This document shows, one piece after another, positions 1 through 64,000 of a stretch of DNA of 64,000 bases. Position 1 is the stretch's first letter. Each line of letters starts with the position of its first letter. This stretch comes from Azolla caroliniana (taxonomy: Eukaryota > Plantae > Polypodiophyta), in assembly GCA_043228905.1 (NCBI GenBank), contig JBHGNT010000012.1, forward strand, positions 7,502,001 through 7,566,000. Direction: 5' to 3'. The position numbers and the translations under genes were made by a program. The notes beneath the pieces are model-generated. The model searched no databases and had not been told where the DNA came from. It worked only from the letters and a program-made list of their open reading frames with translations.

Positions 1-331
1 CATTGTTGCCGGTTTCGAATTCCGGCATCTTCCTCTTCCCCTTCTCTTTGCGCGTGAACCGTTTCCTCGGTTCCTTGCGCGGGGAGAGCACGACAGAGTC
101 TCCACCACTTGTCGTCTCTTCATCCGACTGGTCCAACCGACTCAGTCGCTCGTTCGGTCCACTCAACCGAAACGATTCCGGACTCTCATCTTAAGTCCCG
201 GCTTCTTCATCCTCTGCCAGGGCTGATTCAGGCTCACTGGCCTGACCTTCCGACATTGGGTCGGGATCGGAAGTCGGATTCGGTACGGAGTACCAGGATG
301 CCGATTCATCGAACTCGACATCCCGGCTAAC

Positions 332-2547
332 TCAGACTTCCTTCATCAGGGGGTTATAGCACTTATACCCCTTTTGCTCTTGAGCATAGCCGACTAGGAT
401 GCATTTTTCCGATTTTGCATCCAGCTTTCTCCGCTTCTGATCCGGCACATGCACATACGCTATGCTGCCGAATATCCGAAGGTGTCTTAAGTTCGGCTTG
501 CACCCGAAATACAGCTCATGAGCTGACACCTTGTCACCAATGCGGTTTTGTATGTAGACGGCCGTCCGGACCGCCTCCGCCCAGTAGAACCGGGGCATGC
601 TCTTCTCCTCCAGCATCGCCCTTGCCGCTTCGACGAGTGTCCGGTTCTTCCTTTCGGCCACACCGTTTTGCTCCGGTGTGTATCTGCAGCTGAACTCTCG
701 CCGAATTCCCTTCTGCTGCAGATAACTAGTGAATTGGCCGGAAAAATATTCCTTTCCGCCATCCGACCGAAGGCATTTGATCTTCCTCTCCGATTCCTGT
801 TCCACCATCTTCTGGAGGCTCCGGAAACAGTCGAAGACTTCGCTCTTCCGCTCAATGAGGTAGATCCAAGTATGTCGAGTATAGTCGTCGATGAAGGAGA
901 CGAAGTATCGGCTCCCGCCAAGGCTTACACTTTGTGCCGGTCCCCACACATCCGAATGGATGAGATCGAGCTTGTTACAGCTCCGGTTCCGTTCGGTGGG
1001 GAATGGAAGCCGGTGTTGCTTCCCAAGTTGGCAGGCTTCACAAATTTCGGCTCTCCGGCCGCTGAACTTCGGCAAACAGAAAACGACTTGTTTCGTTTGC
1101 AGATCTTGAAGCCTCCAGTAGTTGACGTGGCCTATCCGCTTGTGCCACAGGTCGATGTCTGACTCGACCTTCTGTCGTTTCGCGAACAGAGCGGTGCCAA
1201 AGTCATTGGTGTTGAGGATAAACATCCTCCCGTCTCTGCGCCCTTGCGAATTGACTTCGCCCTCATCCTCAATGAAGCACTCGAGGTGCGTAAACCGCAC
1301 CTGCATCCCCTAGTCGACAATCTGACCGACGGACACCAGGTTCTTCGTGATTGTCGGAACGTGTAATACGTTCATCAGCCTCCCTTTCTGTCCGACGTGG
1401 CTTAGAGGGACTTCTCCGACGTGCACGATTGGGTGAGGAGTGTCGTCTCCGGTTTCGACTACTCCTGGTTGATCCGATTTCTCCAGAAAGGAGAACCACT
1501 CTTTGTGGCTCGCTATGTGGTTCGACGCGCCGGAATCAACATACCACACTTCCTCCGTTTTGGAAGTGGTCTTCTTCATTGAGTTTGCCTTGTGATTCAT
1601 CACCAAGGATGGCCCCTTACCGGCCTTTCCGGTTCCAGATCCTCCTGATCCGTTTGCGTAGTGCGAGTTTTGCCGGCCATCCTTACCGGTCTTGCTAGAT
1701 CCGGATTTGTCCGAATCGGCACGCTTTCTCCAGCACTCGCTTTCCCTGTGGCCTTTTTTGCCACAGTACCAGCATTCCGTAGCGGATTTGTCTTGCCGGC
1801 CTCCGGCACCGCCTTGACTCCCCCAGCTTGTGGAAGTCCCGGAACTGCTGTCGGCACACTCATAGTGCCTTCGTTCCTGCTCTTGCCGACCGCCTCCATT
1901 GTGTGCCGACCCACCTCTTCCACCACGCCCACGGAGCCGATCCGTTCCCGTGTACAGCATTTGGTTGTCCGGGGATGCACTGGTATATACACCGGCGTGG
2001 TTCTCTACAAGGAGCATCGACTGTAAGTCGAAGAATGAGGGGGTATTCTCCCTTGTACACACCGCAGTCCGGAACGCTCCGAACTTGGACGCCAGGCCTC
2101 CGAGACATACCTGCACCATCTCGTCTTCCTCTATGGTAACATTGATAGAGGCGAGCGAGTTGCAGATTTCCTTTATCCGGCCCGTGTAGTCTGCCACGGA
2201 CATGTTCTTCTGTCGAACATTGCTCAACTCTTGTCTGAGTTGCAGCTTCCGGGCAGTGGTGCTTGCGGCGAAAACCTTTTTCAGGTTCCCCCAAGCATCC
2301 TTCGGTGTCTTGGCGTCACAGATATGGCTGAGTAGCTGATCGCTGACACTGGACGCGAAGCAGTACATCACCCTGCTTGCCGCCTGTTCCCATACCGGGA
2401 AGTCCTTGTGTGCCGAGTCTGGCGCCGCATCATTCGCTCCTTCGACATAACTCCAGTACCCATGTCCAAGCAGGTACTGGTACACTTGTAAGACCAGGAT
2501 GCATAGTTGCTCCTGTCGAGCTTCTCCACCGTGAGTGACATAGCCAT
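332..2547 (-). pseudogene. copia gag-protease-integrase polyprotein, disrupted
   Basis: ORFs 1310-2485 and 332-1306 are in the same frame, separated by a TAG where CAG is expected (IVD*GMQVRF). A second in-frame TGA lies at 332-334 (KEV*VSRDV). Confidence 0.88.
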
Positions 2548-2653
2548 GCCTCTATCCGTGTCTTCTACTGTGTCTGTTTTCGACCTGTTAGGGTTTTCTT
2601 CTCAAGAGTAAATGTCTGCAGCAGAGGTTCTCAACCCTCACGCTCTGATACCA

Positions 2654-2965
2654 CGTAAACGAAAGTGTTTGCGGAAGCGTAAAACAGAGAGCAACACAGA
2701 GAGAGACAGAGACAGAGACAGAGAGACAGAGAGACAGAGAGACAGAGAGACAGAGAGACAGAGACAGAGACAGAGAGAGACAGAGAGAGCGAGAGAGACA
2801 GAGAGAGCAGAACGTAGTTTCAAAATTATATCAAGACTCTGTATATACACTGTGCTAAGTAGCACTATTTATACAAGTCCTCTTGGGACTAATAGAAGTA
2901 CCATGTACTTCAATGCTCACACAAGCATCTGACACTTACTACGAGACTATAGCTACCTAGTAGTC
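2654..2965 (-). repeat. partial copia 5' LTR containing a (GACAGA/GAGA)n microsatellite (~2686-2810)
   Basis: Adjacent to the PBS; TATAAATAG on the - strand; similar to the LTR at 15287-15618 (GGACTTGTATAAATAGTG...GTTCTGCTCTCTCTGTCTCTC). Confidence 0.75.
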
Positions 2966-4122
2966 TATCCTAACGGGTAGGACCCATTATACTCACGTGT
3001 CAGCCAATACAGGCCGGTCCATCTAAACCGTAGTTTACCCGGCATCTTGCCCATCCAGGTCTGAAATACTAACACCGGCTTGCCGATTGCAAACATTTTT
3101 TCATTTCCTTTCCTGTGCCGGTCGACAAATGCTTTCCGTCGTCGTTGTTCCAATTCTAAGTGCAGGATGCTTGCCAGTCGTTGTTCCTCGAGTTCACACA
3201 ACGTTGTTAACCGTATTGCCTCCGACTCCTTCTCGTTCAGCCGTTCCCATAGCTGGATCCGTAAGCTGGGTACTTGGAATTCCATCGGCATTACTGCCTC
3301 TAGTCCGAACGCTAACCGGAACGGTGTTGTTCGGATGCTCGTTTTATATGTCGTTCGGTATGCCCAAAGCGCACTATGTAGCTTGGTATCCCAATCCATT
3401 TGGTTTTCGTTGACGATCTTCCAGAGGATATTCTGGAGCATTTTGTTCGTCGATTCAGCTAACCCGTTTGCTTGCAGATAGTATGGTGTGCTCCGTTTAT
3501 GGACAACGGCATAGAATGTCGTCAGGCTTTCAACTACTTGGCTGAGAAAGTGCCCCCCTTGGTCGCTTATTAATTCGATTGGGCATCCGTAACGGCACCA
3601 AATGTACTCGTATAGAAATTTTGTCGTTGACGTAGCGGTGTTGTCTCTTAAGGCTTTGGCCTCCACCCATTTCGTGCAGTAATCCGTCGCGACGATGACG
3701 TACCGATTACCTGTTCTCATTGCCGGTGGTTTGAACGTTCCAACAAAGTCCAACCCCCACTTCTGGAATGGTTTGAGTAGTAGTACAGGCTGGTGTGGCA
3801 TCTGAGCCTGCTCCGTTGGTTGGCCCATTCGCTGGCATAGGTCACATTGTTTTGTGTACCGTACCGCATCTCTTAATGTCGTTGGCCACCATAGGCCACT
3901 TTGCCATATTTTCCTGGCTGTCGCATCTCCGGCATAGTGACCTCTGGCAACTCCGCAGTGGGCTTCCCTCAGTATCAGGTCCTTTTCATCGTTGCGCACA
4001 GCCCGTCTCCATATGTTGTCTGCGCCCTTGTGGTAAAGTGTGTCTCGCAGCACCGCCAGGCGTTTCCTTTCGTCCCGGTTCATCTCTTCTGGAGGCAGTC
4101 CTGTGCTCAGAAACTGGTGCAT
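2965..4122 (-). pseudogene. gypsy integrase of element A
   Basis: HHCC zinc finger (H...GHY...CDLCQ), DDE core, GPY/F-like RWTGLYW; truncated at the junction with the copia LTR. Confidence 0.88.
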
Positions 4123-4259
4123 ATTTGTGAGCCACTTGTCTTCCTATGCCACAGTTTCATCTGCTGTCGTTTCCGTAGTGACTCGAAACAGCTCTGCATC
4201 CGGAAACTCGTCCGCTACTCCGTCACCCGTCTCTCCGGACTCTAATCGGCTTAAGTAAT

Positions 4260-4612
4260 TGTCAAGATTCGAACTCTTGACACGACCATGTTATAATCTA
4301 CTATTATGAGTTAACCAAGATATCTAGTACTAGTTATGTATGTAATTGGTCCTTATTATTTTGCTAGCATCATGTGCATAGTTGCTCCCTTGTAGTATTT
4401 ACACTTGGCACATGCATGCATACCTACATGCTCTATTGTAGATTCACATGCGTGCAACAAGTATGCATGCCATGTAGTATAAATAGAGGAGTTCACCTTG
4501 AAGGAATTCAAGGTGAACAACACCAGTTATGGAGTCTTTCCTTTAGTACTATCTTCTTTCTTGTCCATTTGGTTATCTTCTTCGTTGTCTCTTGAGTTTA
4601 TGATCCGTGACA
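4260..4612 (+). repeat. 5' LTR of element B (TATA box 4478-4485, predicted TSS ~4510)
   Basis: Direct repeat of 9200-9552; TATAAATA followed 32 nt later by a CA initiator. Confidence 0.95.
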
Positions 4613-4662
4613 GTTTGTTCACCTTCCCATCCTCATAGCTCTCCCTCTCATAAGCCATAGCT

Positions 4663-5679
4663 ATGTCCGACTCAACTAGTGAGTTAGGCCAAATAATGGT
4701 AGCCTTACGACAACTACAGCTTGAAAATGAAGCTCTTCGAAATTCTTTACAAGAACTTCAAGTCGGTACCTCCCTATCCTCACAACCCCTGAACCCTAGT
4801 CTCCCACAACAACCTAGCCTAGAGCCCGATCTTCTACCAACATCTAGCCTAGCTTCGTCACAGTTTCTTGAGCCTAAGGTTAGCCTCCCAGAAAAATTTG
4901 ATGGAACGAGGTCGCGTTTCCGAGGGTTCATCAACCAAGTTCGACTTATCATTCGGCTACAACCTCAACGTTATGGAGATGGTCTTCGACAAGTCGGCCT
5001 TGTGGGCACCCTTCTCTCCGGTCCGGCCCAAGCTTGGTTTGCACCATTGGTAGAAACCTCATCACCTTTATTGGAGGACTTTCCCGCCTTCCTCGCCGAG
5101 TTAGAGGCCACATTTGGAGAGACGGACCGACGACGTACAGCTCTTAACAAGATTTATGCACTCGAACAAGGTTCACGTGCAGCTTCAGTCTATGCTTCCG
5201 AATTTCGACAACTAGCATGCGACGTCAATTGGGATGATCAAGCTTTAGCTGATCACTTTCGGCGCGGTCTTCGAAGCAATGTCAAGAATCTTCTCTTAAA
5301 CTTTCCGGAGCCCACCTCGTTATCCCAAGCGATTTCACAAGCAGTCCATTGTGACAATCGTCTTTTCGAATTTCGCCAAGAAGAGCGCCAGACTTGGGTT
5401 CCACCTCATTCACTTCCACGCCACGCCCCGATCATACAACCCCAAGCATCCTCACACTCGCCTACTTCGGCAGATGCTCCTGTCCCCATGGAAATTGATC
5501 AAGCCCGATTTCGGCCATTGACTGATGCTGAACGACAATTTCGGCGGGCTAATGGCTTGTGCATGTATTGTGGCGCCTCCGGTCATGTCGTTCGCCATTG
5601 TCCTAGGAGTACTCGCCCACAATTCCATAGAGCTACCGGCCCCCAACATCCGGAAAACGACATCGTTCGGTTGCAGTAG
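4663..5679 (+). CDS. gag (PEG10/RTL1-like capsid + CCHC knuckle) of element B
   Basis: PEKFDGTRSRFRGF, LLSGPAQAW, LEQGSRAASVYASEF, PVPMEID, CMYCGASGHVVRHC. Confidence 0.95.
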   Translation: MSDSTSELGQIMVALRQLQLENEALRNSLQELQVGTSLSSQPLNPSLPQQPSLEPDLLPTSSLASSQFLEPKVSLPEKFDGTRSRFRGFINQVRLIIRLQPQRYGDGLRQVGLVGTLLSGPAQAWFAPLVETSSPLLEDFPAFLAELEATFGETDRRRTALNKIYALEQGSRAASVYASEFRQLACDVNWDDQALADHFRRGLRSNVKNLLLNFPEPTSLSQAISQAVHCDNRLFEFRQEERQTWVPPHSLPRHAPIIQPQASSHSPTSADAPVPMEIDQARFRPLTDAERQFRRANGLCMYCGASGHVVRHCPRSTRPQFHRATGPQHPENDIVRLQ

Positions 5680-8600
5680 GAGCCATGCAACTGGACATCT
5701 CCCGTCGCCCACATTCTCTTGGTTCCATTGCCGGACCATCAGGCAATTTCACATTGGAGGTATGGCTTTCGTTTAACTCTAGTTCCATTCAGTCTGTTGC
5801 TTTACTTGATTCTGGGGCATCTTCTTGCTTCATCGACGTCGCGTTTGCCCAAGCACATGGCGTACCTGTCGTTGGCCTCTCAAAACCCATTCCAGTTGAA
5901 GCCATCGACGGGTGCGTCCTCTCGTCAGGTGCAATTACTCAAGCTACAATCCCATTAGGGCTTCGGGTGGGCTCACACCAAGAGGAGCTCACCTTTTACC
6001 TCATCGCATCTCCTCGACATCCGATCGTCTTAGGACTAACGTGGTTGGAGGCGCACAATCCAATAGTGGATTGGTGCAACCGCTCAATCACATTTAGCAA
6101 GCCAAGATGCTCGTGCAAAAGTATGAAGGTAAATTCAGTTTCCTATCCTTCGGAGACGGTCGACTCCGAATTGACTACCCCATCATCCGTCCAGGATGGG
6201 TTTGTTTGTGGCGCCATTTCTAACACACTCCATGTTATTCCCGAAAAATACCAACACTTCTCCGACGTATTTGAAAAATGTAATGCTGATCGGTTGCCTG
6301 AACACCGGCTCTACGACTGTCCGATTGATCTTCAAGAAGGTGCGTGTCCACCCTTTGGTCCTCTATATGCGTTGTCTGCACCAGAGTTGAAGGCCCTTCG
6401 TGTGTATCTTGATGAGAACCTCGAGAAAGGCTTTATTCAACCTTCTAAGTCACCAGCCGGGGCCCCCATTTTATTTGTGAAGAAGAAGGACGGCTCTCTA
6501 CGCTTATGCGTCGACTACCGAGGTCTCAACAAACTCACTGTGCGCAACCGCTATCCGCTACCTCTGATCCCCGAACTCCTTGATCGGCTCCGAGTTGCGC
6601 GTGTCTTCTCCAAAGTTGATCTGCGTGGCGCGTACAATCTAGTACGCATCAAGCCGGGGGATGAATGGAAAACCGCATTTCGAACACGGTATGGGCATTT
6701 CGAATACAAGGTAATGCCTTTTGGTCTTACTAACGCTCCCGCAGTTTTTCAACATATGATGAACGATATTTTCCGGGAATATCTTGATCTTTTTGTTGTC
6801 ATTTACCTCGATGATATTCTCATTTTCTCGCCAAACATGGAGGAGCACACTCGCCAAGTCCGATTAGTTCTGGCCAAACTTCGCGAGCATGGCCTTTATG
6901 CCAAAGGCGAGAAATGCGAGTTCGACCGTACCTCGATTGAATTTCTGGGCTACATCATCTCACCCACTGGCATCACCATGGATATGAAGAAGGTCTCTGT
7001 CATTCAGGCGTGGGCGACTCCAAGGCGACTTAAAGATGTGCAATCCTTCCTCGGCTTCGCGAATTTTTACCGTCGCTTCATCAAGGGGTTTTCCACCCTA
7101 GCACAACCTCTTATCGCTCTCACCCATAAAGGCACTCCATTTTTATGGACCTTGGAGGCACAAAATGCGTTCGACTCACTCAAACATGCATTCATCACTG
7201 CCCCGGTGCTGCTACATGCCGACCCCACAAAACCCTTCCAAGTCGAAACCGATGCCTCTGACTTTGCCATTGGCGCCATCTTATCCCAAGCAGACGACAA
7301 TAACCTAATGCACCCAGTGGCTTACTATTCCCGAAAATTTACGGCATCCGAAATCAATTATCCCATTTACGACAAGGAGCTTGCTGCTATCATTGCTGCC
7401 TTTGAAGAATGGCGACCCTACTTGGCCGGCGCACAACATCGTGTCCAGGTAGTGACTGATCATAAAAATTTAGTTTATTTTTCCACCACTCGTACTTTGA
7501 ATCGAAGGCAGGCCCGTTGGTCTACATTTCTCGCCGACTACGATTTTGAGATCGTATTTCGACCTGGTGGCCAACATGGGAAGGCTGATGCCCTTTCTCG
7601 CCGAGCTGACCTTGCACTCCGCCCTGGGGATGCTGCTTATGCTCAACAATCTAGACGTTTGTTGAAACCCGACCAATTGCATCTGTTTGCCACTTGTATG
7701 TTGCAGGATGATTCTTTACTCCAACAAATCACTGATGCATCCAAGACCGATGCGTTCGCCAACGAGATTCGAGATAGTCTGCAAAACCCCTCCAAGGCGA
7801 CCAAAAGGAAGGATCTTGACACCTTCACCATACAAGAGGGTTTGTTGTTCCGAGATCATCTCTTATACGTCCCAGAGGGCCCATGTCGCACCCGGGTGTT
7901 GCGGGAATGCCACGATGACCCACTTGCAGGTCATTTCGGGGTTGCGAAAACCCTCGAGCTAATCTCTCGGGGGTATTGGTGGCCACAACCATGGAAGCTG
8001 GTCAAAGAATACATAAAGAGTTGTGAGGTTTGTGCTCGCTCCAAAGCCATTCATCATCGGCCATACGGCTTACTACAACCGCTTCCATGTCCTCGTTGTC
8101 CTTGGGCCTCTATCTCTATGGACCTGATAACTGATCTACCCTTGGTCAATAGCTATGACTCGGTGTTGGTCGTTGTCGATCGGTTTACGAAGATGGCTCA
8201 CTTCACTCCATGCTCCAAAACCATTTCCGGAGAAGGAATGGTGCATCTCCTACTCAACAATGTAGTACGCTTGCATGGACTCCCCGATGATGTCATCTCG
8301 GATCGCGGACCCCAGTTTGTCTCTCACTTCTGGCAGCGCCTGCTACAAACTTTAGGCATCTCTGTCAAGTTGTCCTCTGCTTATCACCCCCAAACTGACG
8401 GGCAAACGGAGCGTGTCAACCAAATCCTTGAGCAGTATCTTCGGTGCTCGGTTAGTTACCAACAAGATGATTGGGTCAACTTACTTTCGCTCGCAGAATT
8501 CGCCTACAATAATTCTCTCCATGCATCGACTGGTGTCACTCCCTTCTTTGCCAACTACGGTTTACATCCTCGCTTCAACATTTCCCTTCCTACCACTTCC

Positions 8601-9236
8601 GTGAACCCTTCGGCGGAGGATCGTGCCCGCATTTTGGAAGAAGTACATCATGATTTATCCTTGGAGCTTAGTCTTGCTAATGAACGATACAAGAAGCAGG
8701 CTGATCGCCATCGATCTTCCACTCCACACTTTGTCGTTGGAGACATGGTCTGGTTGTTACGTCGACACATCTCTACTACTCGTCCATGTGCGAAACTTGA
8801 TTACAAGAAGTTGGGACCATTCCGTATCATCGAGTGCATCAATCCCGTCGCCTTCCGGCTCGCCCTTCCATCCCACTTCCGGATTCACGATGTTTTTCAT
8901 GTCTCCCTCCTCGAACCCCATTATGCTTCACAACTCCCAGGACGTCAAGCCCCACCACCACCACCTGTGCAATTGACGACAGGGGAGGAATACGAGGTCG
9001 ACCAAATCCTTGACTCGCGTTGGCACCGTCGACACTTGCAATACCTCGTCCTATGGAGGGGTTACCCCATGTCTGAGGCCACATGGGAACCATCGGCAAA
9101 TTTACAAAATGCCCCAGAGGTCGTCCAAGATTTTCATCACCGATATCCCCACAAACCAGCAGCCGATTTGGGAAGGCGGCGGCGTAAGAAGGGGGATAAT
9201 GTCAAGATTCGAACTCTTGACACGACCATGTTATAA
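5652..9236 (+). CDS. pol (PR-RT-RNaseH-INT-chromodomain), in the -1 frame relative to gag
   Basis: ALLDSGAS, YLDD, ETDASD, TDHKNL, INT ISMDLIT..SDRGPQF..QTDGQTER, C-terminal chromodomain EYEVDQILDSR..YLVLWRGY..TWEP. The frame is open from the slippery site at 5652 through the ATG at 5685. Confidence 0.95.
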   Translation, partial: GKRHRSVAVGAMQLDISRRPHSLGSIAGPSGNFTLEVWLSFNSSSIQSVALLDSGASSCFIDVAFAQAHGVPVVGLSKPIPVEAIDGCVLSSGAITQATIPLGLRVGSHQEELTFYLIASPRHPIVLGLTWLEAHNPIVDWCNRSITFSKPRCSCKSMKVNSVSYPSETVDSELTTPSSVQDGFVCGAISNTLHVIPEKYQHFSDVFEKCNADRLPEHRLYDCPIDLQEGACPPFGPLYALSAPELKALRVYLDENLEKGFIQPSKSPAGAPILFVKKKDGSLRLCVDYRGLNKLTVRNRYPLPLIPELLDRLRVARVFSKVDLRGAYNLVRIKPGDEWKTAFRTRYGHFEYKVMPFGLTNAPAVFQHMMNDIFREYLDLFVVIYLDDILIFSPNMEEHTRQVRLVLAKLREHGLYAKGEKCEFDRTSIEFLGYIISPTGITMDMKKVSVIQAWATPRRLKDVQSFLGFANFYRRFIKGFSTLAQPLIALTHKGTPFLWTLEAQNAFDSLKHAFITAPVLLHADPTKPFQVETDASDFAIGAILSQADDNNLMHPVAYYSRKFTASEINYPIYDKELAAIIAAFEEWRPYLAGAQHRVQVVTDHKNLVYFSTTRTLNRRQARWSTFLADYDFEIVFRPGGQHGKADALSRRADLALRPGDAAYAQQSRRLLKPDQLHLFATCMLQDDSLLQQITDASKTDAFANEIRDSLQNPSKATKRKDLDTFTIQEGLLFRDHLLYVPEGPCRTRVLRECHDDPLAGHFGVAKTLELISRGYWWPQPWKLVKEYIKSCEVCARSKAIHHRPYGLLQPLPCPRCPWASISMDLITDLPLVNSYDSVLVVVDRFTKMAHFTPCSKTISGEGMVHLLLNNVVRLHGLPDDVISDRGPQFVSHFWQRLLQTLGISVKLSSAYHPQTDGQTERVNQILEQYLRCSVSYQQDDWVNLLSLAEFAYNNSLHASTGVTPFFANYGLHPRFNISLPTTSVNPSAEDRARILEEVHHDLSLELSLANERYKKQADRHRSSTPHFVVGDMVWLLRRHISTTRPCAKLDYKKLGPFRIIECINPVAFRLALPSHFRIHDVFHVSLLEPHYASQLPGRQAPPPPPVQLTTGEEYEVDQILDSRWHRRHLQYLVLWRGYPMSEATWEPSANLQNAPEVVQDFHHRYPHKPAADLGRRRRKKGDNVKIRTLDTTML

Positions 9237-9552
9237 TCTACTATTATGAGTTAACCAAGATATCTAGTACTAGTTATGTATGTAATTGGTCCTTATTATT
9301 TTGCTAGCATCATGTGCATAGTTGCTCCCTTGTAGTATTTACACTTGGCACATGCATGCATACCTACATGCTCTATTGTAGATTCACATGCGTGCAACAA
9401 GTATGCATGCCATGTAGTATAAATAGAGGAGTTCACCTTGAAGGAATTCAAGGTGAACAACACCAGTTATGGAGTCTTTCCTTTAGTACTATCTTCTTTC
9501 TTGTCCATTTGGTTATCTTCTTCGTTGTCTCTTGAGTTTATGATCCGTGACA
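9200..9552 (+). repeat. 3' LTR of element B
   Basis: Identical to the 5' LTR; preceded by the PPT and followed by the TSD. Confidence 0.95.
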
Positions 9553-9557
9553 GTAAT

Positions 9558-12500
9558 CCGCTACGGCATGTTGTATCCCGAGTCGGTGGAATATTTCGAA
9601 CTCGAATTCCTGTAACAGTAAGGTCCACCGGGCCAACTTACCGGTGAGTGACGCTTTGGACACCAGGTAAAGGAGTGCCGAATGATCTACATGGAAGGAA
9701 AACTTCCTTCCCAATAAATAATGCTGAAACTTTGTCACACTGTAGATCATCCCTAGAGCTTCCCGTTCCGTGGTAGAGTAGTTCCATTCCGCTTGGGATA
9801 GCTTTCGGCTGGCATAGTACACTGGCCGGTACCACTTTGGCTCCGTAAGCTGCATCAGTACGCTTCTGATTGCGATGTCGGAGGCGTCTATGAACACAGG
9901 AAATTCTTTACTCCAATCTGGTGGCTGCACTACTGGTGCTTGCGACAATAGTACCTTGAGGGCCCTATACGCTCTATCCTCGGTGTCAGTCCACTAGAAT
10001 GGTGTCCGATGTACGGCGGCATGCAACGGTGTAGCCAGGTCGGCCAAGTATCGGAGCATCCGGCTGTGCCACCGGATCTGGCCTAAGAACCGGCTTAATG
10101 CCTTTGCCGTTGCCGGCGCCAGTGCTTCTAATATGGCTTTCACTTTGTCCGGGTCGACTGCAATACCTTCCTGGCTCACAATATGTCCTAATAAAGTTCC
10201 ACTGGAAACGCCAAATACACACTTTGCCGGATTCAAGTTTAGCCGGTACGCTCTACACTTTTCTAGACAAAGACGGAGGTGCTGAAAATGGTCCTCCTCC
10301 CCGGCTATAGACGGTGAAATCGTCAAGGAAAACCTGCATAAAAGCCAGGATATATTCACCAAAGATTTCCATGATGATTCGTTGAAATGTTGTCGGTGCC
10401 GTTTTGAGTCCGAACATCATCACCACGGCCACAAACACCCCCCATTCAATGACGAAAGTCATTTTCTCTTGTTCGTCGAGGTGCATCCGGATCTGATTAT
10501 ACCCGCTGAATCCGTCTAGAAAGCTATAGACCTCATGGCCGGCGACCGTAGCCGCATCCGTTACCGTAGCCGCATTGAGTTTCCGATAGTCCACACAAAC
10601 TCGAATTTTTCTGTTCTTCTTCGGTACGACTACGATCGGGCTCAGCCATGTCGCTTTCTTTACCGGACGGATAAAGCCAACTCTTAGCAGTTTGTCGATT
10701 TCCTCCTTGACTTTGGCGGCATAATTGGGATTCATCCGGTACCATCTTTGTGCCACTGGTTTTGCATCCTTGCTCAAGTGAACCTGATGCTGGTATAACT
10801 AAGGGTCGAGTCCTCGCATGTCTTCGTATGACCAGGCAAACACATCGCGAAATTCCGTGAGAAGTGTGATCATCGTCGTTTTGTCTTCGGACTTCATCTC
10901 CTTGGCGATGTGCACCGGTTTTGCTTCATCCGTGGTCCCTAGGTTCACCTCTTCCAGTTGCAACGCTTTTATGCGCTCTGAAACGGCCATTTCCCGTTCC
11001 AACGCTTCCTGCGCTTGCCGTAACTCCCGGATTGCGTCTTTATCCGGTTCTGCTTCAGCCTCTTCCAGCTGCGGTAAGTATGGTGCTACTGCTTCGGCAA
11101 TGTCAATTTCAAAGAGGGGTATGATCTTCGGGTTTTCCTGCAAGTACTGAGCTTCTTCTTCGTCAGCTAACCCTTCTATCATGTTGACGCACTCTGCATA
11201 CAACGGTGTACATTCCTTGCCAGTGCTCGTCCTTGGCTGTGTTGGTACCCGTACCTTGGCTTTTCCTCGTCGGAAGGTAATTATATTTTTCCTCCAATTC
11301 TGTTTGATATGTGTCGTTTTCAACCACGGCCGCCCCAGCAATAGCGGGTATGCGCCTTGTGCCTGTAATTGTAGCACTACTGCCGAGATGTGAAATTTGT
11401 GACCGCCAACGGTGACTTCTAATTTTCGTATTAATCCTGTCGGCCGCACTGAACTTGTATCGGCCATCCGTAACCAGAACGGACACGGCTCCCACTCGTG
11501 GATTCCCAGGGCATCACACGTCCGGAGGCTTATTACATTCACCCCGGAGCCTCCGTCTATAACTGTGTCGGGTAGTTCTTTCCCTTTTACAATGGCAGTG
11601 ATTACCAGACTGTTGGTGTCTACCACCGTTGGTCCCTCCTCCGGATTCGAGAAGAGTACCGGGGCCGGTGATGATTCTCCTGCCGTCATGGCCGTCTTCA
11701 GTCCTTCCATGAATCTTGGCACGAGTTGTAGGAGTCTTCCTAGTGGAAGTGTAATCTGGCATTCTTGCAACGCCTGCCATATCCCATTCTCGGAGTGACT
11801 GCCGCCGGCAAGCCCTACGGTGTTCTCCTTTTGCTGTTGTAAGTCTGTGACATTCTGCTCATTTGCTTTCTTTACGCATTCCGTCGCTTGCTTCTGGATG
11901 GTCTCCTGCGTCTCCCATTCCTTGGCCATGCCCTTCGACCTTGTGGTCACCTGCTGCAGATCTGCCACCTCAGGGACTACCATATTTACTGCCGGTCGTT
12001 TTTCATAGCTCTTCACCGGGCATTCATTACTATAATGGCCTTCCTGTCGGCAGTAGTAGCAGTAGGCTTTCCGGGTATTGCTGGATTCAGCATTGTCTGT
12101 TGTACCCGAGGCCGGTCCTGTGGTAAGCACGGGGTTTTGGGCCGGTTGGCTGCTTGAAGCTCCTTGTTCCGGATCCCGTGGGTAGCCGCCTTTTTTGAAA
12201 TGCCGTTTTTTGTTATAGTTCTTCTTATTGCGGTACTCTTGACGAGGTTGCTCGTTATATTTGCCGTATTCCTCCCGTTGCTGATGATATTGGGGGAGTG
12301 CTCCCGGTCGTAATGTTTGTATCGTCTATTGTAATCCCGGTACCAATCATATCTATCCTGCCGGTCATAGTTATCCCGCCGATCACCGTACCGGACATCA
12401 TTCTCTCGTCGATCGCCATACCGGACATCCTGTGTCGGTCGGTCGCGGTTCATTCGCCGCCAGCGTTCCTCTTCTTCATCCCGGCTGCTGCGTGGCTCTA

Positions 12501-13781
12501 TTTGTCGGACGGGCGGTGCTTGCCGGTTCAATAGATTATACTCGCACTTATCCGTCGTATGGCCCTTGGATTGACAGATTACACATTGTGTCCTCATAGT
12601 GCATTCTAGTGCCAAGTGTCCGGAATTCAAGCAGGTTGTGCATTGTATTGCTTGCTGAAACCGGAGGTCTTCATCGGACGGTAACGCTCGTTGGAGTGCT
12701 CCCAGTGTGAGCCAGGAGCTTGTCTTTTCCCTCTCTCTCACCCGGTCAATGACCTGGTCGATGGTACTTGTGCGGAAGTCAATTACCGTGCAAACCGTGC
12801 GTAGGGGTTCCCGAAGCGCATTCAGAAATATAGTCCGTAATTCCTCCTCCGGGGGTGCGCGGGCCAGCTGACTATGCATCCGTTGAAACCGGATGACAAA
12901 CTAGGGAATGCTCTCCCCTGCCTCCTGTCGGATGGTATAAAATAAGCCCACCATTACTGTCTGGTCCACCTCCTTTTGGAAAAAATGCAAGAATTTAGCT
13001 TTTAAATCTGCAAAGGTGGTGATGGTAGACGGGTCCTACGTCCGGCGCCATCTTGCTGCCGGTCCCTCCAATGTGACGCCAAATTCCGCTATCTTAGAGT
13101 GTTCCTCTTCCTCCGGGGTCAATCGCTAGGACACATGGTTTGCTTCCCATGTATGTTCAAAGGCGTGAACATGAGCTTCCGCGTCCGGATCATCTCTATA
13201 CTTGGAGTACTAGAACGGCATGTCGTCGTCCGGTATTGGTGCGCAGGCTGGCGGTGTTGGTGGTCGTTCCTGGTTTTTCTCCGGCGTCGGTGGTCTTTCC
13301 TCTTCTTTTGGTGACGGAGGACTCTCCTCCTCGACTTCCGGTGTCGGAGGTCGCTCTTCCTCTGCTGGTTCCGAAGGTTCCAGCCTTAGCAATTCCAGTT
13401 CCGGTGTCGATAAGGTGTCTGATCCTTCATCCTCCGGTCCGCCCGGGGTTTCGTTGTTGCTACGGTAGTTCGTGTGCACGTTGTATTCCCCTTCAAAATC
13501 CGATTCATATGCTGAAAAGGCTTCTGCTTTGCCTTCTCCGTTTGCCAACGCCTGGAGAAGGGATTCGGTTACCCGGAGGCTGCTTAGGTTGTTGCCGTCG
13601 TCCGAGTGCGATGTTTGCTGTAACCAGAGGGAGTCCTCCGCTACTCTCCGGATTACGTTGGAAAACGAGCGATCCGCTCTAATTTCCTATGCCGCTTGCT
13701 GGAAAGCCTCACGTCTCCTTTGCCTTTCGGCAAGGCGTCGAGTTCGATCTGTAACCAGGTCGTGCGTTGATCTAGTCATCC
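9558..13781 (-). pseudogene. gag-PR-RT-RNaseH of gypsy element A (fragmented)
   Basis: ORF fragments 12013-12879 (gag), 10799-12130 (CYYCRQEGHYSNEC + PR), 10253-10777 and 9994-10362 (RT), 9538-9948 (RNase H). Confidence 0.85.
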
Positions 13782-14265
13782 ATCTGTGCCATCGTTCGCT
13801 GCAAAAACAGGAGTCGTGGTCGCCAAAAACTGTGTTAACTCTTAGGGCCGGACAATGGCCTAACACAAGGTGTCTACGGAAGACACTTCACCAAAGGGGT
13901 GTTACGGCATCAAGGTTAGACTCAACGCTTAATCCGACTTAATTAGGTAACTTAGCATGATCGTCCTTAATCTTCACACGCGTAAGATATAACAATGAAT
14001 GCAGAACGGCAATTAACACAGAGATAAAAAAACACTAAGCTTTATTAATTAACCGCTACTCATTACATTGTACCCGGGCCTTTAAATAGGTTTCCGGTCT
14101 GTAGTACAAAACGGTGCCATCCGCACCTATTCGGGATCGGTCCGGATCCGGAACGGCATACCGATTCTGGTCCATCCGTCCACACTCATAGCTTACTTAC
14201 AACCATTTCTACTAAGTAAATAACTCCCCGTTTCACACTCTGGACTCCTTTGCCGGCCGGTAACA

Positions 14266-15618
14266 CAGTTATCCAGTCAACTTGATTAGTCAATTCATGG
14301 CGCATCCGACCGTCGAACATCTTTAATGCGCGCATCGGATCATGTGATATCTCATCGGCACTAAGGATCAACATTTCTATATCGGACCGGTGTAATTGGA
14401 CAACTTGTTGGCTACATGGATGTCGATTGGGCCGGAAATGCCGACAACCGCAGGTCTACATCCGGTTATGCGTTTTCACTTGGAAGCGTTGCAATCACCT
14501 AGAGCAGCAAGAAGCAGCCGACAATTGCATTGTCGAGCACGGAGGTTGAGTGTCGAGGAGTGTTTGTCGCGATGTGAGAAGCCATTTGGCTCAAACGGCT
14601 ATTGAAGGATTTGTGAGTGGAGGTGTTTGATCCGATCACGATCTACTGCAACAACCTCACCAACATCCAACTGGCGAACTTGAGGGGGAGAGATGAAACC
14701 AAAAAAGATAGAGCCAAAAAGGATGATGATGTCTGAAAAGCCGAATCGGATGACAATTTCGATTTCGTACCGACTGAAGAAGTTGGAATGTTCGAATCGG
14801 TTGAAGAAGCCGAGGACGAAAGGACATGTGCAAAAATATCGGCCAAGTGGAGACTAATTAGACCTAGGGGGAACAACCACAAGGAAAATCCGAAACCGGA
14901 GCCAACTGAGCTGAGGGGTGAAAAAGCCAAGAGAGGCAAAAGAGGCGACAAAGTCGAAAAGGACAAGAGCTGGAACGAATTGGAGACAATCAATTAGGTC
15001 GAGTAGTTCGATTCGGATGAACCGAATCACATGAAGGCCAGGCGGATGATAAGGTAGTCGATGCCGAGACGGAGGAGCTGACGGGTCGAGGGGCGCCAAT
15101 ACTGTGACAATGAGGGAGCTGACAAGGGCCTTACGAGCACATAAGCAGACCGAGAAGGTCAAGGTGCACGGGACCGAACGGGTCAAGGAACGCAAGCAAG
15201 GAGTGAAGACGTCAGGAGGAGCCGACAGCAAGGGTTTGGAAAGATAGACACGACAATCCCGAACTCAAGTTGAGCTTGGGGGGGAGTGTTGAGCGGCAAG
15301 CTCAACCTGATCCGGATCGGCTGATTAAGCCAAAGCCGGATCGTAATCCAGATCGGTGTTACCGTTAGGCCATTAGAGGCCTATGATCCTAGCCTAGTAC
15401 GTAGGCATATTTCTAGTAGTTAATGTTTGTCGCTCAATACGAACATTGAAGTACTTGATGGTACTTTAGTTGGTCCTTTAAGGACTTGTATAAATAGTGT
15501 TGTCAAGCACAATTGTATGTACAGAGTATTGAGTTTATTTTTGAAATAGAGTTTATGTTCTGCTCTCTCTGTCTCTCCCGCGTATTGTGTATTCTCAAGC
15601 TTCCATTAAACCTTCACA
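14266..15618 (+). mobile_element. Ty1/copia 3' remnant (end of RT, RNase H, PPT, 3' LTR 15287-15618); host of gypsy A
   Basis: Translates as SYPVNLISQFM..DVDWAGNADNRRSTSGYAF..SSKKQPTIALSSTE. PPT GGGGGGGAG precedes TGTTGAGC; LTR ends CCTTCACA. Confidence 0.85.
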
Positions 15619-15788
15619 TCTGTTCTTTGTTGTTATCTGGCAGAGCCGGGTTTTTTGTCTACACTTCCACACATTAACTTTCACAAGCTCAAATTAAATA
15701 TTATGCTTGGATATGAATCTTACATGTAAGTATTAATCTCAATATTTGTGACATTTTAAGTGTATGAATTTACTAATATGTTGATTCC

Positions 15789-16241
15789 TGTTGAGAATCA
15801 ACCTCAACCTAGTGCGTGTGAACACACCCTTTCAGAATCTATGATCACTCAAAGGTCAAGAGTCACACCACTACTCTCTACACATTAACTATGTGTCATA
15901 GAATCATATTCTATGACACATAACTAATGAGTTCCATATTCCCCACGACTATGAGTCTTTACATTCCCCAAGAAAGAGTACTTGTTGTAGTAAGTTAATG
16001 AAGAGAGAGGGTGATCTTATATAAAGCACCCTTCTCCTACTTCATATAGGGTTGGTTATGACTCCTTGTAATGCTACATTTTGTATTTGCTATTCTCCTT
16101 GTTAATATACACCTTCTTGATTTCTTTATTTTTCTTTGACCTATTCATCTTGTCCTTTCACTTTTTCTCATCTCTTTCCTCTCATACACACACATCACAC
16201 ACATCTCTTCCGTTGCACAAGATCATATCTGATTCTTTACA
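15789..16241 (+). mobile_element. copia solo LTR
   Basis: TGTTGAG...TTCTTTACA flanked by 5-bp TSD ATTCC (15784-15788, 16242-16246). Homologous to the interrupted - strand LTR at 24206-28189. Confidence 0.88.
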
Positions 16242-18747
16242 ATTCCAACTTTGGTATTTCAGCATAAGACTCTGGGCTTGTGATATCGGAAGATGATGGT
16301 GATTTATCAACTGATTGTGGACAGAACCAACCATCTGAATCGATACCAACTAAACCGAGAAGAGCAAAAATCCAAGTCTAACAAAAAGAGATGGATTCAG
16401 CCCAGTGTTGAGATTACATCAAATTTAGATGAGGAAGCACCAGATGTTGGAACTATCCACATTGGATTTGGGAGAGCCACAAGGTCTTGGGACTTGACAA
16501 CGATAATAAGTTAGTCAATATGCCTTAGTGCATTGTTGTAGAATACTTAACATAAAATACATGTAGAATATGTATGCTAAGTATTCTAACTTTTAGAATA
16601 CATATTTTATAGATAAAATACGTTAAGTATGTTAAATAATTAGAATATGTGTAGAATACTTGGAATACGTTAACTACTTCTTAAAATATATAGTTTTTTT
16701 GTCAAAAATAAATAAAAATTGTAAACCTTTTTGAAATGGTAAATACTTGTTAAATATGTAGAATAGGTCAAATTTTTAGAATACAACAAATTTTGAAAAT
16801 TTGTAGTTCTAAAACGTAGAATACACGTTGTCGCGAGGTTTCGTGCGTGCGTGTAGAAGGGCGGGACCACGGGGGTCTCGGACGAGGGAAGAAGGGAAGC
16901 CGAGAAGACGATTCCGGACGCGTTCCGGAAGCAACCGAGTGGGAGAGAGAAAGAGAGAGAGTGCGCGCTTGACACCGACTCACACACACACACACACACC
17001 ACGCTGACCCAACTCACGCCTTATGTACAGAAACGAGAAAGAAACACAAAGACACACACACACACACCAACAGAGACTCGAATATGCACAACCAAATGTA
17101 TATGTATTTACAAGACAACGAGATTCAACACCGTCTTCGAACCGGACCTAGGTCGCATCGGATGCAATTGTTGTCTACTGCTAAGCCGCCGAGCGGGGTC
17201 TTGCACAGAGTACAGGGCAGAAAACCGAAACGCTAGATGCCAAGGCTCGACACACGGAAGGACGAAGAAGAAGCAGAGGAGAGAAAGAAGAGACCCTAAA
17301 ACACGAGAAGAGAAAGAAAGGAAAGAAAGAGAGAGAGAGGAAGAGAGAACGTCTCTTCGTCTAACGGTATACCCTGCTAATACAAAATGGGCAACCCCTT
17401 CACAAGAGGCGCTCCCTTCCTTTTATAGAACAAGGAGGGAGATGCGTTACAATGTGGGATAAATCCCGACTTACATGGGATTCTCTGTCCCGACTTGACT
17501 ACTCTTCGGCGCCCTTGTTATTCACCCTAAATGTACAAGGGTGAGCGCACATGCTGCACCCCGCTGATGTAGCTGATATTTCCCGATTTCCGCCTCTGGC
17601 CGAAATTCTTCACGACATCCGCCCCCACCAAACCGCACGTCCACCGATATGTGCCAAATCCGGTGAAGGGTGAGAGATTTCGGCCGGTGAGAAACCGGTC
17701 AACCGTAATCCACATCCCGGCTCGCTGCCGGTTTGAATCGTCAGCTTCGGTTCTTCCTTCGCGCTTACCTCCCCGTAGGTTCGTTCGACCCGTCGATGGG
17801 TCCTTCGTCACGATCTCCGTAGTACGCGTACTTTCACTAGCCCTTGTTCGATCGTATGCACGCCTCGCTCTCCGCCGTATGCCCGATGTCCTCCGTTTGA
17901 GGAACGCCCGTAGTGGCCCGCCTGGCCTCCGTCGACCATTCGTGTGGTCCTGATTGTCGTCCCGCGTTGTTTCCCACAGCCTTCGTCCCCTCACCGCCAC
18001 TTTCCTTCTCCTTGGTCTTACGTCACCACGTCGGCTCGGACCGCCAAGGTCGTCGAGACGGTGTGGAGGATCCTTCTTTGCGCGACCTCTGAACCGTGCA
18101 ACCCATTCTTCGCGCTCGCCTTTCCGTGCCGACACCTCCGTGTGCCGCATATCCTCGTCTGTTGTTTGGCACTGCCTGTGCCACACTCCGGTTCTTTGCA
18201 CGCCTTGTCGGCCCCTTTCCCGGCCAGATCGTGCATTGCCGCTCATCCGCATACCAATGTCCTCCACATCCGAGGAACACCCCGTAGTAGCCTGCTTGGC
18301 CCTTTCCGTCTTGCGTTGCTGCAACAGGTCCCGAGTCTTCCGCTTGCCGTCGTCCCCTCGCCCCCACCAGCTTGTCATCCCGGGCTTGCCGTGTCAGTCT
18401 TCGTTACTCTGACTGTCTTGCCGAGATCTACGAAGCGAGTGTGGAGGATCTATGCACCCATCACCTCGTTCCCAGCACCACCCTTGTGCCGTCTTCCGCT
18501 TCCTTTGTTTAGCACCGCCCGTGCCAAACACCGTCCTATAGTCACGCTTCGATCCGGCCCGCGATGGCCACTTGCGAGACTCTTGTTCTGTCCCAGGTGT
18601 GCCTTTCCGGCTCGACACACCTCCTTGTGTTTGCCCCTACCGGCTCCTTCTGAAACCGTAACCGGCTGGTAAGGGTTCCACACTTCGTCCACCCCCGTCT
18701 TACCGACTCCCGATCCGCTATCTCGTGTCGCCGGGTCCCATTCCCTA

Positions 18748-19990
18748 CCGCCACCGTCCTTCTCCCTAGGTCTCATGTTGCCACGTTGGCTGAACTGCCG
18801 GAGTCTCCGGATCGGTGTGAGGGTCCCATAGGACTGGACTCCGTTTCTCTGCTTGCCAAAATTCGGGTGTCTTTTGCGGGAGTCCTTTGCGACTCTCCTC
18901 ATGTCTTCCGCGTAGCTGGGTCCTGTTTCCCGCCGCCACCAACCTTCTCTCTCGGTCTCATGTTGCCACATTGGCCAAACTACCAGAGTCTCTGGTTCGG
19001 TGTGGGGATCCCGTAGGACCAGACTTCCTTATGCCCACTGACCTTGCCGGTAGGTCCGATTCGGTTCGTAGCTGCTTCGCCGGCCTGATAACTTCTTTCT
19101 CTGCTTCCATCGTCCGATCACATTCACCTGCCGCCACCGTCCTCTCCTATAGGACTCACACCGGCACTCGGGCCGACGAACCGAATCGGTGTGAGGATCT
19201 TCGTGGGACCTCGGTTTGCCCGCCTTGCCGCTGCCACTGCCCGTTGCTCTAGGTCTCACATCGGCACTCGGGCCAACCGCCGGAGCCTCTAGCGTTGGTG
19301 TGTGTAAGTTCGCGGCACCGCCGCTTGTATCCTCCGTCCCCCGCATCAACCTCTTCGGTTGGTCGCGTTCACCTACCGCCACCGATCTCTCCTATAGGAC
19401 TCACGTCGGCACTCGGGCCGACAACCGGATCGGTGTGAGGATCTTCGCAAACCGCCCATCCGTATTTCTTTGCCTTCGTCCCCTCGCCGCCACCGATCAT
19501 CACTCTAGGCCGACCGCCAGAGTCTCTAGAACCGGTGTGAAGGATCCTCCTTGGGCTCGTCGTATCTCTGACCCTTATCCTGGGTCTTCCTTCTTTCGCA
19601 AGCTGAGAGGATGCCTCGCTCCACAGCCTCTCCCATGCTACTGGCACCGTGTTCCCAGCCTCTCCGTAGGCTTGCTCTCTTCCTCCCTCCCGGAGTGGTT
19701 ATCCGGGAGTCCGCTTCGCCCGGTTCTCGTCCGGGTCCGTCCGTCTCCTCTAGATTGCCGGGTCTCGTTCTCCTGTCGCCACCGATCTCTCCTATAGGAC
19801 TCACACCGGCACTCAGGCTGACAGCCAGATCGGTGTGAGGATCTCCGTAGGACCAGTCTTCGTTCTCCTCTTCCTCCTTTGTACTTCTCCCAAACTCGTC
19901 GTTGCTCTCCTTCTCGCGTACCCACCTCCATCTCCCATCTCTCCAGGTCTCACGCCGGCGCTCGTTGTCGGCTGCCTGAGTCTCCGGATA
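18748..19990. repeat. dispersed ~70-bp internal repeats of element C
   Basis: (C/T)CGCCACCG..CTCTCCTATAGGACTCAC..GGCACTC..GATCGGTGTGAGGATCT at ~19131-19200, 19376-19445 and 19776-19845, with diverged copies at ~18748, 18930 and 19930. Confidence 0.8.
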
Positions 19991-20554
19991 AGACGTGGTG
20001 TTTCCGTCCCGTAATGATTTGCGGACGCTCGTTCGGGGTACCGCTCCCCAAGCATGTTCGGTGAGAAGCATCTGGACTTCGATCGATCAAGTGCGGCATG
20101 CACTTGATTCTCTAATGACCAGAGTTTCGGGCAGCGGTCCGCAACCTTGATCGCTAGCTTCCCGATCTGCGGCCTTCGCCTGGCCAGCTTGTGTCCTCAT
20201 GTAAAAGAGGGCGATTGTTACGCACCCTCTTCCGCGCCGGCACTATCGTACCGAACCGAACCCTACCGATCGGGCTCTATAACCCGTCCCTGGTCTTTCG
20301 CGCCTTGGGCCGGTTTCGGTCAAGTCATCCACATCCAGATCACGCTCCATCCGAATCGGAACGCCGATCTTTCCATGCCGCCTCCGTCCTTGGCCTCCTC
20401 GCAGGCCGTTTCCCATCCTTCTTCGCTGGCATCGTGCCAGGACTCCTCATCAACACCTTTCTTCTCTCCGGTCTCATGTCGGCACACGGGCTCGATCATC
20501 GGAGTCTCCGGAATCCGCGTGGAGGGCTCTTGTCCGCTCCCGACCATGTCCTCA

Positions 20555-21009
20555 TGTTACGGGCATGACCATTTAATATCCCGTGGTGAGAATTTACCGT
20601 AGTATTCTATACACGTGGATAAGTGTGAGGGTTAAACGAGAGTGTAAAGAAGGGGAGGATTACTTTTAATCCTCGGGATTGAGACAACCCATTAGGTCAA
20701 GTGTGAACTTGCCTGGGGGCCTTGGGTATCGCTATAAATAAGAGGCCTAGCTACCCTCATTTTGGGATCTTTTGACTACATCGAGACTCTGCTCATGTGG
20801 TGGGTCAACTCTTGTAGCGAGCGCGCCAGCACCAGGTACGACTCGACGCCACAGCGGTGGTATGGGACGCCGATCGAGGCTCGAGTCCGTCTCGATCCCT
20901 TCGCTCGGGGGTGGTCGGGTGGATCGGCACCCTTCTTTCTCTTTCTCCTTTCTATCTATCATTACTTTATCCTTATCTTAAGCTTACTTTAGTACTTAGA
21001 TCTATAATA
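20555..21009 (+). mobile_element. solo LTR inserted in the gag region of element C
   Basis: Starts TGTTAC, has TATAAATA at ~20733, and is flanked by TSD CCTCA (20550-20554, 21010-21014); the terminal CA appears mutated to TA. Confidence 0.78.
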
Positions 21010-22441
21010 CCTCAGTTGGCAATTCTCCGCAAGTCGAGAGGGCGTTTTGTTCCGCACCCTCTCCTGTGGTACCGTCGTACCGATCTCCTGTCATCGCGTG
21101 GGGCAAGTCCATCTCTTCGGTCTCGGCTTGCGGCCTCGATCTTTCCCCTTCCTCGAGCATCGCCTCGAGAGCTGCGTACGCCTCCGCAATCCTGGCCCCA
21201 ACGCCGACCCTTGCTGACTCTCTTTGCCATTCGGCCTCTTCCCGCTGTGGTGGCACGCCGTCGCACGCCTTCCTCTTAGCCTTCTCGGCTCACTCCTCAT
21301 CTAGCCGTTGGCACACCCTTCGGTGAGGCCATTCGCTCCGTCCTCGTCTTCGAGCTCAATCCCGATGGCCTCCCGTTCCGCTCGGTCGATCAACTTAACG
21401 AACAACAGGACTTTGTCTGCCCCCACCAAACCTTGTTCCCGCTCCGGGAGCTGAGCAAGCCGCCGCTCGTACTCTCGGAACGCCTTCATTGCGCCCCGGT
21501 GGGTCTTCGCTGACGATATCCATTGGTCGAAGTCACGCCTTCCCCGGCCTTTCGGCCGCCCTCCGTATGCCTTCAGGAGCGCCTCTTCGAAGGCCTCCTA
21601 CAAACTATGAGCCCCACTGAGCTCCTTTACTTCTACATGCATCCGGACAGCTACGACCCAAATGAAGAACTCCAGCCTTAACGCCTCGTCTACGCCACGC
21701 ACTTCCATTTCTGCGTTGTAGGCTTCCAAGTAGAATGGGACCTTGTCCCCATTGAAACGGCCGACTCTTTCGACCACTTGCTCAACCGCTTGTTGCGTTG
21801 CTTCTCGCCTCATCACCACTCGTGCAGACTCCAACACCACTTCGGCCACCATCTCTGCGAGGTCATCATCTTCCGACTCCATGCTCCCTTGCCGCCCTTC
21901 ACGTCGGGTTCACCAATTTTGTCGCGAGGTTTCGCGCGTGCGTGTAGAAGGGTGGGACCACAGGGGTCTCGGACGAGGGAAGAAGGGAAGCCGAGAAGAC
22001 GATTCCAGACGCGTTCCGGAAGCAACCGAACGGGAGAGAGAAAGAGAGAGAGAGCGCGCTTGACACCGACTCACACCCACACACACACACACCACGTCGA
22101 CCCAACTCACGCCTTATGTACAGAAACGAGAAAGAAACACAAAGACACACACACACACCAACAGAGACTCGAATATGCACAACCAAATGTATATGTATTT
22201 ACAAGACAACGAGATTCAACACCGTCTTCGAACCGGACCTAGGTCGCATCGGATGCAACTGTTGTCTACTGCCAAGCCGTTGGTCGGGGAGCTCTCGAGC
22301 TTGTCGCGCCGAGCGGGGTCTTGCACAGAGTACAGGGTAGAAAACTGAAACGCTAGATGCCAAGGCTCGACACACGGAAGGACGAAGAAGAAGCAGAGGA
22401 GAGCAAGAAGAGACCCTAAAACCAGAGAAGAGAAAAAAAAA

Positions 22442-22492
<51 letters not shown>

Positions 22493-22950
22493 GAGAGAAC
22501 GTCTCTTCGTCTAACGGTATACCCTGCTAATACAAAATGGGCAACCCCTTCACAAGAGGCGCTCCCTTCCTTTTATAGAACAAGGAGGAAGATGCGTTAC
22601 AATGTGGGATAAATCTCGACTTACATGGGATTCTTTGTCCCAACTTGACTACTCTTCGGCGCCATAAAGGCGCCCTTGTTATTCACCCTAAATGTACACG
22701 GGTGAGCGCACATGCTGCACCCCGCTGATGTAGCCGATATTTCCCAGTTTCCGCCTCTGGCCGAAATTCTTCATGACAACGTTTTTTAACAATTATGCCT
22801 TAGTGTATTGGAAACAATTATTTCATGCACGAAATCTAGTTGTGGTCAATAGTTTGTGATACATGCTAATTCTAGCTTAAAAAACAGGTTCTAACTTGCA
22901 TGTCAAAGACTAGATCTATTGTTGATTGTGGTAGAGGCTGATTTTTGTAG

Positions 22951-23496
22951 TCATTGTGCCAGGCAGGGGAGATGGCATCCACGTGGATAATGAGCCTCGT
23001 CAACATGTGGATGGAATACATGCAAGCCCAAGAGGTCTTTGGCAGGTATTGGATCATTGATCCACTTTGGGTGCAACTTGCCAAGCAAAGCTCCAAGGTG
23101 AATGACATCCTCAATTGTGTGCCTAAGCGAGATAATATTTTCATGCCCACATTTCACTTAGGCCATTGGATGCTTTGGACGAATACACGACATAATCCAA
23201 CTGGCGTGGATGCTTAGGAGGTGACCACCCTAGTAGTCTTTTGTGATTCATTGAATAATTTGGTGACTTGCCCCTTGAAGACTTCGATAAATATGGTGGT
23301 ACGGATAATCTATATTGTGCCTGAAGGCCATTGCATCCTAACTAAGGGAAGACATCACGAAATGCACATCCCAACGCAACCCAATGGAACCATCTGTGGT
23401 TATTTCATGATGCAAACAATTTGGATAATAGTTGAGGAGTTCATTCAAGGATTGGGATCTCTCGATTTTGTAAGTGTGGACCAAATTTGGATTTGA
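22951..23496 (+). pseudogene. Ulp1/SENP-like cysteine protease (peptidase C48) remnant
   Basis: VNMWMEY..IIDPLW, IFMPTFHLGHW, VFCDSL, PTQPNGTICGYFM give the His/Asp/Gln/Cys catalytic motif order. In-frame TAG at ~23215; preceded by a TTTTTGTAG acceptor. Confidence 0.65.
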
Positions 23497-25001
23497 GCAT
23501 TGGTTCTTAGAAGTATTATGTTGTAGGGTTCTGAGTATTGGTTTGGACATGACTATGACGAAATGGGTAGGGTTTTGAGTGTTGGTTCAAATGACTCTGG
23601 CGAAATGGGCACGTCGGGTTTTGGGGTTGACGCTTATTGAGTCGAGTGAGTCACAAAGATCCTTGATCTTCAAGGTGTAGCTTGTGATGGACATATCCCT
23701 TTGTTGAATATTATTCAACTCTTGGCAAAGTTGAAGCTTTCTTGCGGTTGTATTGGCCACGAAAATCTTCCTAAGATTCTCCCATGTTTCCTTCGGCATC
23801 TTGGCTTCACGAATTTAGCCACACATATGGTCATGGACAAATGTCACCAAGCAATACATCAGTTGACTTGCGGCTTGCTCCCATGTTGAGGATTCGGGAG
23901 TCGTTGGGTCGGGTCAATTTTCTTGAGCTCATTTGATGTAGCTCCAATAACCTTGGCTGACAAGGTATTGGTGCATCTTGTACTCCCAAGATGCAAAGTT
24001 GTTTCTATCCAACTTCTCGCTAGGGAGAGCGCTCCCATTTGAGTATTCACTACGTCGATGTAGATTTCTTTCCTTCTTCTTCTCTCTTGAATACGAGCTA
24101 TGTAGTCGCACTACGATAGCGATGAGCCGGTTCGTCTTGAACGTCAGCGTAGAAAACAACACATGTGAATGGGCTAGAATGAACTACCAAATCGCTTTGA
24201 TACCATGTAAAGAATCGATGGTGATTCTGTGCAGTGGAATACATTAGAGATGTGTTGTGTGTGTGTGTGTTTGAGAAGAGGAGAGGAGAGAGACACAAAA
24301 TAGATAGAATGGAAAATAGAATACTTAAGAAATTGTATATTACAAAGGAGATTAACCAACACCATAGAATGACATATTCGCATTCATGGGGTTTCCCATT
24401 TTCAAATACGAATACGAATGCATGGTCCAATATTCGTTTAACAAAAAAAATAAAAAAATAGAGTACATGAACTCCCTCTTTTTTAGTTTCCTAGGATATA
24501 AAAAAAGGGACTTGACATTAAAAAGGGGACAATAAAAGTGGGACTTTACACTAATAAAATTTTATAGTAAATGTAGAAGTATTCGTTTTATTTTTAATAA
24601 ATAAATAAAATAAAATAAAGGTTCGTTAATTCCTCAGTTTTTCTCTCTTAAAATTTATGGATATTTTTATCTGACATTAAAAATGGGACTTCACACTAAT
24701 CATACATATTGTTAGGTAGTGAGACAAGAATGGGTCTAGTTAGTTAGGCATAGTGCCAAGAAGTGAAAGTTGTAACTAACATGAATATAAATAGAAACAA
24801 AGGATGTTAGGACCCTTTTTGGAGCCTATTTGGTGTATGTCACATTCGTGGACATAACGGGCTCTTGCCACGACGTCTGAAGGTGTAGAGTACTCCAACC
24901 GACCTCTTGATGAAGCACAACAAGCTGACAACGAACTCTTCTCATTAATAGCCAATATTCGCCTCCGGGTCACCATCCACAACACAAAGATTTCATACAC
25001 A

Positions 25002-25973
25002 ATGCAGCAACCACAAGGGGATGACACTGTCAGCATGCAACCTGAATTCATAGAACACACACAGGTTAATCCCGCCATGGAGCAGATGTTTCAAGTGATG
25101 TCAACAATGATGATGCAAGTAAATCATACAAACCAAACACTTATGACATGGCTTACAAATCAATCCGATGGGATAACGACCAAAAAACAGAAAGATTCTA
25201 GAATCGACCAAATCCTTCTCGGGTCTTCCAACCGAAGATGTTCTAGCATGGTTGATCATTTCAACAACGTGGCGAGTTATCATGAATGGCACGACGAAAG
25301 AAAGGCGTTAGAATTGCGAACGGTGCTAGAGCATGTTGCCGCCACATGGTTCATTCAACAACCCGAGGAAATCAAACAAAATTGGACCTACTTACGCAAG
25401 CAACTCATACAACACTTCGCAAACAACAACGTCACACAAACAACTCTCCAACAATTAAACAATTTATGTCAACATGCACATGAACCGGTGACACAATTCG
25501 CCGTCAAAATGAAACAGTTGTTGCTGCGTGTCGACCCCCATATGAAGGAGACCATGAAGCTCTATTTTCTACTACCACGAATACGCCATGACATATACCG
25601 TCGTGTCAGAGACCAAGGCCCAACGTCATTCCAGATGGTTGTGCAAATCGCACAACGAATTGAAGCACCGAATTACATCGACCTATCACAGCCGACACCA
25701 CCTGCAAATAACAATATTCAAAAGACAACGATGGAGCCAACCGCTAGTCCGATGGATGAAGTTATCCAAAATGTACAATTCAACACCAAAAAGAGCTTAC
25801 CATATAGAGACAATCATGGTAAGCCCCATTGTTTCTATTGTAATGGGTATGACCATGTTAAAAAATATTGCAGGAAGTTTGCAACCTCTAAACATCATCA
25901 AAATGTACAAATTCAATTGGCCGACGTTGCATCATTCACCATGGAACAGGGAAACAACCAAGCGGGATGTTGA
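25002..25973 (+). pseudogene. gag of element D
   Basis: Retrotransposon gag core (AATWF..NWTYLRKQLIQHF..LCQHAHEPVTQF) and degenerate knuckle CFYCNGYDHVKKYC. Confidence 0.8.
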
Positions 25974-26148
25974 CAGAAGAGCAACTCCCGCACATTCAAG
26001 CCGCAACCTCTTCTGGACGTATGGTCTGTTCCACAATAGCACAAATAGATAACACATCACATGAAGCCCTTTTAGATTCAGGAAGCACCATATTTTCAAT
26101 TAGTATAGATTTAGATTCACGAATATAGTCGCGGATTCGTTATCCCAA

Positions 26149-27360
26149 ATGGAGTATCGAGCCTCCCAATTCAGCATACAAAAGGATGAGCCCCCGGTTC
26201 ACCCCCAGCAAGTCGCGGAAGAGATTATCCTACAAATCCAAGAAGGTAGGCAAAGTCACATCCATCGTAATTTTATAATTATTAATAACATTTTACATTT
26301 TGTAAGCCAAGGTCAACCACCACGAGTCTACATACCAAAGGCTCTTCGTTCAAGCTATCTAGAGTTCTACCATAGTAGTCAACTCACCGGGCACTTCGGA
26401 TTCCACAAGTTGTTACATTGCATTCAATCCCTCTACTATTGACCCAAGCTCCATCAATCCATCTCTCAATTCTTGAAAGCATGCCCAACATGTCAATCAA
26501 TGAAGGCTCCTCAACAATCGTATGGGACATTACACCCCATAGAAGTTACCGAGCCCGTCGAGTTGGTGGGATGGGACCTAATGGGCCCTTTCCCTACATC
26601 AATTCATGGCAATAAATACATTTTGGTAATAACTGAATACCTAACCCGCTAGTGTGAGGCAATTGCCCTATCCAATGCCATGGCTAGTTCGGTCAGAGTT
26701 ATTTTTCCTCATGGTTGCCCGCACCAACTGTTGTCGGACCAAGGATCACAGTTCCGCAGCGAGGTTATTCGCATACTTAGCCACAGCTTGGGCATCACGC
26801 AAATCTTCACATTGTCGTATTATCTGCAGTCTAACGAGCTCACCGAACAATTAAACAAGTAATCTCAACATATGTGGATCCATTACACCAATCATGGGAT
26901 CAAGTTTTACCCTTTGTTGTCCATGCATACAATACCTCGGTACATGTATCTACTCGCATTAGCCCCTTTCGGGCATTGTATGGTTGCGATCCACGACTGC
27001 CGCTAGACATACATACCCCGTAAAAGTCCAACCTCGCCACACGGATGCAATTTAATGGTGGTTGCACCTCCAGACGCACAACCACTATTGCGACGCGCAA
27101 TCCAACACAACCTGCGCATGGCCCAACAACTACGGAAAAAACATTTCGATGCTTCTCATACGTCGCTCGAGTTACAAGTAGGAGAAACAGTCTGAGTATA
27201 CTACCCGATTCGCAAGCCCAGACTTTGCAAATCATTCATGCATAGATGGTTAGGACCCTACACAGTTTTGGCACGCATCAGACCATAGACATATCGTTTG
27301 CGACGCACATCAAATTCTTCAGAGACAGTAGCTCACATATGCCGCATTAAACGCGTACCT
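26149..27360 (+). pseudogene. integrase remnant of element D
   Basis: GHFGFHK..CPTCQ..GWDLMGPFP..GNKYILVITEYLTR..LLSDQGSQF..WDQVLPFVVHAYNT read across frameshifts. Confidence 0.8.
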
Positions 27361-28189
27361 GTAGCTACCCCGGAGGTAGGTGACGAGCGATCAACCAAGG
27401 ATCATATTAGAGACGCCCACGAGGTCTCTACATTCATTATAAAGATTGGGTTTTTACTTTTCAAAAAGGGGGGGAGAAAGAGGAGGGTTGGATAAACCCT
27501 AGCACCCTTTTTCAAAAAGGGGGAAGTGTTAGGTAGTGAGACAAGAATGGGTCTAGTTAGTTAGGCGTAGCACCAAGAAGTGAAAGTTGTAACTAACATG
27601 ACTATAAATAGAAACAAAGGATGTCCAATGAGGGACCCTTTTTGGAGCCTATTTGTGTATGTCACAATATTTCTATAATAAATATAAAAACATTCGTTTT
27701 TTTTAAATAAAGGTTCATAAACTCTCCCCTTTTTTATTTGACACTAGTGATAAAGGAAAGTTAATACTAATCATATTTTTATAATCTATTAATGAATGAT
27801 TATTCTTTTTTACTGAATTAAATTTATTTATTGTTTAAATAATTAATTAATTAATTTTTTGCATATTTATTTTGCAAAACGAATGGTTTTATAATATTCT
27901 TAGGGCAATTTCGTATTCTTGATATTTCAGAATATCACGCATGTGCTAATCAATGACCAACACATTACAAAGTAGGAGTGTGCTTTATATAGTCACCCTC
28001 TCTCTTCATTAACTACCGAAGCTCATCAATCATGGGGAGTGTGGAAACTCATTAGTTATGTGTCATAGAATATGATTCTATGACACATAGTTAATGTGTA
28101 GAGAGTAGTGGTGACTTTTGACCTTAGAGTGCTCATAGATTCTCAAGATGTGTTCACAAACTAGTCTAGGTTGAGCTCAATTATCAACA

Positions 28190-28972
28190 ACTTTGTAAAA
28201 TTAGGTAGGGAATTCCAACGAAGGAGGAATCCAATTATGCCGATTGCAACTAAGGTATGGTTAAATAATAATATTCCTATGCATTCAGTATTGGCATTTT
28301 GGAAATGGTTGTGGGCTCTACAAATTCCTCGCAAAATCATTACATTTAGATGGTTATGTGTCCACTATGCACTTCCAGTCTTGGAATGGATGCATAGGGA
28401 AGAGGGAACCAAAACTTGCTTTTTTTGTGGGCTTCATTTGGAATCAATACAGCATGCCTTATGGAATTGTATGGCTGCATGTTCTATTTGGAAACGTATG
28501 TTGCGCCTCATTGATGTTGCGTATGGACCTAATGTGATTACATGGGGAAATGTCTTTTGGATGGATGTAAATGTGGATAAGCATAATTATGAAAGGGAAA
28601 ATATACTATTTACCCTTCAAACTAGGAGAAGGCAAGTTAAGGACATACCATACTCAAGCTCAAATCGGCTAAATGTGGATGCCATAGTATGGGCTACAAT
28701 ATCATCGGTGGTTCTATGGAATATTTGGATAGATAGATGTAAAAATGTGTTTCGGCAAATAAAGCAAAATATTGTTTATTGTGTGAAAGAAATTTGGTCA
28801 ATGCTTATTTCAATTTTAAAAGGTCAATATGACTCCTTCACTGGTAATGAAGATATGATTTTTCTGAAACAATGATCCTTTAAAGGCAAGTGGAAGGATT
28901 TGTTCATTTTTGTGGTGAGAAATGACAAAATGGATTGGCAATATGTACCCCCTTGATGGTTGTTTCCTCCAT
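28190..28972 (+). mobile_element. LINE (L1-like) ORF2 3' end with zf-RVT domain
   Basis: FWKWLWALQIPRKIITFRW..CFFCGLHLESIQHALWNC..IW..LWNIWIDRC. Confidence 0.82.
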
Positions 28973-30805
28973 AAGTGGAGGTTGGTTTCAATTATGACAT
29001 TACATTACATTGTAAGAACATTTTGTATATGAACCATTTTGTACATGGTATATTTAAAATTCATTGTATAAATGATTCATATTAATGAGGAAGCAAATTT
29101 GAAATATTTTGTATATGGTGTCAAAGTGTATATATGTGATTCCACATTGGGAATCTGGTGTCAAAGTGTACATGTGGTGATTGTTGTCAAGATGTATATA
29201 TTGTATTTTGAAATCATGACATGGATATGTTTTTTGGGCCATATTTTCATTAGCCCATATCAAGCAGTGGCCTGACTCGAAGGGAGGAGCCCAACTCAAA
29301 GAAAGGAGCTTGACTCACTTAAAGGAGCCCCACTCGAAGGTAAGAGCTTGACTCGTTAATAAAGAGCATGACCAAATTGACAACAATCGACCAACTTCTT
29401 GTAATTATTGTTTTTCAACAATCATTTTGGCCACATGTTTCAGAAAGAATAATCACTTTATATCACATAGAATAATTTCACTCAAACATCCTACTTGCTA
29501 TCATACAAAACAATTACACTCAAACATCATTCATTGTATCACAATGAATAATTGCACTCAAACATTGTCACCTTTTGTTGTGTCAGTTCCACACTAAAAA
29601 ATCATGGGTGGACAACTTGTTGCCCAAAGTAAGTCCTACCAAGTGAAACCACCTCTATCAAAAGATGTGTCAACTCATGCACTGCATTGGAATCCACCTT
29701 CAATGTTATGTGTGAGGAGTTAAAGGTAGAATATGAGGACAAACTTTGTGTTTGGCAATATATAGGAGGATGGTGTTGCCTAACTCTTGTTTGGAGGAAT
29801 CTATGACGCAAGTTTGGTAGATTATGCAACTACGGACATGTTGACACTACCAATATTGTGGAAAGACATTAGCAGTTTATCAAGTACACTGCCTTGAGAG
29901 GAAGAATAAACCGGTCTATTAACGATCTTGTGCATGTCTTAATTGGGGACAATGAAACCAACACTTGCATCGGAGGGACAATCGTTGTAGAATGGTACAT
30001 GCAACAACAAGAAATATGTGAGAGTGGTAGATTTTTGCCCCATGCAAATTGTCGAGATCAAAGGTCAAGACTTACCACAATACTACGGATGTGCAAGTCG
30101 GGTTAGTAGGGAGTTGCCAATATGTGAGATTGAGAAGGTTCGGTGTTTGCATTGTGATGGCTTGACCTTGACTTGAAGGGACTCAAATTGTTGATTGATG
30201 CGAAAATTGTGGTTGCATTTTGCCATCCTCCCCACGCAAGTCATAATCTCAACTTTTGTATGGATTCATATTTCATTTCTCGGTTTTTGGTCTTTGATTT
30301 TGGGGATTTTCAGTCCCCAAAATTAGTAATAGATAGCTTGTGATCTTGGAAGCTTTTTGTGGCCGGAAATTTGTGTAATATATTTAAAACAAATTTTTGG
30401 TTTGTGGTTGAAATTTTTGGTGCTTGAAACATAATTGGTGGCTGAAATTTTAATGTTTTGGTGAAGTCTCAGACAGAATGGTGTTTGGAATGATTTCTGA
30501 CTTTTTGTTTTACATTGGGAAGATGATTTGCATGTGTTTTAAAAATTTTAATGGTGGAAGTTCTATATATTTAGAACCCATAGATCTTGATATCGTAATT
30601 TTTTTTAAACTCAGTAAAGTTTTTTGAAGGTTTTGATGTCGGGCTCCTGCCTTGAGTTGGTCGGGCTACTGGTGACAGACGCTGTTAGAGTTGGGCGATC
30701 GAAAACTCATGCGCTTTTTTGGATAAACATTAGACAGTGCAGATCGTGGCCGCGATTCCCTCACCAAGCCTCTTTATGATTTGGGTGAAAATAGTTAGGA
30801 GCCGT

Positions 30806-31370
30806 ACGTACACACATACCAACATACATGCACACACACACACACACACACACATATACATGTGCATGTGCATATACACATATGCATTATGTATGCATAT
30901 ACATACATCTATACGTATAAATGTATAAGAACACATTATACACATACGTATGCATATGTATGCATATACATACACCTATACATATAAATGTATAAGAATG
31001 CATTATTCATTCATTTTTTTTGTTCTAGTTTTGGCTAATTTAAGTTTTATACACCTAGTCATAGGTATGCATATACATACACCTATACATATAAATGTAT
31101 AAGAATGCATTATTTATTCATTTTTTTTGTTCTAGTTTTGGCTAATTTAAGTTTTTACATATACATATATATATACATATTTACATATACATACATAAAT
31201 ACATATATACATAAATACGTACATATATTAATTATACATATTTACATACATACATAAATACATATACATACATATACGGTATACGGTATACGTATAGATA
31301 TATAAGTATACGCATTAATACGTGTATAAGAACAAAATCCTTCTTACATACATACATATATATAGATATT
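30806..31370. repeat. (CA/TA)-rich simple repeat with a ~92-bp direct duplication (30958-31049 / 31065-31157) upstream of the GATA gene
   Basis: Directly visible in the sequence. Confidence 0.8.
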
Positions 31371-31898
31371 TTTTGTTCTAAAGAGTTTTGGCTAATTTTC
31401 GTGTAGCGCTAAAAGCTTCCATGGCCAAGGATCCCGTTCTCTTTGCCGTTTGTCTTCTTCACTGTGTCACCTAGCTCGCCATAGCCTTCTTCTGTCTCTC
31501 TAACCCTAACCCTATTCCTTCTCATCTCCTTTTCTTCATATACCTATACATACATTTGTACCTTTGTTACACACACATGAAGCCACGCCTGGAACGGTAA
31601 GTGATTCGCATCTTTGCCAGCCATTTCCATCTCTTTCTCTCTTTGCATTTACGCACTTACCTTGCACTGAGAAAATCCCCTTACACAAAGATGTAGCCAA
31701 ACTTTGGTTTGGTTTCTTTTGTTTTTGGTACCTTTTTTTTTACTCGAATGCTTTCTCTCTTTTCTAGTCTTCCATTGTCCCTTATGGAAATGTATTCTTT
31801 TTCTTTGGTGGATAGTTCAAGAAAGAAAATCAGATATTGGTGGATTTCGTAGCCTTATCAAGGATTTTCAGTGAAGTTTCAATATGCAGAAACGAATA

Positions 31899-34800
31899 AT
31901 GGGAAAACAAGGGCCTTGCTGCCATTGTGGAATCTCCAGTAAGTGGTGAAACTGCCATTTTTATCTCCTCATTGTTTTCTGTCATTGCTGTATTGGAAAC
32001 AAGACAATATTTTTTTCCTTTTTTGCGACATTATTACATTTTTTTAATGTAATTTATGCATGCAATGCGTTGCTCAGGAAACATTTTCTTTACTAATCAT
32101 GGGAGAATTTTCATGCATGACATTATGGGAAATTATGAGAAAATCTGTAAGCTTTTTATAGAAAATTATGAGGAAATTCAACCAATGCTAGAAATTTTGT
32201 TGGAATTTTTCTATATTTCTATGGGAATTTGTTCCATTTAATGGAAATTTTTAATTGGGAAGTTCAAAATCTGACTGTGTTTTTTCCTTGTTCCCAAATA
32301 CCCAGCCTATTGCAATCAAGGATGCATTTAATATCTATATGAGCGAAAACACATATATTCATGTCCACATATGTTTTCATTATTCCGGAAGTATATAATG
32401 TGACTGACACATTCAAAAGAAGTTGAGACTTGACCCTATGTTTTACACATTCAAAAGAAGTTGTGACTTGACCCTATGTCTTTTTCAATGAGTAAGATTT
32501 ACATACACATACATGCATTCATGGTATGGATGTCTGTACTACGCACATTCACAAGCACATTTTTGATACATTAATATATTGGAAAGAACTGAATGCACTT
32601 GCTATGCACATGCACATATGCATGTCCACTTTTTTAATTCCATTTATGTATTGGAAAAAGAAAATAACTGGTGAATAATCATATTTTCGTTTTTGTTTTT
32701 TTACCAATTATTGATGTAATTGATGCCTCGTCTGTGTTAAGAAAAACAGAACTAAGTGGTAAAACAATCGCTTTTCTTCCTTTTCTATTATTGTCGGATT
32801 TTAATCTATGCATATAATTCATTTTCTGGGAAAATTTTCTTTACTAATTGAAGCTCAGATCTTTTTCATGCAAGAGAAATAATAGCAAATTCTGAAAATA
32901 TTTTTAGATAATTATGAGCAAATACTGCCAATTTATAGGAAATTTATATATTTCTCTGGGGCTTTGTTCCATTTAAAATCATTTCAATTGGCTAGCCAAA
33001 AAATCCAAATGACATTTTACCTTGTTCTCTTAACACTAAGTCTATCCCATAAGGATGCATTCAGTTCCTACATGCACACACATTCATGTCTACATATTTT
33101 CATTATTATTATTATTTTGAAAAAAGATATTCCATTAGTATTAAGAAACACCCTGAGGCTGTACAAGAAACTACATGCATACAGGTTATTACCCTTTTTT
33201 GTTAACCTGAGTTTAAGTTCTAGCCATAGTATGAACCATACGTACCATTCGCGTAAGAAAAACACCCTCAAAGAATGATAAATACCATACTTTTGGATTA
33301 ACTATTTATTATGATGTAAATAAGCCTAAAAAATAGAAAAAAACATTAAAAAAATGGGAAAAACAAAAAAAACACAAGAATGTTTGAATAACATTCGCAT
33401 TCGTTTTCCAACATAGGAAAACGAATGTTATGAACTTCTAGCTATCGCCTTAAATAAATATTTCGGTGTAGAGTAAATTTGCTCCAGCTTATCAACAGAC
33501 TGCATATAAAATATAATATTGTCCCTTATGGCATGAAACTTCAAATGTTGTAATTCTGCCTATTGAGTGTCATCTTTTATGTTATCCAAAGAAAGTCTTA
33601 GATTATGCACAATCTTTGTCTGAATTCCGGTAACTGTTGACGATACCTTTCTGTCGCATTTTGGAATACCTTCAAGCATGTGGCCTTCCACATATACCAA
33701 ATCGTAATACTACTTACGCCCATATTTCAGTTTTACCTGCGCAATTTATAGATTCGAGGGCATATTTGTTTTTTTTGCGTCAGATCATATCTCAGAGAAA
33801 TAGCATCTGCAACATCTTACTTCTCATACAACATTGGTTGCCCTTGTGCAACTGCCCACAATGCTTCACCCCACCTGTATACCACTAGAGGATATACTGA
33901 TATTAATAGTTTTAAGATTCTTTTCCATATTGAGTTGTTGTGGACAGATTCCATTCTTTCTCCAGAAAACATTTGCAGTTGGGTCCTTCCTTGGCCTAGC
34001 ACATAATAGTTTCCTCCCAATGGTCACGAAATACTAAAAAAGAAAGGCACCTGTTTTATCTGATCTTGAAACAACACTTTCCAATAAAGTTCTCCATGAT
34101 AATAAGTTAACATAGGTACATATTTTCATTATTCAGTAAGTTTATAATGTGATACATTCAAAAGAAGTGGAATCCTGGCCCCATATTTTTTCAATGATTT
34201 GATTGTACATAGAAATACATAGTCATACATGTATGCATTTACTCTGCACATTCACATACACGCTTACCTTACATGCATGCCACAAATTTGGTAAGTTTAT
34301 GATGTGAGACGTCCAAACGTACTTTTCAGGGAATAGGCTGTAGAAACACATACATACATTCATGTGTGGATGAACTTACATGCACATGAACATAGACATA
34401 CCATATATACATGTCATAAACTTGACAAGTTTATAATGATGAGAAATCCAAAGAAGTGGAATCGTGGCTGGATGCACTTATGATGCACATGTACATGCAC
34501 GTGTATATAGACATACCATATAGACATGTCATAAACAATTGGTAAGTTTATAATTTGACAAATCCAAAAGAAGTGGAATTGTGGCCTGATATTTTATGAA
34601 CTTGAACTGTATATAGCATGGACATACAACATACAAAATTTCATGTAAGGATAAACATACAATCCACATGCACATATACAGATATACGCTCATCTGTACA
34701 TATTTGAAAATTCAGTTCAAAGAACGCTAAATCTTGCCCTGGTTTATATGGATTTGCAACAAATATGATGGACAATCCTATGTATGTTTGCTGAAAATTG

Positions 34801-37800
34801 GAAAAAGCATCAAGCAAACAGGTGCAGGTGGTCCAATTCGAATTTGATAATATTAACGGCCAATATGGATATTAAAGATTAATATTATACACTTTATTAT
34901 CGTAAGAATTTGAAGAATTCATTGATTTGGGAAAACAAATGATCTAGCACATGGTTGTTTCTAGGAAAATTGGAAAACATTAAACAAACAGTGTGGATGC
35001 TCCAATATTGATGTGATACTATTTATCACCAGTGTGGGCTTTAAAGTTTGATGTTACACACGTCACTAGCCAAAGAATTAATTGGTTTGGGAAAGTGAAC
35101 CTGTATTTTAGGATTAATCAAACATTCAAGAGAAGTTGTACTCACTGTTTATTTACTACTATGTAATCATGATCATGTATCAATGGGGTTCATGTGCTTA
35201 CAGAAAAAGCTTTAGACTGAAGACTCTATGCATTACATGGTAGAGTACAAAATGTGCTTTGGTTCGTATTTGATTTGAAGTTAATTTAACATACCTTCAG
35301 CAGTCTTGATGACACAAAGTAGTGTTTACTGGTGTCTCGAGTTGAAGATGCTTTAATTATCTTGATATGCTAACAACTCCTATAACTCATCGTCGTTTCC
35401 CAATCTTTGAATTTTGATTACGTGTTGTTGAATGCTGCTGGATAAATAGTTTGACATAACACACAAAAATTAAAGCATAGACTGATGCTGATGGCACATA
35501 AACTCTGAAGATGCAAGGTTCCAAAAAATTTGAGGAGGGTGTACACGTTGGTTTTATCGTGTACCTTTCATGGTACATGTGATGTGAAATTTAAACTGTG
35601 CCATAACTAGGATCTAGTTATCACGAGAAAGGGTATTTTAAAATTTGAGCCTTTTTAATTTCGTTACATTTCCAGACAAGATTGCATAAAATTATTAGAA
35701 GTAATTTTCATAAAAAGCAAAAAAACTTGTTATGATTGTAACATGGCTATACATTGCATAAACGAGATATAGATTGGTTCTTGTTTTTGTATGGACTCAA
35801 TATATCCTTCACTGTAACAATCTTGACTGTCATTTGGATGGAGTTGATCTATACTTTCCCTAGCTTATGGGGGCATTTTCTGGTTCCTCTTGTGCTGCTC
35901 AAGAACACTGATGACATTTTCTTCAAGTTTGGGGTTACTTGTTCATGTTCTTTACACACAAAGCAGATGTTGCAGAATGGAATTATAACACTCCACAGTG
36001 GTTTTTTGTACATACCACTTAAAGACTCTTTATGTTCATTGTATCAGTTCTTATATATTGGGATATGGTCGGGCATATTTATTGTGGCCCATTGTTCGTT
36101 GTATAATTCATATATAGTAATACAGATTTTCCATTAAGAACAATTGTATAATTGACTTCCATGATTTTTACTGAAATGCATTTCAGTGACTTGGGTTTAC
36201 ATTTTCCTAATGTTAGCAGCCATTTCTTGACATCAATGGCAATTTTTGAAATTTACCTACTCAGCAATTTTCACAGTTATAGTTGCATGACATCATCATA
36301 ACTTGGCTCATCACTGTATGTACATATTCATATATCCTTGTATATAGAGTCTTGCATAAGGTTGTTTGAAAGGCTCTTCACCATATATTACTTCTACATT
36401 CCATGTCTACATTTTTGGCACTACAGTTATTGCTTGACATGGATGATGATATTTTAAATTTGACTTATTCTTCAATGATCGACTGCTTCTTGTTCACTAG
36501 AAATCGAGCCCTTAATACCACTGATGTCATGTTTAAAAAGACATTGTAGCATCTAAAAAAATACTACAGCTCTCTGATGCTCTAGATGAAGAAATCTAGA
36601 GTCTATAGTTGGATACCACACCTATGTTATGAAGGAATCTTGAGTTGGACAGAGTAAGATAGAGGGCTGATGGTAGTGTAATAAAAATAATACAGTTCTC
36701 GTGCTTAAGATGGAGAAATCTAGAGTCTGTAGTTTGACACATACTAATTGATGAAGCTTTACCTACTCTTCAATGATCAACCACATCTTGTCCACTAGAA
36801 TTCGAGGCCTTAATACTAGTCATTGGGTTATTTAAGATATAGGGGTAATGGTACCATATAAAAAATAATGCAGTTCTCTCATGGTTTAGATGAAGAAATC
36901 TAGAGACTATAGTGGAACACTACGCATATGAGATGAAGAACAGCAGAGAAGTAATATTTATGCATCTACATTTTTATAGCACCTTCAGGAGAAGTGACAG
37001 AGTTAGTATGTTAATATATTTTATAATTCGAGTCTGTGGTTGGACACCACACATCTGTGATGAAGAGGAGAAAGAAATAATATTTACATTCCATGTCTGC
37101 ATTTGTCCAGCACTTTTAGGAGAAATGGCAGAACTAGTTCTATTGCTTGACATGGATGATGATATTTTAAGTTTTACTTACTCGTCAATGATTCATTGCT
37201 TCTTGTCCACTACAATAGGGCCCCAAGAACAAATTGAGGTCATGTTTAAAAGGACAAAGTAAGATAGAGGGCTCATGGTACTATTTACAATATACAGCTC
37301 TCTCTTTCTTAGATGAAGAAATCTAGAGTCTGGTAGTTGGACTCTGATACATTATTTCATGGAGAGGAGTTCAAGAGCAGAAAGAAATACAGTTTACAAG
37401 TAATTTGAACTTATTAAACATATACCAATGGGAGTATGGTACATATCGACACACAGAAAGAGGCAGCAGAAAACAAAGGTTATAAAATGCGTCTACACTA
37501 GGTATTACAATGGTAGCCTAAATTTATGAGTTCTTCTCATGTCATTGACATTAGGCACTTATGCTTAGTGATTTTAGTGACATGATGCATCATGTATGTG
37601 AAGCATGTCAATGGAAGTAAATGTTTCTTAAACTTGATGCATTGACCTGGCTGAATTTATGTTCTCAAGTTTCATCTTGACATTACCTTTCCCTTAAAAA
37701 CTGTCTATATGGGCCCTGCAGCCACACCCCTTTGGAGAAATGGCCCAGAAGAAAAGCCTGTGCTATGCAATGCGTGTGGTTCAAGGTGGCGAACAAAAGG

Positions 37801-40800
37801 CACTCTATCCAATTACATGCCAATGCACTCAGGAGGTCTTGGACTAAAGAATGGATCTATGCAAAAAACTGCACAGAAGATAAATGAAGTTCACCCTCAT
37901 AAGAGAAAGGAACCAGCCAGTGGATTTTCAGAATATAGATTTTATCCAGGATCAGATTATCATGCAAGTAGTTCTCTTGATGATGATGATTCTGCCAGAT
38001 TAAGTTCAGGATCAAGGATCTCATTATCAGAGAGCTGTGCACATACTCCTAAAGCAGGTAAAGGGACAGGTGCAATTGTCAAGGCTTGCAATTGTGCAAA
38101 AGCCTTGACACGTTGATTTTATGCAAGTTTGGATTCTTATTTGTGAATTTTTTCCGTAGAATGTTGGCCACCATGGGGGTTTCATGTGCCTTCCAAAAGA
38201 CGCACTGCCCTGCTTCATCATCGGCATTTCATAAAAAGATTTTCTTCTCTTCCAACATCAGAATCTTTTTCATGTAGATGCACATCTGAAGAAGATTTGC
38301 TGGTTGACTATAAACCATTATTGACAACTGAAATTGGGCTCGGAGGGGTTTTTATTCGACCATCTCCATCCAGACCTCCAGCACAAGAATCACAAGCAAG
38401 CTCTATTGGCTATATTAATAACGAGATGCATGAAGCTGTGACTTTGAAAGCGACTTTAATAAGAGAAGGGGCTATTGACATACCCATATTAGATCAAATC
38501 ATAAAACAGAAACGAAAGGAGAAAACAAATCAGCTTGCAAGAAATATTGGGGTCAGTAGAACAAATGTTTCAAAAGGATGGATGCCAAACAAAGCTCTTT
38601 TGTAAGCATACTGAAACCTTATTTCGTGAAATCATCCCTTTCTATCGTCATGGCTAAAAACATTCATGCATATTACATTGTCTAATTTATATAAGGCAGA
38701 AAAATATAGTAAAGACAGCAGATAGAAATCAAGTGGTTCCAATGCATACAGGACTTAAAATAGCAGAACAAAGTATATTTATCATATGTGTATTCACCTT
38801 CATCATGCCCCAGTGCACCTTAAAATCTTTAATACTCATGGAGGTATGCCATCTTGCAGCGTAAAACTAAAACTAAAAACTAGAATAGAAGCATTGGTTC
38901 TCATGGTTTTGTTACCTGGAACTGGATTATTCATTGCCTCTTTGTGAGCAATGTAGCACATTGATTTATGGACAAATTGATGCAGAACTGTGTCCATGTT
39001 GTGGAAATGAAAGAAAAACGGAAATAAATTTATTCATAGCTTGAAAACCAAAGTCAACAAACGATGATGATATTGATGGTGGTGTATGCAGGACAACTAT
39101 TATCATAAGATTCTATTTCTCATAAACATGATACAAAAATTTCAATAGCAGCATTGGAGCAAATGGACAAGGGTTGAGCCTTGCTAAATTTGGAGGTAAG
39201 GCTTCAATGTGGAAAGAGAGAATCTCAATGAATAGTCGTACGGGGAAAGTACTAAGGACCCCTCTGAACCACTTTGGCATGCCTGGTAGTTGCGAGGAGA
39301 AAGCTGAGAGAGGAGCCATTGGAAGGGTGTAAATGCATCTATGACCATTTTCCATATGGAAAACACAGCATTTCCACTTCAAATTTGATGAAACTGCCAT
39401 TGTAGCCTGAGTCAGCCTTAATATTGTCCAATTGACCTAATTTGTTTTTTGCTGAAGTCGAAAATGGTTTTTCCACATTGAGCAAGGGGTTCCCAATATT
39501 CCACCATATCTTAATTGAGTGATCTCTATTGCCTCAAGACCATATGTCCAACAAGACCACTAAAACAGTCGATGAAGTTGCACATTTTGATATTGGCCCT
39601 CTAGAGGCGAACACACCCATAACTATCATGTTATTATGCTTGGTTCAATTGTTTATTTCATTTTTCTCCTTTTTGAGCTTTTGTTTCACTTCTTTTAAAG
39701 GTTGTCTTTACATTTATATTCAGAGGGAAAACTGTTGGATGGGCCTTTCAAAGATGTAAATATTTGTATGTACTATGTATATAACATGATATATAGTTGC
39801 ACATCCTAGATTCTAATGCATGACAATGTGATTACATTTTCGAATTATTTGTCAGTGTGCATGCTTAACTATAAATCTTATGGAAATATATAATCTTCTT
39901 ACGAAGTTCACATATTTGGATATATGCAGAGCCAAATTTCCTTACAATAAGCGTGAAGTTTTGCAAAGTTGCCACTCGCCACTGTCGTTTGTGGAACTGA
40001 AAGTAAATCTGAGAAGTCTCAAATTGTTGTTTCAGTGATAAATTTGATCGCTTTCAAAACTTTATATTTACCTGAGGTTTGAGGTCCATATTATGGATCC
40101 AATTTTGCAGGACATAGTCAATTATGATACATTTATGGGTCTTCTATCAGATGAGGAGCAACAGCAATTAGTGGAACATGTCTCACCAATAGATGCAGAC
40201 TCGGAGGGGTAATTTTCTTTTAAATGGATTGTTACAATCTTTTGTTTGTCAACTAAAAAATAACTACTGCATGGCATCCATCAGCATTGGCCGATAGCGG
40301 ATAAATTCTATCTGTAGTATATACCACTTGTGTTCAATCATCAGAGTAAGGGCTCTCAGCAGTTCAGTTGGTTTTTGGTACAGTTATTACACAACCCTGT
40401 TTTTCTTAAAACACCTTCTTGTTAAACCCTTAGTGAGTTTCAGTGTTAATAGGTTTGACTATTCTTACAGGTTTTCAAAGGCTTTGAGCAGCCCAAGTTG
40501 TGCTCCTCATTGGTTTCTTCTGCATTATGACTTCAAGCCTGTCTAGAAATCTGTCCAGTTATATTTTCTATAAAGTCTCGCTTTCCAAGTTTTATCTATA
40601 GAGAAGATTTAGTGTTACAAGTGTATCGAGTAACCACACCCTAAACCCTAAACCTAAACCAGCATCCTTGTTTTGCTCAAATCTTGCTAGCCACTACCAT
40701 TGGGAGCACACACTTTGCTTGACACTGATTCATTTAGTGCATAAATTCCTATTTGAATATCCATTGGAACTTCAAGAGATTCCAGTTGCTGCACAAGTGA

Positions 40801-43694
40801 TAACATATTGAAGGCTTTTTGGAAACGTATAAAATAAATATAGGTTCTCCTATCATAGACTCTTCCTTCCTCAATAAGTTTTCAAGTGTCAATATGCGAT
40901 CCAACATGGTAAATGTCAGGCTTGGGAGAGGAAAAGGTGGAATACACATGCTCCTACACATACCTAGGAGTAACATTTACAGGGCCTAGGTTCTCCTTAC
41001 GGGAAGCTGCTTGTGCCTGACTTTCTCGTGGATATGCAGCCCGAGTGTGTGGACTATCTGTGACCATTTGAAGTAGTTTTTTCCATTGAGTAGATTTGCC
41101 TCCACCTAGTTGAAACATAGTAGTTTCGACTGTATGTCCACCAGGTATGCTGCTTGCTATGGATGTCTCAGACATCTTGAGAATTCAGCTATTGGAGGGG
41201 AAGGCAAGAAAAAAAAAACTCAGCTATGAAGGCTGATAACAAAGAGATTCTTGAAAAAAAGGTTCTCAGCTATGAAGCCAAATCACAGGAGATTCTTGGC
41301 TACGAAGAGAAACAATGAGGGCTTAAGAGAAGAAACAATGACAAGGAGATTCTCAGCTATGAGGGCTGATAACAATGGAATTCTCAGCTATGAAGGCTGA
41401 TGAAATAACAAGGATAGGAGTGTATGAGTTTGGAGGCAATGAAGGCCTAAGAGAGAGCAATGAAGGTTCTTCACTCTGATACCATGTTTGGAGTGGACAA
41501 CTTCAATGCCGAGGAAGTATTTTAACCTTGCTAATCTTTTTTCCTCAAATTCTTTGTCATGGTGTCTTCCTAGAGATTGCTTTCCTTCTTCGTCATCTCC
41601 TGTGATTAAGATATCATCAACATAGACCAACAATATCAATATTTTTCCTGTTGAATGTTTAATAAAAAGAGTTGGATCAGCTTGACGTTGTTGGTACTCT
41701 TTTGATGTCATAGCCTTTGTAACTCTCCCAAACCATGCCCTTGGGAATTGCTTGAGATCATATAGTGCTTTCTTAAGTTTACAAACTGTATTTTCAGGGA
41801 CTTTCCCTTCGATATTATAGAATGTCTGTAAAATAAAGAAAAATTTAATGAAGTGCAATGATGCTTGAGAGAAGTGGAGCGTGAGTGGATCCTTCCATTA
41901 ACTGTCTAATAGAAGGATGTGACGTCAATCTTGTATGTAGTGGTGAGCTGCCTCGGAGATTATACTTGATCTCTGACAATGATACTATGTATCTTCTGAT
42001 GCTGGAAATGTCTTCTCTGTGATGATCTATGTTTCTTAGTGTGTTTTAGTGAGCCAAATAAACTGTGCAGTCAAAGGGATATCCTTCTATGAGGTGCTGG
42101 TTGTGCTTGATCTGAGGTCACTTGCCACGACATTCTGAAGAAGTCTCACATCAGCCTTTGTACAGGACGCTGGCTGTCTATCCCTCAGGGAAGACATTAA
42201 ATCTACTGATCTCTAGTAAAATAAACCCAAAATTTGACTCTTGATCATAGAAGATCATGACCCGGGAGAATGGTCCAAATCTCTCCCTGGTGAGGCAGTG
42301 GAGGCATCCTTGAATCTCATGGCAGTAGAAGCAAACAAAATGTGGCTATTAGGGTGGTATTGGATTTAAATAAAAGGGTTTTGCAGAGCATTTTGTAGAA
42401 AAGAGAATAGGACAAACTGAAGATAGTGATTATAAATAAATGAGTAGAGGACACCTATTCATGCGCATTTAAGCAGCCAAATAATTTCCCTTATGAGGTA
42501 TATGTTGTGAGTCGAATAGTTTACTGCACCTCTCAGTGTGATAAATGTATGAATCAACATTTGAGCTTTAGTATAATCTCATAAGATAGCGTTAAGTATA
42601 AATGAGCTGTGATATCTGAGAATGGTTGACTGTATCTTGCAGTTTGAGGTGTATGTTCAGCTGTGTTCAATTTGAGAGCTCTTTGAGGCTTTTCCAAACT
42701 CTACTATCGGAGGGTATGTTTGATTCAGATTGCGGTCTAAGTCCTGGTGTTTTGCAACATTATCGACATCTTTTGACACTATCAGACTTAAGGACATCAG
42801 GCTGGATTGAAAGATGCTCTACATTTTCAAACCGAGCAAAACGAAAGGGTGCCATGGATTATAGCAAGGTAATTCTGGAGTGCATAAATGCTTCATGGAC
42901 ATCTAGTTTGGTTATTTATAACTCTTCTTGGAAGGGGATTGGAATCAGATTACCCAAGACAAGGAGTATCTGAAAGAAAAGATGAAGAGTTTGACGTCTA
43001 TGGGATTGAATCAGTTATTACCAGGTGATACTGGGGAAGCCAAACATGTGCCAGCTAGTGATTTTTGCTTCGTTTCAGCTGGTAAAAAGTCCATGCAGAG
43101 CAGCCATAGTCAGATGATAGTTCCATACTTTGGTTCTTATTTAGTTATTTTTCTATGTTGCATTGATTGAGTGCAGAAAAGGGGAAAAGAGTGGCTGCTG
43201 GTCTTGATTTTAAAGCTCAGACATCACTTGATTCATGGTCTATGTTCTCAGATGTTACATACAATGAGAAAGTTAAGCCCACCAGCAGACAAAGGCAAAA
43301 CTCTTTGGAAAGAGATAGTGTAAAAGGTGGGAAGAAATGCTGTATGCATCTGAACAGCAAAAGCATAAAACCAAGGGATAGAGTATGTCCTCATTATCAA
43401 AGAAGGGAAAGACCCACATCAAGCTACACATCGATTGACGAAGCTATCTATGGAGTCATTCAAGAGCATGACATTCTGCTTGATCTACCATCCAATGTTT
43501 CTTTTCAGCAAGCTGAGTTGTTACAAAAACCAGTATGGATGAGCAAATTATTACCAAGAGAAGTTGAAGGAATCCCAAAACAAAGAAGTGATGATCCGAT
43601 TGTCAAGAATGTATGGTCACATACTGAAACCAACTCTGATTTGACTGGACTCTGGAACTCCCCTTCAGAATCCGTGAATCACACTTTACAATAA
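31899..43694 (+). CDS. GATA26: GATA transcription factor, subfamily IV (GATA26/27-like; GATA zinc finger + ASXH/DEUBAD). Predicted exons 31899-31938, 37722-38057, 38160-38601, 39930-40002, 40111-40208, 42643-42868, 42949-43081, 43177-43694
   Basis: Spliced MGKQGPCCHCGIS|TTPLWRNGPEEKPVLCNACGSRWRTKGTL, VPSKRRT, TEIGLGGV, SPLSFVELKDIVNY..EEQQQL, MFSCVQFE..FQTLLSEGMFD, DILLDLPSNVSFQQAELL. All junctions are GT-AG with consistent phases. Probable 5' UTR exon ends at 31596. Confidence 0.9.
33225..33435. mobile_element. small hAT-like MITE in GATA intron 1
   Basis: Starts CATAGT like the 24363 element, has CATTCG/CGAATG subterminal motifs, and is flanked by a TTCTAGC duplication. Confidence 0.45.
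33500..34070 (-). mobile_element. LINE zf-RVT fragment in GATA intron 1
   Basis: GERMESVH..SIWKRILKLL..YRWGEALW is homologous to the ORF at 28171-28875. Confidence 0.65.
36390..37340. repeat. degenerate tandem duplications in GATA intron 1
   Basis: Recurrent TTGCTTGACATGGATGATGATATTTTAA (2x) and TAGATG(A/G)AGAAATCTAGAG (4x) blocks. Confidence 0.65.
41388..41858 (-). mobile_element. copia RT fragment in a GATA intron
   Basis: VCKLKKALYDLKQFPRAWF..LLVYVDDILITG..LKYFLGIEV. Confidence 0.8.
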
Positions 43695-45426
43695 GGGTAA
43701 ATAGCTGCTTCTCTCATTTACTATTTTCTTGTGCATAGCAATGAGTTCTAAGCCTTCAGCTCCATGTCATAGCAGATGATGTTATAGTATATGTTATAGC
43801 AATGAGACATGATTCGACTGCTGAGTGCCTGGGGAGGGATGATGAAAGGGCAATAACATACATACGTTTTTTCTAGATTTGCCTTTTCCGGCTAATTGTA
43901 ATACAAATGCGAGTAAAACAAATATAACACTTCAATGAGAGCAAAGTTCGTAAATTTTGTAACCTTTGGGTAATGTTCCTCAACTGTCAAGAAGAACAAT
44001 CGTAATATTTTGTTTTGTACATATGCAGTTTCGGATGATATAAAGCATATATAGTCCATCCACTTCATCGATGATTATTAGTGATTAATTCCATAAATTA
44101 GATTAATTAGGGTAATTTGACACAAGCTCTAATGCAAAGATGGCATTAAGAGTTCCATTTCAACAAATAGAGAAAATCAACAGTACCTTCTGGTTAGCTG
44201 AATATCGGAGTTCGTAGAACAATTTCACATTATAACATTCTGCCATCAAACCATGAGGAACTTTTAAAATGTCACATTCAAAATTTTGGCTACTTTTTGC
44301 ATGAATCTACAAGACAATAAATCATGAATGTCATAACATCATATGTACTACCTAAACATCTTATTCAAAGGTGGTAAAGAACTATGGGAGGTGAAGGTAA
44401 GGGATGCAAGATACAACCTAAAAATGATGGTAATACATGCCTCAATTAGAAGGATAAGTAGTTGTTCAATCTTTGCATGCAATGCAAAAGAGTTTAACTG
44501 ATAGTCATTGGGACTAGCAAGAAGTTGGCTCCACTTCATATATGATTCATAATAAATAATATCCAAGTTTTAAAAGACCTAATGGTATGCCTAAATGCGA
44601 TGTCCATGATATAGTTTATTTTTATTTGAGAATTCGTCCTAAATTATGCATGTTCTTAGAAGAACAGTCAATATAGCTTTTGACTTAAAGTTTTGGAAGA
44701 AAAGTCTAGAGAGACACCACCATATATATTCTGAATGCAGAACATTATCATTCAATATACCTTGTTTAATGTAGTAACCCCTTACACATGGAGAAATGTT
44801 ATGAAACATGCTTGTGGAAGCTCCAATATGGTGAAATTGCATTGCTCAATTTTGTACAGGGCACTGAAATATGAGCACTAACACATTGCAAGGCTAGGAA
44901 AGCCAATGACCTGGGGTTCCACTGAAGGGTTCTACCGTCTTGCTGATCCTTTATTATTTGGTGCTCATGGCTCTGTCCACTTTGTTACATAAGACCCATA
45001 TAACTTCTCAAAATCATTCGCTATTGATCATTATCATATTTATTTCCTGGCTTATGACATGGTTTATCCCAGTGTCATAACTTCTTAAATCATTAGATAT
45101 TTAGCATTATGTTCCCATGTGACTTCACATCATTAGATTTCCATGTTTTTAGCTCTATGTATGTTGCATCCACTTAGTGACATATCTCACTTGGTGTAAC
45201 TACTGAATATGTCCTTTTTGTAATCATTTTATGACGATCGTGGATAGGCCAGTTTGTTTCTCTTTCTTTACGTCCTCTTGTGCTTTTGTTTCCACTTTGT
45301 GTCTTTGTGACATAGGACTGCAATATAACCCTGAGTATCGGCTGAGCATTACGTACTCATGTTTTTACTGAGCCAAAAACATATTTTGTCTCACTAAAGC
45401 TGCTAATCGTTTTCCTTATTAGGGTA

Positions 45427-47451
45427 TCATTCTATCGGCATCCATGATTCCATTTTTATGCCCACACCTTCAATCTTCTCTACATCTTTCATGCCTGCAG
45501 CTGCATAAATGTTTCTCATAGATACATAAGCTATAACATCCTTTTCATCTAGTTCTATTGCATGCTGGAAGGCCAATTTTCCGAGGTTCACGTTCTCCCA
45601 TTTCTTGCAAGCACCCAATATACTATGCCAGGCCATTCGGGAGTCGGGCGATGGTATTATTTGATTGCTAAATGTTATTGCCTTGTCTAAGTGACCTGCA
45701 CGGCCATAAAGATCAACCATGCATTGGAGATGCTTTGAAGTGGGGGATATGCCATAACATGTGCTTATAATCTCAAAGCAATTCTCCCCCTTATCCAGGA
45801 GTCCAGAGTGACTACAAGCATTAAGTAGAATGGTCAATATAGTTGAATCTGGTTGCTTACCTTCTTGTATCATTTTATTGAAGGACTTGAATACAATTTC
45901 CTCTTCTCCAAGCTGGGCATATCCATCTAAAAGAGCAGTCCATGAAACTAGATCATGAAGTAGAAGTTTGCTAAACACTTCTTGTGCTTCTAGCAGCATG
46001 CCACAATTTGCATACATACCTACCAATGTAGTACCAACAGCTATATCCTCTCCCATGAACCCTTCCCTTATCATTCTAGCATGTATTTCTTGACCTTTAC
46101 CAGGTGCTCCTGTGTGTCCACAAGCTTGCAATGTGCAAAGGAATGTGACTTTGTCCGGAACAAAACCAGCATGTTGCATCTTTTCGAAACAATGTAATGC
46201 ATCTTCCCCTTCTCCATGTTGAGCATTGCCAGCGATAAGTGCATTCCAGGATGCTCTACTGGGAATCCGAAGGCCATGGAAGGCTCCCTCTGCTTTTGAA
46301 AGCATACCACATTTGCTGTACATGTCAACCAAGGCTGTTCCAACTAAAACATCATTGCATAACAAATCATCTTTTATGTAGGCAAGTATACTTTCACCTT
46401 TTTCAGCTGATTCAATGCTACCACAAGCTTTCAAGACACAAGAAAGTGTTACTGCCGAGGGAGAGAAGCCCTCCCGTCTCAGTTGATCAAAGCATTGGAA
46501 TACCTCATTGCAATGCCCATATTGAGCATATCCTGCAATGAGGGCATTCCATGAGACCACATCCCGTTTCGGCAAGATGTCAAACACCTCTTGTGCTTTC
46601 GAAAGATTGCCGCATTTGGTGTACATATCTACCAAAGCATTTCCAAGAACAATGTCTTTTGTCAGCAATCCATCCTTAATGATCTTAGCATGAATTTCAT
46701 GGCCCTTTTCAGCTGCTTTCACAATTCCACAAGCTTTTAAGACACAAGAAAATGTCACAGAATTCGGAGATATGCCCTTCAATTGCATCTCCTCATAACA
46801 ATTCAATGCTTCCTGACCATAGCCACATTGAGCATATCCTGCAATGAGTGTAGTCCATGAGATGACATCTTGAACTGGAAGATCTTCAAATACCTCTTGT
46901 GCTTTTTCAAGGAGGCCACACTTAGCATACATATCTATCAGTGCATTGCCAACAATTCTGTTATTTTCAAGCAATCCATCTTTAACAATCTTAGCATATA
47001 TCTCTTGACCTTTATTGACTGCTCTTGTGTTACCACATGCCTTTAAGACACAAACAAGTGTGACTGCATCTGGAGAGATACCTTCTTGTTGCATTTGTTG
47101 AAAGTAAACAAGTGCTTCCAAACCGTCTCCACTTTTTGCGTATTGAGCAATAAGAGAGTTCCATGAAATTAGTTCCCAAGATGGCATTCCATCAAATAGA
47201 CTTTGGGCTCTTTTTAGAAAACCATGTTCCGCATAAATATTTGCCAACAAATCTGGAGTATTAGCATTGTTTTCACGAATCCTGTAATTTACGACATCAT
47301 CTACAAAACCACCAGCATCCTTTTGGCAGATATTTTCAAACTCCTTAGTCTGGTCTTTTGTCGAAGAAAATATTCCTTCCATCATCTTTTCTTTTTTTTC
47401 CATCTCAATGGAGATCTTCGTAGAAATAGCATGCACAAAAAAAAACGGCAA
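45427..47451 (-). CDS. PLS-class pentatricopeptide repeat protein with E domain, no DYW (organellar RNA-editing factor type); true start uncertain
   Basis: Repeated P-L-S triplets (DVISWTTLIAGYAQ / PNSVTFSCVLKACG / GNALVDMYTKCG) and terminal CMVDLYGRAGHL..WHSILGAC..YVSMRNIYAAAG; single 674-aa ORF. Confidence 0.92.
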   Translation of the reverse strand: MPFFFVHAISTKISIEMEKKEKMMEGIFSSTKDQTKEFENICQKDAGGFVDDVVNYRIRENNANTPDLLANIYAEHGFLKRAQSLFDGMPSWELISWNSLIAQYAKSGDGLEALVYFQQMQQEGISPDAVTLVCVLKACGNTRAVNKGQEIYAKIVKDGLLENNRIVGNALIDMYAKCGLLEKAQEVFEDLPVQDVISWTTLIAGYAQCGYGQEALNCYEEMQLKGISPNSVTFSCVLKACGIVKAAEKGHEIHAKIIKDGLLTKDIVLGNALVDMYTKCGNLSKAQEVFDILPKRDVVSWNALIAGYAQYGHCNEVFQCFDQLRREGFSPSAVTLSCVLKACGSIESAEKGESILAYIKDDLLCNDVLVGTALVDMYSKCGMLSKAEGAFHGLRIPSRASWNALIAGNAQHGEGEDALHCFEKMQHAGFVPDKVTFLCTLQACGHTGAPGKGQEIHARMIREGFMGEDIAVGTTLVGMYANCGMLLEAQEVFSKLLLHDLVSWTALLDGYAQLGEEEIVFKSFNKMIQEGKQPDSTILTILLNACSHSGLLDKGENCFEIISTCYGISPTSKHLQCMVDLYGRAGHLDKAITFSNQIIPSPDSRMAWHSILGACKKWENVNLGKLAFQHAIELDEKDVIAYVSMRNIYAAAGMKDVEKIEGVGIKMESWMPIE

Positions 47452-48389
47452 GCATCAATTTTTAATTATCACACTACACTATGATGAAACAAGCCACATG
47501 AGCAAAAGTATCTTATCATATTAAACTTAAGATATAATGGGCTTTGGGTTCATTGAAGACCAATGTTTGGCAAAATTATTGGCTAGGTTTCCTTTTCATG
47601 CATGAAATAGTATAAAATTACAAGATATTAATGCAAGTTTACAAGTGTTTAGGTAGTATCTTATATACCTTTTGTCAGATTTTGCTCCATTATAGATACT
47701 TCCAACCGAAGTGTTCAAAAGTTTTTATCAGCCTTTTAGTGGATGAAAATACATTCAGCTAAAGAGAGATTCATCGATGAGAAATAACAAAGATTGAGAT
47801 TGATCTTACATCATTGTTTTTCTGTTCATCTGCAATAGCCAAAAGTGCTTCCTTCTCAGTTCTTCCCGAACCCAGAAGGGATTGAAGGAACCACTGTATT
47901 CAAAGTAAATCATTGCCAACTCTATGTTTGAAAAACTGGATTACTAGGGATTTTGTTTTCTGTTGAGGCAAAACAATACCATACATATAGAAAAAACGAA
48001 AAGAAATACCAACAAGATAAGGCACATGGATTCAGCACCTTATCCTTTTGAATGTCCCCCCAATATGATGAATTGCAGAAATAGTCTCTCCATTGAGCAT
48101 CGAAGTTTCTTCTTAGAACAAGTGTTCAGGAAACTTTTCTTCATTAATTGGCTCAGTTTCCTTATCATGCATGAATTAACAGGATTATTATATTATTTGT
48201 ATGAGATTTTGTGCCCTTTTTATTTGGAAAAAACAAATTTATATAAATTGAACAAACAAAAAGCAATAATATTTCTGGCAGATTTTGATCCATTTAATGA
48301 AATTTTGAAAGGAAATCAGTAAATGTTTATCGCATGTTGTCCCGTTCCACAACAAATTTAGAAACTTAACATAAATTTTATATATTTCT

Positions 48390-51300
48390 TGTTGGGTTCT
48401 TGCTTTGAATCCCAAAAAACTTCCTCACTTAAGGGTTATGACAGTATATATAGACAGGGGGAAAAAACCTCCTAAAGAGGGAAAAAATGGCCCCTGTTCT
48501 CCTAAGTGTGTTCACACACATCATTGTCCTAAGTGTGTTCACACATCACTGTCCTAAGTGTGTTCACACACATCACTATCCTAAGTGTGTTCACACAGCA
48601 CTGTCCTAAGTGTGTTCACACATCACTACCGAAATATGTCAACAAAACCCCCTTGGGAGTGATGCGGTGAACAAGGAGCTAGCACTCATGGATAAGCAAG
48701 TGCCAAGCTATGTGGATAGAGACCAATCCACAAATGGAAGTATGCCTAAAGCTTTGCGGAAAGCTTCAAACTTCTCCCTAGGCAGAGCCTTTTTGAAGAG
48801 GTCTGCAATGTTCTCTTGCGTGGGCACTTAAGCCAAACTGATCTCTCCGGCAGAGAACCTTTCCCTAACATAGTGATAATGCACCTCAATGTGCTTAGTG
48901 CGAGCATGGAACACAGGGTTCCTAGCAACTGCCATTGCGCTTTGACTATCAGTGAAGATGGTGGTGGCAGAAGACTGACCAACACCCAAATCAGCTAAAA
49001 GGCGTCTGAGCCACACACACTCAACTGTAGCTGTGAAAGCTGCCCTATACTCAGCCTCACAACTAGAAGTGCCCACAGTAGGCTGCTTCTTGCTCAACCA
49101 AGATATGCATGAGCTACCAAGCATGAAGCAAAAACCACTTGTGGACACACGAGTGTCATAACAACCAGCCCAATCAGAGTCAGAAAAAGCATGCAGGTCT
49201 GGCGGTAGTGTTCCCCCTTGGGATAAAACAAATCAAGTGACCGGGTACCACTCAAGTAGCGAAAGATGCTCTTAACTGCCTGCCAATGCTTAACTCCTGG
49301 GCAATGCATAAACCTGCTCATCTGAGACACAGCAAACTGAATATCAGGTCGGGTTATGCATAAGTAAATCAAACAAACTGAATAAAGATAGTTCCCAAGA
49401 GAATGTGTCTGCATAGGGCCACAAACATCACTATGAACAAGCTGCAATTTCTGTGAAGCTCTAACGGAACCATCGAAAGGATGAACGTTCCATTTTGCCC
49501 AAAATACAGCCTTCACAAACATGCTTTCAACCACGATGAGCTGCAATTGCACAGATGCTACGAACAGTAGTCATACGGCAGGTGGGCGCAAAGGTCTCAT
49601 CAAAATCAATGCCTTTTTCTTGGGCATAACCTTTTGCAACAAGCCTAGCCTTATACCTATCAATTGTTCCATCAGGTTTACACTTTAGCTTATATACTCA
49701 CTTAGTGCCAATAGCCTTCTTGCCAGGAGGCAAGTCACATAAAGACCATGTACCAGTCTTCATAATAGCATCATATTCTCATTCCATAGCAACCATCCAA
49801 TTTTCTGAATTTTGTGCTTCATCAAAAGAAACAGGCTCATTCTCATCGCAAAGACTAGAGGCAGCCATAGCATAACAATCTGATGCAAAAGAAGCACTAT
49901 GATAACCTGAACGAATACAATATGACAAAGGAAAATCCAATTTACTGTCTTGCAAAGTCTGCAACAACCATTTAGGCACAGTCTTTGCCTCCTCTATATC
50001 AGCCCTCTCATTAATAAGTGCATCATGTAAGTCTGCATCAGAAATAGGATGATCTGCATCAGAAATGGAATGATCAGCATCATTATGAGTAGCTTCCAAA
50101 GGCTGAGAAGGTGCCTCAAGTGGGCCAACACTTAACTGTTCACTTGTAAAAAGAGGCAACAAAGTGTCATACACATCTCTAAAGCTAACTGATGTCTCCT
50201 TAGTACATGAAAGAAGTGGCTGAATTGCATCCTCCACAAAAACAACATCACGGCTAACCAAAATGCGTGTAGATTGTGGATGATACAGACAATAACCTTT
50301 ACTTTCAGAACTGTATCCTACAAAAATACATTTCACTGCTTTATCATCCAATTTTTTGCATTGTTGTTTAGGCACTAATGCATATGCCAAACAACCAAAA
50401 ACACGCAGATGAGTAACAGATGGCTTTTGGCCATGCCAAGCTTCATATGGAGTGATAGAGTGCAGTGCTTTAGTGGGACACCTGTTGAGTACATATGCTG
50501 CACACATGACAGCCTCAAGCCAAAAACTATGCGGTAGGGCCTGACTTTTGACCATACACCTCGCCATTTCCATGAGTGACCTGTTCTTTCTTTCAACAAC
50601 TCCATTTTGTTGAGGTGTATACAACATTGTACACTGATGTTTTATCCCATGTTCAACCAGAAATGCATTAAACTCATAAGACATATGCTCCCCCCCCTCG
50701 ATCAGAACGGAGGGTGCCCATTTTACATGCTGACAAATTCTCAGCCAAAGCTAGAAATTGTTTGAAGCACAGAAACACTTCGGACTTTGCCTTCAATGGA
50801 TATACCCATGCATGCCTAGAAAAGTCATCAATGAAAGTCACGAAATAAAGATAGTTCCCAAGAGAATGTGTCTGCATAGGGCCACAGACATCACTATGAA
50901 CAAGCTGCAATTTCTGTGAAGCTCTAACGGAACCATCGAAAGGATGAACGTTCCATTTTGCCCAAAATACAGCCTTCACAAACATGCTTTCGAGGTGCCT
51001 CAAGTTTGGGCAAGGAGGACACCATTTCAGATTTCTGCAAGCAAAGCAAACTTGCAAAATTCAAATGACCAAAGCATGCATGCCAAATCTTTGCATTTGA
51101 AATAGCCTAAGAATCTTGTATTGCACAGGCTGAATCATTTATAGATCGTTCAGAATCTACGAGGTTATACAACCCACGACATAAAATGCCAGAAGCAATA
51201 ATAACATCCCCATTGGACAGATCATGAACTGTACACCTGTCATCAACAAATTTAACAACCAAGCCAACCTTGGCTAATGCTAAAACTGACAACAGATTTT

Positions 51301-53096
51301 TCTTGATCCCTGGCACAAACAAAGCATCTGACAAGATGAAAGGACTACCATCAGCAGTAGTCAAAATGATCTTACCAACACCCATAACTGGATAAGATGA
51401 GTTGTTGGCGCATGTGACAGTATTCCCTGTAGGGGCAAGCTCCAATGAAGTGAAGAAATTGCGCTGCGAGGTAATATGTTTGGTTGCCCCACTGTCGAAG
51501 TACCAAACATTTGATTGTACAACAAACATACATTGTTCAAGTGAAGATGGGTCAAAACTGCAAACAGTAGTAAATGCCAATTCTTCATTCTGCACAAGAT
51601 TTGTAGACTTTGTTTTTGGTGCAGAGACTTCTGCAACAACGAGTCCTGCCTCCTTTTTCTTTGCCTCTTTTGCAGCCAAATTTGGACAGTTCTTCATAAT
51701 ATGATCAATTCCTTTACAATATTTGCAAAACAGTTTTTGTTTCTGCTCTTGTTTTTTTTCATTCACTTGTGAATTATTAGCAAATCTCTGCTTGCTAGCA
51801 TAAGAGTTCCATTTACCTTTGCCCTTCTAACTAGCTAGGAAAGCTTGATCTACAACACGCATAATAGACCTGTTTTGCCTAGACTGATCTTCCTGTAACA
51901 AAATGGAGACTAGCTCCTCAAATGATAAGGCATTGGGATTACCTTTCATCATTGAACGAAGAGTAGAAGCAAAACTCTGATATGAATCAGGAAGACCATT
52001 TAGAAAGGTTTGCACAAGTAAACTATTTGGTATCATTTCATCAGTAGAAATTAATTGTTCCTTGAAATCTTTGATTTTTGTAAGAAAACTGTCCATAGAA
52101 TCACCTTCATTCATGTGCTCACTCTCCAATTGCTTTTGGGAGATAAGCAACACAAGCCTCATTTCTTGCTTGGTACAAAGTGGTAAGAGTATCCCAAGCA
52201 TCCTTTGCTGTCTTGCAAGAGCGAATATGGGGAATAATGGCACGTTTCACAGACAAAGCTATCAAAGCATGTGCCTGAGCATCTCTACCATCCCAACAAC
52301 GTTGCTCTGCAGTTGGTACAACAGAAACTATAGCATGGACATTGAGTAGGATGATCAACATCCTCGACAGAATCAATACCATCAGCATTTGTGTTCTCAA
52401 CGACATGAAGTTTTTCAGCTCCTTGAACCACATTCCACAACCCCTTTGCTACTAATACATGCGCATCATATAAGCCCAAAGAGGGTAATTTGTTCTATCC
52501 AGTTTATCCTCAACAGCAAGTATCCGAAATACATCATTGCTCTCAGCCATGGCCGTGGACTGAACACATTTTGATGTAAAAAATGGACTGCTGAAGGGAA
52601 TAACATACCTCTTTGACTTGAAAGATGAACAAGTGAAGAGAAAAGGGAAGCAAATCTGATTTTTGAAGGTTATAGGAATGTCTTGGAAGACTCAACGAGG
52701 CTTTTTCTAGGATTGAATAGACTTGGAAGCAGAAAAAAAAAACACAACTGAAACTGCGCAGAGGAAGAAAACACGCAGAAATTGGTTTTTTCAACAGCAG
52801 AAAAATGCCACCACAGATGGCACAGATGGACTGCGTATGAGAGCCGTTGCTTTGCTGCTCAAATGTCGCTTTTTTGGCTCTGATACCACTGTTGGGTTCT
52901 TGCTTTGAATCCCAAAAAACTTCCTCACTTGAGAGTTATGAGAGTATATATAGACAGGGGGGAAAAAACCACCTAAAGAGGGAAAAAATGCCCCTGTTGT
53001 CCTAAGTGTGATCACACACATCACTGTCCTAAGTGTGTTCACACACATCACTATCCTAAGTGTGTTCACACACATCACTACCGAAATATGTCAACA
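48390..53096 (-). mobile_element. Full-length decayed Ty1/copia element E; LTRs 48390-48644 and 52890-53096
   Basis: TSD TTTCT (48385-48389, 53097-53101); PBS TGGTATCAGAGC at 52877-52888; PPT AAGGGGGTTT; fragmented gag, PR WYFDSGA, INT, RT and RNase H. Confidence 0.93.
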
Positions 53097-53111
53097 TTTC
53101 TACCAGATTTT

Positions 53112-53579
53112 TGTCGGAGGGTGGCAGCTCCAGCCCTGCACTCTCTTCCATCTTTATTATCTTTGTACTATATTCTCTCCCTTCCCAGATTCTTCCCTCT
53201 CTAGAATCTGCAACTCCTTTAATGCTGTCTCTATCTAGAATTTGTAATGCTTTAAATGCCTTTTTTTCTCTTCTACTTTTTCCAAGATATTCCCTTTTAT
53301 TCCTAGTTTTTTGTACCTGTTTGGTAGTACAAGAGCCACTTTACTACCAAACAACCATTTCACCCACTTTCCCCAATTTTGTATAAATAGGCTATACCAG
53401 CCTCTTTTGTAAAGACTTTTTTTACTTTGGTTGCTACTTAAAAACAAGCTTTATTCCTTGGCTGTGTCTTTGCTCTTTGCAACCCTTTTTTCTACTGCTG
53501 TCTAACAGCCTTCTCACAGCTTGGCTGTGCCTATTTTGTTTTAAGTCTTCCGCTGCTGCTATTAACAGCTTTTCTCACA
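53112..53579 (+). mobile_element. solo LTR
   Basis: TGTCGGAG...TTCTCACA with internal TATAAATAGG; TSD ATTTT (53107-53111, 53580-53584). Confidence 0.72.
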
Positions 53580-53761
53580 ATTTTGTTTCCTTTGATTGTG
53601 GGAAAATACCACAAAGTTATAGAAATCTAATAGAAATCCAGTTTAACTATGCATGGTCATCGACCATATGCCAAAAGCATTCAGATAAAACAATGTATAA
53701 AAATATCACAAATTCATATTACATTTTATTCCCTTCAATTATGAGAAAACGCCTTGTAATG

Positions 53762-56700
53762 TGAAGTGTTTACAATCAGAGATAAGCAGCAGATTATTCT
53801 GAGACACAAACACAAATCACGCTACACACTGTTTTACGTGGAAAATCCCAAATCAGGGAAAAAACCACGGGCACTCTAGCCAACAAATTCACCATGAATG
53901 AAGAGTACAAAACAAACAGATTACAGAGCTTTCACCTTTCTGGATGAAAGGCTCTAGTCTCAGAGAGTATCACAGCAGTATGAATCTCACAACAACAATA
54001 TATGAAACGACTAAACCTGTTTTGTTGTATATGCAACAGATTGGTGTCTGAAATCACTTCTAGGGTTTGGGCAAGTTCCACAAAACTGTGCCTACCCTTG
54101 TTGTCTTCACGTCTTCTCTCTGTCTTACTCACACGGGCTAACTCAGAACTTCTCTTCTCTGTTTCAGCCCTTGTCTCTCACGCTATCTCAACCTTTTCCT
54201 TTCTCTGTTTTTACTCACGTTCTCTCTCTCTCTTCACTGTTCTTCTCTGTTCTGCTCACTATATCACTTATGCACAGAGATAATACTTACCTGAAAACCT
54301 AACATATATATATATATATTCAACCATTCAGCCGACTCTCATTAGGCTTCTCGACCAATTTCGGCCAGCCGACTCTCATTCGGCCTCTCGGCCAATTCAC
54401 AGCTTTTCAGCCGTCTTCCCAATCAGGAGGGACAATCTTACATAACAAACTCACCCTTCACTAGTCGACCAGACCAGTCTTTCGCCGATAGACAATGAGT
54501 TTTTCCATAGATAAAGTCTTTGTAAGCATGTCTGATCAATTGTCATCGGTACGGATCTTCGCTAAAACAAACTCATTTTCATCCACTCTCTCTCGTAACC
54601 AGTGATACCTTCTTTGAATGTGCTTTGTACAAGAGTGATTGGCAGCATTCTTGGCAAGGTGGATAGCACTCTGATTATCGCAATGAAGTAGGAATTTTTC
54701 TTGCTTCATTCTTAGTTCACTTAGAAAATCCCTCATCCAAATCGATTCCTTCCCGGCCTCCATTGCAGCCATATACTCAGCCTCTGTGGTCGACAATGCC
54801 ACAACCTTTTCCAATCTTGATTGCCATGACACAACTCCCCTTGACACAACCCCCCCTGCATAGGTCATCACATACCCTGATGTGGATCGGCTGGAATCTA
54901 CATCACCCGACATATTAAAATTTGTGAAACCTTCGAGCATAGGTTTCCCGGATCCATACCTAAGGCATACACTTGAAGTACCTTTTAGGTATCTGAGTAT
55001 CCATTTCATGGCTGCCTAATGCTCCTTTCCAGGATTGCTCATGTATCAACCGATTGTCCCAACAACAAATGCAATGTCCAGCCTAGTGCAAACCATAGCA
55101 TACATTAGGCTCCCAACAACCGAGGCATACGGCACCCTTCTCATCTCAGCCTTATCCTTCTCACCTCTTGGACATTGACTAGAATTTAGCTTAAAGTTCA
55201 CCGGCAATGGAGATCCAACAGATTTTGCATTATACATGTTAAACCTTTGCAAAACTTTTGTCACATATTGCTCCTGTGATAACCATAACATATTTTAGTC
55301 CTATCCTGGACTATATGCATTCCCAAAATCTGTTTTGCCGAACCTACATTCTTCATGGCAAAGGGTTTGCTTAAAGCTTTCTTCAAGCTCGCAATCTTCT
55401 TCGCATTTTGTCCAACAACTAACATATCATCTACATACAGCAAGAGAATCAGAAAATCTCTTTCATCATACCTTTTCACAAATACACAATGATCGGCTTG
55501 TGTTTTGTGGAATCCGCATTCCAGCATGAAGGATTCAAACTTCTTATACCATTGTCGAGGAGTTTGTTTCAACCCATACAAGCTCTTCCTCAATCTACAT
55601 ACAAGATTCTCCTTTCCTTTCACCTCAAAGCCCTCTGGCTACTACATATATAGATTTCCTCTTCCAACTCACCATGCAAAAATGTTGTTTTTACATCCAA
55701 TTGTTCAATCTCCATTCATAATGGCAACCATGCTCAAAACAGTCCGGATGGATGTCATCTTTACTATTGGGGCAAATATCTCATCAAAATCAACACCCTT
55801 TTTATGCTGAAAACCCTTCACCACAATGTGGGCCTTATACCTATGTGTACTTCCATCTTCTCCAGTTTTTAACTTGTAGACCCATTTGTTTCTGAGTGCC
55901 TTCTTTCCCTCATGCAGCTCCATTAGCTCATAAGTGTGGTTCTCATCGAAGGAATTCATCTCATCTTGCATGGCACTATACCACTTCTCACTGTGCACAT
56001 CTGTCATGGCTTCTTCATAACATTCTGGCTCGCCTTCATCAGTCAAGAGGACATATTGACTAGCTGAATACCGAGAGGAGAACTTCCTTTGCCTGAGTGG
56101 GTATCTCCTTTCTTCAGCTACCGGCTCAGATTCAGTTTCTTCTGCCAGCTTATCTTCCGGCTCAGATTCATGTGCATCAGCCTATTGTTATGTATCAGCC
56201 GGCTCAGATTCAGTTTCATCCGCTGGCTGTTGTCTGCTGGGCGGTTGTGTGGAAGAGGGATCGACTAGTGCCGACTCCATAAAAGTAGCCGGTTGAGAAG
56301 ACGACATTGGTTTTTGCTATCTCCAGTCTTCAATCGTCTTGTCTTCCAATGTCCCTGCTCCTCACCACCTTTTTATCAAGGAGATCCCACAACTTGTAGC
56401 CGAACTCATCTTCCGAGTACCCCAACAATATGCATGGCTTGGCATTGCTATCCAGCTTTGATCTCTGATCTTTTGCAACATGCATATAAGGTAGGCATCC
56501 GAACACCCTTAAGTGTTGGTAAGACACATTTCTTCCTGTCCACACCCTTTGTGGGACATCACCCTTTAGAGGCACTGAGGGGGACCTATTTATAAGGTAA
56601 ACAGCTGTCAACATTGCCTCAGCCAAATACGATTTTGACAACTTTGCATGCGACAACATGCTTCTTACCCTTTCCATTATGGTCCAATTCATTCTCTCTG

Positions 56701-58756
56701 CTAGACCATTCGGCTCAAGTGTCTTTGGCATTGTATACTCAAGTTTGATGCCTTGAGTCTTGCAATACATCTTGAATTGGCATCTATACTCACCACCGTT
56801 ATCTGTTCATACAGCTTTCAACTTCTGTCCAAATTCTCTTTCTGCCCTCACATGAAACTCTGTAAAGACAATAGAAACACAATAGAGTCTTCCTCTGGAA
56901 ACAATAGAAACTCTTTCTGTCCAGGTTTCCCACAATAGAAACACGAGATTCTTCCTCTAGACTTTGACCTGGCGTAAGACTTGTCTCTTTTTTTAGGACT
57001 TCTATGTTTACTTCTTCCTCTACCAAGGTTTTGTGCCACATTCGCCTCCGATTGAGACAAGGCACTTTTATCATTTCTTCTTGTCTCTTCGTTACTACTT
57101 GTAAAGATGGGTTCTCTTCTTTACAAGAGGCACTAAGTGACACTACTAGGTTCTCTCAACTGTCCAGTAGAGTACATAGTAGTAACAAGGCATGCTATCA
57201 CGAAAACACCAACCGTAGACTACGACAAACCACAGATAATGAGGCTATGACCGATAAGGTTACGAACATAAAACTCGACGTGATGAGGCTAGAAACTCGG
57301 GAAGTTGGGAGCAACAAGACGAGGAACTTAAGAAGCTAGGAACGACATAAGAGAATGAAGAGACATGAAGAAGGAGACAAGATGGAATGAAATGAGAATA
57401 CTAGATTGATGTGTCAATGACTGGTGTTGAATCCCTTGAAAGGGACCAAGGAGGTTACAAGTATTTATACTTTGAGTCGAAGTACATGCATTAGAATATT
57501 CTGGAGATTATTTGGGAGAATATTCTAGAACCCTCTAGAACCTTCTAGATCTAGAACTTTCTAAAAACTCCTAGGACTTGAAATCAATAATCTACTAATA
57601 ATCTACTAAGATATATATAACATGATCATATATTTGGATGTGTTGGTTAGAACACAACACTTGACTATATACAGGAGGTCAAGAGTTCAAATCTTGACAT
57701 CACTGTTGTCATGTCTGTCTTGTGACACCTGCATAGCATCATCTAGTGGGAACTTCGCTGATGCTAGCTGGTTTACTAGTCCCATGAAAGTACTAATGTG
57801 CACCACAATGCTATCACCATCTCTGTACTTTAGCCTCACTACTTTCCTCATCAGGGAAGTTTTGTTTAGAGCATTTTTCCTTTCATACAGGGCAGAGAGT
57901 TTATGCCACAGGCGTAGGCATTTGTATCGTTTGCAACATGTTGTAGGACGCTCACGTCTATACATTGTCTGATAGTTGCAACAACCTTTCTATTTAGGAT
58001 TTTCCACTCAGACTCTATTACCCCAATTGGTATATCCTTCGTATCTATCGGCTCATACAAGTCTCTAACTATTAGAAGATCCTCCATCTTGATCTTCCAG
58101 TCAGAATAGTTGAGAGAGTTTAGGACTATCATTCTTGGAAAACCACTCACACTTCCTTCCATCTAGGACCTAGTGCTCTGATACCAGTTTGAAGTGTTTA
58201 CAATCAGTGATAAGCAACAGATTATTCTGAGACACAAACACAAATCAAGCTACACACTGTTTTAGGTGGAAAATCCCAAATCAGGAAAAAAACCACGGGC
58301 ACTCTAGCCAACAAATTCACTGTGAATGAAGAGTACAAAACAAACAGATTACAGAGCTTTCAGCTTTCTCGATGAAAGGCTCAAGCCTCAGAGAGTATCC
58401 CAGCAGTATGAATCTCACAACAACAATATATGAAACGACTAAACCTGTTTTGTTGTAGATGCAACAGATTGGTGTCTGAAATCACTTCTCGGGTTTGGGC
58501 AAATTCCACAAAACTGTGCCTACCCTTGCTGTCTTCACGTCTTCTCTCTTATTTGGTCTTATACGCCATTTTGGCCTCTTAAAAGGCGTTAATATATCTT
58601 TCTTTCTTTCTTTCTTTCTGTCTTACTCACACAGGCTAGCTCAGAACTTCTCTTCTCTGTTTCAGCCCTTGTCTCTCATGCTATCTCAGCCTTTTCCTTT
58701 CTCTGTTCTGCTCACTATATCACTTACGCACTGAGATAATACTTACCTGAAAACCT

Positions 58757-58799
<43 letters not shown>

Positions 58800-58962
58800 G
58801 ACCATTCGGCCGACTCTCATTCAGCTTCTCGACCGATTTCGGCCAGCTGACTCCCATTCGGCCTCTCGACCGATTTCGGTCAGCCAACTCTCGTTCGGCC
58901 TCTCGGCCGAATCACAGATTTTCAGCCGTCTTCCCCATCAGGAGGGACAAGCTTACATAACA
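53762..58962 (-). mobile_element. Full-length decayed Ty1/copia (Tnt1/Tork-like) element F; LTRs 53762-54447 and 58190-58962
   Basis: TSD TAATG (53757-53761, 58963-58967); PBS at 58175-58186; gag LNSLNYSDWKIKMEDLL, INT, RT LLYVDDML, RNase H LHCDNQSAIHLAKN. Confidence 0.93.
57196..57727. mobile_element. solo LTR inserted in gag of element F
   Basis: T(A)TCAC...GTGACA with near-TSD CATGC/CCTGC; removing it restores DDAMQALLLLCTL. Confidence 0.72.
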
Positions 58963-59258
58963 TAATGCCTTTCAATTATGAGAAAATGCTGCAAATTGGC
59001 AAAAACGTGACAAAAATTACATATTTTCATCATATTTTCCTTTGGAGGACATATGACTGATGTATAGGAATTTAACATGTTTTATAACCCTTCATAGTGA
59101 GAAAACAATCCAATCCCATTTCAATTTAGCAAAATTAGAACGCCTCTATTACAAACTTGTTTTGATCAGATCAGAATGAAAATGGTATGTGTATATATAC
59201 ATTAATAAATATACCCCAAAAGAAACAAAGACCAAAAAGGGGGTGAAAAGGAAGTCAC

Positions 59259-59462
59259 CTGTAAACCAGACACCATTTGGGTGGAAATAATCGATCCTTG
59301 CTTGTCTTTCTTCTTCATCTTCGTCTGTTGAAGAATTTGATGTTGTTGAAGAAGATGAAGATTCTGAGGATGAAGAAGTTTCCTAGTCTGGTGTTTGGAC
59401 TGTGAGATTTGAAGGAAAGCCTCAAGCACTGGGTCCGCCACAGCCATTGAGGAAGGAGGCAA

Positions 59463-59509
<47 letters not shown>

Positions 59510-59510
59510 A
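59259..59510 (-). other. candidate first (leader) exon with CT-rich 5' UTR, possibly of the PPR gene
   Basis: (CT)n tract, ATG at 59447 and CAG|GTGACT donor at 59259/59258. No in-frame link to the PPR ORF was found. Confidence 0.35.
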
Positions 59511-61035
59511 CATTAACGTCTTCTATTTTGTAAGACCAAATGTGGCCAAAGTATGTATGTACATATCTCCAAGAAAAAATGCCACATGGCCGAAAGGCGC
59601 TACAACGAGGGGGGCCAAACCCCGAGCGATATGATGCCTCGAATAAATAGATCACATGATCACTCGAGACTCAAGCCATCCGTTATATGTCCATTATACA
59701 GATTGTAATTGAGCTCATTCAGATGGCTTACATGGACCGTCTGTTTGTCGACCTGAATGATCTTGATTCCCCAGTTGCTCATCATGTCCTTCGCAACATT
59801 CCAATCTTCTATTGTCGGTCATTGGTGGATATATAAGGACCAATGTGACGCAAACATCTGCTAGCGTTGTTAGGGTTAGTTTGATGTCCTCTTATGCATA
59901 GGCCCAACCCCCTAGATGAGAGATTTGCTTGTCATTGCTACTATCATTGCCATCGTTGATTTCGTCTCTATTGGTATGTTTTACCAATATGCTATCAACA
60001 ACATTCTACACTCTCATAAGTACATTCCTCATTAAGTCTGAATATAGTGATTGATTGTATGGCTTATCCAACACAAAGTTGGTCGAAGGTTTCTCAAGCA
60101 CATTGGAAGTGGCCAGGGCTGAATATCATACCAATAGAACCATATGATGATATTTCTTGGATATTTCCTTCAATTGTACTACAGGTTCTGAATATCCATG
60201 CATAATTTACAATGTGGTATGTCACATGTGCTAAGGAAATCCTAGGATTGAAATTTGGGTCTAGAAATAAAATGCCATATACTCCTCTCTAACATCAATA
60301 ATGAATTTACGATTCCCCTTGTTTAGAAGTTAGAACATTGTCTCTAGTCTCTAAATTTTGACCTTTGGATACTCTGTGTGCACATGCACAAGTTTTCGTG
60401 CAATGAAAATCTAGATGGTGTCATGTTATGTGCTTTCAAATTCCTAACTGTGGAAATTTGGGACTTGCATAACTTATAAAGATTAAATTCCATTTTTGGA
60501 GAAGTTTCTTCCTCACTGTGCAGAGAATTCACTTCCAAGTCGCATATAACCTTAAAAACATTCTTTGATCGGATTACGAATATACCTTGATAGATTGTAT
60601 GAGCTTATAGTTGATATATTTATAAAAAGAAGTTATACTGAGATACTCAAATATGGCCACCAAAAAAACAATTCTGTTTTTATTGATTCTCTGTTAATAT
60701 ATTACCAATTAGATTTACAAACTGTCTGCTACCAAAACTACTGGTAATGGTAGAACTCCAATAGGATTATATGATGACATAACGATTCAAGCCTCTTTCA
60801 AAATAACAAATCCTCACGCAGTAAGCTTGACTTATACATCATCCACGTATTCAGCAATTCTCTTCCAGCCAGGTAATGCATTGTACAAAATGCTGAATCC
60901 TGGTGCAGTATAGCATACCAATCGAAACCAAACAAATCTATACATACTCCCATCCAAATTCTTATATATTGAATATGGAGTGTTTGGGTTTTAAATCCAT
61001 CAAAAATATGGAGTCACTCTACTCTTTCTTCGTCC

Positions 61036-63813
61036 TCATGTTTTGGGTGACTCTCTTAAAAGTAACAAGTTCTTTCGTGGCTGTATCTCTTCAATATGGA
61101 CAAAGAACTCCTCGCCAGGATGCCGCTTCCACTGCAGCTCCAAAGGATTCTGAATACCTAACTGCAAAAGTAATTCATCCTCATATACTTAGGGTTTGTA
61201 GACAAAAGTAATTCATCCTCATATACTTAAGGTTTGTAGATGGACACCCATGGCACATTACTCAAAAATCACCGGTAACTTATGTATTTAATCTTTTTAC
61301 ATTAAATTATGTGTCGTTGATCTGGTACACATTATACTACATGAAGCAGAGTGGACAAGTTTTCACTGCCATATGAAATTTTGCACGATTTCCAAAAAGT
61401 GAACACAAGTTTGGTTACTTGAACAGGACAATATTGCATATTGATTTTATATGGATAGCTCAAGAGCTTTAACATTGAAACATATGATGGGTTGCAAGTA
61501 TGAGTGCAAATACAGTTCGGAAATGCATCAATCACCCAGGGACACTTCGTGGATTTCAGCAGCATATATTTCTCTAAATGGCAATATTTCTCAGTAGACA
61601 GTTTAGTTACCTGAAAAGAAAAGGAAAATTGGGAATTGATTAAGAATACACATCAGAAAGAGACAAACCTCAGTTAAGAGAACAATGGCATGCATATTTC
61701 TGACTAATCGCATCAAACACACACAGTATTTCCTGTTGCGTGGTTGTCTCCTGATATATTCCAATATCCAATAGCGTTCAGTTTCGAGTTGCAATTTTTT
61801 TGCAGTCTTGCATGCAGCATTTACAACTAACATGCTCGCCTCCAGGTAGCCAGCCACAAGAGGGGGGTCCTCATTTCTTAAGACAGCTTTTATCTGGCAG
61901 GATTTATGAAATCACTTCAATATATCCTTCACATTTTCCAGGAAAAATGTGTCCAAGTTATCTTAATATGTACCTGAAAGTGTGCCAAAAGATCTGCATA
62001 GCGTCGAATCGGAGATGTAAATTGCACATAGCCTAGTAGGCCCAGAGATGAATGAGATATGGGCTTTAAAAAGTTCACATCAGCACGAGCTGTCGAACGT
62101 AGCAATGCAAGTGCACGTGCAGGTCCCTCGGGAATCATATGAAATTGCTTATTAACCTCTTCATTTTGGATTTGGCCTCTGTAAGGCAAGGCAAGACCTC
62201 GTTCACCCCCAAATTTCGCAATCGTTTCTCCACACAGAATCATCATCTCAGATACTAAAACTGCAGAGCGACTAGTCTCATCATCCAAGGTGATGGTAAT
62301 TTGGGGATTATCTGTCTCTTCCCCTACAACATGAACATTAGCCTTTGGGATAAGTACATTCGAAGCACCCTGTGTGCATTCATAGAATTTCATAACTATT
62401 GTCAGTCAATATGGTTTTTCGATATGCATATGTGTGTAGAAACATCTGGTTGCCATGACTTACTTTAGAAAGGCGCCACTTCTTTCGTAATGCAGCAGCT
62501 TCGTACAAAATTGATAACTCTGATTCATCATCCAGATCTAGAGATAGTAGCTCAGATGCAGACTCATAGGAGAGCTGGTATGTTGGGCAGATTAAAGAAT
62601 TCTCAACTCTTATTTCTGCCACACTTCACCATTGATATTGTGTCAAAAACAAGGAGATGAAACATATGTTATTCTATATATCTTGTAACAAGATTAGCAC
62701 ATATACCTGCCATCATGTGACAGAACCACCGATACACTGATAGCTGCGCAGCATCTTCCTTGCTTAAGGCTCATAAAATCTGTTGCAAGCTCCACAGGGA
62801 ACATCGGGATGCTCATAGTTGGCAGGTATATGGATGTACACCTCTTGCTTGCCTCTCTTTACACCAACATAAAGAAATTATAAGATATAATTTTTAAGCC
62901 ATTATATTAGGTGAAGATGTTATGACTCAAAACCTTACTTCCGCAATATATTATCCCAGTTTACCCAGCGTGTTGGATCAGCTACATGTATCCAAACCTT
63001 AAGTCGACCATCTGGTAATCTAACAGCACTAAGTCCATCATCGATCTAGCATATAATCAAAACAACCGGCAATAAATATTGATGCCACTTTCCGAAATAT
63101 TTCTGACAACATCAACATGCCTCAAACTGAGGGTCTACTCACTTCATTTGGATTTTCAGTATCAATTGTGTACACTTTCATTGATGTGAGGTCTACTCGT
63201 CTATCCTGCACATGGACAACCAAAAACTTAAGAGCCTTGGCATTTACTATATGACATGATTAATATAAATATGATGTGATCATTAGTTGTTCACAGAAAA
63301 CTTTGAGATTTCTATACCTTGTCCTGGTCCTCATGATGGTTAGTTTTCATTGATTTTGTGACTTCTAAAGCCTCCTTTGAAAATTCGATTGGCACATTCA
63401 GTTTAAGAAGATTTAAGTTCTCATGAATTCCGAAGTAGCCCATCTGGATCATCACGTTTCCCGCACCTTCTGGACTTCTCACAACTCCAAGAGCGTCCAA
63501 TATCTGTTCTTCAATAGGAGAACAACATGTTGAAATCAAGAGCATCGAACTGCGATGAAAGTCATAAACCATAAAGATGTACCTGAACCACATCTTGCTT
63601 TCGTTTGTCACATTCACACCTCTCAAGAGCAAATGCTTTCATCGACTCGAGTTGAGTTTTGAATTCAGATATTGAATCCCATGATTTTTTCTTTGGTCTC
63701 TCTTCTTGAGGCAATTGCATTACTGCTTTCACAAGGCTGACAAAATCAGAATATTTCCTTTGTGTGATTTCTTGACGAAGCTGCTGAAGCCGCAATTGCC
63801 TAACCTTCTCCAT
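61036..63813 (-). CDS. RNR1: Ribonuclease II/RNB family exoribonuclease, chloroplast/mitochondrial type, 3' part. Predicted exons ~63804-63583, 63503-63318, 63205-63143, 63045-62939, 62856-62707, 62623-62464, 62369-61974, 61893-61669, 61161-61036
   Basis: Spliced RVDLTSMKVYTIDTENPNE|IDDGLSA, VWIHVADPT, TSIYLP, LVSEMMILCGE, GYVQFTSPIRRYADLLAHFQ, RYWILEY; GT-AG junctions in phase; stop at 61036-61038. Confidence 0.9.
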
Positions 63814-64000
63814 GGAATCGAAAACTAGTTAAGTCAGTCTCTAGTTTGTGAACAGTATGAAAAGGTATACCAGAAAGTAAGAGGAAATCAAGAACGGAGA
63901 TAAAATACCTCCAAGAAATAGGCAAAAAATTCAAAGAAGAAAACAGACACAAGCTACAAGTGCAATATCATCATCATCATCATCATAGCTTGCAGACAAT

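Follow-up and report, generated by a model that had tools for sequence, protein, structure and literature searches.

Why would a retrotransposon that appears to prime its own reverse transcription carry, just upstream of its predicted transcription start, a second sequence able to pair with its primer? The question is raised by an LTR element at 4260-9552 of the window (the whole 64,000-nt stretch of Azolla caroliniana contig JBHGNT010000012.1 that was analyzed, positions 7,502,001 to 7,566,000). An initial annotation of this DNA had pointed out that the U3 region holds what looks like a repeat of the element's primer binding site (PBS), placed so as to form a hairpin with the predicted self-primer, and had suggested that the hairpin masks the primer in some transcripts. 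The features needed to follow the argument are these, in window coordinates:

4255..4259 (plus strand): left target-site duplication GTAAT, repeated at 9553-9557
4260..4612 (plus strand): 5' LTR, 353 bp, with TG...CA ends, identical to 9200-9552
4478..4485 (plus strand): TATA box TATAAATA, 32 nt 5' of the predicted self-primer
4491..4502 (plus strand): U3 arm (anti-primer), a copy of 9 nt from the PBS with 3 further nt
4503..4506 (plus strand): loop GGAA, variable in sequence among relatives
4507..4518 (plus strand): 3' arm, the last 3 nt of predicted U3 and the first 9 nt of the predicted self-primer
4510..4520 (plus strand): predicted 11-nt self-primer, complement of the PBS, with predicted start at 4510 from comparative TATA spacing and a C-A initiator
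4526..4533 (plus strand): R segment predicted by folding to pair with 4604-4611, the second duplex of a Tf1-like leader
4604..4611 (plus strand): end of U5, predicted by folding as the partner of 4526-4533
4615..4625 (plus strand): PBS, complement of the element's own 4510-4520, without the TGG of a tRNA site
4663..5679 (plus strand): gag, with Retrotrans_gag, Ty3 capsid-like region and CCHC knuckle
5631..9236 (plus strand): pol, in a frame overlapping gag, with protease, RT, RNase H, integrase, SH3 and chromodomain
9186..9196 (plus strand): polypurine tract, called from sequence
9200..9552 (plus strand): 3' LTR, 353 bp, identical to the 5' LTR
9431..9458 (plus strand): 3' copy of the hairpin, predicted to form in genomic RNA, covering the spare primer copy at 9450-9460
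9553..9557 (plus strand): right target-site duplication GTAAT, partner of 4255-4259

Results

A Tcn1-like chromovirus with a hairpin over its predicted primer

The LTR termini, target-site duplication and polypurine tract of the element at 4260-9552 are those of a Ty3/gypsy chromovirus, as is a Pol domain order of protease-RT-RNase H-integrase with the chromodomain (a PF00385 match at Pol 1121-1171) at the C-terminus. Y, W and Y of the Pol translation sit at what we take to be the aromatic-cage positions of the chromodomain, a Tcn1 trait. Complementarity between the LTR and the next 25 nt reaches 11 nt at most, pairing 4510-4520 with 4615-4625, so that the PBS is an own-LTR complement beginning 2 nt after the LTR and lacking TGG, as in the Tcn1 clade. 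The published definition, in the part of PMC6317226 available, calls for no complementarity to a tRNA 3' end and a match of at least 10 nt to the element's own LTR, 0-5 nt after the LTR. Judged by its own PBS, ORF and chromodomain features, the element is classed as a Tcn1-like chromovirus. A candidate -1 frameshift signal lies in its gag/pol overlap, where a GGAAAAC heptamer at 5652-5658 precedes an 11-bp stem predicted at 5665-5675/5684-5694. The insertion site lies in a broken Ty3/gypsy element on the minus strand (2965-4143 plus 9538-12325), split between its RNase H and integrase regions.

The U3 arm at 4491-4502 and the segment 4507-4518 match without error as reverse complements on either side of GGAA, giving a perfect 12-bp stem just as the initial annotation had it. 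The stem is bounded by an A4490/A4519 mismatch and covers 9 of the 11 bases of the predicted self-primer. Because the two 353-bp LTRs are identical, the copy at 9431-9458 is identical to 4491-4518, which bears out the earlier statement that the 3' LTR holds the same structure. The stem-loop has a calculated energy of -17.1 kcal/mol as RNA and of -11.7 (plus strand) or -11.4 (minus strand) as DNA, and a perfect stem of at least 12 bp with a 3-8 nt loop appeared in 0 of 2000 dinucleotide-shuffled LTR sequences. The exact 28-mer hairpin occurs 576 times in genome G000. Matches to the LTR anchored on both flanks number 302, and among the 100 of these that were listed about 82, counted by eye, have the perfect 12-bp stem. 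Curated Rfam models gave no matches to 4200-4800 at E values up to 1. For three tRNA-primed LTRs from this genome, 30, 144 and 182 of 200 shuffles were as stable as the native sequence, and none has a comparable fold at the hairpin position. The control LTR starting at 48390 in the window has a weak fold (-14.8) beyond all of its shuffles, made of G- and C-runs and large loops, unlike the 12-bp stem.

Predicted start site and self-priming

Among the 34 related elements having both an LTR core and a PBS, the TATA box lies at -31 to -34 from the primer in 33, and C-A occupies -1/+1 in 31; the start at 4510 proposed by the initial annotation agrees with this comparative pattern. Folded from +1, 33 of the 34 give a primer:PBS pairing probability of at least 0.84. 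The arm, at -19 to -8, lies upstream of the predicted start and is therefore likely to be present in RNA at the 3' end only. For Tf1, the available text of PMC7175516 describes pairing of the first 11 bases with the PBS and cleavage by RNase H between bases 11 and 12; for plant Tcn1 chromoviruses, excerpts of PMC6317226 and PMC2864245 describe a non-tRNA PBS and predict Tf1-like self-priming. Two of the three duplexes of the Tf1-type "pretzel" leader are predicted by the fold of this element. In the families of three other loci (L042, L043 and L127), 8 nt of the predicted primer are self-complementary, and two RNAs could pair with each other through their primers.

Distribution of the hairpin among relatives

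A Gag homologue search followed by alignment supplied 78 metagenome loci, and an RT motif search supplied 20 loci of other families in genome G000. LTR cores were recognized from the TATA box together with a conserved motif that follows the primer, never from the hairpin, and were obtained for 42 of the 78 metagenome loci (the other 36 being excluded) and for 12 of the 20 G000 loci, these with a Gag match. Five loci found by a looser primer search, with no TATA support (L041, L048, L099, L104 and L109), were excluded as primer calls. No Gag relative was found in viral contigs; the close Gag relatives include a fungal record.

The Gag tree, built from 54 unnamed rows plus the window and rooted at its midpoint, separates a clade of 36 rows (support 100/99) from a sister group of 19. 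In 36 of 36 clade rows, at Gag identities down to 56%, the 5' part of the primer is covered by a hairpin whose register does not vary. The sister-type elements examined number 18 (16 tree rows plus two with no Gag match); nine mask the primer by a hairpin in another register and nine leave it unmasked, including families L043 and L047, whose LTRs are 99.3% and 99.8% identical. The initial annotation had named absence of the hairpin from related self-priming families as evidence that would count against it; such absence was found in half of the sister-type elements, while the element's own clade has the hairpin throughout. Since 9 of 18 sister elements, young families among them, do without it, the hairpin is not a general requirement of self-priming; it would be an improvement for this clade.

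The second type of hairpin, in the sister clade, has its arm directly before the predicted start, and its loop consists of the first primer bases. It was seen in L113, L121, L098, L045, L031-L033, L036, L037 and L138-L140, and reaches 13 bp in L113.

Covariation of arm, primer and PBS

The clade of 36 rows yields 23 distinct rows for covariation analysis. In these, 94.2% of 276 cells are paired, against 24-47% in slid-structure controls. Two-sided changes occur in 4 of the 12 pairs, and the covariation score of 0.164 compares with 0.067 in shuffles, none of 500 scoring as high, although kinship of rows alone can exceed such shuffles. Column entropy is 0.45 bits in the arm, 1.64 in the spacer between TATA box and arm, and 1.39 in the loop. 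At primer base 5, where T occurs 17 times, C four times and A twice, the arm matches in 23 of 23 rows, and the PBS does wherever it is present. The C rows are spread over three Gag subclades, but L055/L058 and L086 are alike in U3, so the independent three-way changes possibly number only two. Columns 24/31 and 25/30 show two-sided change as well, and because these pairs fall outside the primer they are independent of the PBS; the three stem pairs that lie outside the primer are likewise covarying. The comparison of arm, primer and PBS that the initial annotation had called for thus finds three-way covariation, and its description of the arm as a second PBS-like copy pairing with the self-primer is sustained by the conserved stem.

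A match between primer and PBS would be partly mechanical, the PBS being recopied from the primer if the element behaves like Tf1. The match between arm and primer is not mechanical, unless it comes about by template switching. On the plus (RNA) strand there are 5 G-T cells against 2 A-C cells (a terminal one and another produced by a bulge), an asymmetry that involves few lineages and leans weakly toward RNA as the folding strand. Seven of the 23 rows have a fixed G-A mismatch. The loop varies freely, with 12 different 4-mers in 23 rows; only two rows have a GNRA loop, and an inverted loop is inherited at two loci, so the GNRA form of GGAA, to which the initial annotation had drawn attention, is incidental, and a GNRA tetraloop is rejected both as a conserved feature and as having a role. 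The hairpin itself is real, covarying and found clade-wide in the sequences compared, and it is probably selected.

Template switching at the hairpin

Precise inversion of the 4-nt loop occurs in three LTRs at two loci (L129:265-617 and 4784-5136; L152 near 556-605). The two loci share four further differences, and the inversion is therefore inherited. It is a natural record of template switching at the LTR hairpin. Locus L155 belongs to a family that otherwise carries the fixed G-A mismatch, yet the arm is perfect in its two LTRs. Template switching or conversion thus acts at the repeat, and could transfer a primer change to the arm without selection, yielding part of the covariation.

Could the hairpin then be a functionless by-product, in which the arm arose once, by duplication through a template switch, and later switches from one arm to the other maintain the match? 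The inherited loop inversion and the perfect arm of L155 are what such a process would leave, and active sister families have no hairpin. We nevertheless consider this explanation unlikely. Register and pairing persist to 56% Gag identity while spacer and loop are scrambled; mismatches last in whole subfamilies, which means that correction is slow; G-U pairs are retained rather than corrected; inverted copies number only 3 against 576 exact 28-mers in genome G000; and a second hairpin, placed otherwise, is found on the same target.

Individual copies depart from the consensus. The arm is broken by a mismatch in both LTRs of L132, another copy has a shortened stem, and in L130 a primer base differs in both LTRs with no matching change in PBS or arm; such a pattern would follow from a daughter element taking its primer region from the 3' R of its parent. 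Reverse transcription can itself place the same change in the two LTRs of a copy, and copies with a broken arm, a short stem or a changed primer need not have survived selection. The decayed LTRs of another family at L149-L151 show a further primer variant with a partly matching arm; their PBS is unreadable and they were left uncounted.

Proposed masking of the 3' primer copy

The reading we favor, with about as much confidence as doubt, is that the arm, present in RNA at the 3' end only, would mask the 3' copy of the predicted self-primer. By analogy with Tf1, transcription would start at 4510, bases 1-11 would pair with the PBS, and RNase H would free them as the minus-strand primer. The RNA would end in U3-R and so carry an identical spare 11-mer near its 3' end. 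There the local hairpin would hide 9 of the spare copy's 11 bases and leave base 12 onward, the strand-transfer acceptor, open. A masked copy would be kept off the PBS; otherwise it might displace the true primer, or become a cleavage substrate at the edge of the acceptor. The risk would be greatest after strand transfer, when a strong-stop DNA of about 90 nt would tether the PBS to the 3' R and the U5 template would be degraded, the PBS then being held by 11 bp only.

Predicted folds agree with several of these steps. Opening the 3' primer copy would cost 9-17 kcal/mol in 22 clade members, compared with 4-7 kcal/mol when U3 (the 24 nt before the primer copy, in a 3'-end RNA) is shuffled, and the cost lies above all 30 shuffles in 21 of the 22. 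For the element in the window, the 3' end is predicted to bind the PBS region about 10 kcal/mol more weakly than with shuffled U3, none of 200 shuffles being as weak. With U5 removed, the predicted fold keeps the hairpin and the 3' end does not engage the PBS. Masking would not be absolute: as long as the U5 end is there, predictions still have the 3' copy opening and binding the PBS, at -11.7 kcal/mol. The fold results fit a role after strong-stop synthesis. Stems across the clade end at +9 to +11, and the acceptor from +12 is mostly free. The sister hairpin in its other register points to the primer, not promoter geometry, as the target. Sequestration of the primer copy at the 3' end, as the initial annotation had proposed, gains support from the predicted cost of opening.

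Discussion

Alternatives to the proposed 3' masking

The initial annotation had also proposed that the arm, in RNA that is read through or started upstream, takes the primer from the PBS, leaving only RNA started at 4510 able to prime. When 25 nt of U3 are added to the folded RNA, the predicted primer:PBS pairing of 13 of the 23 clade members drops to at most 0.2, from the high values obtained from +1, and folding during transcription would be expected to favor the local hairpin. Control by choice of start site has a precedent in Tf2, though via a downstream start (as described in the accessible part of PMC5341516). In 10 of the 23, however, pairing is predicted to stay at 0.7 or more, the present element among them in one folding window tried, and its arm probability runs from 0.15 to 0.99 depending on the window folded. 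Moreover, upstream-started RNAs are likely a minority, and the 3' copy would be in every genomic RNA. Restriction of priming to correctly started RNA thus draws weak backing from roughly half of the clade in these predictions and is, overall, improbable as the explanation of the arm, although it may operate alongside 3' masking.

It is very unlikely that the hairpin serves 3' end formation by spacing or presenting U3 signals to a poly(A) site in the 3' LTR, in the manner proposed for HIV-1 TAR and the HTLV-1 R structure. The positional logic is the same, a part of U3 acting at the 3' end only (PMC2645353, in the portion consulted), and a scan of the element's R-U5 for 11 poly(A)-like hexamers gave no match. 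Against it, an AATAAA-like hexamer sits within the R of many relatives, downstream of their primer; a spacer stem has no need of primer sequence; and hairpin geometry differs in the sister clade. A TATA box doubling as poly(A) signal was also considered; it would be unneeded in the many relatives with an AATAAA-like hexamer in R, though the present element may use one.

Work on Tf1 reportedly found its primer to be retained. A fold in DNA might, on the minus strand, hide the internal PBS-like copy from a retained RNA primer and so protect that primer from RNase H, or might matter at the promoter, where it covers the stretch that opens at initiation. Both DNA strands can fold the hairpin, at the energies given above; the loop inversion indicates that a single-strand fold or switch does occur; and retention of the PBS on cDNA is described in the available text of PMC11042837. 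Either version is nonetheless highly improbable, the minus strand being disfavored by the 5 G-T against 2 A-C cells, and the promoter by the two registers relative to the start site and by tRNA-primed LTRs with the same type of TATA box but no hairpin.

Relation to known self-priming systems

Masking of the 3' primer copy would build on features already known from other elements. The pretzel leader of Tf1/sushi elements, including Tf1 and Tf2 of Schizosaccharomyces pombe, likewise pairs an 11-nt 5' segment with an LTR-adjacent PBS (PMC7175516, PMC4600332, bioRxiv 10.1101/2022.12.06.519325); the sections available for these elements also present a predicted second duplex between R and the end of U5, and a chromodomain integrase. 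Every duplex described in those sections is confined to the 5' UTR, downstream of the start, whereas the arm found here is in U3, upstream of the predicted start, and hence its hairpin would form at the RNA 3' end; the third pretzel duplex is absent from the predicted fold of this element. The plant Tcn1 clade shares the non-tRNA PBS, predicted self-priming, two ORFs and the aromatic-cage chromodomain, and the plant Tcn1 studies, in the excerpts at hand, deal with the primer-PBS match only and do not describe a U3 anti-primer arm (PMC6317226, PMC2864245). A parallel for telling apart the ends of a terminally redundant RNA by means of U3 exists in the HIV-1 polyA hairpin and its USE and in the HTLV-1 R structure, as outlined in part of PMC2645353; in those viruses U3 activates a poly(A) signal, whereas here it would silence a primer copy by direct pairing.

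The initial annotation knew of no description of this arrangement, and in the literature searched on self-priming and the 5' UTR pretzel we likewise found no U3 arm directed against a primer. The sources covered, in the portions available, were PMC6317226, PMC2864245, bioRxiv 10.1101/2022.12.06.519325, PMC4600332, PMC11042837, PMC3601003, PMC5341516, PMC7175516, PMC519032 and PMC2645353; the primary Tf1 papers and the Tcn1 supplements lie outside this set. The covarying U3 hairpin is an addition, of specialist interest, to a known self-priming mechanism, not a new system.

If the masking of the 3' copy is real, self-priming LTR elements have an inherent problem in the form of a second primer copy at the RNA 3' end. 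Models of the Tf1 type, as presented in the sections available, treat the 5' leader only and leave open why the 3' 11-mer does not compete, and a covarying U3 arm offers a concrete and testable answer. The arm would amount to a new rule for end discrimination in terminally redundant RNA. A broader proposal is possible, though we hold it with more doubt than belief: that several self-priming LTR lineages separately evolved a U3 anti-primer arm that silences the 3' copy alone, that such arms arose at least twice among these Tcn1-like elements in different registers, and that in these elements they are needed for holding the spare copy away from the PBS during strand transfer. Families with a long hairpin, with a hairpin placed otherwise, or with none are natural comparisons. 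The constant layout of TATA box, arm and primer also helps to locate start sites and self-primers in unannotated LTRs.

Other repeats in the window

Three other pairs of LTR-like direct repeats lie 4-5 kb apart in the window, at 16828-17617/21919-22778, 53762-54447/58190-58962 and 48390-48578/52890-53080, with no Pol match to the element described here. Perfect inverted repeats of 68 nt, 12 kb apart at 15866-15933 and 28046-28113, each contain a 15-bp hairpin and are possibly the ends of a DNA transposon.

What the first reader, a model, noticed from the sequence alone, without database searches (positions are those of the whole stretch)
4478..4625. tRNA-independent self-priming signature (Tf1-type) in a plant retrotransposon
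No TGG tRNA PBS follows the 5' LTR. Instead 4615-4625 (TTGTTCACCTT) is the exact reverse complement of 4510-4520 (AAGGTGAACAA). A4510 sits 32 nt after TATAAATA (4478) at a CA initiator, i.e. at the predicted transcript 5' end. This matches the S. pombe Tf1 mechanism, where the first 11 nt of the mRNA anneal to the PBS and are cut off by RT/RNase H to act as primer. A possible extra U5/leader pairing (GAGTTTATGA with TCATAGCTC) resembles the auxiliary stem of Tf1 (inference).
Basis: partly seen in the sequence, partly recalled or inferred. Interest (0 to 1): 0.8.

Follow-up and report, generated by a model that had tools for sequence, protein, structure and literature searches.

The report
Self-priming fern retrotransposon with masking hairpin
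A young, intact jumping gene in a likely fern genome carries an 11-base self-match that likely lets its RNA prime its own copying without a tRNA, as already predicted for its moss and clubmoss relatives, plus a conserved hairpin that would hide the spare copy of that primer.

Summary
An intact Ty3/gypsy chromovirus (4260-9552, identical 353-bp LTRs, 5-bp target duplication) has no tRNA-type primer binding site (PBS). Instead 4615-4625, two bases behind the LTR end, is the exact complement of 4510-4520, 32 nt after the TATA box. In the same genome 50 of 56 intact relatives show a match of at least 11 nt, and eight primer versions each match their own PBS. Tf1-type self-priming is therefore very likely, but it is not new: it was predicted for 83% of 1500 plant Tcn1 elements (PMC6317226). 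Three additions. (1) Two host genes place the host among ferns, where the papers seen list no Tcn1. It is absent from some successful relatives, and its function is untested. The transcription start and the cleavage are not shown.

The parts
4255..4259 (.). 5' target site duplication (GTAAT)
4260..4612 (+). 5' LTR, 353 bp, TG..CA, identical to the 3' LTR
4478..4485 (+). TATA box; the only TATAAA in the LTR
4491..4502 (+). U3 arm of a perfect 12-bp hairpin (anti-primer arm)
4503..4506 (+). hairpin loop (GGAA here; variable in relatives)
4507..4518 (+). 3' arm of the hairpin, covering primer bases 1-9
4510..4520 (+). predicted 11-nt self-primer at the inferred transcript 5' end
4522..4533 (+). 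R segment predicted to pair with the U5 end and spacer (second duplex of the pretzel)
4594..4603 (+).
4604..4614 (+). U5 end plus 2-nt spacer (4613-4614), partner of the R segment
4615..4625 (+). primer binding site, complementary to 4510-4520
4633..4656 (+). leader with two sites (4633-4641, 4648-4656) partly complementary to U5 4594-4603
4663..5679 (+). gag (Retrotrans_gag / Ty3 capsid, CCHC motif)
5652..5696 (+). possible -1 frameshift signal: near-canonical slippery heptamer 5652-5658 and an 11-bp stem 5665-5696
   Evidence: function inferred
5631..9236 (+). pol, open frame of 1201 aa in the -1 frame: protease, RT, RNase H, integrase, SH3, chromodomain
9186..9197 (+). polypurine tract, about 2 nt before the 3' LTR
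9200..9552 (+). 3' LTR
9431..9460 (+). 3' LTR copy of hairpin and primer; here U3 is transcribed, so the primer copy is predicted to be masked
9553..9557 (.). 3' target site duplication (GTAAT)

Best explanation
This is an intact, recently inserted Ty3/gypsy chromovirus, likely of the Tcn1 (Tf1/sushi) group, whose RNA likely primes its own reverse transcription: its 11 bases at 4510-4520 are the exact complement of the site behind the LTR and are predicted to be the 5' end of the RNA. Steps: (1) Pol II starts at about A4510 (inferred from TATA spacing, constant at 31-33 nt in the fern families). (2) Bases 1-11 pair with the PBS (complementarity and covariation shown; pairing predicted, P = 0.94), stacked on an R/U5-end stem. 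(3) The element's RNase H cuts after base 11 and RT extends across the 2-nt spacer into U5 (inferred from Tf1, not tested). (4) The 2-nt spacers at both LTR edges would leave two extra bases for integrase to trim (inferred). (5) A U3 arm just upstream of the start forms a hairpin with the primer in any RNA that contains U3, that is the 3' LTR end and read-through transcripts (hairpin and its conservation shown; role inferred, about 0.4): it would keep the second primer copy from competing for the PBS. Confidence given is for self-priming.
For: Exact 11-nt match, 1 of 20000 shuffles. 50 of 56 intact Tf1/sushi-type elements of this genome have a perfect match of at least 11 nt starting 2 nt behind the LTR. 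Eight primer versions each match their own PBS; 8 of 11 positions change on both sides. Cross-family matrix: 10-13 on the diagonal, 3-9 off it. L353 carries a primer change in both LTRs and the matching PBS change. A tRNA-Met-type element of the same genome (L157) shows no such match. RT groups with fungal and vertebrate elements, apart from L157/L152 and Tanacetum rows, 100/99. Selaginella SM-Tcn1 shows the same layout by eye. Hairpin: z = -4.9; 92.7% of cells paired, 3 of 12 pairs changed on both sides, 0 of 500 shuffles reach the covariation score; p <= 0.002 in 5 of 5 representatives of this lineage.
Against: No transcript 5' end, no primer-cDNA junction and no cleavage was observed: only assembled contigs were available. 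The tRNA set tested was incomplete and both positive controls failed. The third pretzel duplex is not conserved (p <= 0.05 in 1 of 11 fern representatives) and the second is short in the second fern lineage (p 0.32-0.68 in 6 of 6). The hairpin is absent from the young L074 family, from L169, from SM-Tcn1 (by eye) and from most fungal-type elements; in L353 the arm did not follow the primer change. No named Tcn1 sequence was in the trees.
Confidence: 0.88

Rival explanations
1. A host tRNA half or other small RNA primes reverse transcription, and the LTR match is incidental.
For: PBSs of the second fern lineage match tRNA T-arm sequences over 8-11 nt. The tRNA set was incomplete, so a matching tRNA is not formally excluded.
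Against: No TGG, so no mature tRNA end can pair. The window's PBS matches any of 99 distinct tRNA sequences over at most 6 nt. Eight PBS versions each follow their own LTR. Half-tRNA priming is reported only for copia lineages (PMC6317226).
Confidence: 0.04
2. The primer is element RNA but not the capped 5' end of the same molecule: it comes in trans from the second packaged RNA or from an RNA that starts elsewhere and is processed.
For: The start site is not measured. RNAs starting anywhere from 4495 to 4510 are predicted to form the duplex equally well. Tf2 uses alternative start sites (PMC5341516).
Against: The complement begins at a C|A step 31-33 nt after TATA in the fern families and stops there, as expected if nothing lies 5' of it. 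The 3' copy is predicted to be masked in this lineage.
Confidence: 0.08
3. Self-priming is right, but the U3 hairpin has nothing to do with priming: it is a palindrome kept perfect by template switching, or it serves the promoter or 3' end formation.
For: Absent from a young, multi-copy family (L074 group) and L169. Fold-back template switching perfects inverted repeats without selection (own knowledge). One LTR (L065) lost the hairpin by deletion, so it is active at the DNA level. Related rows inflate covariation counts (tool caveat).
Against: It sits at the same place in two fern lineages whose RT is only 61-66% identical. Loop and flanking spacer change while the stem is kept, with A-T, T-A and C-G closing pairs. 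Two primer changes between this family and the L290 family are mirrored in both PBS and U3 arm.
Confidence: 0.5

Closest known systems
Tcn1 clade of plant chromoviruses (mosses, Selaginella; Novikova 2010 PMC2864245; Neumann 2019 PMC6317226)
   Same: 5-bp target duplication, overlapping gag and pol frames, chromodomain, no tRNA PBS, predicted self-priming (83% of 1500 elements). SM-Tcn1 shares by eye the LTR end and spacer, the motif just behind the primer, a primer 33 nt after TATA, and close Gag and RT sequence.
   Different: Host is likely a fern; the papers seen list only mosses and lycophytes. Element is 5293 bp, slightly below the 5466-9444 bp range listed. U3/primer hairpin is not visible in SM-Tcn1 and not mentioned in the passages seen.
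Tf1/Tf2 of Schizosaccharomyces pombe (experimental model of self-priming)
   Same: 11-nt complement between inferred RNA 5' end and PBS (PMC7175516); a second duplex between R and the PBS-adjacent U5 end, as in the three-duplex pretzel (bioRxiv 2022.12.06.519325); chromodomain.
   Different: Two frames with a likely -1 frameshift instead of one ORF; third (leader) duplex weak or absent; extra U3 hairpin; 2-nt spacer before the PBS (Tf1's PBS abutting the LTR is's description of flanks and from recall).
TAR lineage of Ty1/copia (Houba, Osr-1), predicted plant self-primers
   Same: Predicted self-priming in plants (89%).
   Different: Other superfamily; this element has gypsy domain order.

Membership tests
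Ty3/gypsy chromovirus | PR-RT-RH-IN order with C-terminal chromodomain | tested here: met
   RVP_2 52-157, RVT_1 283-443, RNase H 531-637, rve 828-920, Chromo 1121-1171
Tcn1 clade | RT groups with non-plant Tf1/sushi elements, not with tRNA-primed plant chromoviruses | tested here: met
   split 100/99 from L157, L152 and Tanacetum rows; the outgroup rows are long branches and rooting is at the midpoint
Tcn1 clade | RT forms one clade with named Tcn1 references (Cryptococcus Tcn1, PpatensLTR2, SM-Tcn1) | tested here: inconclusive
   no named reference could be put in a tree; comparison with SM-Tcn1 was by eye only and shows shared LTR motifs and close Gag/RT
Tcn1 clade | no tRNA PBS; complement of at least 10 nt in the 5' LTR to a stretch 0-5 nt behind it (criterion of PMC6317226) | tested here: met
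   11 nt at offset 2
Tcn1 clade | 5-bp target duplication and overlapping gag/pol frames | tested here: met
Tcn1 clade | group I chromodomain with aromatic cage | tested here: inconclusive
   Pfam Chromo E = 5.6e-16; Tyr, Trp and Tyr at the expected places by eye, cage positions recalled, not aligned to a reference
Tf1-type self-priming | primer lies at the real 5' end of the RNA | not testable with these tools
   only contigs available
Tf1-type self-priming | RNase H-dependent cut after the primer and extension from it | not testable with these tools
   needs experiment; RNase H domain present
Tf1-type self-priming | central primer:PBS duplex kept through sequence change | tested here: met
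Tf1-type self-priming | second duplex, R with the U5 end next to the PBS | tested here: met
   p 0.000-0.023 in 5 of 5 representatives of this lineage; not significant in 6 of 6 of the second fern lineage
Tf1-type self-priming | third duplex, leader behind the PBS with LTR sequence | tested here: inconclusive
   p = 0.2 here, 0.01 in L306, 0.34-1.0 in the other 9 fern representatives
tRNA-primed plant chromoviruses (Tekay, Reina, CRM, Galadriel) | PBS starting with TGG, complementary to a tRNA 3' end | tested here: not met
   contrast L157

The most novel reading that the evidence does not exclude
Fern Tcn1 elements carry an anti-primer gate: a U3 arm that evolves with primer and PBS and folds over the primer whenever U3 is in the RNA, so that only the copy at a correctly started 5' end can prime. 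This answers how a self-priming element, which carries its primer twice per RNA, keeps the 3' copy and read-through transcripts from occupying the PBS.
Probability: 0.4. Interest if true: 0.6.

Novelty: new variant of a known kind. Interest (0 to 1): 0.42.

Why it matters
Self-priming itself is known from Tf1 and predicted for plant Tcn1, so the headline is not new. What is added: natural compensatory changes that support the plant prediction much more strongly than a single match; a likely extension of Tcn1 to ferns, in two separate and recently active lineages, which bears on the horizontal-transfer question; and a conserved U3/primer hairpin that gives a direct, cheap test of how self-priming elements handle their second primer copy. 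Young identical-LTR copies in a small-genome fern make the first experimental test of plant self-priming practical.

Tried and rejected
RNA evidence: seven runs were listed, all as contigs; laying four cannot show a start, so the start site stays untested. tRNA test: 168 genes, 99 distinct, 18 anticodon labels from 50 loci; initiator tRNA-Met was missing (control 5 nt) and the host element's TGG-type PBS found no full match (11 of 15), so the test is weak. Hairpin as a general Tf1/sushi feature: rejected; narrow test p <= 0.05 in 2 of 10 metagenome elements, wide test in 3 of 10. Metagenome scan for self-primers: 7 of 52 loci passed a strict TATA-anchored filter, at least two of them AT-rich chance hits; more were picked by hand, so these are examples, not a rate. 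L061 sat on a long false branch because its RT is deleted; intact members (L350-L353) replaced it. The second gag-bearing LTR element in the window (24710-27666) gave only a 7-nt match and was not counted. Cluster look-up gave no organism names for close relatives. Earlier findings were not available. Lin and Levin 1998, Atwood-Moore 2006 and Esnault and Levin 2015 were not held; Butler 2001 and Goodwin and Poulter 2001 were not seen, and any of them may already describe a U3 hairpin.

Full report
1. What is there. The finding lies in the 5' LTR and leader of an intact LTR retrotransposon at 4260-9552. The LTRs (4260-4612, 9200-9552) are 353 bp, identical, end in TG..CA and are flanked by a 5-bp duplication. 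gag (4663-5679) and pol (5631-9236, -1 frame) are open; pol has protease, RT, RNase H, integrase, SH3 and chromodomain. The family is young and abundant: 30 of 30 fetched best hits differ at 0-2 of 261 positions; 368 LTRs carry the exact primer-plus-R motif and 294 LTR/leader junctions carry the exact PBS, sister subfamilies included. Two host genes in the window have Adiantum and Ceratopteris as best named hits, ahead of mosses, lycophytes and seed plants, so the host is likely a fern; the genome has 22 chromosome-size contigs.

2. The observation. Confirmed in every coordinate. The PBS starts 2 nt behind the LTR end. One of 20000 shuffled LTRs gave an 11-nt complement. RNA folded from 4510 pairs bases 1-11 with the PBS (mean probability 0.94), stacked on a stem between R (4522-4533) and the U5 end (4604-4614). 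The 150-nt fold as a whole is only mildly better than shuffles (z = -1.6).

3. Test across families. I took 100 stretches of the genome around Gag-family hits (fetched in 28-30, 52, 53). 57 gave an LTR pair with target duplication; 43 were dropped for lack of one. I set aside one tRNA-Met-type element (L157, control) and one mis-called boundary (L166) and added the window's element: 50 of 56 have a perfect complement of at least 11 nt in either LTR, always from offset 2; the other six have 7-10 nt. Most of the 56 belong to a second lineage with 61-66% RT identity to the window's element, so rows are not independent. Counting versions instead: eight primer sequences, each exactly complementary to its own PBS, with both-side changes at 8 of 11 positions and a fixed CAA end (these representatives were chosen after seeing the matches). 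A PBS matches other families' LTRs over only 3-9 nt. The primer starts at a C|A step 31-33 nt after TATA in these families. L353 shows a recent primer change in both LTRs with the matching PBS change. Tf1 copies its primer into PBS DNA at the cDNA end (PMC11042837, passages), which would itself couple the two sites; that coupling exists only if the LTR sequence is the primer.

4. The tRNA rival. No TGG follows the LTR. Against 99 distinct tRNA sequences of this genome the PBS matches at most 6 nt. The set is partial and both positive controls failed, so this test is weak; the covariation carries the argument.

5. The auxiliary stems. Tf1 needs three duplexes (bioRxiv 2022.12.06.519325, passages and part of section 28). 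The R/U5-end duplex is significant in 5 of 5 representatives of the window's lineage and not in 6 of 6 of the second lineage. It may be real in this family but is not general.

6. 4491-4502 and 4507-4518 form a perfect 12-bp hairpin (z = -4.9, 0 of 200 shuffles). It is predicted to be more stable (-17.1 kcal/mol) than the primer:PBS duplex (-14.1) and to hide primer bases 1-9 when U3 is present; primer:PBS pairing is 0.94-0.97 for starts at 4495-4510 and 0.04-0.68 for starts at or before 4491. In 18 LTRs of this lineage (16 distinct; chosen by hand for diversity) 92.7% of cells pair, 3 of 12 pairs change on both sides, loop and spacer vary, and slid controls pair 23-42%. Two primer differences between this family and the L290/L350 family (73-75% RT identity) are mirrored in PBS and U3 arm; two of those three covarying pairs rest on that one family. 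In the second lineage a wider U3/R hairpin is significant in L073, L085 and L104 (p <= 0.002), not in L116 (0.09), and a short one in L185 (p = 0.009); L074 and L169 have none. Among ten metagenome elements 2-3 reach p <= 0.05. So the hairpin is lineage-specific and not required by every active family. My reading is that it masks the 3' copy of the primer and blocks priming by read-through RNA (about 0.4); template-switch upkeep or a promoter or 3'-end role are live rivals.

7. Comparison with what is known. Neumann et al. 2019 (PMC6317226; passages; supplement table 5; supplements 1 and 3 unreadable) predict self-priming for 83% of 1500 Tcn1 elements from mosses and club-mosses, by a 10-nt complement rule that this element meets. 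Tf1's mechanism is described in PMC7175516 and PMC4600332 (passages); PMC5341516 (passages) shows start-site choice gating Tf2 priming. Novikova et al. 2010 (PMC2864245; passages; supplement S3) and 2012 (PMC3350952; passages) place Tcn1 in mosses and Selaginella, after a PCR survey of 26 ferns and horsetails. By eye, SM-Tcn1 shares the LTR end, spacer, post-primer motif and primer position with the fern elements, and has no obvious U3 hairpin. RT trees put the element with fungal and vertebrate elements, apart from tRNA-primed plant rows, but held no named Tcn1; membership is likely, not proven. The two fern lineages do not form one supported clade, which would fit two entries or an old split; I did not test this.

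8. Novelty. Searches for Tcn1 with fern terms listed no paper that, from listing or passages (PMC8282616, PMC13469084), reports Tcn1 in ferns; genome-paper supplements were not searched and may list it. Searches for a U3/primer hairpin in self-priming elements (passages of PMC3601003) found none; the primary Tf1 papers and the two 2001 surveys could not be read. Verdict: the mechanism is a known kind and was already predicted for this clade; the fern host, the covariation and the masking hairpin make it a new variant. Interest 0.42.

Noticed in passing
PMC2864245 supplement S3 (SM-Tcn1), record positions about 392-406 and 499-513: The paper states that no evidence for self-priming was found in SM-Tcn1, yet its own sequence shows by eye a 15-nt complement between LTR and the stretch 2 nt behind it, in the same layout as here.
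   Followed up: partly
window 2965-4259 and 9553-about 14500, minus strand: The element sits inside an older, broken Ty3/gypsy element, between its RNase H and integrase parts; that host element has a TGG-type PBS near 13825.
   Followed up: partly
window 5652-5696: Near-canonical slippery heptamer followed by an 11-bp stem in the gag/pol overlap; likely -1 frameshift signal.
   Followed up: partly
window 9200-9236: The pol frame runs 37 nt into the 3' LTR before its stop.
   Followed up: no
L073, L085, L074, L169: Primers of the second fern lineage resemble tRNA T-arm sequence (8-11 nt matches at tRNA positions 53-54); likely chance, since registers differ and a T-arm gives no 3' end.
   Followed up: partly
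L065, 5' LTR: The hairpin and most of the primer are deleted in one LTR only, as expected from palindrome-driven deletion after insertion.
   Followed up: no
window 24710-27666: Short (about 2.9 kb) LTR element with gag but no long pol frame and no clear PBS of either kind.
   Followed up: partly
window 16828-22778: About 5.1 kb-spaced long repeats around a GC-rich interior of 100-400 bp repeats with no Pfam-tested ORF; possibly a non-autonomous LTR element.
   Followed up: no
L121, L122, L138, L139, L140: Tandem arrays of tRNA-Lys/Asn, tRNA-Ile and tRNA-Arg genes in this genome, 4-9 genes per 3 kb.
   Followed up: no
window 37655-38116, 45427-47454, 61929-62405: Host genes: GATA factor exon, PPR protein with E motif, RNase II exon; the first and last have ferns as best named hits.
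   Followed up: partly
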